Under the pieces are notes generated by a model. It searched no databases, was not told where the DNA came from, and saw only the letters and a list, made by a program, of their open reading frames with translations. 64,000 bases of DNA, taken from positions 15,049,143 to 15,113,142 of the forward strand of contig CAVNZM010000003.1 in NCBI GenBank assembly GCA_963693365.1, given 5' to 3'. Position numbers and translations under genes: made by a program. This DNA is from Amoebidium appalachense. Lineage: Eukaryota > Protista > Ichthyosporea. Every line of letters begins with the position of its first letter. The first letter of the stretch is position 1. Of the stretch, positions 1 through 64,000 are shown one piece after another.

Positions 1-21
1 GAGAGTGGCAGTGAGTAGGCT

Positions 22-143
22 ATTATATAGTATGATATATATATATCATATATATATATCATATATATATATATATGATACTACTATGATATATATATAT
101 ATCATATACTAATATATATATATATATATATATATACATACAT
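22..143. repeat. Degenerate (AT)n microsatellite
   Basis: Interrupted TA dinucleotide runs visible in the sequence. Confidence 0.85.
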
Positions 144-1994
144 AAAGCTATTGTCCTTATACATTATAAAAACAATATTTATTATTGCAGAATTCGCCGT
201 TTCTTATTAGTTTACAGATGTCAGAAACCTCATATTAAGATGCTCAGAATCGCCTCCACAGTGTGCTTTGTTGTCGACGTCGACGATACCCATCATGTTA
301 CCCTACACAGTATACATACGTAGAACAGGATTACGACGCCCATAGCACGTCTATAGCATTGGAATAGGTGCTACATTCGGTTAATGGACGGTGTAAACGC
401 ATGCACAGCATGTCCATAGGATGACTTTGGCATATACACATGAGGGTCAAGAAATCAGTGGACCTCTTTATTACCCTGTAATATGCTTGTCGACGTCGAC
501 GATGGGTTTTCAGCTTTTCCATCCATTAAAATCTTGAGGGTACCAAACGCAGCCACTCAGGTATCGTAAACTACTCCGAACCCGTCGTCGACGTCGTAGA
601 GGGGTTTCCGATGGGGGGGAAAGATTGCTGATGATATACACAACACATAGACACACAGGAAAAAAACACAACCGGAGAGGTGGAACGGCCCTCTGAGACG
701 ACTTGAAATGTTTTCAACTGCTTGATATTTATTTCAAGATGAAGTTCTTTTTATACGTAGATATGTGGAGCCGACAAAGGCTAAGCCAATCAAAAGAACG
801 AAAACTATGGGGGCAAATAAATCGAAATACCTGTCGCCGCACATAGAAGGTAAATCGTAATCTTCTAATGAAAGCACGGAAACATTTACTAAAGCTAAAT
901 AAATGAAACCGTTTATATATCTATTAGTTCACATCATACAGAGAGACTTGGGAAGGGGAAGGGGGGAGGGGGGGGGGGGGGGGGGGAGGGCAAGGGAGGG
1001 AAGGAGGAAGATGGAGAGAGGGGGGGGGGCAGGGGGGGTAGTAAGGAGTATGGGAAAGGTATAAAAGGGCGCCGGGGATGGGGAGGGAAAGGGGGGGGGG
1101 GGGGGGGGGGGGGGGAGGGAGAATGGTACCACTAAGTCTTCGCATTGCCCTCTTTCTGGCGTTGTGTGGTTTGGGGCAGGGGGGGAAGGGGGGGGGGGGG
1201 GGGGGGGGGCAGGCAAATACTAGTGAGAGATGTGTTCAGCTCCCTGCCTCGAGTTTACAGTATTGTGTTTGCACTTGTACACGTGCTCACTGGTGCATGA
1301 ACAGATGGTTCCTTCTTTTGGTTTTTTATTGCATCAGTTATATGTAGTCATCATACTATTTCTTAGTTCACACAAAGTCCATGTATGGGCTGCACTACTG
1401 TCCTTGTACATGTGGCTAAGTCAGGTTTTACAGATGAGGATGTTCGCGAGCGCCAGCGGATGCGCAACCATTAAGATGACAACCACGGCAACGGGGGTGG
1501 GCTCAGCTCTCCCGTGGCTTAACGAGGGTGTTGCTTCGGACTGTGGTTCTTGTTAGCAACGAAAAGGCAGCTTAGCCAGTAGTGCTGTTTCGTTATTTTT
1601 TGCTAGGTATACGTAGCTTACATTTGTGCTGGAATACGCTGGACACTGTAGTTCGTATAATCTTGTGTAGCCATGCCTGCAGATAGAACTTGAATAAATG
1701 GAATAATTGTTAGATTGCTTATGCTTAAGTCCGAGCTTCACTTATGTGTGCTATTAACACTGCATAAATGTGATATCCTTTAGCTACAAAGCTTTTAAAT
1801 CATTGTTAACAATCTCTAGATCCATTGAAGCATCACATGCATATGTAACGTACTACTAGGCTGCAGGCTGTAAGCCAGCGCCACAACAACATGTGTGCAG
1901 TGTCAACGATATGGCTAATAAAAACGACGAGAAGAAAGTCTGTTTGTGGTGCCAATTTGTTGCCTGGTTCCCCCGTTATTTTTTTTTTTCCGCA

Positions 1995-2039
<45 letters not shown>

Positions 2040-2426
2040 TGGATGCTGGGACCCGATCGGGCAGACGTCCTAGACACGTGAGCCTAATCTCGCGCACGTT
2101 CGTGTTGGTGACGTGATCGCAATCTTGACTTTGCATTCCAGACTTACAGCACGAGCGGCTAAGGTATGAGTCACAGGAATGTGCTGATGACTCTTTGCGC
2201 ATTTCTTTGGGCGCGCGCATGAGCCTTAAGAAAGACATCGGCCATCGGCCGGCCCGACTTTATAGGCACCGAATCGTCCCTATCATAGGCACAAATCGGG
2301 CACGATTCTCTGATTGCGGATTTTGCAGTGATACCTGCAACACCGTCACCGACGTCCCCAACGACGGGGCTGTTTACACCACGCGTATGTGTGCCCCCGC
2401 TTGTCTTACTGCTCATGTTGTCTATG

Positions 2427-4988
2427 TGTCAATTTATATCAGTATTTGGGACTGGTAAGCAAAGCAGAGACACAGCCAGTGGTGCAGTGTAAAAACACCA
2501 CAGACACCAACAAAAACACGGAACGATCGGAGCAGTGTACACAACAGACATCAATGTTTAGACACGACCGACGAAATCAATGTATGATTGATTTCGTATA
2601 TATATTTGTGAATCCTAAGTCAAATCAACGCATGATTTCCGACCGGTCGGAAATCAGATCCATGTCTAAAATAACCAATCAAAATGAATTGATTATTGCC
2701 AGGATAGATCCGGCGACACAGGACCGCATACCATAAATCACAGCTACTAGCAAGTATTGAGGTGTAAAAGTAACGAGGAAAGAGGGGGCTGTGGTTTATG
2801 TTTCTAACAGTATCAACAGCTGCAAAGACTCAGACAATTTTGTAAAATTATATAAGTATTTGGGATGTAAGCAGAGACACAGTGGTGCAGTGTGAAAGCA
2901 CCACAGACACACAACAACAAAACACGGAACGATCGGAGCAGTGTACACAACAGACATCAATGTTTAGACACGACTGAACTCAATTTATTTTGATCTTGAA
3001 TAAATACCTGAAATTCCCTTAAGTTAAATCCATGCATGATTTCCGACCAGTCGGAAATCAGATCTGTCTCTAATAGAAACCAATCACTAAGAACTTGAAC
3101 CAATTGCTTTCAGAGAGATCTGGTACGCGGAGACGTACACGATAGGACACAGACACTAGTTAAGATCAACTCGTGTCATTATCAAGGAAGTTTTAACCTA
3201 TGATACACTGCAAAGACTCGGACATACCACACTTAACCTTGATGATTGGTTAAAGCTCGGCAACACATGAAAGTTAAAGTAAATTAATGAAGTCTGATCA
3301 CACATGTCAACCTAAGTGTAGCCTAAGTGTGTTACCGTCCAATCAACACACATTAAGTAACACAAATCTACCTAACATATATTAGTAGAAAAGAAATACG
3401 ATTATACACATGAAGACATGGAGAGAATGAAAAGAAAATAAGGGAGGAGAAAGAGAAAGGAGAAGAGAGAACAGATCAACAAACAAGATAGTAATAGTAT
3501 AACTATAACTAGAGATATTTATGTACACACGAACATGTACACGTCTCTCCCTGAGTGGGTGGATCCGTGTACACACATATAAATATTCTAATTGATATTA
3601 CAATACACGATTAAAGCCGATACAACACGATTACAAGTATACAAGCATATCGGAGATCGATGCTACACTTTACGTAATAGGAGTGTGGCATTTATCCTAA
3701 GCATATGAACTGAAACATAACACAAACCGAGAAGATCTTACATTATGTAAATACTACGTATTACAACATCCCCACTTAAGACTTTGAAGTTTGTGTTATC
3801 ATATCTCCACTGAACTAGTGAAATCTCCCCACTTGAGAACAGAAACGAAAAAAAAAAACAAAAAAAAAAAATCAAAGTGTGTACTTTTCCTGGGGGGGGG
3901 AGGAGGGGGGGGTGAGGGGGGGGGAGGGGGGAAGGGGGGGGGGGGGGGGGGGGAGGAACCGGGGCAAAAACAACAGAGATGTATCACATTTATAGTCGGG
4001 GGTGTTGTAACAGGTGTGACTAACTGGGTTTGAAACCAGTGAAAGATAGAGTAGAATCGCGATACAGGTCAAACCATATATAAAAACCCTAAGTGGGCAT
4101 ACCCACAAAGGCAATATACATATGAAATAATGATGGTGGTAAATTAAGTAGTAATCATTCCAGCCGGGAGGCAGTGTTGATGCATCTGCTGTCCAGGGCC
4201 CCAGCCGTAGTAGAAAACCACACGTGAAGTAAGACGGTTCAATCGACAATGTCCGGCACACAAAGTCGGGCACGATGGGTGACGTGACTCGGGCCAGGGA
4301 GGGGCTTGCTGAGGATGTCGGCCAAGTTGTGAGCTGACTCGACGTAGTGGACAACAACATCCCCACTGGCAATGTAGTCTTTGGTGTTATGGTACCGGAC
4401 GGCAATGTGTAAATACTACGTATTACAACAACTTTCTGACTAAGTCTACTGATTGGTCACAGCACGGCAACACACAAAACTAAAGTGGTTGACTAAGCTA
4501 TGTTTCACACATGACAAGCTAAAGTGTAGCCTAATTGTTTTCCGACCAATTAAAACACAACGAGTACTACAAAGATACTCAACGTATATTAGTGAAAAAG
4601 AAACAGTGATCATGTGAAAGAAAACAAGGGAGAAAAGAAAGAGAAAAGAAAGGAGCAGAAGGAGGAAAGAGAGAAGAATACAGGACAGGAAACACGAACA
4701 CAAAAACACAGTTGCAACAGAAGATATTCACGTACACATTAAACATGTACACGTTTCTCCCTGAGTGGGTGGAAACGTGTACACACGTATCAACACACCA
4801 ATCAGTGATAAAGTACACGATTAGAACCGATCTATCACAATTACATGTATACGGACACATTAGAGATCGATGAGACATATTTCGTACAAGGAGAGTGACA
4901 TTTCCATTAATCCCATAACTGAAGACACAACACAAAGTTAACTGAAAAGATCTTACACATGTAGATACTTCGTACTAGTACTACAACA
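2427..4988 (-). mobile_element. Diverged Copia-family solo LTR, split by a younger insertion
   Basis: TG...CA ends with TSD CTATG at 2422-2426 and 4989-4993. Similar to the reverse complement of the Copia LTR at 25345-26269. Confidence 0.8.
2841..4430 (-). mobile_element. Internally deleted Copia copy: 23-bp stub of the 5' LTR, RNase H tail, 3' UTR, PPT and full 3' LTR (2841-3768)
   Basis: Close similarity to about 30570-32097 in reverse. The translated tail HIAVRYHNTKDYIASGD...NLADILSKPL is recognisable. Imperfect TSD AATTT/ACTTT. Confidence 0.85.
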
Positions 4989-5810
4989 CTATGCCTACTG
5001 TTGCTAGCTGTAGCTGTGTGTGCGCTTTAAGTAAGTTACGTTTCTTCTAACTCTAACAGTCGAAAAAGTTCTAAGTCAAAACCACTCATAATCGCTGGTC
5101 GTAAAAAAAACTAGGGGTGATAGCAACAGCCCAGAAGGACTAACAGTGCGTGTGCCCCCTCCCTGCAAAAAACTGCAGAGAAAGGGGGTGTAGCTTGTCG
5201 TATCACGACCTAGCGTGTATACGAACGACTCTAACTAACTGCACGCTTAAAAGGGGCTTGAAACTGTGTAGACATATGGAGTTTTCTTTGAGTCGGGTGG
5301 GAGACGAACAAACGTGTTGTCAGAAGAACTTCGAATGCCCGCGACCCCACGAGACACTTCACAGACATGACACGCGGCCCACTGGCCAAACAACTACCAC
5401 AGTGACATTCAGCCAATCACAACACTCTCCCGCCCCCACGGACTACACACACTCCACACCATTGGCTACCGCCACCTCAGATACCCCTACAGCACTACAA
5501 CACGTACATACCTTTACTCACAATACATATAAGCATACACACACGCGAGCAGGCAGCAAGGGTCTCGCCAAGCACACAGCAAGAAGCAATACAACTTACA
5601 TATAACATGAAGAGTACGCAGAGGCATGGAGTATGCACGCGCGCACCAAACTATCAGCCGCCGCTGCATCAAATTCTCCCCATACCTCTGAGCGATCTCT
5701 CCATACTCCACATAGTCCCCGGAATCACTATGCAAGAAAACCCCCAAAATTCACTCACCAAAACACAAAATATAGAAGCAGACATATACGAATCAGCTCA
5801 GCACATGACA

Positions 5811-6550
5811 GGAGTCGGGCACATACTAGTAGAGTGTGTTGAGGCTGAGAACCGAGGTAACTCCGACAGCCAGGTTGATGATGCCACGGTGATGAGCAGT
5901 TACAATGCCGAGACCGTGGACTTCGGTCGGGGGGCACGGCTCGAGGGTGGAGAAGTACTCTTTGACGGGGCACACATGGACGGGGCACAGGGGTCCATGG
6001 TGAGGGAAGCCGTGGTTGAGACGAGGGCAAAATGCACCTCTTTGCCTGTCGACGACGGGCAACGGAGCAGCCGGGTTTGGTTTGTCACATTGAGTGACAT
6101 GATGATTCTCGTGGCAATAAGCACAATCGAGGGGGCAGTGGTCTTGGCACGGGGTTGGCTGTGATGACGGTTACCCCCTTGACGTGAGGGGTAGGGTGAC
6201 CGGGAACGGGGACCGGGGGAGCGGGACCGGGAGTAATCACGGTCGATGGAGGAGGATCGATCATTGGAACGACCACGGTGGAGACGGGAGACGGAGCTGT
6301 CACGTCGGGGGATCCAGTGACGGAGGTCGTCCTTGGGAAGGACACGGCTCTGCAGGGCACGTGCAGTACGAACGGAGAGGGAAGACCCGGATCCAGAGTC
6401 GATGAGATCTTCACGAATCTCAGCAGCTCGGATATCACTGATGAGTCGGTGACAGTCGGTTGTAGGTGTAGTAGTTGATGTTACGACGGAAATAATCTGC
6501 AAACATAGCCTGGATGTCGGAACAAACCAGTTGCTACCCTGGACACCCTC
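5811..6550 (-). pseudogene. Degenerate Copia gag-protease remnant
   Basis: RS-rich tract, zinc knuckle CAYCHENHHVTQC and a protease-like segment (SMCAPSKEYFSTLEP...HRGIINL), across frameshifts and in the same order as in the Copia at 26332. Confidence 0.7.
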
Positions 6551-6666
6551 TTGTCCTGTAAGGGGGAGGGAAGGAGGGGAGGTGGGGGGGAGCCTCGGGT
6601 TAGTAATGTTCTGTGTGTGTGTCACAGTGTGTGTGTGTGTGACTAGAAGGGTGAAGGGGAGAGGAG

Positions 6667-6702
<36 letters not shown>

Positions 6703-7674
6703 GGGGGGAGAGGGTGAGGTAGTGGGGGTTGAAAATGGTTAGAGAGGACTCGAATGATACATGACTGTTGGATGTGATAGCTAGGCAAGTGTGGTAGATT
6801 GTGGTAGGTGGTGACGGTGTAAGTATTTGAAAGATTTCTGATTCACCTAGGGCGAGATGGGGAGGTGGGGAGGGGGAGGGGAGGGGGGAGGGGGAGGGGG
6901 GGGGGGGGGAGGGCGGACGGGGGGGCATGGAAAAGAGGTCGTGTGTATGTGTGTGTGTGTTGGGTGGGAGAGGTGGGAGGAAGGGAGGGGGGGGGGAGGA
7001 GGGGGAGGGAAGGGACTTGATGGGGGGACTAGAATGGGTGGGGTGGGGGTGGAAGGGGGGGGTGGAGGGGGGGGATGGGGGGGTGGAGGGGGGGGGAGGG
7101 GGGGAGGGGGGGGGAGGGGACAGGGGGGAGGGCAAATAGGGGATTAAAACAAAGGACGTGCCATTGGGTGTAGGGTTACATCATAGTTGGTTGGGGTCAA
7201 CCAGGTTTCATATTTTAAACATGGTCAATCGGTGGGATGTGGGTAATTGTGGATGAATAATTGTGGATGCGGTGCGTGTGTGTGTTTGTGTGTGTTGGGG
7301 GGAAGGGGGGGGAGAGGGGGGGGGGGTAGGTGGGGGGAAGGGGAGGGGGGAAGGGAAGCGGGTGATGGTATGGGGGGAGGGGGGAGGAAGAGAGACTGAT
7401 GATAAGGCGGCAGGTGGAGGGAAAGGGAGATTGAGGCAGTTGGAGGCTTTGGAGAGGGGGGGGGGGGGAGGGGGGGGAGGGGGGGTTTGGGGGGTTTGGG
7501 GGGGGGGGGTGGGGGGAGGAGGGATGGGGGGAGGGGGGGGAGGAGTGTGAGAGTGAACGAGCTATGGCATAATAAACTATAGTGGCAAGGGGTGCACGGC
7601 TGAACGTGAAAAGCTAAGCTGAAACGTAGGTTTGGGTGGATGCCTTTGGGTGGATGCACGACTTATGTTGGCTT

Positions 7675-8515
<841 letters not shown>

Positions 8516-8969
8516 CCCACTGCCTAGCGTTGCAGGTTTGCCCATGTGTGGGTGTGTGGCCTCGTGTGAGCATGTGTATGTGTGCTTGAAAATGGGTGTT
8601 GTATGTCGAGGCATGATATTTGGTATGTGTGTGTTAGGGTGTGGGTGCTTGGGTGCTTTCTTACATAGCATGGGAGTGCTAGAATTTGTCCAGGTCCCAG
8701 AGTGCACTTGTTTGTGCATGATATTGCATGGGTGCAAGAGTCTAGTAGACATTAACACCATAGGCCAGTTCGAAACCATGCGACCGTCCGTGATTGGCCG
8801 CACGAGTGGCCGTAAAATCAGAAAATGTTTGCCAATAGGCAACAAAATAAAACTTCAAAAATATAATTTTTGTGTGTTTTGAATGGCTCAGACAGTCTTG
8901 GGAGAAAACATGTATTAGAAGACTGAGTCAAAAGGGACTATGTTTTGGCAAAACTGTAAGTCTTGCCAC

Positions 8970-9006
<37 letters not shown>

Positions 9007-9247
9007 CCCCTTCCCCCCGCCCCCTGCCTCCCCACCCCCCCACCCCCCCCACCCACTGGCATTAAAGGGCAAAAAAAAAAAAAAAAAAAAAAAACTGACC
9101 CACCCACCCACCCATACACACACACAGCAACACTTTCCTGTAAATATGACAAAAAAAGTGCCACCTAGTGGCTTGTGGTTGCAAAGAAAATGGAGATAAA
9201 TGTGTATAAAGGAGGGGGGCTTAGAAGCCCCCGACTCCGGAAAGCCG

Positions 9248-9282
<35 letters not shown>

Positions 9283-9850
9283 TCGGAGGGAGGAGAGGGG
9301 GGAGGGAGAGTGGGGGAGGGGGGAGTTGGGAGAGGCTTAACGAAAGAGACAAGTGAGAGAGTTGGCCACCTTGGGGAGACGAGATAGGCATGAGAGTATT
9401 ATCCAATGAAAAGAAGAAACAATCCGACTTGGTGTGCTTGGCCTTGGTGAAGTTGAAGAGCGAGAAAAGAAAAAATGAACTCAGTGACACCCAATAAGGG
9501 GTCCCCGGGGGGAGAGGGGGGGGGGGGGGGGGGGGAAGTGGGTTAGGGAAGGAGCAGGGGGTAAGGGGAGAGAGTGAGGGAGGGGGGGGGGAGGGGGGGG
9601 AGGGGGGCAGGGGGGGGGGGGGGAGGGGGAATGGTCGGGAGGGTCGAGAGCGATTCGGAGACGTAGAAAAATAGAAGAGTGTGTGGAGAGAAGCAGGAAG
9701 GTTGGTGATCCGGTTGAATCGTAAGTAGAGTTAGGAGAAAGGGAGAGAAAGAACGAAAAAAATGTCCGCAGCGTGAGGTGTGACGTATGAGTTCAGGGGG
9801 GGGGGGTGCAGGTATGCACTCGGAGTAGGACGGTTGTGCACTTGTGTGTG

Positions 9851-10039
9851 GTTCTGAGATTACATGTGAGTGTCCTGAGATTACATGTGAGTGTTCTGAG
9901 ATTACATGTGAGTGTTCTGAGATTACATGTGAGTGTTCTGGGATTACATGTGAGTGTTCTGGGATTACATGTGAGTGTTCTGAGATTACATGTGAGTGTT
10001 CTGAGATTACATGTGAGTGTTCTGAGATTACATGTGAGT
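9851..10039. repeat. Minisatellite, 9 x 21 bp (GTTCTGAGATTACATGTGAGT)
   Basis: 189 bp, nine near-identical head-to-tail units with no spacers. Confidence 0.95.
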
Positions 10040-10129
10040 GTGTTGTGCAGCTGGCATTGACATGCACACAAGATGGAACTCGTGTATCTGTATGTTTGCG
10101 GCACGTGTACAAGGGCATGATGGGCGCGA

Positions 10130-10550
<421 letters not shown>

Positions 10551-11184
10551 GTGATATCTTCAGACAAGTTCAACCATCTGCATCCTTATGTAAGGACTGC
10601 TCACATATACAGGAAAATTTTTCTGACCAACTTACAATCTAACTGGTGTGGTTCTGCATCCAGGCAAATACATTGAAATTATCATTTTTGGCAAAATGAA
10701 ACATGAAATTTGGCCCAATTTACTGGTTCTCGGGCATGAGCAGGTTTGAGACGGACTTGATGAGGGGGTGGTTCTCGGTCACAAACTCATCAAGATCCAG
10801 CGCCCAGAAAAATGCACCGCCCTGGGCTGTGGGGGGAGGGGGGGGTTAGAACAGAAAAATTATTATGAAATCAGTGCAATTTCATAAAATATGTGCTTGT
10901 GCTACAAAGTTATATGAGGAGGCGTATAAACTGTTAGAGGGGGCCAAAAATGGAGGCCAAAAATGGAGGGCATAGAGGAATGGGCAGACGAGAGGGAGCT
11001 CGGCAAAGTTTTGAAATGTTGGAGCCAATTAATAACTGGAACCATGAGACAAGGCCCTGGGGAAAACAAAGGTGAACCACTGTGGTCCATTTTCTTTGTG
11101 TGTGCGGTGGGTTTTAAAGGAAGGGGAGGGGGGGGGGGGGAGAGAGAGAGAGAGAGGGGGGGGGGGGGGGGATTAAACAAATCT

Positions 11185-13961
11185 TTAAGAGGGTAAAAAT
11201 AGGGGTTTGTGAAGGGGCGAAATGTTGTTGGCGACTCTTTGCAAAAGTGCACTGGCGGGGTCCATACCGGGGCCGCTGGGGTCCTTGACGAGCAGGTCGA
11301 CCTTCTCCTTGAGGGTCTGGGGGCTGTCGTAGCCGCACCAGCCGTGCTTGCCGTCGGCCGTCATCCACTGCACAATCTGCGTGCGTGTGACCGGATCGTA
11401 CAGGCTCGTGCCCTGCCGGCCCAGTGCGCTGATCTCGTAGGCCGCCAGGAAGCCCTCCTCCTCGGTGACGCCGCCGTTATCGATGCCCTTGGGGGCCTTG
11501 AGCGTGGGGTGCTTGGCCGCATTGAGGTTGGTCTGCGTCAGCGGCAGCGTGCTGTCGTTGAGGTAGATGCAGCGCCCGTACGCCCCCAGCCCCAGCACGA
11601 TCTTGCTGCTGGCCGCCCCCCGCTCCTTCCACGCCTGCACCCCGCGCTGCACCGAGAACATCTTGGGCTCGGTCTCGTTGTACTGCGCCAAGAACGGCGG
11701 CGGGGCCAGGGCCGTGTGGGGGCGGGCCACGGGCTCCCAAGCGCCGTACAGGTCGTAGGACATGACGAAGATGTGGTCAAAGTGCGGCGCAATGGCCGGC
11801 ACGTCGTAGGCGCTGGCAATGCCCTGGTGGCTGGCCCACACGGCCGTGGTGAACAGGATGGGCTGGCGCTTGGTGGCCCCGGCCTCGTCGGCAAACACGG
11901 CCCGGCACGTGCGCACCAGCTCCGTGTACTGGGCGCGCTGCTGGTCGCTGCCCGGGTAGCCGTCCTCGACGTTGGCGGGGTACTCCCAGTCAAAGTCGAT
12001 GCCGTCAAAGTAGTGCTCCCGCACAAACGCCACGGCGTTCTGGCAGAACCGCTGCCGGTTCTCGGGCTTGCATGCCGTGGGGAATACGTCCTTGGTCCAC
12101 GCCGTGGCGCCGGGGCCCGTGCCCTTGCTGAAGTTCCAGCCGCCCAGGGACAGCAGCACCTTGACCTTCGGGTTCTGCGTCTTGGCCCGCGAGATCACGC
12201 GGTAGTACATGCTCTGCTTGTAGTCCGTATCCGTGCGGATGTCGTTCCACTCGAACGGCGCAAAGCTCAGGTCCTGCTTGAAAAACCCGAAGCCGTAGTT
12301 GATGTGCGTCAGCATGGTGGCGTCGATGTTCTCGGCCACATAGGGCTTGCCCTTGCGGTACTGCGCCCAGTTGGTGTAGTAGGCCCCCACCACACGCTTG
12401 GGCGGTGCGTAGGGCGTGCTGTCCGTGGGCTTGCACACGCCAATCTGCTTCCAGTTGCCGGTCGTGTCGGAGGCCGGGTCGGCGCCCTGCGAGTAGTAGG
12501 CGTTGCGATAGACCTTGCCCTTGCTGTTGATGACCGTGTTGCCGGCGTAGATCATGTACGAGCGGTACTCGAGCATGGGGAACGCGCAGTCGTATTCCGT
12601 CGTGGGGCCGGCCGTGGTCGTGGTCACGGGGGTGGTGGTGGTGACCGGGGCAGCACTAGTGGTGGTGGTGGCAGGAGCCTGGGTGGTGGTGGTAACAGGT
12701 GCCTGGGTGGCACGGTGGTCGTCACGGGGGCCTGTGTAGTCTGTTGTTGGGTATGATAGAGAGTGAGATTTCTATTGCTGGCAGAAGGAAATGCATAGTT
12801 GTGATCGCAAACTTTTTCGCAGGCGCATGCTACCTAATGCAGCCTTTCAAAGGTACCTCCGCGGTTCTTCCTCCCCGGGCCCCCTCCCCCCCCCCCACCC
12901 ACCCACCCCCCCACCCCCCTCCCTCCCTTTCTGCCCTGCCCCTCTCCCTCCCTTCCCGCCTTCCTTTCCTCTTTGCAGAAGTGCCCAACAATGCACAATT
13001 ATTCGGCTTTTGTCCCAGCAGCAGCATGAATGGTGCAGCCCATGCATAAATCGATATCCAATATATCGTGTACATGTTGTGATGATGGGCAAACGGTTTT
13101 AAAAGCCCACACCTGAATTGCTCTAACGGATATAAATACATACATGGTCCGTCCGCATCCTGAACACGCCGGTGACAAGCCTTATCACAGCCGCAGATTT
13201 TGATATGCCGCATCCTGTGTTTTCTTTCAATATAGAATTGTAACTGAAAGAAACAAACAGCAAACAATCCTTACCGTGTTGGTGGCCGGGCCACAGCTTG
13301 TAGCCACGACACAGTGTGTGGTGGGGCACTGGGTGGTAGAGTAGCCGCCGCACCATGCGTCATAGGTGCTGCCGTAGGTGGCGTTGGGTTTGCACACAGA
13401 CTTGCACGTGCCTGTAGTGGTCACCGGTGCCTGAGTGGTGGTGGTGGTGACGGCAGCGGTGGTTGTGGCCTGGGCCGAAGTGGTGGTCACGGGTGCCTGG
13501 GTGGTGGTGGTCTGGCGTGTGGTGGTCTGCGAGGGAAAATGTGAGCTGGCTATGGATCTTTGTAACCTTATTGGTATTGGCTGCATCTGTGAAAAGTTTG
13601 CAACACTCAAACACGTACCGTAGCGTCCTCTAGGTCTTTCATGTGTAGTAATATGATAACAAATTCGATTTGCATGCAGCAACGTTAACACCAGTGTGCA
13701 CGTGATAGGCTACAGTAACACCCAACAGGGACAATACTCAACACAGATACAGACACGTATACGTACCGTGGTTGGAGACCCAGAGCAGGTCTGCATCGCA
13801 CAGAAGCCAGCAAGGGTGCAGTTCGGCTGGCCAGAGCAGTAGGCGAGGTTCACCCGAGAATCAAGAGGAGTGCAGCAGAGCCCCCCGGCCTGGCGCCTTT
13901 CGAGCGCCGCGCCCAGAGCCGAGCCGGCGGCCATAACGGCGACAAAAGTTTGCTGAAGCAT
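11185..13961 (-). CDS. Secreted GH18 chitinase with two Cys-rich modules, Thr-rich linkers and a CBM5/12-like module; possibly damaged
   Basis: Predicted exons 13961-13767, 13526-13275 and 12740-11185 with GT-AG borders. Signal-peptide-like N-terminus MLQQTFVAVMAAGSALG. GH18 motifs YYTNWAQYR, LSLGGW, FDGIDFDWEYP and VMSYDLYGAW. A 1-nt frameshift lies near 12713 and the usual C-terminal GGxMxW strand is absent. Confidence 0.9.
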
Positions 13962-15249
13962 CTTTAAGAAGTAGAGACGACCACTGTAGAGGCGTTGGTG
14001 GTGGTGTGAGGTTTGGGTAGAAGGTGGGTGTTTATATACACCGGGGCAACTCGGGGAGAGGGCCCTAGAGCTCACGCGATCATAGGTATGCATCTCGATA
14101 TGGGATAGTAGTTATCTATTGGCTGGATTTGAATGGAATGTAGAGCATGCCGCTCATCTGCTTCATCCGTGAGCAATGATTCATTTGCCTCACGCGCAAA
14201 TTTCTTCCTGCTGTTAGTACAAGACTCCAGTTGGGGTCAATTAGAATCCTGACTTATGAGTGTGCTATACAGTACAATCTGTGTCTAGGCGGAAGACGGT
14301 AAGCTCCCCTGAGGCAGTGCCTCGCCGGGAGTGAAACGGGATAAAATAAATAAAATAAAAAAAAGATGTACAAGACTTTGAAGAAAAGCTGTAAAAGGGG
14401 CTAATGCATCAAGACAAGAGATGAGAAAGGGTAGGTTTTACTAGTTGAGGCGACTTTGAAATGTAGCTCAGTGTAGCCTCCTTACGTCATTCGACCGCCA
14501 ATTTAGATCCAAGAGCGCTGTGATCTACTTCTTAGTGATCAGTGACTCATAACGGATCACGATGACGGAGCAATCAATGATTATCGCGGCCGTCTACACA
14601 GGTCATTGTAACACGTTGCAATAATCAAAATATTAATCAATGTGCACACATGCACACTAACAAAAAGTTAGTTTTATGGGCTCAAATACCATTATTTTGT
14701 TATCATGATGACCAGCATATATTAGCTAATATTGCCTTTATGATCAATGAACCGCCATTTCGACCGAGGCCAGTGCAGTGGAATCATATCATTCATATGA
14801 TTCATATCACTGAATTCGTGGCTTTGGATTGGTCAAGAGCCACTGGTGCTTTGTGTAACCAATAGATAGGTCTATGTATAACCCATATATGGTTATCATG
14901 TCCATCTAGATTCTCGACCAGTCGATTAGCTGCAGGCCGCCTCGCGGCTGCGTTGGCGCCCGCCCACCAGGGAAGCGCCCAAAGTTTCACGGGCCGGGCC
15001 AGGTCGGGTTTGGTCGGTCATGGAAGATCTACAGCCAGGGTCGGTCGGTCACCGGTCACACAAGTCCTAAACCAGGTCGGTCACCGGGCCGGGTCTAAGT
15101 GAAAATCTCGGGAGTCCTCCCTTAGTCATTAGTGGGGGGCGCAGCGTGTGTTTTGCCGTGTAACAAGCGGGCACTGGGGCACTTCCTGACTAGATGGATC
15201 CCCTATTTAATTTGCACGCACTTGTGTTAACACGGTTCTACGGTACGCA

Positions 15250-15350
15250 CGTGTGTATTGTGTGCGTGCGTGTATGTGTGCGAGGGCGCGTGCGCGCGCG
15301 TGTGTGCGGATGCGCACAGTGCGCGCGCGCGTGTATGTGTACATGCACAC

Positions 15351-15382
<32 letters not shown>

Positions 15383-15515
15383 GTGTGTTCGTGTGTGTGT
15401 GTGTGCACGTATGTCTGCACGTGTGTGTGTGCCGTCTGTGTGTCTGAGTGCACGGTGTGCGTGTGTGTGTGTGTGTGTGCGCGCGCGCGTGTGTGTGTTC
15501 GTTTGTCCGTGTCTC

Positions 15516-15590
<75 letters not shown>

Positions 15591-15700
15591 TGTTTATGTG
15601 CCGAGTGTAAATTTGTGTGTGCCACGTGTGTGCGTATACATGTGTGTTGACATGTCACGTGCAGCGTGTGCGCGTGTGTGCGTGCCAGTGTGTGTGAGCG
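15250..15700. repeat. Degenerate (TG)n/(GC)n microsatellite
   Basis: Visible in the sequence. Confidence 0.85.
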
Positions 15701-15857
15701 TAAGCAGCAACTACTTGTACATGTGTCATAAAGCAGTAAAAAATGATATATCATTGTATCTATACATGATCACTGTAGGCATCAAACGGAAAATAATGCA
15801 CGACTATTAATAATATTAATATTGTATTATGTATGCCCCCACCTCCCCGCGGCCCGG

Positions 15858-15980
15858 AAAAATACCCGACCGGGCCGGCCTGTGACCGACCCGGCCCAAG
15901 GCCAAAACCCGCCCGGGTATACCGGGCAGGTTTTGGCCTTGGGCCGGGTCGGTCACAGGCCGGCCCGGTCGGGTATTTTT
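15858..15980. repeat. Near-perfect 123-bp palindrome (foldback/MITE-like)
   Basis: About 60-bp arms (AAAAATACCCGACCGGGCCGGCC...) centred on GTATAC, with one substitution and one indel. Confidence 0.9.
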
Positions 15981-16840
15981 GGCTTTCGGGTATCATACTC
16001 TTGTAGTTTTTTATTTTGTCTTTCTCTCATGTCTCTCTCTCTCTCTCTCTCTTGTTACTATGTGTGGCCATGGACGCCGCCCGTGTGTGTGTGTGTGTGT
16101 GTGTGCATCTATATATATATATATATATATTATCACGTTTGCCCAGCGAGGCGCAGCCTCGCCATATGGGGTTAACGTTTTCTCTACGCCTCAGTGGAAG
16201 CCTAGGATCTAGCGGCCACCAGTGCCGGACAATCAATATTGCATACATGCAAGCAGACGTATCTGGACTGGGGTCTATACTGGTAATTTAGCACGATATC
16301 CTCGAAGTTCTCTTTTGACCACCACTCAGTGCAGCCACAGCGCAGATTCACGGCACAAACATAGACTTGAAGCCTTGACAAGGCCCTGCGGGGAGACCCA
16401 TATACACTAGTTCGGAATTCGGAATTCCCATTGGAATTCGCATGCGTAACCTTATATGGCTTACCTGAAAACTTTGGGTCATCTGATTGGCCTCACTTTC
16501 TGAAAGGGCTAGGGTAAGGGCTGCCGGCCCGTCACCCCATCGGGGCCGGGGTGCAAATCTATACGCTCTGATGTGCATATTTTACTCGTTTTTACTTAGA
16601 AAACAGGTTTTGTTCACTAATAAAAATCGTCGGAAATGAAACAACGCGTAATAATGATATATGAGGTCGGGGGTGTCCGATGCTTCCTTCTATGTACACA
16701 AAATCGGCAAAAACCCGTCCTTCTAGGCCTCCGATCGTCAGGGCCACGGTCCCACAAGGTTTCTCGTACTGTAGACCAGACACACGCACACGCACAAACA
16801 CCGTGACACGCACAAACACACACACACCCGAAGAGAGAGC

Positions 16841-17230
<390 letters not shown>

Positions 17231-17610
17231 GACTCACTGAGGGAGAGATACTGTTACAAATCACAACCACGACACGCACAGCTTCACACACCGTGGCACG
17301 CAAACAAACCATGCACACGCACACACACACACTCGCTTTCTCAGTCCCTTCACACCTTTTTCTGTGTGTTCATGTGTGTGTGTGTTCGGGGGGGGGGGGG
17401 GGGGGGGGGGGGGTAGGTCCATTCGGATGGCAATGATAGACCGAAATGAAAATGACCGATTTTGGAGGAAGCCGCGGCAACGACCATGCCAGCCTATTTG
17501 AACCATGATCTGGCACCCTATGTAATCTTACCAGCTGGTCCAAAGTATGTGGGCAGTTAAGGCATAGAAGAAATGGTGCGATGGGGTGCGGTAACGTGTG
17601 TGTATGGGGG

Positions 17611-17649
<39 letters not shown>

Positions 17650-18903
17650 TGCAGCGGGCACATTTTTCTTAGCTATTATACCGTCTTCCCAGAAACTTAA
17701 GGCAAAGCTAAGAAACAGTGTTGATCGACATGAAGGTCTGATTTGTAGTAATGTGGGCCTAATGGGGAATTATCGCAAACTTTGTAGTACAAGATATCTC
17801 ACCTATAGGCCAAATATCATAACTTATAGGCTACAGTACATAAGCCCTCTCCAGCCGAAGCTCACTGAATTCGATTGTATTAATCCCACCCCCCCGCTCT
17901 TCCCCCGGGGTCCCCCCTGTTTCTCACTAACTTTTCCGCGCCCCCCTCGAGACCTGAAATAGGGCTTCTTAAGGGAGCTGCAAGTCGACTTTCATTGGAC
18001 CAGAGCATAAAACATGCTGAAAACTGGACGTCACAAGAACTTAGTTACTGATTATAAAACTTGTCACTCTGAGTACAGATTATTCCTTAGACTATATTAA
18101 ATCTATAGTATGAAATTAACATCGACAGTAAACCAATTGAAACCCCGATTTATATTATTTTACAGAGGAGGAGAGGGGGGGGGGGGGGGGGGGGGGGAGG
18201 GGAGGAATCAAAAATCTCAAGCATATCTAGCTCAGGCTTCGGAACCCCTGCATTCTATCATGTCTCCATAGGCCCAGGCCAAAGTATCGGGTACTAGTAG
18301 TACTACGGCCAGCAGGCTGAAGAAAGGTGTCACGGTGTGCTTACATAAATGTGTGTGTTTGTGTGTGTGCTGTGTGTGTGTGTGCTGTGTGTGTGTGTGT
18401 GTGTGTGTGCGTGTGTGTGTGTGCGTGCGCACACCTGCGGGTGTGTGAAATCCTGGGCACCCTCACATATTGGGCCCCAGGTCCATGGACAAATGCACGT
18501 GGGCGGACAACCTACACCGTGAGTTGGAACACCGATTTACCCATTTGGACACGAAATCCACCATGCAATACCCGTCTCAGTAACCCCTGCACTAATCATA
18601 ATCAACCCCCAGACATCAAATCAACCCGCAGAACTAGGTGTGAAGGTGCGAAACACATTCTTCCCCTCCACGTGCACTATGTACGTAATCCATAAGTACT
18701 GTTTCAACTTTGAGAACCTATCGGCCACCTCTGAGACTCGGCATTTTCTACCATCATTGCGGCCACTGTAATCATTTATAAAAGAAGTAGGAATATCATC
18801 CTGCAATTGTTTTTAAACGAGACAGGTGCCACTCAATCATTGCCATATATATCACACTTGCTAGACATTCGGGCAATCAAGTACTTTCTTTTTTTTTTTT
18901 TTT

Positions 18904-18946
<43 letters not shown>

Positions 18947-19885
18947 TCAGGCGGAGCGTGTGTGTGGGTGCAGTGGTCACGCGAGTATGTTTCTCAAGCC
19001 ATTCGGTTCACTATTTTTTACTGTGGAAGATCTATACTGAGATGGCAAGAACCACATGATCTTCAATGGCAGCACGATGCGGACACCAACACATAGTGTT
19101 AGTATGTGCGTGTTTCAAGTTGGGTGGTGGGTGGAAGTACTGTTGGCCTTGGTGCCGACACCAGATCACAACTCACATACATGTCGATAATAAACAACCC
19201 CCCCCCCCCCCCCCCCCATATGTTTCTTATGCTTTCGTTTTTTTTTAGAGGTTGTGTGTGAGGCCCTTCTACTGGCATAATGCACGATACTAAGAACGCG
19301 AGAAACGATTAGCAAACACCGGGGCTGCATGCCTTCTTCTCCGGGTTTCATACTATTTTCGATTCATTCTTTTTGGGCAGGCGGACCAGCCTGCCTTGTG
19401 TGTAGGGACTACTGCCGGATATGTACATCTATCCTGGACATGTTATTCGCATCTCCGAAATAAAATTCTTGTTTCTGCGTCATATGCTCATCAACCACTA
19501 TTGATAATCTCGGTATAGGTATTTATAAAACAAACTTTACTACACTTACAGGGCTGCTTCTTTCCGATTAATAAAATAATCTCTCGGTGTTAGCTGAACT
19601 CATAAATAGCACCTTAACTAGTGTACTGTCGGTGCTGTGTGGTAGACGGTAGTTTCCCTAGAGGGCCTGGAGAGGCTCTCCGGGTAAAAAACGCGATAAA
19701 ATAAAATATAAAAAAATGTACATACAATCTCTGCTCGCAAAGATATTAATTACCCTGGGCCCCCAGCTCAGCTTTACCTTTCACAACCACTCAACCCACG
19801 CGCCACAGTGTACACACTATCACACTCGCATGCTCTTACTATACACACACAACATACACACACACGCACACGCACGCACACACAC

Positions 19886-20235
19886 CTAACCAGCCAGTGA
19901 CGTCCTTAGAGCCTGTGCGCTTGCAGCATCCACCACAAACGGCACAATGGGCGGAGGGGTTAACCCCATCGCCGCCTGTGTCTGTCTCACTGCTTGTGCC
20001 TCTTTCACCATCTTCTGCAGCATGTATACTTCCCGCCTGCGTGCATTTTTCTTGTCTCTGTTGTGCAGGTGGATAAACTTCAGACCGCACGAGTTGCACA
20101 GGGTACCTGGGCCGTTGGGTCCACGCCTCCACTGAATAATGCAAAAATTACCGTCAGAATATCTGAATAGACTTCTTTTTTCTTGTTGGGTGCATTACAG
20201 TACTGCTGCCAATCCCCTCCCCTCCCCCTCCCTCC

Positions 20236-20266
<31 letters not shown>

Positions 20267-21714
20267 CGCCAAAACAAAAAACAAAACAGAAACAAAACAA
20301 GTTTGAATGGTAGCATCAAAATGCGTTGTATGGATGACACAAGAATCTAAGTTCGTTACTGCCGGATTAGGGCAGAATTATGCAAAGGGCAACATGGGCA
20401 TCGAGTGCATGTGGACAGCCGAACCAGGGTGGTCCAATACAAGTGCTCGTACGTGAGAAGAGAGGGAGTAGGGTAGGTTTCATTGTACATGGTGTGTGCT
20501 TGTGAATGCACAGGGCCTCTTTAAAGTTATCGATGGGTGTGGCTTTCGCTTTCGAAGAAGCAAGAGAATAGAGAAAAACTCAACACTGTAGGTCAGGGGG
20601 TATATGCCTCAGGCATCTCTTGAGTCGCCTTTGGGAGGAACATGGCAATAAAAGGAAACAAGGGTGATGCCACTCAATTTTGCAGAACAAACAAATAACG
20701 CGATTGAAAAAAAAACCCTGCTGCACAAACCCGTGGAAGCGTGTGCATCCAAGCCACTTTTTCAAGACACAAAACATTATAACCACGAAGCGCCATAAAC
20801 CAACCGCGTGACTTTTATGCAGTGGGGATGGTTCTTACCTGCGGTGTCTTCATACACCCGCACTCCGAGCACTTCCTATCCGGGTCATCCTTTGCAACGT
20901 TCACAGCTGCCGGTTCCTTTTTGATCCACTTCTCGCAAGAACTGTCTATCCCACTGACTTCCTGCAAAGACGACAACATGTCTTCTTCGAATATCTTTGC
21001 CTCGGTGAGCATTTCGAGTGACCCGAGTGACCCGTTAGTGCTCAAAGGTGGTGTGTGCATTCCGGTCGAGTTCTTTCGAGACCTTTCCACGGAGGTGCAA
21101 GAGTGTCTCCTCGCTCTTTGCCTCCTGTCTGGTCCCCCTGCATTTATCTTTCCACTTGCTTTCACACCCGTGTTCCCTGATGTTACTTCCATATCCGATC
21201 CATTCCCACACCCTTCATCATCCTCCCCCTTCACGGTAGGCAGGTGGTCTAGCAAGGCATCTATAACATCGTCGTTGTTTATTAGCAATGCTAGATCCAG
21301 CGCCGTCTTTCCACTCTCGGTCTCCAATTTTAGACTTGCTCCCCTGGAACAGAGCAACTCAACTAGTGGTGCATTTCCAGTAGCCGCAGCCCAATGAAGT
21401 GCACTCCAACCTCGAGAGTCTGTGGTGTCTATGAAGCACCCTGGTGTTGCATGCGCAAGAAGTGATTTGATGCGCTCCATGTCGCCATTTTTGGCTGAGG
21501 AAACAAATTCATGTGCTAGAGTCTCAGTTACGTTCATGCCAAGTGCAGTTGCACGCTCTGTTGTGAGTGAGGAGCTAGATAGGTCGGTGGATAAGGGCAC
21601 ACGGAGTGATTCTGTGCTTGAGTTTTGCTGCTTATCGAAGTGTTTTGTGGAAGGGAGGGAGGAGAGAGAAAGACTTTCGAGGTGTATTTCGTAATGTGGG
21701 TGGACAAGAGCCAT
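19886..21714 (-). CDS. Ankyrin-repeat + GATA zinc-finger protein (C-X2-C-X18-C-X2-C)
   Basis: Exons 21714-20839 and 20131-19886 splice in phase 0 to give CSECGCMKTPQ|WRRGPNGPGTLCNSCGL followed by a basic tail. Ankyrin motifs GWSALHWAAATGNAPLVELL and GKTALDLA. Confidence 0.9.
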
Positions 21715-24186
21715 GTTGGTGGTGATGCTACGGTTTGTGTTTGTTTGTGTGGAAGAATGAAAACACGTGGAAAATATGGAACGGCAAGACACATATAGAC
21801 ACACAAGTACGCGATATGGAGGACAGATGGGCCGTGTGCCTGATGTTGAACGGGTTTTGGGAGAAGATTGGAATGCAAGTTAATCCGAATAGTACAGTGA
21901 TTGTCAAGGCTCGAACTTCCATGGTTCAAAACATCTCGTTTTGTAGAGCTTTTGCTCATACCTAGTATAGTATTATTGACAATTATATCATAGTATATAT
22001 GTGGAGAAATAATCAGTTTTATGCTATTGAATGGAAAAGCTAGATAACAAAAGCTTCAATCTGTGGTTGTTCGTTCAAGATTGACTTTTGAGTTCCGAAA
22101 TCCTGTTCAATTTTCAAAGTCTGGAATAGGTGCGTCAGTTGCAAATGCTTATTGGCTGTTATTGTTGATTAGGGCTGAGAGTACATTCCTTTTGCAATTG
22201 TCCCCCTAAAACATCGCTCTTACTTTGAGTTTCAAGAGACCAGTACTGGTCCAGTAGGCTACCGTAGTACCATATTTTGTTTTGCTTCGAGAACGTAACG
22301 CCAAACTGTGCTCTAGCAATTTTTCAAGACATTATTATTTTAAGATTTAATTAATTAATATAGGGGTCAATGTAGGTTTCAACTGCTCAAGCCTGAGCGG
22401 GCGTTTATTTCTAGCAACTTGGCAAGTCAAAAAATTGAATGATTATTTCGGATACTAATGAGAAACCCCTCCAACTGGGGAGACGTTTTTATCATGATCT
22501 CCCAAATAGTGTATCGTCGAAATTCTGTTGTGTTGGTCGCTGATATGTTTTGGTGGCACAGCCCCAATAAGCGCGCGAGATAAAGGTTAGAAAGTCGAAG
22601 AAAAAACTAAATTTACTTTTTACTTCTGTAATGAATTCGCAAGGTTCTTATGCGATATAATCTATTTGTGATTCGTTGAAAACGCAATTGCAGCTACTTC
22701 GAGCTTCCGAAGTTCCGGTCCGTCAGATATTAGACTCCAAATTATCGAAACTATGCACCTCTGGCTTACCATGACGAGTAACCAATCCTCACAGGTCTGT
22801 GCTAGCGCAAGAATTTCAGATGTCATCCCAGTTTATCAGGAAAAGTAAAAAAAAAACTTTAAAAAAAGCACAAAAGCATCGGGGCCCGAAAAAAATCACA
22901 ATAAACCTGCCGAATCTCTACTATATTACAAGCCACTCGGCTTTTTGATGATCTGACAGATACCATGCTGTAACACTGCGCATGCAGCGTTTGGAGAACT
23001 TTGGGAAACACAGGTATGCTGAGAATACTACCAATCGCACAGCTAATATAGCGGATCATCGTGTTCCAGCTTAGAGGCATGGCCTGCGATGCACATGATT
23101 GGCCGGCCACTCAACTCCTCTTACAGGGTTGGAAGTTTATATTTGCCAGCAGCGAAACGCGGGGAATCATGTAGCGAAATCCGGGCCATGCATTCTGTTT
23201 AATGAATACTTGGATGATGGTAGTCCTGTTAAGAATTTCCTGCATGATCGGTCAGAATATATATATAGATCAGTCCCGTTTTTTCTAATAAGTTTGCTAA
23301 GACGATTACACATTAACATATTTATAAGTAATGCTCTTATTCATGGACGTGGGCCGCAGCACTCTTGAAAATTTCCTCGGATTTGGGGCGGCCTGTGGGG
23401 AAGGGTCAACCCCGGGAAATATTTTAGGCACTTTTCAAAATAATTTATACCCCTTAGTTTTGTGCACTGCAGCCTCGGCACGCACGCTTAGCCAACTCGC
23501 GAACAAACTTGAGCTCCTCGCCTCCTCCAGACCTTACCTTGTTCGCCAAACAACTCATGGACAGTACTGTACTTGTGTATATGGCATGGTCTCACAGTAA
23601 GCCAACCAGCTATAACATTGATTTTCACTTTGAGAAGTGACGAATTGCTGGCAATCGTAATTTCTGCTCTTATCTGTCGTTTCGCCACATATGCACGCAG
23701 TGTCTCAAGGATCGGATCACACCGAGCCTCCAGGGTACGGGCAGACGGGAGTCTGGCGCACATATGCGCATGCCAAACGTGACCAACATTCCGGATGGCT
23801 GAATTCGAGATCAAGCCCACTGAGCCGCGGCAGCGCTTCGATCGATATCAGTGCATACATACTGACCTTTCTCTCTCTCTCTCTCTCTCTCTCTCCCCGG
23901 ATCCCTCCCTCCCTCCCTCCCCCCCTCCCCCCCCCCCCCGCCCTCTCTCTCGTGATCACTCTCTCTCCCTGTCCCCCCCCCCCCCCCCCCCCGACCCCCC
24001 CCCGGTGGGGGCTAGCAGTGGGTGTATTGATGTGGTCGACACCGTGGACATATGAGTTTCCCCACCACGGTGACGGTGTTGGATTACTTTATTTTGTGTT
24101 TACATCATAATGTGTGTTTGTGTTTGTGTGCGTGCCATTGAGTCGCAGACACTGTCTCAATGATACGAATATGTTTGTGCAAGTGT

Positions 24187-24217
<31 letters not shown>

Positions 24218-24281
24218 GGTGTGGGTGTGTGGGTGTACACGTGTCTCTCGCTTCCCACTGCTAACTCACTCTCTCTGTCTG

Positions 24282-24356
<75 letters not shown>

Positions 24357-24380
24357 TGTACGTGTGTGTGTGTGTGTGTG

Positions 24381-24987
24381 TGTCGTACCTACAAACAGAG
24401 TGTATACAAACTACTCTAACTATCTGCACGCTTAAAGGGGCTCGAAACTGTGTATACGTATAAACTTTTCTTTGAGTTGGGTGGGAAGCGAGTTTTTTCG
24501 TGTTCTTAGAAGAACTTCGAAAAGCCCGCGACCCCGCGAGACACTTCACAGACACGCGGCCCACTGGCCAGACAAATACCACAGTGACATTCAGCCAATC
24601 ACAACACTCCCTCCCCCACAGGCTACACGCACTCCACACCATTGGCTACCGCCATCTCAGACACCCCTACAGCACTACAACACGTACACACCTTACTCAC
24701 AATACATATAAGCATACACACACGCGAGCAGGCAACATGGGTCTCGCCAAGCACACAGCAAGAAGCAATACAACATTTAACATGGAGAGTACGCAGAGGC
24801 GTGGAGCATGCACGCGCGCAGCTTTAACAATCAGCCGCCGCCGCATCAGGTTCTTCCCATACCACTGATTAATCTCCTCATACCCCACTTAGACCCCGGC
24901 ATCACTATGCAAGAAAACCCCCGAAATTCACTCACCAAAACACAAAATATAGAAGCAAACTAATACGAATCAGCTCAGCACATGACA
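24381..24987 (-). repeat. 3' LTR of the non-autonomous element
   Basis: TG...CA ends, apparently identical to 34856-35462, inserted in a (TG)n tract. Confidence 0.92.
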
Positions 24988-25344
24988 ACTCCCCCCTCAC
25001 ACAGAAAATAACTGAGTTCCACCTCAGTAAAAACTACCTAAAAACAAAATAAAGTTATGTGCTGAGCGACTACAACTACCGCTAACCATGCAGGAAGCAG
25101 CATATAACATATAACATAAAACATATACATGCATCCACGCACCACCCCAGCATGGTTAGTACAGTATGCGTCCACGCATAACATACTCCACGCACAACAT
25201 AACGTCGACGCCGATTTTCAAAAATCTTAACATACTGACCTCGCTCATTTTTCGGGATTATGTTAGCGCACCAAGGGGTCCTATACATAGTAGGACGAAT
25301 TATCGGGTTTATCTGGTCAGTTTAGACCCCCTATGTTTAGTATT

Positions 25345-28300
25345 TGTTGTAATACGTAGTATTTACATATGGTAAGATCTTCTCAGTTTGTGTTATGTTT
25401 CAGTTCATATGCTTAGTGTAAATGCCACACTCCTATTATGTAAAGTGTAGCATCGATCTCCGATATGCTTGTATACTTGTAATCGTGTTGTATCGGCTTT
25501 AATCGTGTATTGTAATATCGATTAGAATATTTATATGTGTGTACACGGATCCACCCACTCAGGGAGAGACGTGTACATGTTCGTGTGTACATAAATATCT
25601 CTGGTTATAGTTATGCTATTACTATCTTGTTTGTTGATCTGTGCTCTCTTTTCCTTCCTCTTTCTCCTTCCTTATTTTCTTTTCTTTCTCTCCTTGTCTT
25701 CATGTGTATAATCGTATTTCTTTTCTACTAATATATGTTAGGTAGATTTGTGTTACTTAATACGTGTTCATTGGACGGTAACACACTTAGGCTACACTTA
25801 GAATAGCATGTGTGTTTAGACTTCATTAATTCACTTTAGTTTTCATGTGTTGCCGGGCTTTAACCAATCATCAAGGTTAAGTGTGATATGTCTGAGTCTT
25901 TGCAGTATGTCATAGGTTAGAACTTCCTTGATGATGACACGAGTTGATCCTAACTAGTGTCTGTGTCCTATCGTGTACGCCTCCGCGTACCGGATCTCTC
26001 TGAAAGCAATTGGTTCTTAGTGATTGGTTTCTATTAGAGATGGATCTGATTTCCGACTGGTCGGAAATCATGTATGGATTGGACTTAGAGGAATTTCAGG
26101 TATTTATTCGAAGATCAGAATAAATTCAGTTCAGTCGTGTCTAAACATTGATGTCTGTTGTGTACACTGCTCCGATCGTTCCGTGTTTTGTTGTTGTGTG
26201 TGTCTGTGGTGTTTTCACACTGCACCACTGTGTCTCTGCTTACATCCCAAATACTTATAGAAATTAACAGGTTATGCAGCCCTTTTGTACGCTCCCTACA
26301 CACATCTAGAACTCGCGCTCGTTTTTCAATCATGGATCCAAACAAAACTGGCGTAAACAAAATCACCATGTGGAAAGGTGAAGGGAAGACTGGTCCCGAT
26401 AGCAAAACTACCTATTTTCAATGGGAAATCATTTTTCTCGGCATGATGACCGGCACTAAAGGTGTCCGACTCGTGGATGTTGTCCTTGCTGACAACTACG
26501 TCCCCCCTACCACCGTCGCGGTTGACGGTGAACCCCCCTTCTATGGCTACGGCACTACCGCGGAACTCAAAGAGGCCCGCAATTGCCTCCTGCTCCATAT
26601 GATACAGAACATCGACCCTTCCGTCCTCACCACCGTTGCCCAGTACCGTATTGGCATGGACCCTGAACGGGCCATGTGGAAATTCCGTCAACACTATCTC
26701 CAAGGCAAACCCGATCAGATCCGCATCCTTCACCGTCAGTGGGATGCCTGTGCCCTTCAGCCCGGTGAATCATTCACCACCTACCTGAGCCGTCTGCAGA
26801 CCATCGTGAACCAGCTCCAGTCTCTCCAAGATGAGTCCATTCACTTCACTCGTCTAGCTGAGAAGTTCTTCAATGAACTCACCACCAGAGACGACCTCAC
26901 CCCTGAGTTCAATCGTCTTATCGAAGACTATCACTTCGGTGATAAGCTATTCCCCGACTTCGAGTCCCTCCATAACCACGTCAAGGGCATCGAGTTACGT
27001 CAAGACCTCAAGATGCAACTCCGGAACAACCGTGCCCACCGTGCCTCCAAGTCCAGCATGGCATTAAATGCCAGTGCTCCCCCCCGTGATCTTCCTCGCC
27101 GTGACTTACGCACCCGACTTGACCGTACCTCTGGCACGGACCTCCGAACTCGTCTCTCCCGTCAGCACACCCGATCCCGTTCCCCCCACCGGCCTGCCTT
27201 CCGGTCCACGTCTCGTTCCCCCAGTCGTTCCCGTTTCTCGGGTTCCCGTCGTTCTGATTCCCCGGCTCGTTCTAACACCCCGTCCGTGAAAGAATGCTCC
27301 TACTGCCACGAGCCTGATCACACGATCATCGATTGCCCTGAGCCGAAATGCCGTATGTCCAGACACAACCGTTCCCGTCAAGGCAGTGAGAAATCTGTCT
27401 CCTTTGCTTTCTCGGCATACAATGCTAGCTCCGTCCCCGTGTCCTCCGACCCTGCCTGGGATTCCGGGTGCAACATGACTGTTTGCCCCACCCGTGAGTT
27501 CTTCCATGACCTCACTCCCCTTCCGACACCGACTCCCGTTGCTGCCTTCAATGGCACCCCCGTCTTGGCCACTCACACCGGCCATATCGTCATCAACACC
27601 ACCACCGACCATGGCACTACCACCCTAACCATTGAAGCCTACTACACCCCGTCTGGCCAAGCCTTCCTCATTTCAACATCCCAAGCTGCTGCCGAATACA
27701 TCAAGGGTGATTTGAACGATGCCTCCACTCCGTCATTCCTCTTCGACCGACTCACCGGCCGTCATCTCGTCAACCTCCGTCTACACAACGGTCTGTATTA
27801 CTTCAAGGACTACACCATTCAACCACCCACTCGTCCTGTGGCTCTGGCTGCCACTACCAGTGTTAACCCATCCATCTGGCACCATCGTCTGGGGCACCGA
27901 GCTATGACCAGCATCAAGGACATGGTGAAACACGACCTTGTTATTGGTCTCCCCTCCTCTGTCCTCGACTGTGATGTTCCTGATTGTCATGGCTGCATTA
28001 TGGGTAAGACCACCAAGGCTCCGTTCAGGGGTGACCGTCCTCACTCCAACATCCCCGGTCATGAATGGCATTGGGATTTTTTTGAGCCTACCACAACATC
28101 GTACGGAGGTTCCAAGGTTGCTCTCGTCACTGTCTGCCGTGCCTCTGGCCTCGTCAAGATCTACCCGATGGCCGACCGTACCACCACCCTGGATATTCTC
28201 ACAGCTCACACCAACCTCGTTGCCACCCATGCCCCCTCCAAAGTTGGTGTTTACCACTTCGACTCCGGCTCTGAGTTCACCTCCAAGGATACCCGTGCTT

Positions 28301-31300
28301 TTTGCCTCTCCCAGGGCATCAAGGCCAGCTATGCTCCGGTGGACTGCCCTCAACTGAACGGCTATGTTGAACGACGTATGCGGTTCCTCCAAGAGATTGT
28401 CCGTTGCCTCCTCCATCAAGTCCAAGATCAGTCTCTGTCTCCCAAACTGTGGGCTGAGGCCCTCCAACATGCCGCCTACATCATCAACGTCACCCCGTCC
28501 ACGACTGCCAATGGTCGTACACCATTCGAGGTTTTCTACGGTGTCAAGCCCGACATCTCCGAGCTCAAAGTGTTCGGTTGCCCTGCCTACACTCACGTGC
28601 CAGCCTCTAAACGGAACAAGCTGGCCCCCACCGTCAAACTCGGCATGTATATCGGCTATGATCTTCAATCACACTGCCACCGGATCTTCAATGCCACCAC
28701 CCATCGTGTCGGCCTCTTCCGTGATGTGATTTTCGACGAATCAGCTTATCTCCCGTCCGACATTCCATCAACCCTTCCGACCCCCGACACCACTGCTACC
28801 TCGACCACCCCACCCCCCACAGTTGACACTGAAGATGATGTTTGTCTGGTGTACTCTGGCCCCCCTCCTGCCATCGTCGTTCCCCCGACACCCCCCCCCC
28901 ACCGGCCCCCCTGCCCCCGTGCCCGTCCAGCCTGCCGACCCTCATCCTGGCCCTGGCAACGTCACACCCATCCGACCCGGCTCCCCCGACAACTTCCACT
29001 CGGCCCCGTCCAGCCCGGAGGTTGCCCCCCCTGCACTTCCGAACTTCCAAGTTCCCCCCCCACCGTCTCCACCTACCCCGGTTCCTGCACCCCGTCGTTC
29101 TGCCCGTCTCCAGGGCAAGGTTGGACTTCAAGCCACCACCACCCTGCCAGTCCCCCCCGGTCCCCCCATCAACATCGACCAACTACCCAAACTTGTCCGT
29201 CAACTTTGTTCCGGACCCAATGGTGATCAGGTCAAGTCAGCCCTGACTGCTGAGTATCAAGCCTTCGTCGACAAAGACATCTTTGAACTTGTTGACCCTC
29301 CCCCTGGTGCTAACATCGTCGGCTTCAAGTGGATTGTCTCCGAGAAAACTCTCAACTCGGCTGGTGACACCAAGATCAAGGCACGTGGTGTTGCTTAAGG
29401 CTTCAGTCAGCAATACGGTGTTGACTATGAGTTGATTGAGAGCCCTGTCATCCGTCCGGCTGCTCTCCGTGCCATCCTAGCTCTGGCCGTTGTTGAAGGT
29501 CATGACATACATCAACTCGACGTGTCTACGGCCTTTCTCAACAGCCCACTCACCGAGACCATCTACATGAAACAACCCCCGGGATTCATCACCATGGCCA
29601 CACTTGGCAAGGTCTGGAGACTCAAGAAAGCCCTGTACGGCCTCAAGCAAGCCTCCAAGGCTTGGTACGACTTCCTCGACGGCATTCTTCTTGCCCATGG
29701 CCTGACCCGTACTAAGACCGACCCGTGCATCTACCTCCGGTTCTTCCCCAACAACGATGTGGTACGGGCTGGTAACTACGTCGATGACTCCACCATCACC
29801 AACACCCGGGGTTCTACTGCTGCCAGTGACCTGGCTGCCCACATCAGCAAGATGGCCAGCTGTCGTATGAGTCCATTTGACCGTATGCTCGGTGTTGATT
29901 TTAATCACTCTGATCCCCATCACCTCCACATGCACCAGAGGTCTTACATCATGGATATCATCCACGACTTCAACCTCACCGATGCCAAGTCCAAGTCTAC
30001 CCCCATCCCTGCAGGCACCACCGTCTCCCTGGCTGATTGCCCCCCCCAACCGTTCACCGTGCCCTACCGTGAGTTACTCGGCCGTCTCCTCTGGGTGGCA
30101 CGGTGCACACGTCCCGACATTGCCTATGCCATCGGCTTCCTTGGTCGGTTCAGCACCAACCCCGGCAAGACTCACTGGGACCTTCTCCGTCGTGTGGCCC
30201 GGTACCTGCTCGGCACCATTGACCTTGGCATTGACTACAAGTACTCGGCCACCCAGTCCCCCATACTCGAATGCTACACGGATGCTGACTTTGCTGGTTG
30301 TGCCGACAGCAAGAAGTCTACCACCGGCTACATTATCGTGTTTGCTGGTATGCCCGTCATCTGGTACTCCAAGCTCCAGCCCATCACGGCCACCAGCACC
30401 ACTGAAGCTGAGCTGATTGCTCTCAATGCTGGCACCCAAGAAGTTGCTTGGGTCCGTGACCTCTTCAAGGAACTCGGCTGTCCCATGCTTGCTCCGACTC
30501 CGGTGTACTGTGACAACCAGTCGACCATTGCCATCGTCAACTCCACCGGCATCAAGCACCGTACCAAACACATTGCCGTCCGGTATCACAACACCAAGGA
30601 CTACATTGCCAGTGGGGACGTGGTTGTCCACTACGTTGAGTCAGCCCACAACTTAGCTGACATACTCACCAAACCCCTCCCCGGCCCGAGTCATGTCCAC
30701 CATCGTGCTCGACTTTGTTTACCGGATATTGTGGATTGACCCGACCTACTTCAAGAGTGATTTTCTCATGTGTACTACTTACTTTATCAACATCATTATA
30801 TCATATGTATTGCCTTTGTGGGTATGCCCACTTAGGGTTTATATATAAGGTTTGACCTGTACCATCACTCTACTCTATCTTTCACTGGTTTAAAACCCAG
30901 TTAATCAAACACCGCCTATACACGTTATATATATTCGTTGTTTTTGCCCCGGTTCCTTCCCCCCCCCCCCCTCCCCCCCCCCCCCTTCCCCCCCCCCCTT
31001 CCCCCCCCCTTCCCCCCCCCCCCCCCCCCCCCCCTTCCTCCCCCCCCCCCCCCCCCCCCCGGGAAAAGTACACACTTTAATTTTTTTTTTTTCCGTTTCT
31101 GTTCTCAAGTGGGGAGATTTCACTAGTTCAGTGGGGATATGATAACACAAACTTCAAAGTCTTAAGTGGGGATGTTGTAATACGTAGTATTTACATATGG
31201 TAAGATCTTCTCAGTTTGTGTTATGTTTCAGTTCATATGCTTAATGTAAATGCCACACTCCTATTATGTAAAGTGTAGCATCGATCTCCGATATGCTTGT

Positions 31301-32097
31301 ATACTTGTAATCGTGTTGTATCGGCTTTAATCGTGTATTGTAATATCGATTAGAATATTTATATGTGTGTACACGGATCCACCCACTCAGGGAGAGACGT
31401 GTACATGTTCGTGTGTACATAAATATCTCTGGTTATAGTTATGCTATTACTATCTTGTTTGTTGATCTGTGCTCTCTTTTCCTTCCTCTTTCTCCTTCCT
31501 TATTTTCTTTTCTTTCTCTCCTTGTCTTCATGTGTATAATCGTATTTCTTTTCTACTAATATATGTTAGGTAGATTTGTGTTACTTAATACGTGTTCATT
31601 GGACGGTAACACACTTAGGCTACACTTAGAATAGCATGTGTGTTTAGACTTCATTAATTCACTTTAGTTTTCATGTGTTGCCGGGCTTTAACCAATCATC
31701 AAGGTTAAGTGTGATATGTCTGAGTCTTTGCAGTATGTCATAGGTTAGAACTTCCTTGATGATGACACGAGTTGATCCTAACTAGTGTCTGTGTCCTATC
31801 GTGTACGCCTCCGCGTACCGGATCTCTCTGAAAGCAATTGGTTCTTAGTGATTGGTTTCTATTAGAGATGGATCTGATTTCCGACTGGTCGGAAATCATG
31901 TATGGATTGGACTTAGAGGAATTTCAGGTATTTATTCGAAGATCAGAATAAATTCAGTTCAGTCGTGTCTAAACATTGATGTCTGTTGTGTACACTGCTC
32001 CGATCGTTCCGTGTTTTGTTGTTGTGTGTGTCTGTGGTGTTTTCACACTGCACCACTGTGTCTCTGCTTACATCCCAAATACTTATAGAAATTAACA
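25345..32097 (+). mobile_element. Full-length Ty1/Copia LTR retrotransposon
   Basis: 925-bp LTRs at 25345-26269 and 31173-32097 with one mismatch noticed. TSD GTATT. PBS GGTTATGCAGCCC at 26270. Purine-rich PPT just before 31173. Confidence 0.97.
26332..30739 (+). CDS. Copia Gag-Pol polyprotein (gag, zinc knuckle, PR, INT, RT, RNase H), interrupted
   Basis: Motifs CSYCHEPDHTIIDC, WDSGC, WHHRLGH...CHGC, DSGSEF, NGYVER, QLDVSTAFLN, YVDD, YTDADFAG and ADILTKPL. Frameshift in poly-C near 28890 and in-frame TAA at 29396-29398. Confidence 0.95.
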
Positions 32098-32351
32098 GTA
32101 TTTCGATCTCTTTCCCAGACAAAACAGTGGTTCGCCGTGATTTCAACGACCGCCCAAAGCTCGCCAGGGCCAATGATAGGCGGCGGCCGCACATATGCAT
32201 CGCATGGTATGCAAAGGACTCATGTGGCCGACTATGTCGATAAACGAGCAGAAACATACGAAGGCCCCAACTAGTTCGAAGCAGTCTTGTATAGCTAGTT
32301 TTTACATCCTAGTCATATAGGCAGGTTGAATGCATATTAAACCCACCGATC

Positions 32352-32801
32352 ATGACCAAGCCAGTAGTCCAGGTGCAGGCAGCTGCACTTGGGGCGTTGA
32401 ATAGTGCACTGCACACAGTAAATGAGGCCACAGACAAGTTTCAGGAAACTACCCAAGAAGCCCAAGCAATCATTTCTGAGGGTTTTGTAAACGCAAACAA
32501 CACAATCAACAACGCAACCACACGTGCAATTGCACAAGCCGAAACGGCAAAAGCACAATTGCGCTCGCACATGGAGAGTTTAGAGAGCCGCAGAGCCCCC
32601 ACACGCGCGGAATCGCTGAGTCTTTTCCGTGTGAGTTACGGTAATGGTTTGGAGCTTGATGAAACCCTGAATACGGATTTGTATGAGGCGAAGGGGGAGG
32701 GGTTGCCTCTTACTCGTGTAGGTGTGTGGTGCCAAATTCGTGGTGTGAGAGTAAGGTGTGAGGGAGCAGAAAGACTAGTACGTCCTTGTTTGTATGAGTT
32801 G

Positions 32802-32835
<34 letters not shown>

Positions 32836-32858
32836 CTTTTTTGGTTTGGTCCCCTTGA
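32352..32858 (+). CDS. Unknown helical / coiled-coil-like ORF carried inside the TIR element
   Basis: ATG-initiated 168-codon ORF with an Ala/Thr/Gln/Asn-rich amphipathic N-terminal ~85 aa. The 3' end runs into (TG)n and may be spliced. Confidence 0.5.
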
Positions 32859-33014
32859 AAAAAATTAGTATGTTTTTATTATTATTTGAATCAAATACTT
32901 ATTGATTTCCTCTATATTTACTTATTTAGCGGGTTGGGGAGGAGGGGAGGGGGGGGTGGGGGGGGGGGGACTTGATGTACTAAATGCTAGACTTTCAAGT
33001 ATTGATTTAGATTT

Positions 33015-33131
<117 letters not shown>

Positions 33132-33398
33132 CACACACACACACATAGGCTTTCACGCTTTCAGCTTCTTTTTTTTTTTTTTTTTTTCAAAGTTTCTTTT
33201 TTTCTTCCCGAATTTCCCTTTTTTTTTTTTCCACCATCTCAAAAAGGAACTAGTATAAGTATTCTTTGTTTATTCATTCATTAAATTTTGATCAATTTAT
33301 TATTTGTTTACTACTATATTTATGTCATTTAGCGGTTTGCGGATTCCCCCGCCCGATGGAGAGGCCCAGTGTGGCCTCCTGGGCGGGGCGGGAGGGGC

Positions 33399-33429
<31 letters not shown>

Positions 33430-34855
33430 GGGGTTAACATAATCGAGACGGGCTCTGGGAGCCTATTTTTAGATACTAATTAAAATTTAACATAACGACC
33501 TCGACCCTTGTCAGGGCGGTATGTTATGCGTGGACGCATACTGTACCCAACCCAACCCCAAAACAAGGATATGAACCGCCACTGACGTTGCCCTGTAGAT
33601 GCACCTCTGCCCCCGTCCACAACCTGCACCCAAAACCCCATGCCCCTGGCACAATGTTATATCGAGTGGAACATAGCAACAGACATGATAACAGACACCA
33701 TCCATACAACCACACTCAGCATGCCCCATCCACAAAGAATTCCTAGCAAAACCTAACATGCCACTGACGAACACCTCCAGACTCATGTGGCGTACACCTC
33801 CAGACTCTCTTGCTGGCCATTCCTCTACCCGACAAAGACTCCTACTACGTAGGTCCCGGTGGTTTGGGAATGCCTCCGCCCCAACCGTGCCCTACCCAGC
33901 GGTGTGTCTAAGGCCTACTGCTGCACTGGGCACCACAACACTACTCAACAACACTACGGGCAGCCACTCCAAAGGGCCTCAACACCAGGCCCAGGGCAGC
34001 CACTCCAAGGGGCCTCAGCACCAGGCCCTTTGACGACGGGGGTTCACAACAGTGGGGGCCTGCCACTGCCATGACTACACTTCGACCCCCCCCCAGCCCC
34101 CTCGTCAGAGGGCCGAGCTCCCAGACAGCAGCAGGACTTTCTATTCCACTGACCCTAACCGCACACGTCGCCAACACAGGACTCATACACACGTCGAAAA
34201 CGCCAGGCACCAGTAGAAAACTCGCCGAAAAATAACACCACACAATAGTTACTCCCATACAAACAACAACCCAAGAGATCTAGACGGCCTACCCCCTAAT
34301 AAAACCTTCATACCAGCAACACGGTCACCGACATCCCTGCCCCCCACGACCGGGCTGTTTACACCACGCGTTGCCCCCGCTCCTTGCAGTTGTCGCAGGT
34401 GCACACCTGGGAAAGAGCCTGGCGCCGGCTCTTGCTGTCCCGCCCAAAGACGCTAGCCTGGCCCATCTGTTATCCCGTTGTGGCCGTGGCTGGTAGGGCT
34501 GGCAGTAGCGCCGTGGGGAGGGTGACCGCCGCCGGTCCCCTCTGAGGCCTCTGCTGGGCAAACGGCCCTGAGCTTGCTAAGTCACCTAGGGAGGTCAAGG
34601 TCCTTAGCGAGGACTAAGTCCCCTGTGATACTAGTCCTACTGCTCATGTTGCCTATGCCAACTGTTGCTAGCTGTAGGTCTGTGTGTGCGTATGTTTCTT
34701 CTACCTCTAACCGTCGAAAAAGGCCTAAGACAAAACCACTCATAACCGCTAGGCGTGAAAAAAAAAAAAACTAGGGGTGAAAGCAACAGCCCAGAAGGAC
34801 TAACAGTGCGTGTGCCCCCTCCCTGCAAAAAACTGCAGAGAAAGGGGGTGTAGCT

Positions 34856-35462
34856 TGTCGTACCTACAAACAGAGTGTATACAAACTACTCTAACTATCT
34901 GCACGCTTAAAGGGGCTCGAAACTGTGTATACGTATAAACTTTTCTTTGAGTTGGGTGGGAAGCGAGTTTTTTCGTGTTCTTAGAAGAACTTCGAAAAGC
35001 CCGCGACCCCGCGAGACACTTCACAGACACGCGGCCCACTGGCCAGACAAATACCACAGTGACATTCAGCCAATCACAACACTCCCTCCCCCACAGGCTA
35101 CACGCACTCCACACCATTGGCTACCGCCATCTCAGACACCCCTACAGCACTACAACACGTACACACCTTACTCACAATACATATAAGCATACACACACGC
35201 GAGCAGGCAACATGGGTCTCGCCAAGCACACAGCAAGAAGCAATACAACATTTAACATGGAGAGTACGCAGAGGCGTGGAGCATGCACGCGCGCAGCTTT
35301 AACAATCAGCCGCCGCCGCATCAGGTTCTTCCCATACCACTGATTAATCTCCTCATACCCCACTTAGACCCCGGCATCACTATGCAAGAAAACCCCCGAA
35401 ATTCACTCACCAAAACACAAAATATAGAAGCAAACTAATACGAATCAGCTCAGCACATGACA
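34856..35462 (-). repeat. Shared middle LTR of the tandem non-autonomous element
   Basis: Has a PBS-position motif on the left (34844-34855) and a PPT on the right (35463-35471). Confidence 0.92.
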
Positions 35463-36720
35463 ACTCCCCCCTCACACAGAAAATAACTGAGTTCCACCTC
35501 AGTAAAAACTACCTAAAAACAAAATAAAGTTATGTGCTGAGCGACTACAACTACCGCTAACCATGCAGGAAGCAGCATATAACATATAACATAAAACATA
35601 TACATGCATCCACGCACCACCCCAGCATGGTTAGTACCCAACCCAACCCCAAAACAAGGATATGAACCGCCACTGACTGTCGTATCCTAATATATGTGTA
35701 CTAGAGACGCGGCACTCTACTAAGTGTACACACACGAAAAGGAACGAACGTGTACAGAAAAACGGTAAAGTTTATTAAGACCAGGCTCCGACGGGCAAAA
35801 CTTAGATCCGTACGGATTGAGTCTAAGTTACGACTGAGGCCATCAAGGCCGTGCCCTCAAAGATCATCATCACCTGGCCCCCTACGATGCCACATTCCAT
35901 TAACATTCCGATCTACTTTTATCGTGCGCCTGCACGAGCTAAGTCGATCTACTCAACTAATATATTTATCCAAGTCTCACCCCTCACCCTCCCCCTAGTG
36001 GCACCGCAGAGTCTAAATCTACATTTCATACTATCCTCCCCCCCCCCTCCCTCCCCCCCTTTCCTCTATATCTACATATATAAATACGTTTGGCAACATA
36101 TACTATCAAACCTTGCCAATCCTTACAAAAGGGCTTCTGCCCGAACAATCACATTCCTAAGTCCTCCTACGATCTATCCTACACACTAATTAGAATTCTA
36201 TTGGACGGCTGTCCCGGCTGACGTGGTCCAATGCCCTGCGCCGGCAGAGGCAAGATGCACGCAGCTGTTCAGCTATCTTGAGGCCCCGGACTTGATCTTG
36301 ATGATCTGTGGACCCGGGCCACCCCCCCCCCCCCCCCCCCCCGATCTCGATCGTAGACTTAGGCTAATCTGCTGAGACGGATTAGTATATGTCAACTCCC
36401 CCCCCCGGCCCCCGGAAAAGCTGAGTCCCACCTCAGTCACATTACATCTAACACCCCCTAAAAAGACATAGACTAATCAGTCTCCCAAAAAAAAAAAAAA
36501 ATTAAATAAATAAATTACGAAGAAAAATAATAAATTAATCTACACCATAAGCTTGATACCTACGGAGACACCTATGATAATAAATTAAATTCCTACGACT
36601 ACGTTCACACTCCCTCCTCGGTCTCCTCCCCCCCCTCCCCCTCCCCCCGTGTGTCTACGTGTATTTGCATCACTCCCCCCCCCCCGGCCCCCTCCCCCCA
36701 CCGACTTTTTCACACCACGA

Positions 36721-39700
36721 TTAAACTGAGGAATAACTCTCTTCAAAGTTTGGCCGAGAGGGAGCACTAGGCAACTCCCTCTGCACTAATCTAGCCTCAT
36801 AAGCACGAATAGAAAACGGGCAATCCAAATGAAACTCAGGCAACCACTGATCTTCCTGATAACCTCCCTCAAAACGAATTAAATAATAATTTACCTTACC
36901 TTCCTTACCTTCGATAACCTTTTTATCCATAATTTTATCTACTGCAGCCTCCGATACATCCACCGACCCGTCATAGTCGGGGGTGAATGCATCTAACACT
37001 CGACGGCCCTCCGGCCGTTTAACCCTAAGGGCCCTATCATAATATTCCTTTATATTATCTACATTATAAAATCTAACATCACTCTCATTATCTAACCTCT
37101 GCACCTTATATTCCGTCGGACCTAACCTAGCCACTATTTTATACGGGCCAATGAAAAGAGGCAACCATTTCTTACCATACTTACGAAGACCTTCACCTTC
37201 ACCCTTACCTTCCTGCTCCTGCTTATATCTCTTTTTCCTAGTATGATCCCTAATTAAAACTAAAGTACCCTCGGCAAATTCACGTAACGGATGTGTGGAC
37301 ACGTCTGCACGTGTCTGTGCCTGCTGTGTACGGGCCAGAGCTGCATCACGTGCAGCCCGGGCCCGGGTTAGTAGCTGCTCCCGGAACTCAGTCCAGTGGG
37401 GATAAGTTAGTCGGTCAGCCCCCGCCCCCCATCGGCAAAAGTGCCGTATCTAACAAACTAATAGCCTCCTGCCCATAGACCAAATAAAACGGAGAAAAAC
37501 CAGTCACAGCATGAGGGGTAGAATTATATGAATGAGCAATAAACCTAGACATATGATCCCAATCATTAGCCTCCACATCCACCATTTTGCCAAAGGACAT
37601 CTGAAACACTGCATGCACACGTTCAGAGATGGCATTTGCTTGAGGGTGATATGCAGACGTAGTGATATGAGCTACCCTTAAAATTTTACACACCTCCGAC
37701 ACCAACTGATTTAAAAACACACGACTCCTATCCGTTAACAAAACACGAGGACAACCAAACCTAAGACAAATTTCATCCACAAAAATACGAGCAAACAAAA
37801 CGGCATTAGCAGTGGGGAGAGGAAAAACTTCAACCCAACGAGTGGCCACATCGGTGACGGTAACAAGAACAGTGTTACCCGCAACCGTAGAATTAAAAGG
37901 ACCGACCACATCCACTGCTACCCTTTCAAACATACGAACATTAAAATCCCTAATAAACGACGGGCGGGAACGAGAGTGGGGACTCTCATTCCTTTCCTGA
38001 CAATGCATGCATGACAACACATAATCCCTCACCTCCCTACTCATACCCGGCCAAAAATACGAACGATTAACACGAAGCAACGTCCTATTTACACCTAAAT
38101 GACCAGCCATGGGATGCTCATGCACCATATGCAAAACCTCAGGCACAAGTGCCGTCGGGACCCAAACTCGGTGTCCGTCTGGCCCAGAACAATGATAAAC
38201 TAAATCCTGCTCTACCTGACACATTTTTGCTAACTTAGCTACCTTAATCATCTGCCTTTTATTTTTAAATTTAATCGAATCAACCGGCCCCTTTAAATAA
38301 TTCTTAACCAGACCAATCAACACATCTTCCTCCTGAGCTAAGATCAAAGCCGTAGGTGCTAAGGCAGGGGCCGAGCCATGAGACTCGGTCCCGACCTCAG
38401 ACACAGACAAATACCTCCCCCCCCCTCCCCTACACTGATAAGCAAGCAACCCCGGAACCCAAGAAGACACATCAACAGACACAGCATCTATTCCTTTCTG
38501 CTCACTCTCCCCCCCCCCCTTCCCCCCCCTCCCCCCCCGTCTCTCACTATCCCCCCCTCCCCCTCCTTCTCTTCTTCAAACAAAATATAAGCAGCACGAG
38601 AGAGAGCATCACAGTCAACCATTGTTTCACCCTTGGCATAAAACAATTTATAGGAGAACTCACCGAGAGCCGCGGCCCACTTCTGCATCCTCTCGTTGAC
38701 CAGACGAGTGGTGCCGGCCATGGCTAGGCAGGGCTTGTGGTCGGTGTAGACCTCAAACGTCCTGCCTGCGAGTATATACCTCCATGCCTGTGAGACTGCC
38801 CAAAAGATAGCATGGGACTCTCTCTCCGGATTGCTATATCTACGTTCACTTTTACTAAATGAACGACTAGCATAAGCAATCACTCTATCCTGCCCCTCCT
38901 GCACTTGATATAACACGGCCCCCTCAGCAACCTTACTTGCATCACACCGAACTTTAAACATTCCCCCCCCGGCCGAAAAATCAGGATGAACAAGCATACT
39001 CGAAGACTGCAAAGCTAACTTAAGCTTTTCGAAAGCAGAAACAGCATCAACATTCCAATCTATTCTATTCTTCTTCTCCCCCCCCGTCTGACTAGTTAAC
39101 GGCAAAGCAAGCATACTGTAATCCTTAATATAACGACGAAGATAATTAGTTAAACCTAAAAATTGCCTTAGTTGAGTGACAGTCTGAGGACGGGGCCACT
39201 CAACTATGGCCCGGATTTTCTCCGGATCAGGGGCAAGACCATTACTAGACACAATATGACCTAAAAACTTAACCTCCGGCACACCAATCACAGTCTTGCT
39301 ACCGCTAATACGAAGACCAGACTCACCCAAAGCTAAAAATACTTTTTCACAATTATTAACTAACTCCTCAAATGACCTACCTTTAATTAAAACATCATCC
39401 AAATAAGGGTGGCATACATCCAAATGAGGGTGGAGAATTTTATACATTACCCGGCACAACATAGCTGGAGAGGAGAGCAAACCCATCGGCACCACCTTGT
39501 ACTGGAACAGCTGGTCCCCCAGTGCAAAGGCAGTCTTCTCCTTGCTGCTCTCCTCCAACCTTATCTGCCAAAAAGCTGCTTTTAAATCAAGTTTAGCAAA
39601 GTGAGTATAGCCGTGCAGCTGTGAAAGCTGCTCGTCTATGTTAGGGAGAGGCCATTGGTCTGCCTTAGTGATCCGATTCAGAGCCCTGTAATCGTTCACT

Positions 39701-41508
39701 AGACGCCAAGACCCGTCGGGCTTCTTAACCAATAGCACCGGACTTCTCCACGGACTCGAACTATGCTCCACATGACCCTTTTTTAACATATCACTCACTA
39801 TTATTAGCGCATCCGACAATTTATACTGCTCCATTCTATAGCTAGGCATCACTACCGGCCTATTATCACCTGTGTCGATCTGCATTTCAAACCCTTTAAC
39901 GAAGCCTACTTCGGTATCATCGGCCAGAAATGCAAACCGGGTCCTATCAAATAACTTAGCTAGCGATTTTTTTCTGTTCTACCGTCCAATCCCCCTCCTT
40001 CATACCAAACGGCAATACTAACTCCGGGTTACCCCCATCACAAGTGGATGCATCCTTATTCACCGGAGTGCCACTTAACATTTCACCTCCTGTATTACAT
40101 CGGTGCTGCTCGGGGTGAGGTGGAGGTACCTCCGGATATAGGCGGTCACCCTTAGCACCCCCCCTCCCCCCGGCACACCAATGCCCCCGGGCAATTCCTG
40201 ATGAGTTAGTGCATGTATGTGGGGGGCCAGGTCTGTGGCCACCCTGCCCCCCACGGTGTTGGTTAACCCGTCAGATCCACGGGTTAGACCAACACCCTCC
40301 CCCCCTGCCTGCACATTCTCACACCCGGGGTGACCCTCCTTCCTCTTGGGGGTCGGGGGAGTGGGACCGGTGCTGTCCCGGTCCCCCCCCCCATCGTGTC
40401 GGGTGACATTTTGGTGGCTAACGTTAAATAAAGTTGTTCCCCCTCCTCCTGAGTCACCCTTCGACCCGGCATCCTCCTTTTGGGTAATAAGAGAGACCTC
40501 TATACTACCAATCTCATTAGTGAAACTACCGACGGAAACACCTGACCTAATCACTATAGGCTCGATGCCCGGATTCACTAATTCTATTTCTATTGTCTTA
40601 TCCGGCCATACCCTACTAAGGGTCCATTGGGCCACCTCCTGAAATGGGGTTTTCGGAGTAAAAACCCCTAAATCCCCTATCCTAACATGATTGCCGGCTC
40701 GGACACGTACCATTTGGCACTGATAAGGCTCGATTACTACTTCAGCTACCGTTCTAGCACCAGACTGATAACCGTCGAGCCCATCATGGGTTTTAATTTT
40801 AACGCCGGACTGCAATTCTAAAACATTCGTACGTTCAAACAAAGCATTCACATGTCTACGGAAAAATGGGGCTCCCAACAAAACACTTTGAGCTAAATCC
40901 TTAACCACATAACAAGCAATATGCATAGCCTGGCCACCTATCTCACACGGCAACACACAAACACCTTCCACAGACATACTACTATTATTAGCACTACCTA
41001 GGGCTGTGCTAGAAGCATCTAAAATAGGAATTTCCCCCCCGGCCTGATTAAAACGACGAATAAACGAAGCATGCACACAATTAACCTGAGCCCCTCCATC
41101 GAGCAAAGCAACAGCCTTCGACTTACCATCAGCTAACCATACGTCTATATAATGCCGGCTAAAACCAACTAAATCCTCCTCCAATTCAAGCAACACATCA
41201 TCACTCACACCCAATCCCTGCCCACGAAGACTCACACCCTCGATACCTACGTGCAACATACCTACCTGTGGTGCCTGCACGGGTGGGGTGGGGAGTGTAT
41301 GTGATGTGGGTGGTGGTGGAGTGTGTGTGTGTGGTGTGTGGGTGGGTGGTGTGTGTGTGTTTGGTGTATGTGTGGGTGTGTGTGTGGGTGTAGGTGTGTC
41401 TGCAACCGTCGTATGTTGTTGTGGTGGTGTGTTTCTACGTGTCTGTGCCTTCCCCCCCCTTCCCCCTTTACTCGTGTGTGTCCCCCCCCCTCCCGGAAAC
41501 AATGGCAC
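36721..41508 (-). CDS. Gypsy Pol: aspartic protease, RT, RNase H, integrase and C-terminal chromodomain (frameshifted)
   Basis: Motifs LLDGGA; SPVLLVKKPDGSWRLVNDYRALN, YLDD; CDAS, YTDHKP; HEHPMAGHLG...CMHC, VAVDVVGP, AYHPQANAISER; FIGPYKI; VDKIMDKK...YYLIRFEGGYQEDQWLPEFHL. Several frame breaks, some at poly-G/C runs. Confidence 0.95.
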
Positions 41509-41845
41509 AGAAACCCCCCTCCGGTGTGGTTAGAATAAACACCGGGTTGGGACAAGAAACACTGAGACCATCCACTTGTGGCTGGGGAACCTCCCCCCAA
41601 CCACAAAACATTCACACCATTCATACCTTTGGTAGAGTCACCCCACAAACATTCATGCCATACCACCTCGACGCTGTCTTGAGGACCCACGACGATGCCC
41701 GGCTCCCACACGTATCGGGGCGGTGAGGGGGCAAAGGGAAGCTTAACCTGGGGTGGGGGAGGGTGAAGGTTCTCTGCAACCTGGGGGGGACCGATACTGT
41801 CCCCCCCCCTCCCTCAGTGACCCCAGCTTCCCCCTCCCCCGGAAC

Positions 41846-41990
41846 TCAATAGCTCTTGTAACTACGGCAATATGCAGCAGAGTGCCCTTGCCGGCCACAA
41901 AAGTAACATGCACCAAAGAAGGGGCCAGGGGGGACTTCAAAACTTTGGCGCAAAGCATAACCGGGAGCCCGGTCATGCTGGGGGGGCCCA
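41846..41990 (-). CDS. Gypsy gag C-terminal piece containing the zinc knuckle
   Basis: GPPQHDRAPG...CYFCGRQGHSAAYC...stop. This continues the RGG tract interrupted at 60697. Confidence 0.85.
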
Positions 41991-42009
41991 CCGTCATCAG
42001 CAATCTTGT

Positions 42010-43660
42010 TCGGCGATCCGGATCCCATCCAGGACACCTTTTGGGGGTCCTCCCACCATATCCACCCCACACATCCACCACAACCTACCTACATGATGAC
42101 ATCTAGATGGGATGTGGGGGTCGTAAACAATTTGGATGGCCACTATCCATAACTCATCTATGATGTCCAGGAGGGGATAAAGGGGACTTGATATCATCCA
42201 TCATCCAGAACAGCACCGCAAGGCATCTACAATGGTGTCATGAAATGATCTACAACCCATCCTAAATGCATATTAAATGCCCCGATGTTCAAAATTTTCC
42301 AAACACAATTTGGTGGGGTTTGGGTGGTGATATGGACCATCTAAAGACCACATTAAATGCTCTTTTCTTGTACCCATCCCAAAGTACACCCTAAGTACTC
42401 CAGGACGTCCAAGTGTACTTCTAGTTTATTTCCGGTGCACATAGACATTATATGGACCACTTTATATGATCATATTTTCTTCCCATCCATTTCTACCCCC
42501 TAAGTCCCCTATGATGTCCAAGACTAGTTTTAGTGCATTTTATACGATCCATATTGTTTTTTCGCTGTTATATGCACACCATATGCACTTTTGATGATCG
42601 ACAAAGTGTCTGTATGTGCTCTTGTAGATGGACCTCATCCACGACGTCATAGATGGTATGTGGATTGGGTGGTGCACATGATAGGCATATATGGTTGCTT
42701 TAATGTTGCTGGACGCTATTCCTGGTATACAGCATCTTTTTGACGTCTTTAAGTGGTCTGTTAATGAACCTTTTAGGACCATTTAGTTGTCATGAGGGAA
42801 AACCATATTTGCATCTTATATGGCCTTTACGTGGTATTTTAGATGCCTTTCGGATGATCATCATGAGGTTTCTGGGATGGGTTTGTGACATCTTTTTGAC
42901 CCTGGCTCGATCGATTCCGTGCACTTGAAGGCATCTACATGTGGACCTATGGTGTTGATGATGTGGTATTACAGATCTCTGAATATCCTATCCTTTTCCC
43001 ATCCATATGTACCCCCTAGGTACCCTCAGATGTCTAAGTGTATTTCTGGTGCATATTATATAATCATTCCTGATTTATCCCTGTTCTAGGCACAGCATGT
43101 GCACTTTATGATATCTAGTTAGGGTCTCTATGTGATCTTTGCGATGGTCCACATCCACGACGTCATAGATGGTTTGTGGATTACCCGGTGCACATGATAG
43201 GCATATATAGATGCTATAATGTTGCTGGATGCAATTCTCATACTAGAATGGAGTCCACAGCATCTCTCTAGGGTCTTTAAGTGGTCCTTGTATGCACTTT
43301 TCAGGAGCCGTTAGTTGTCTGAAGATGAATCTATATATGCACATTATGGTGTCTTGCAATTGTCCCTTTGATGTGTTTTGGATGGTCATCATGAGATTCC
43401 TGGGATGGGTTCGAGGCATCTTTTGGACCCAGGCTAGATCGATTCCGTGCACTTTTAAGCATCGCAAGATGGACATCAGGTGAATGTAAAGATGCTATAT
43501 TGATAAGTTCTGATATCTTTTTAGCCATAAACTTATACCATTTGGATGTCAACATGTATATAATGATATCAGCAGGAGAATGTAAAGATGCTATAACGAT
43601 AAGTTCTGATATCTTTTTCGTAGTAAACCTATACTATTTGGATGTCAATATATACCTAAA
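42010..43660. repeat. Left subterminal repeat region
   Basis: Many GATGTC/GACATC-like motifs. An ~515-bp diverged duplication (CATCCACGACGTCATAGATGG at about 42637 and 43152) and an ~96-bp duplication at about 43482 and 43578. Confidence 0.75.
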
Positions 43661-43778
43661 AGGTTGGGTTGCAGTCCACTTAAACTTCTGACATCGGCAC
43701 AGCGCCTATATGTTACAGGCTACTGACACACGTGAAAACCAAACCCCCTACACCCCCACTCATCAACAAACAGAAAAT

Positions 43779-44942
43779 TTACTCTGCGTCTTCGCCCATC
43801 TCCTCGTCTGGCTCTAGCCCAGCCTGTCCGAGAAACAACTCTTGTGCTTCCTCATCGAAGCCACACATGGCAAGGTATGAGGGAAGCTCTATGTCGTCCA
43901 TTGAAGCGCCCATCTCTGCAACTAGCCCAGGGAGGTATTCTCCCATGTCTATTGGGTCGCTATAACGGAAATTCCCACTGGCGGCTCTGACTGTGATATA
44001 TTGGTAGATTGCCGTCCACAACTGTTGCTCCCTGTCTTTCAGGTTTTTTTGAAACACCCTGTTTACCTCGGCTTTTGTGTCCGGGTGCGACCAGTCAATC
44101 TCGGCGTTAATGTTGGGCAGCACAGTTTCCATTTCTATCCGCGTGTAGTACTTTTGGCTTGTAGCGAAGTGGAGAAGGTGCCAACCACGCACTTCTTCAA
44201 AGGATATCTCCACAACTTTATCTTCCTCCCATGTAAAATTACAGGCCCCTGGCACCATGAGTTGTCGTACAGCCGCCGACGTGTCGCGGTTAAGGACGGC
44301 AATATTTGCGAGCCTAACCATATGGTCGGCGAATGCAGTGATAAATCGTTGTTGGGCATCGTTCAACGAAGCGGAGATGTCTGTCTGTGCTGCCAAATGA
44401 GCATCCCTGACCATTCGGTATGTATCGACGGCCATACGCTGTGTTATGTTCCCGCCAATACCGTCCATGGCGCCAGTGTGGAAGGCCCAGGCGTTGAGCA
44501 CTTGCCGTTTCAGCAGTTGTAGACTGCGGTTTGTACGCCTCCCCTTGTCGGTTTTGCGGTATGCAGTCTGGTTTTTTCGCTTGCGGTAAGCAATCCATGT
44601 AGCGCGTTCATATTCTGAATCATCGCTCACGGCCCACACTAGTGCATGCTCAGCCTTAGGAACGCGATGGGTCTGCAGCAGCATGCCTATTTCGTAGCCA
44701 GTGTAATGGCGAATTGTATCTCGGTGGGCGTCAATAAGGTGTTGAGAGAGAACACGGATGCCCTGTTTATTACAAAGGGCGCAGAAGCCCGCGGGGTGCC
44801 TAGAACCCTCGTCACATGCCACGTATTCACCATGGTGTTCAACGTAAAAGTTAACGTATGCAGTCACCATTTCTGAGGTAAATGGTGAGCCCTGTGTAAC
44901 AGCATGTGCGGGTGCATTTACAGCAACGTTTCGGGCCGCCAT
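43779..44942 (-). CDS. Intronless 387-aa orphan protein with a C2H2-like finger and acidic tail (transposon cargo)
   Basis: Clean ATG-to-stop ORF with CALCNKQGIRVLSQHLIDAH, basic RKRKNQ...RKTDKGRR and an acidic C-terminus. Confidence 0.8.
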   Translation of the reverse strand: MAARNVAVNAPAHAVTQGSPFTSEMVTAYVNFYVEHHGEYVACDEGSRHPAGFCALCNKQGIRVLSQHLIDAHRDTIRHYTGYEIGMLLQTHRVPKAEHALVWAVSDDSEYERATWIAYRKRKNQTAYRKTDKGRRTNRSLQLLKRQVLNAWAFHTGAMDGIGGNITQRMAVDTYRMVRDAHLAAQTDISASLNDAQQRFITAFADHMVRLANIAVLNRDTSAAVRQLMVPGACNFTWEEDKVVEISFEEVRGWHLLHFATSQKYYTRIEMETVLPNINAEIDWSHPDTKAEVNRVFQKNLKDREQQLWTAIYQYITVRAASGNFRYSDPIDMGEYLPGLVAEMGASMDDIELPSYLAMCGFDEEAQELFLGQAGLEPDEEMGEDAE

Positions 44943-45975
44943 TTTTGTTCAATCATTGGTGGATAGCAGTATGCCAGGCAGCAAAAAGCTACTGTGCATG
45001 TGTGGCCGTGAGCATATGCAAACCTACTGACTGACTGACTGATGATATGGTTTCCACAGTGTGATCGACTCCGCGCGCCGCGCGCCGCTCCGGGCGGTGC
45101 GCGGCGTGGAATGAAAGCCAATGAATATTCACGGATTTGAGAGATAGGATTTCGCGTCATGTGATTGGATCACATAATTTTTCTGGAGGCGTGCAAAGCA
45201 GACCACCATCCTTGCCGGGAGACCGCCAAATTGATTTTGATCACGCTTTAATGTGGTAGAACTGGCTCAGGAATTAACAGCTGAAAATTATAAGATTTAT
45301 AAAAGTAATACTTTGATAAAACACGCCTATATTATTCATTTAAAGGTTGCCAGACAGAGGCGTGCAAATGAAGGGAGCCAGCCATTCCACCCATATGGCT
45401 AGTGTAGATAATTACCAACAACCTTGGTTGTAAAGATATATTTTGATATAATTTATAACAGATAATAATATTGTTGCATAAATGAATGATTCATGAAAGA
45501 AGTCGTATCAGATATGGCAGAGGAACAACACCCTTGTGTCACAGACTTGGTGCACGTGCGCGTGCACAAATTCCATCGTCCGAGACATCATAAACCCGCC
45601 ACTAAGTCGTCATTTAGTTGTCCATACGGGCCCATGTGGGCGGGCAGGCTTACGGTAACTGTCAGCATTGTTACTAGATATACTAATGGCCACAACCCTT
45701 TCCGTTATTTGTTAGCTGATGTGGCCACTAGAGGGTCCACAGATACATATAGATGCGGCAACGATTGGCATTATTAAGTGAATCCAAGCCGAAAACAAAA
45801 ATTATGCACTCGATTCAGACATCAACATATTGTCAAACAGATCTCATAAAGATATCCGAAAGGTTCGGATGTGGGGGTGATCGAGATGGGAAAAAAGGAA
45901 AATGTAGTCTAAAAGTCCCCATAAAGGCATCTTTTAAGGGTACGACAATTTGCATAGCCTCACCCATTGCTACCT

Positions 45976-52946
<6,971 letters not shown>

Positions 52947-54368
52947 TTTGACGCGCTTTACCGCACATCACGTGCATACACAAAGTTTATCAAAACAGTG
53001 TATATACATATATATTTTATAGTACAGATAGATCTCTCGTGTGCGTCCAGCTGGGATGTGGATGGGTTGTGTTGATCATGATGTCCCTTGCCTGATGTCG
53101 TGGAGTCCGCGTTGACCCCCGGGTGGTGTTTCCTACAACATGAAGATGTCCAATTATCCTAATCGTGGTGATTGGACATTTATCACGTACTCGGATAGTT
53201 CCAATGCGGCGATTGGTCTGCTATGGCATAAACTCTATCTTGCTGCGTTGCTTCGTCCAACACTGATGCTACTAGGTGCGCATGCCCATATTTCATTGAC
53301 ATAAAAAATAACAAACTTCAAAGTAAATATACAAGCTGAATGTGTTATTAGAACAACCGTGGAGATTTCAACGACCTGTATGTTGTTTGGTTTGCGTGCG
53401 TTGCAAATATCATTGGTGATCTGTCATGCATACATGTGGCCACTCTAGGCAGCGCGCGCACTTCGTAAACATGGGAATCCACTGGCATAGCCTACCTAAT
53501 CGTTCGGTCCTTATATAAGTGTCAATAAATGTGGACAGTGTAAAAAAAAAAAAAAAAACAATAAAAAATGCAGAAGAGTTCAACTATTAATATTCCAATA
53601 GTATCATATTAATTGCTCATTCTCCCTGCGGCCACTCGATAAGCTCAATGTCAGGTCCACACCTTCCCATCCGATAGACCCACATACCTGAGCGCGGCAG
53701 GGAAAACAGGTGCAAGTCAAAAGTTGGTTATTTTCTTTCGTAATGGACGTTAGAAATTACTAGAAAATTTGCACTTTAAATTGTCTGGTAATTTAATATT
53801 TATGTTCATTTCATTGATCTCTTATGCTGAGTTTTCCACGTCTGCTTCTTATAACTTCTGCCTCAGCGCGAGTTAAAACAGGAAAGACGGATGGTGATCC
53901 CCACATACAACGTACTGTAATAGTAGAATTATGGGTGCTGACAAATTTCAAGCGGATAAAAGATGTCGTCGACACAAAGCAAGAAAAAAAATGCCTCTAC
54001 TTGAAACTAAGGCTTTTTATAAACACTTAAAATGTGAGAATATCGGGTTTCTGCAGAATGTTTTGCTGTAATTGTATTGTCATTTTATGGCCAACAAGTC
54101 TTGATGACCAGGGTCCAACCTCAGCAAATTGCAGGAGGTGTGGGGGGAAACATATCATATGTTTTCGCCGTCTGTGATTGGGTTACGCGTTTGATTAGCT
54201 TCAGCTTATGCGATGATCAACCAATTAAAAGTTTTTCATGGGCATAGGATTGCAATCCATTTCCCAACCGGAACTGCAACAGAAACCCCACATAACACAT
54301 CTTTGTGGTCCATATGACCACATATCGTCATCGCTCTGTCTCGCGCTTACGCCTTCCACGTCTCCACC
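52947..54368. promoter_or_regulatory. Putative bidirectional promoter region between the transposase and the accessory gene
   Basis: Divergent ATGs at 52946 and 54369. AT-rich, with several CCAAT/ATTGG boxes and a palindromic CTTATATAAG near 53510. Confidence 0.4.
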
Positions 54369-57300
54369 ATGCCAAAGACCGCGAAAATGGGCGCCACAAC
54401 GACCAAGCTTCCCAAGCGCAAAAAGGTTGAGACGCCGTTCGACGACTCGGACTGCAGCGAGCCCGTGGCCGCCAGCAAGGGCGGCAAGGGCGGCAAGGGC
54501 GGCAAGGATAGCAAGGCCGGGGGTAGGGGCAGGGAGAATCCCAGCAAGGCTGATAGCCCTACTGGGCAGTCAGTCGGCATTCTCCTCAAAGGCATCACCT
54601 CAGTTACGGCCCCGGCCGCCCTCGCCATGCTGCAGCCGAAGAGGAAAGGTGGGTTGTGTTTGTGTTTTACACCCCCTGCTGCATAAATAGTCGTTACGCG
54701 TGTGCTCGTTGTCAGTTTCACCTAGGCTTTCTCACTGTAACATCAAAAACTTTTAAAATCTTCAAACATAAAAACAACATTGCGCTTCGTCTTTCATGGA
54801 TAGGGAAAAGGCTTTAAAGGCACTTCGTGCCCTGCACAGTGCTGAAGAGAAACGGGAGGGCTGTTGTTTATTAGAGGGGTTTGCACCTCCTGTTCCTTTT
54901 CGTGATGCGATGGAACAGTTTTCGACCAAAGAGATAAAAGAGCAAGCGTGTAGGCAAACAGTAACTCGCGTGTCCGAGTCATGGTTCGAGATAAGCCGGG
55001 AGCCTGTCAGCGTGGACCTTTCCAAGTGTCAAACGTTGCCTCAAGATGTTAGTGGTTTGGGTGAAATGAGCAGTGAGCAGATAGCGCAGTTGTTTGAGGA
55101 AAACCTCGAAGGTGTTGGTGGTGTCTATGCATCCGATGTCGAGGTGGATGGTGATCAAATATTCGACGAACGCATTTTCAATGTAACTGCAATCAGTGAC
55201 TTCACGCCGTTGGGAAGAAATCATTTCGGGGAAACAATGCCAGGAATCAATGTTGCCATGTTGTACGCGCAGTTGTCTGTCTTGGGTTTAACAGTGTTTG
55301 GTGCACACATTGAAGATGCCGCGCTGGCCTCAGCAAGCCTTCTTTTGTGGGGCCTTAAGGTGTGGTTTATCCACCCTCCCTCCCAGTACAAACGGCTCTT
55401 ACAGCTGGCCCGCAACGAATTGCCAGGCTCGTGCAGAAACCCACTTCAGCACAAAAATTATATCCCTCGGTCTCCGCGTTACCTTGCATCCATAGGGTTG
55501 GCACCTGTCATAGTCGTACAGCGCGCCGGCGACTTGGTACAAACCACACCTGGAGCGCTTCACTATGGCTTTCAGGTTGGCCCGAACATTGCGCTAGCAG
55601 TGAACACCGCAACTTTTCTCTGGATCGACCAGCTTGCGCTGTATCCCACGTGCGAGTGTCGGGAACACTTCTTGCCTAGTGTGGAGAACATGATAGCGGG
55701 ATTCCAGTCAGTTACACAGGAAAACATACCCGTTGCTATTGGTCAAACCCCCCCCCCCCCCCCCCCCCCCCCCCGCACTCACCCACCCACACTCCCCGTT
55801 GTATTTGTACTTTTGTTCTGTTGACTGCATTCAACCCTCCCCCCCCCCCCCCCCCCCCTCCCCCTCCGTTTATATACTCTCCCTTCACCCACTCCACTCT
55901 TTCTAAACACACCTGCTGCTAGTGTGGTTTACTCGCTCCCCCCACTCGCCTGTCCACGTCAACTAGTTCTTTTGTGTTTTCGAAACCTCTGCCTTCACCC
56001 ACGATATGTTGATGGGGATATCCATACGATAGATCATTTTTGGTGTAGAAATGGTTGGGAAAGGGGGGGATTCGGTGGTGTTTTGGGTCATATGATGACC
56101 TCCAATAGTTATCTGGATCATGCCGGAAAATACTATCTGTTGCCAGGGTTGCCCTGTTTCCGCACTTCTGTTAGTTTTCTACGATTCCAACAATTGTACT
56201 AACATTAGTCCTACTATTCTTCAGTCACAGAAGTCCAGGAAGATGACGAGAACAACTTCAACGACGAGGATGAATGCCCCTACAACCGCGAGGATCAGCT
56301 CGAGGTCCTTTTTTACACACTGGTGTTGTCGGGCAAGCACCCAACCTACACCAACCAGAGGATGCGAAAGCTCATCCGCTCCTACAGTCGCGCCGCCATG
56401 AGGGAGCACTTGCGCGCCCTCCTGGGCAAGGAGGCGAGACTGCCAGTGCTTGATGATCCAGAGCCGCCTCCGTCTCCATCTGGGCCTGGGCTGGGCCGCA
56501 CCCCTACCACCCCTTCCCGTCGCCCAACCCCCTCCCCCTCCAAGAAACACCCCGAGACATTATCCTTTCAGGAGACCACCCAGTTCCTGGTAGGCAACCT
56601 ATCCCTCCCTTGGTTTCGTTTTGATTTTGTTTCTCTTACCTATTGTAGTAGTTATGTTTCAAACAACCCTCCCCCCACCAATCTCTGTGATCAAAGCTCA
56701 TCCTTGTGGAGGAATTGTTGCCATCCCACCACCTCATGCTGCCACCTCCTAATGCATTCATCCCCCCCTACCCGCACTAAACCCATCCCTACTACATCCA
56801 CACCCTTATTCTGTCTAAGTGGATAAACTGAAGGAACTATTCAAACTTGGTCATTTCAAAGCAACTGCTACAGCACGTTTCCAGCATGGAGGATTTATAG
56901 CTCCATCAAGATTTATTCACATCGTCATTCTTGTTTTCTAACATTTTCCATCACCGTCAGAATGACTATGTGGAAAAGTCCTCCAAGACCCACAACATCT
57001 ACCAGCACCTTGTGCTGGAGTCACCCCAGATCAACAACGCCCACGATGGGGACCTGGCTGGAAAGTTCGTCGAGGTTCTTCAGAAAGTCGAGACGTCAAG
57101 CGCGAAGCTGAATCAGGAGGCCGTGGCCAAGTGGGTCCACATCATCCGCAACTGTGTGCGTAGCGATCCCGCACAGAAGTATATCTCCAAAATCCGCACG
57201 GGCATCACCTCCATCAAGTCCAATGTCCACCAGCACGTCCGCAACTTCCTGAGGACTGGGTACGTTGTACCTGGGACCAATCTCGATGTATTCCCCCCCC

Positions 57301-59532
57301 CCCCCCCCCCCCCCCCCCCCCGCGCGTCCCCCGCCTCCGTACTCAACGGACTCCTTCTATGACAACGGGCTTAACTCTTCTCACACGCATCCTAGCACAC
57401 AGGTTACTTTGTTCTAATCTACTTGTATGCCATTAACGTCATTTGTACAGGGATGGAGATATGTAGCTGTTTTGTTCTAATCTACTTGTATGCCATTAAC
57501 GTCATTTGTACAGGGATGGAGATATGTAGCTGTTTCAAGTAGTAATGTAGTAATAATACTTTCTTTTCATTGTATTTATATAATATTTTATTGACAGTCT
57601 TCTGTAATACACAATCATGGACTAACCCCCCCCCCCCCCCCCCCCCCCCCTCCTCCCCCCCCCCCCCCACAACGCCACCGCCACCTGCTTCACCACCACT
57701 CGCTTCTGTTTCCTTTCTTTTGCTGCATTCAAACACACATTCACAGCTGGTCGCCTACGCCCCAACTGCCGATGAGCGACCAGCGCTGTGGCTGGCCCTC
57801 CTGGATGAGGTCAAGCTGAATGGCCAGCCGTGCGGCCGCGTGTACTCTGTCGACCCTGAAACGGGCAACCCGTTCGGGTACCAGCCGTTTTCCCGCCTGT
57901 TCAGCAGCATCTCATTGAAGGCTGTGCGGCTTGTCCTTGGCAACAAGACTGCCTTGGTATGTAATGTCCCCAACAAATCACTTTCAACACATTCTGAGTC
58001 TAGACTACATCAAAGGACCCCCCCCCCCCCCCCCCCCTTGCCTCCTGCCCACCACCCACTCACACATACTCGCTCTTCAACCAACACACGTGTGTACACA
58101 CACATACACACACACACACTCCCTTTCACCCTTCCACGTTCTCCTCTGATCACCGGTTTAACTTCCCAAATAACTTGCTTTCATCGTATATATTTACTTG
58201 CATAACACTTTCTTTCCCCCCCCCCCCCCCCCCCCCCCCGCTCCCCTCCACCATGAACATTCCACGAATCGAATCGAAAAAAAAATTGATGCATATTCCT
58301 AGGTCTGCAAATGCTTGGAATATTTCAAGAATAAAGACAGTTTTAAGCATCATCATAGAGAATTACGGTCACATTCTTACATCATGAAGGGCCATAATGT
58401 TGTCGTCATATGATCCTAATGACATCCATTGGATGTCAGTAAGACCATATGACGACAACATTATCTGTCTCTTCTCTTCTCTTCCTTATGTGTATTCCTT
58501 CCGAACTTTACCTCTTTTGAAAACAGATCACTAAAGAAGCACTGGGCAGGATATCGCCAGAGACCACAGGGCATTCTTCCGGCTGGTCGTCAACTGCTTC
58601 GAGGTGTCGCTGCGAGACCCCAACCAACACAAGCTCATCAACAAGTGGACCCCCGTGAAATTCGAATGTGACGACCCCAACTATGACGGTGCTGCGGCCG
58701 AAGGCAACATCAAGTTGGTGGGTCCCCCCCCCCCCCCCCCCCCCTTTTGGCTAGGCAATAGGATGCTGACACTTGAGCTGTGGGGTGTTTCATCATGGCT
58801 CACGAGACTTACGCTAAGTTCATTATAATTCCTACCCTCCCCCCCCCCCCCCTTATGGTGTGATTATCGCTGACTACACTATAGCGTGCCGACACTCGAG
58901 CTAGTTAGCATTTAGTCTGTTCTGTTTTATAAAAGACTTCTTTGTTCACATCTGCAAACCCCCCCCCCCCCCCCCCATAAAAAAAAAAACACAAACAACA
59001 CAATCACATCGTTGGAAAAAGTTTTCTAGACTGACTTCTGTAAAGCATCTGACTCTGTGCCCGCCATTACCTGCAGTACATCTCAAACTACGACAACTAC
59101 GTGAAGGACCAGATGGTGACAGCCGAGCGGGAGGCCGGGGAGGAGTTGCGCAGGCAGCAGGAGGAGGCCGATGCGGAGAGGGAGGCAGAGGCACTGGCGG
59201 AGCGGGAGCGGGAGGAGCAGGCCGCTAAGGAGGCCGCGTCTCTGCACAAGGAGGCCCCAGACCCCAAGGTGGACCAACGTAAAAACGAGACGGACGCGGC
59301 CAAGGTCGGCAAGGAGGGCGAGGATGTCGCTGTGGGCGGCACGGAGGGTGACAGCGAGGCCGTGCAGCAGGTGGAGGGGGTGGAGGAGGAGGCGGCTGAG
59401 TTTCAAGGTGAGGACTCTCCGGCTGAGTTCAACGAGGCTGAGGGAGAGACCCCCCTTACCAGGTCGGCGATGAAGAGAAGGCGCCAACAGGGTCATGCCA
59501 GCCCCCACAAAAAGCCCAAATTCACCCCTTAG
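54369..59532 (+). CDS. Multi-exon transposon accessory protein of unknown function (NLSs, acidic C-terminus)
   Basis: GC3-rich exons at 54369-54648, 56231-56589, 56961-57259, possibly 57396-57402, 57747-57956, about 58527/58550-58716 and 59077-59532. NLS-like PKRKKV and KRRR...KKPK. Two junctions are uncertain. Confidence 0.7.
54796..55824 (+). CDS. JmjC-domain protein, KDM4/JMJD2-like histone demethylase
   Basis: Motifs VYASDV, PGINVAMLY, FGAHIEDAALAS (HxE), GLKVWF, CRNPLQHK, VVQRAGDLVQTTPGALHYGFQVGPNIALAVN and CEC occur in the same order as in the KDM4 catalytic domain. Confidence 0.88.
   Translation: MDREKALKALRALHSAEEKREGCCLLEGFAPPVPFRDAMEQFSTKEIKEQACRQTVTRVSESWFEISREPVSVDLSKCQTLPQDVSGLGEMSSEQIAQLFEENLEGVGGVYASDVEVDGDQIFDERIFNVTAISDFTPLGRNHFGETMPGINVAMLYAQLSVLGLTVFGAHIEDAALASASLLLWGLKVWFIHPPSQYKRLLQLARNELPGSCRNPLQHKNYIPRSPRYLASIGLAPVIVVQRAGDLVQTTPGALHYGFQVGPNIALAVNTATFLWIDQLALYPTCECREHFLPSVENMIAGFQSVTQENIPVAIGQTPPPPPPPPRTHPPTLPVVFVLLFC
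57408..57535. repeat. 63-bp tandem duplication in an intron
   Basis: GTTCTAATCTACTTGTATGCC... occurs at 57411 and 57474. Confidence 0.9.
58394..58464. repeat. 71-bp intronic palindrome
   Basis: ATAATGTTGTCGTCATATG...TGACATCCA-T-TGGATGTCA...CATATGACGACAACATTAT. Confidence 0.9.
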
Positions 59533-59714
59533 CCCCCCACCTCCCCCCCCCCCTCCCCCTTCCCCCCAAGAAATGTACTGCCCCTTTTTTGTAGGGGATT
59601 ATTTTGGATTTTATTTTGCAAGTTTGTTTACTTTGTTTAGTTTTGTTTTTTTCTCATCAATTTATAGTGTTTCTTTTCTTGAATTTTAATGTTTTGAATA
59701 GTTGAGACAGTAGA

Positions 59715-60676
59715 GGGGTGTCCCAGTGGGACATCCCGTAGATGTAAAGAGTGGAGACACGTCCCAGTGGGACGTGTCATAAGAAATTAAAGATTGTTCA
59801 GCACGGTCAACGACACTTCACTGTGCAGCCACGGGGAGGAAAGGGAAGGGGGGGGGGGGGGGGGGGGGGGGAAACTGGGGGGAACTGACATCATCTTGGC
59901 ATCAACCGGGGCACAAAATGATGCTTTAATATAGATTTTTGGACGATTAGAATACAGTATAATGATCATATTAAATTGCTTGTAGTGATCGTTTTGTCGA
60001 CTTATTATGCTGCACAAGTTGTCACAAAGTAAACATAAAGGTGACATGTGTATGTCGTGAATCGGTGTGCATGAAATAAAGATCATGTAGAGTGATCCAG
60101 AAGGTATCTTTGTATGGTCGGCAACAGATCCGTTTGATGACATAAAGGCATCGTGAAATAAGGATTCCGATGCCCCGAGATACTTTAAAGGCAACATTTA
60201 GTTCTCCTTATGTGCCGTTTTAGATGCAGAGAAGTCAACATGAAGACCTCTAAATCACCTCTCGTTGCAATAAGGTAATGTACATCATGTCCCTTTAACG
60301 ATATCGTTAGATGTCTGTTTGTTGCCTTAATTTCTTATTTGAGCTCTTTAAAGTGGCCTTAAAGATGACATAAAAGGGTCTTGATGTGCAGGATCTTACG
60401 ATACCTATATTTTAGGGGTAGAAAAGGTGGGGATTGGGGGGGGTTACGGATGGGTAGTGGTTAGGTTTAGGTGTAGAAAACGATGTCAGGAAAAATGTAT
60501 ATAAAGATGTCAGGAAATTTCCAGACATCTTTATGATAACTTGAAAGTCGTCTTTAAATGGTCCGAAAATATCCTGACATCTTTTCGATGGGATATGGGG
60601 TAGATAGGGTTAAAGGGTGTGATGTAGATGACTTTGATTAGATGCTGACGTCTTAGATGGCTTATGGATGGATTCG
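59715..60676. repeat. Right subterminal region of the Plavaka-type element
   Basis: Recurrent GATGTC/GACATC/GATGAC motifs and two GTCCCAGTGGGAC palindromes at about 59720 and 59761. Confidence 0.65.
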
Positions 60677-60696
60677 ACAAGATTGCTGATGGTGTG

Positions 60697-61880
60697 CACC
60701 ACGGCCCCCCCTTCCCCCCCTGCCCCCCTCGGCCTCTCTCACCACCATTTCCACCCCTCCCTCTAGCCTGCCCACCACCACGAGCAAGATAAGGGGCAAA
60801 CCTCTCGGTGAACTGCTGCTGTTGTCCTCCACGTCCACCTCGGCCACGACCGCCGTGTCCACCCCGGTCGCCGCCACGGCCACCCCGGAAGCCGAAGCCC
60901 CCTCGGCCAGAGAAGACGGCCTGGGAGAGCTCGGCAACCTGCTTGACCAACATGGTGAGTGCATCTGGCTGTTCACCCTCTTTTTTCTCTTTTTCCCCCT
61001 TCGGTCCACTCTCCTTCTTTTTCTTGTCTACTTCCATCACCTCCTTTTTATCCCTCTTATTGAACTTCACCTCGTGCATGGCAAGCAAGTGACGTTTAAC
61101 ATGCAACACCACCTCATCTACATCATCATGCTCCCCAAACATGCGTGCAGTGTCTGTGTTTACAGAGAGAGCCTTACGAGCAAACTCGAATTTTTCCCTA
61201 TCACTCACGTCACCAGCTAACTCACAAAGGTCTTCAAAGACCCGATATTCCCTCTCAAAGAATGCACGAGCTTCTACGGGGGACATCTCTAAAGTGGGAA
61301 AGGTATACTTCCATTCTCTGAGCTGGGCCCGGAAGGTACGGCGCCGGTCGGCCGTCAGGTATCGGCCGACGAGCCGGGCCGTATACTCGAGCTCGTTTTC
61401 CGGCCGTGTGAAGGCCTCGAGCTCCCCGTCCACGTCGTCGGTGCTGTTCTCGTCCTCGTCGTCGGGGATGAACCGTGCGGCCAGACGTTTCTGGCCGAGC
61501 GTCCGGGGCACCATCTCGTCCCTCCCCTCGTCGTACTGCTGCTCGTATATACGAGCCGTCACCTGGGGGGCCTGCTCGGCCCGGTACGGGTGCTCCTCCA
61601 TCAGGGTGCATAAGTCGGCCATTGTTTTGTGGTCGATGCACTGTTTGATCATTAAGCACGAGGCCGCCACAGTGGGGGCCTTCTTTGTGTCTAACACTAG
61701 TGTGGGTGTGTTAGCTAGGAGTGTCCTAAGCCACCTAGGTATTTCCGAGTCGTGTTTGAGTATAAAACTGAAAGCTGTGGTCTGTCTAACGTCTAGTGTA
61801 TGAACCTGTGGTACCTGTGTGTGCAGGGAGCTATCCTCCGCTGCCAGTGCGTAGAACATGTCTACGTTAAACTTAGCCAT
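60697..61880 (-). CDS. Gypsy gag N-terminal part, split by the DNA transposon
   Basis: ATG lies 146 bp downstream of the 5' LTR. The predicted helical body is followed by an RGG-rich nucleocapsid tract that stops at the TIR. Confidence 0.85.
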
Positions 61881-64000
61881 TGTGTGGTGTTCGGGTGGTT
61901 GTGTTTATGTTTTTTTTTTTTTTTTTTTTTTTTTTTCTGTGTGTTTGAGGTGTAGCAACAGCCCAGAAGGAACTGTCACCGCGTTACCCTAGCGCGAAAA
62001 ACCGCACTAAAAGAAAGGTGTAGCTTGTCGTATCCTAATATATGTGTACTAGAGACGCGGCACTCTACTAAGTGTACACACACGAAAAGGAACGAACGTG
62101 TACAGAAAAACGGTAAAGTTTATTAAGACCAGGCTCCGACGGGCAAAACTTAGATCCGTACGGATTGAGTCTAAGTTACGACTGAGGCCATCAAGGCCGT
62201 GCCCTCAAAGATCATCATCACCTGGCCCCCTACGATGCCACATTCCATTAACATTCCGATCTACTTTTATCGTGCGCCTGCACGAGCTAAGTCGATCTAC
62301 TCAACTAATATATTTATCCAAGTCTCACCCCCTCACCCTCCCCCTAGTGGCACCGCAGAGTCTAAATCTACATTTCATACTATCCTCCCCCCCCCCTCCC
62401 TCCCCCCCTTTCCTCTATATCTACATATATAAATACGTTTGGCAACATATACTATCAAACCTTGCCAATCCTTACAAAAGGGCTTCTGCCCGAACAATCA
62501 CATTCCTAAGTCCTCCTACAATCTATCCTACACACTAATTAGAATTCTATTGGACGGCTGTCCCGGCTGACGTGGTCCAATGCCCTGCGCCGGCAGAGGC
62601 AAGATGCACGCAGCTGTTCAGCTATCTTGAGGCCCCGGACTTGATCTTGATGATCTGTGGACCCGGGCCACCCCCCCCCCCCCCCCCCCCCGATCTCGAT
62701 CGTAGACTTAGGCTAATCTGCTGAGACGGATTAGTATATGTCACTGACGTTGCCCTGTAGATGCACCTCTGCCCCCGTCCACAACCTGCACCCAAAACCC
62801 CATGCCCCTGGCACAATGTTATATCGAGTGGAACATAGCAACAGACATGATAACAGACACCATCCATACAACCACACTCAGCATGCCCCATCCACAAAGA
62901 ATTCCTAGCAAAACCTAACATGCCACTGACGAACACCTCCAGACTCATGTGGCGTACACCTCCAGACTCTCTTGCTGGCCATTCCTCTACCCGACAAAGA
63001 CTCCTACTACGTAGGTCCCGGTGGTTTGGGAATGCCTCCGCCCCAACCGTGCCCTACCCAGCGGTGTGTCTAAGGCCTACTGCTGCACTGGGCACCACAA
63101 CACTACTCAACAACACTACGGGCAGCCACTCCAAAGGGCCTCAACACCAGGCCCAGGGCAGCCACTCCAAGGGGCCTCAGCACCAGGCCCTTTGACGACG
63201 GGGGTTCACAACAGTGGGGGCCTGCCACTGCCATGACTACACTTCGACCCCCCCCCCAGCCCCCTCGTCAGAGGGCCGAGCTCCCAGACAGCAGCAGGAC
63301 TTTCTATTCCACTGACCCTAACCGCACACGTCGCCAACACAGGACTCATACACACGTCGAAAACGCCAGGCACCAGTAGAAAACTCGCCGAAAAATAACA
63401 CCACACAATAGTTACTCCCATACAAACAACAACCCAAGAGATCTAGACGGCCTACCCCCTAATAAAACCTTCATACCAGCAACACGGTCACCGACATCCC
63501 TGCCCCCCACGACCGGGCTGTTTACACCACGCGTTGCCCCCGCTCCTTGCAGTTGTCGCAGGTGCACACCTGGGAAAGAGCCTGGCGCCGGCTCTTGCTG
63601 TCCCGCCCAAAGACGCTAGCCTGGCCCATCTGTTATCCCGTTGTGGCCGTGGCTGGTAGGGCTGGCAGTAGCGCCGTGGGGAGGGTGACCGCCGCCGGTC
63701 CCCTCTGAGGCCTCTGCTGGGCAAACGGCCCTGAGCTTGCTAAGTCACCTAGGGAGGTCAAGGTCCTTAGCGAGGACTAAGTCCCCTGTGATACTAGTCC
63801 TACTGCTCATGTTGCCTATGCCAACTGTTGCTAGCTGTAGGTCTGTGTGTGCGTATGTTTCTTCTACCTCTAACCGTCGAAAAAGGCCTAAGACAAAACC
63901 ACTCATAACCGCTAGGCGTGAAAAAAAAAAACTAGGGGTGAAAGCAACAGCCCAGAAGGACTAACAGTGCGTGTGCCCCCTCCCTGCAACAAACTGCAGA

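Follow-up and report, generated by a model that had tools for sequence, protein, structure and literature searches.

A recently mobile PlavakaB-like transposon of Amoebidium appalachense with a KDM4-like JmjC coding region as a candidate anti-silencing gene

How a coding region resembling the KDM4 histone demethylases came to lie within a DNA transposon, and whether it serves that transposon, is the question raised by a 64,000-nt stretch of Amoebidium appalachense DNA (the window). The initial annotation described a giant Plavaka-type element of four genes that carries its own demethylase against silencing. Our tentative reading, held with somewhat less than even confidence, is that of a recently mobile PlavakaB element whose KDM4-like JmjC exon, likely spliced to accessory exons, supplies an element-borne demethylase that would weaken host silencing.

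Boundaries, insertion and transposase of the element

The 18.7-kb unit bounded by terminal inverted repeats (TIRs) is real and occupies 41995-60691 (18,697 bp); the ends first given for it (41991-60696) overshoot by 4 and 5 bases, and the word "giant" is generous. Its TIRs form a perfect 15-bp inverted repeat with a single occurrence per strand within the window (Table 1), and the termini 5'-CATCA..TGATG-3' are present at both ends. The target-site duplication (TSD) is the 2-bp GT on both flanks, fixed by an uninterrupted Gypsy site in a contig of run X13; the same site rules out the alternative, EnSpm-like ends CAC..GTG. The element interrupts a Gypsy retrotransposon, which has a 5-bp duplication, between its gag-like and protease regions. 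The Gypsy LTRs were described initially as almost identical, and they differ in 2 of 718 columns (one substitution and one indel). A second insertion site is seen in one X5 contig, which reads past the right end into 427 nt of different sequence (right end only). The near-identical LTRs, the TSD, the uninterrupted site and the second site support a Plavaka-type element that inserted recently as one unit, as had been claimed. The public-run evidence consists of contigs of runs X1, X5, X12, X13, X14, X17 and X19 compared with the element. All copies seen are ~99% identical to each other; the X12, X14, X17 and X19 contigs are low-depth, unspliced, near-identical pieces of the element, and in X1 and X5 the contig depth, which does not equate to copy number, is even across transposase exon 1, the JmjC frame and the accessory exons.

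Table 1. Coordinates of the element, its host retrotransposon and its predicted genes within the window
Feature	Position	Strand	Basis or remark
Host Gypsy LTR retrotransposon, outside element	35678..62743	-	LTRs 35678-36394 and 62026-62743
Left TSD copy, GT	41993..41994	.	Flanks and uninterrupted site in X13 contig
Left TIR, 15 bp, CATCA start	41995..42009	+	Inverted-repeat comparison of window
Left subterminal repeats, ~520-bp and 96-bp units	42469..43659	.	73-84% alike, CGC/GCG-poor
Intronless 387-aa ORF, N-terminal C2H2-like motif	43779..44942	-	
Plavaka transposase gene, 9 exons, 1043 aa	45976..52946	-	Exon model; Pfam PF18759; motif positions
Transposase exons 1-5	52946-52386, 52085-51927, 51629-51265, 50912-50667, 50341-49837	-	
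Transposase exons 6-9	49671-49517, 49258-49054, 48757-48505, 46658-45976	-	
Repeat array, ~300-370 bp, in last transposase intron	46908..48361	.	
Head-to-head region between transposase and accessory/JmjC starts	52947..54368	.	Not CGC/GCG-poor
Predicted exon 1, K/G-rich, NLS-like PKRKKV	54369..54648	+	Phase-1 donor; contig-unbridged
KDM4-like catalytic core, 315 codons	54796..55741	+	In-frame ATG to predicted phase-1 donor
Five spliced accessory exons	56225-56589, 56961-57287, 57747-57956, 58550-58717, 59077-59532	+	X13 contig
Right TIR, TGATG end	60677..60691	-	Inverted-repeat comparison; other flank in X5 contig
Right TSD copy, GT	60692..60693	.	Flanks and X13 contig

The intact nine-exon DDE transposase of the initial annotation holds as a modelled, contig-unbridged exon chain that is free of internal stops and has GT-AG borders at all introns. 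Two of its exon ORFs passed the Pfam Plavaka model (PF18759), scoring 74.9 and 41.4 bits against a cut-off of 26.3; both profile checks that had been proposed, for Plavaka and for JmjC, scored above their Pfam cut-offs. The motif order is D329, D433, C453/C456, H687/H691 and E709, placing C(2)C and H(3-4)H after D433 and ahead of E709; D329, D433 and E709 are presumably the catalytic D-D-E, an assignment from motif patterns made without a reference alignment. A search with the transposase gave a single weak fungal relative (P0156, E 6.5e-6). In Kojima (2025, PMC12730594), PlavakaB families of the CMCT clade are characterized by CATCA..TGATG termini, a TSD of 2 or 3 bp, and a D-D-E in which C(2)C and H(3-4)H follow the second D and precede the E. 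Judged by its sequence features (termini, 2-bp TSD, Plavaka domain and motif order), the element fits PlavakaB.

The ORF first described as an orphan zinc-finger gene is present, and a CxxC-x10-H-x4-H motif was spotted in it by eye. It is not a strict orphan, since an Amoebidium parasiticum EukProt record holds one relative (52% identity across 55% of the query). It had no Pfam match at E 0.1 and no usable match in an atlas search, and its structure prediction was unusable (pLDDT 37). Neither the alignment of this ORF nor transposase exon 3 identified a locus among viral contigs.

The KDM4-like coding region and the accessory gene

The JmjC frame spans 54772-55824, the unspliced frame continuing past 55741 to a stop at 55824. 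Its description as KDM4-like is borne out by a Pfam JmjC score of 54.4 bits (cut-off 24), by kept catalytic residues, and by a PDB sequence search in which the best solved relatives were KDM4C, D, B and A (E 9e-18 to 5e-16), the best KDM5-type match reaching only E 5.8e-9. The predicted structure (pLDDT 90) covers KDM4A residues 22-351 with modelled residues 1-315 (Z 26.5, rmsd 3.6, 292 aligned); because the alignment behind this model is rich in KDM4 sequences, the agreement in fold and the agreement in sequence are not independent. A JmjN domain gave no Pfam match and a non-significant profile comparison, yet the structural alignment to KDM4A begins at its residue 22.

Retention of the catalytic residues is supported for the iron site, the zinc site and most cofactor positions. 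The iron triad HxE...H (H171, E173, H256) is invariant in 89 of 89 homologues, and the C-H-C-C zinc site (C213, H219, C286, C288), assigned by KDM4A numbering, has the majority residues of the same set, as do K188, K220, Y157, N270, D114 and D174. At the positions that contact 2-oxoglutarate in KDM4A, the equivalents of Y132 and K206 are kept and N198 is replaced by S, as in 11 of the 89 homologues. The other changes relative to KDM4A are S288 to A, Y175 to M and E169 to P; the equivalents of D135, D191, K241 and R309 are kept. Two near-invariant columns are also changed, at L267 (E in 81/89) and Q260 (N in 86/89). E169 has been described as contacting the R or K that precedes the target lysine (PMC10540216), and H3K9 specificity therefore cannot be assumed for a protein with P at this position. 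No PHD or Tudor match to Pfam was found in the accessory exon ORFs scanned (all except exon 58550-58717), and because these readers were not found the protein is, on sequence grounds, KDM4-like and not a canonical KDM4 orthologue.

One relative, P0002, is 39% identical, keeps the same JmjC residues and is sister to the element's JmjC in the tree; this JmjC sub-lineage has therefore long been conserved. By eye, P0002 consists of a K/G-rich stretch, an intron-like stretch, the JmjC and a further intron-like stretch; BLAST similarity is absent between its N-terminal part and that of the element's protein. A word-based search with the JmjC gave no match, and a search of metagenome contigs gave no locus. 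Against viral contigs one search returned two related stretches and no locus and another returned nothing; viral structures matched the model weakly, at best with E 2.6e-6 and 10% identity. The JmjC frame is covered by X1, X5 and X12 contigs with 3-4 substitutions and no gaps, bridged to exon 1 or the promoter. Among the differences listed, most change an amino acid (3 of 4 in the JmjC, 11 of 11 in transposase exon 1), and the copies therefore show no selection. A comparison within X1 of the JmjC contig (4/1271 differences) with three non-coding contigs (15/1278; p 0.02) was a post hoc pick and was disregarded.

The NLS-bearing accessory gene of the initial annotation stands in part. In an X13 contig of 1537 nt, five exons are spliced together across the predicted introns into a 507-aa open frame ending in an NLS-like motif; this motif (HKKPK) and PKRKKV in exon 1 were spotted by eye. 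X13 is taken as RNA by guess only, and one X13 contig skips four introns; its contigs cover neither the JmjC frame nor the first exons of the accessory and transposase genes, which says nothing on expression. The accessory frame shows no known domain in a Pfam scan of its exon ORFs (again excepting 58550-58717), nothing near cut-off in NCBIfam, and no usable match in atlas searches with one exon.

The JmjC frame occupies part of this gene's first intron, in the same orientation, with exon 1 ahead of it and the spliced exons behind. At its end stands a GT followed after 6 bases by a C-run, as in two of the four contig-bridged introns, and the phases are compatible. GT within 6 bases accompanies 5 of 25 C-runs, two of these five lying away from known donors. 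No clean phase-1 acceptor was found before the start of the JmjC core. The predicted in-frame products are 823 aa from the JmjC's own ATG and 887 aa with exon 1, which also has an alternative phase-2 donor at 54568; direct splicing of exon 1 to 56225 is likewise in frame and would give a 601-aa skip form. The JmjC and the accessory exons are likely to encode one protein of 820-890 aa, and the cargo may accordingly comprise three genes, not four. The earlier suggestion that the demethylase is targeted by the accessory protein is better recast, both being likely parts of one spliced protein. GC3 is 0.52 in the JmjC and 0.77-0.80 in the accessory exons, as expected of a late capture. The head-to-head region upstream (52947-54368) is likely a divergent promoter.

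Possible roles of the JmjC exon

In the tentative anti-silencing reading, the transposase would bind the element ends and mobilize the whole unit, an older accessory gene having acquired the JmjC exon in its intron 1 by capture. Joined to the 3' exons, the exon would yield a protein predicted to be nuclear and to act as a lysine demethylase, its C-terminal accessory part perhaps targeting the enzyme in place of PHD/Tudor readers. The enzyme would strip methyl groups from H3K9 (or H3K36), which in a host with DNMT1 and UHRF1 could lessen the maintenance of silencing. In Sarre et al. (2024, PMC11244446), the silencing mark shown in Amoebidium is 5mC, Amoebidium encodes DNMT1 and UHRF1, and an anti-silencing role is already proposed for KDM4-like genes of its giant-virus insertions. 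H3K9 heterochromatin is not established in the host group; Creolimax, the sole ichthyosporean profiled, has no repressive chromatin state (bioRxiv 10.1101/2025.03.17.643675). CGC/GCG content proved ambiguous as a sign of methylation escape, a chitinase gene and host non-coding stretches being also undepleted.

A possible if somewhat doubtful alternative is that the JmjC exon was taken lately from a host paralogue or viral insertion and is an intronic passenger, normally skipped and of no benefit. It would suit an intronless frame with a GC3 unlike that of its flanking exons, the in-frame 601-aa skip form and copy differences that look neutral. Donors are plentiful, 52 giant-virus insertions of Amoebidium holding JmjC genes in Sarre et al. 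(PMC11244446), and Kojima (PMC12730594) calls TET/JBP transfer between transposon lineages "frequent but passive". Such a passenger would not be expected, however, to take in nearly the whole KDM4 core and close on a donor of compatible phase, to be gap-free in X1, X5 and X12 contigs, or to have a sister, P0002, of seemingly the same layout (by eye, the N-terminal parts sharing no BLAST similarity).

An unlikely alternative has an enzyme that is active and of use to the element, though not by erasing heterochromatin over it: the target would be a different mark or a lysine outside the histones, or chromatin would be loosened widely, making excision and integration easier. The substrate-contact positions unlike those of KDM4A point this way, as do the non-histone substrates of KDM4 enzymes (PMC10540216), the suggestion of Sarre et al. 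that KDM4-likes are used in DNA breaks and integration (PMC11244446), and the lack of a repressive histone state in Creolimax. Against this, the D135, D191, K241 and R309 equivalents are kept, and Creolimax may be a poor proxy, lacking the 5mC enzymes that Amoebidium keeps (PMC11244446). It is highly improbable that the locus is a composite, non-autonomous or produced by the assembly, in which a Plavaka just surrounds unrelated genes that do not move together: although no single contig spans the whole element and 41995-51100 was left out of the run comparison, both ends, the TSD and the uninterrupted site are all seen, and overlapping contigs of several runs tile the part that starts at transposase exon 1, includes the JmjC and reaches the right end.

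Relation to known systems

PlavakaB families carrying TET/JBP genes have been published from Agaricomycotina (Kojima 2025, PMC12730594), which upholds the association of fungal Plavaka with these dioxygenases cited in the initial annotation. The element shares with them the CATCA..TGATG termini, the 2-bp TSD, a Plavaka transposase that has the C(2)C and H(3-4)H motifs, and a cargo potentially erasing a silencing mark; it differs in having a KDM4-like core in place of a DNA dioxygenase and an ichthyosporean host in place of a fungal one. The term "JmjC" is absent from the main text of that paper. The "Plavaka giant repeats" of Amoebidium (PMC11244446) also place a Plavaka transposase beside extra genes; they are described as tandem, intron-poor gene clusters of up to 50 kb with many tyrosine recombinases, whereas the present unit is 18.7 kb long, its ends are defined, its genes are rich in introns, and no recombinase family of Pfam was matched by any of the 16 ORFs scanned.

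With human KDM4A-E and yeast Rph1 the protein shares the catalytic core, Fe triad, Zn site and most cofactor and methyl-lysine pocket residues; relative to KDM4/JMJD2 its core is ~26% identical, lacks PHD/Tudor and the first 21 core residues, and is changed at N198, S288, Y175 and E169. VANC proteins, encoded by the VANDAL Mutator-like elements of Arabidopsis, bind DNA sequence-specifically and have a shown effect; the candidate described here may share with them the idea of transposon-encoded anti-silencing, with no homology claimed. Worked examples of such anti-silencing are few, and none was found using a histone demethylase. In the literature searched, no KDM4-like gene within a bounded transposon was found, Sarre et al. 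being the sole relevant source, with figures and supplements only partly searchable. With its defined boundaries, recent mobility and polymorphic insertion, the element is a test case in a likely culturable lineage, and even if the exon is merely a passenger, it is a clear exon capture by PlavakaB outside fungi.

The KDM4-like genes of the giant-virus insertions are, in PMC11244446, divergent, without PHD/Tudor, carried on selfish DNA and proposed as anti-silencing; they have introns, are found in 39% of insertions and are absent from the public genomes of giant viruses. The element's JmjC resembles them in these first respects and, likened by description, in being multi-exon if the splice model holds; it differs in lying within a TIR/TSD-bounded DNA transposon and not a viral insertion. 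An improbable extension is that Plavaka is the vehicle of this family in the lineage, transposition shuttling into giant-virus DNA an exonized eraser cassette by which the carrier is protected. It would explain the introns, the 39% occurrence and the absence from public giant-virus genomes, offers a testable origin for these unexplained intron-bearing genes and, if true, would make a transposon-encoded histone demethylase common to two kinds of genomic parasite.

Limits, insertion history and copies of the element

Self-comparison of the window and a reading of the element's ends identified a single, perfect 15-bp inverted pair, at 41995 and 60677-60691, although the window sequence alone leaves the boundary uncertain by a few bases. 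Because an uninterrupted Gypsy site was seen in a contig of public sequencing run X13 and a contig of run X5 tracks the right end up to 60691 before continuing into 427 different letters, the element could be delimited as an 18,697-bp unit with a GT duplication and a second insertion site, represented by the right end in X5. One of the runs compared may itself be the source of the window. The 18.7-kb unit with terminal inverted repeats proposed in the initial annotation is thus retained, with its limits of 41991-60696 corrected (Table). PlavakaB is defined by CATCA..TGATG termini and 2-3-bp target site duplications in the accessible text of Kojima (PMC12730594).

Over 718 columns, a single substitution and a single indel separate the two LTRs of the surrounding Gypsy, and the Plavaka insertion is therefore younger than a young retrotransposon, in keeping with the recent arrival previously suggested. 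Another long repeat occurs in two copies, and the Gypsy itself lies within the second, producing three-layer nesting; its insertion there made a 5-bp duplication.

Table. Positions and composition of features in the window; CG, observed/expected CG in CGC/GCG context.
Feature	Position	GC3	CG	Remarks
Inverted copy of Copia-like LTR	2841-3768			94% alike
GH18 chitinase-like gene	11185-14111	0.93		minus strand
Ankyrin and GATA-finger-like gene	20815-21879			minus strand
Copia-like element	25345-32098			926-bp LTRs, 99.9% alike
Copia coding region	26152-30739
Nested insertions	33540-64000
Long-repeat copies	33580-34839; 62742-64000			99.7% match
Gypsy coding regions	36721-41529; 60531-61904
Plavaka element	41995-60691
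Left end	41995-43770		0.24
Orphan ORF	43779-44942	0.54
Upstream regions	44950-45950; 52950-54360		1.29; 1.30
Internal repeat array	46900-48400		0.25
Transposase		0.66	0.62	nine exons
Accessory exon 1	54369-54648			predicted
JmjC frame	54772-55824	0.52
Accessory exons, joined	56225-59532	0.77-0.80		five exons
Tandem duplication	57408-57535			exact, 63 bp, in accessory-gene intron
Right end	59880-60691		0.00

Transposase, JmjC frame and accessory gene

The predicted transposase, an exon-chain model of nine GT-AG exons, encodes 1043 aa without a stop, as the initial annotation held, and two of its exon ORFs passed the Plavaka cut-off in a Pfam scan of 21 ORFs in the window (16 within the element). 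D329, D433, C453/C456, H687/H691 and E709, which we take to have catalytic roles, follow the CMCT order.

The JmjC frame matches Pfam JmjC, and KDM4 chains rank first among its 55 PDB matches (E 9e-18). Its predicted structure (pLDDT 90) has KDM4A as top match, covering residues 22-351 with a Z of about 26.5; the assignment as KDM4-like stands. In an alignment of 90 rows (the query and 89 of the best 150 matches, the longest omitted), consensus residues are found at the iron triad, at the zinc site and at K188, K220, Y157, N270, D114 and D174; S181, A268, M155, P149, L267 and Q260 deviate from KDM4A or consensus. The protein looks catalytically competent. The KDM4A numbering used follows, in part, the accessible text of PMC9036480 and PMC10540216.

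A HMMER search of 1.84 billion representatives returned 1454 matches at E 0.001, and P0002, a Logan record, is the closest non-repetitive relative among the matches listed (E 1.4e-34, 39%). A phylogeny was built with FastTree (midpoint root) from 145 cores, being the query and 144 of the best 150 of the 1454 after two repetitive and four short cores were dropped; it places P0002 as sister of the query (support 0.94), with both on long branches amid further divergent JmjC-only proteins. By eye, P0002 resembles genomic read-through in which a JmjC exon follows an exon and an intron and precedes a second intron; its residue patterns are compatible with phase-1 donors on either side, and its contigs are <2.4 kb. 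The environmental JmjC-only KDM4-like proteins P0107, P0016, P0012, P0019 and P0086 group loosely near the query, with weak support, and members of the P0107 cluster sit on contigs up to 790 kb. A scan of viral contigs counted two stretches as coding for a JmjC relative, yet returned 0 loci.

The JmjC frame sits between predicted accessory exon 1 and five exons joined in a 1537-nt X13 contig, which begins precisely at the 56225 acceptor; these encode 507 aa, and no family match was found for the exon ORFs scanned against Pfam, in NCBIfam or in an atlas search with one exon. The JmjC core terminates at a GT, in phase with that acceptor, followed by a 27-base C-run, a start shared by two of four bridged introns. 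GT lies within 6 bases of 5 of 25 C-runs, 2 of these 5 not at known donors, and the C-run is only suggestive of a donor here. Three alternative forms of the spliced product are predicted as possible: 601 aa if the JmjC exon is skipped, 823 aa if translation starts at its own ATG, and 887 aa if the short exon 1 is included. In the one spliced X13 contig, a stop at 59485 falls 15 codons short of the accessory frame end and removes the last NLS-like motif. The zinc-finger ORF described as an orphan is not strictly so, having a single relative, an Amoebidium parasiticum EukProt protein, among 3106 candidates.

Candidate role of the KDM4-like exon

The anatomy of the element is solid; its function is what we infer. 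The leading reading, held tentatively, is that the element retains the KDM4-like exon, fused to an element-specific C-terminal part, as a working eraser, which would lower H3K9-type methylation and thereby weaken silencing. A close rival, possible though somewhat doubtful, is passenger capture of the JmjC exon. The GC3 contrast suggests that the two intronless parts, the JmjC frame and the orphan ORF, were captured later. Between transposase exon 1 and the right end, the element is tiled by contigs of runs X1, X2, X5, X12, X14, X17 and X19, and the copies compared are ~99% identical, the listed differences being mostly amino-acid-changing in all three genes; this indicates co-travel in a young family, bearing out movement as one unit over that stretch, and carries no signal on selection.

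An active JmjC enzyme with another target, also a close rival, is rather unlikely. According to the accessible text of Sarre et al. (PMC11244446), 5mC is sufficient for silencing in Amoebidium, where DNMT1 is present with UHRF1; that of a Creolimax ChIP survey (bioRxiv 10.1101/2025.03.17.643675) reports no repressive state. Within the long contigs that overlap it, the JmjC frame shows no gaps (X1, 54467-55737; X5, 54718-55657; X12, 53972-55366). A composite artefact is very improbable.

Precedent exists for both ingredients of the eraser reading, the combination being apparently unreported. The same portions of PMC11244446 describe multi-exon, KDM4-like JmjC-only genes in 39% (52) of Amoebidium giant-virus insertions, absent from public giant-virus genomes and proposed there to be anti-silencing, and present separately giant repeats that are flanked by Plavaka and abound in tyrosine recombinases; its three Plavaka-naming passages do not mention JmjC. 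The accessible text of PMC12344493 mentions neither JmjC nor Plavaka, and no publication on a KDM4-like gene within a bounded DNA transposon was found in literature lacking most subscription papers. Our boldest reading, an improbable one, is that Plavaka elements carry the KDM4-like family into giant-virus DNA.

CG-context footprint and window neighbours

CGC/GCG is the context most methylated in Amoebidium, according to the accessible text of Sarre et al. (PMC11244446). CG in this context is strongly depleted in the neighbouring LTR elements (observed/expected 0.00-0.25), and likewise in both terminal parts of the Plavaka element and in its internal repeat array; its two upstream regions are undepleted, and the cargo genes stand at 0.85-0.95. 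The depletion in the LTR elements and the A. parasiticum relative of the orphan ORF together make an Amoebidium-like host likely. By composition, the ends appear long resident and the interior protected or newer. In the Copia and Gypsy coding regions such CGs are almost absent, with 0 observed vs 45 expected in one Copia ORF, the remaining CGs being undepleted, a pattern we read as a strong context-specific footprint or avoidance.

The Copia-like polyprotein, its domains assigned by eye, is split over two frames, the break falling near 28800-29200. The chitinase-like and ankyrin genes were likewise named by eye from their translations.
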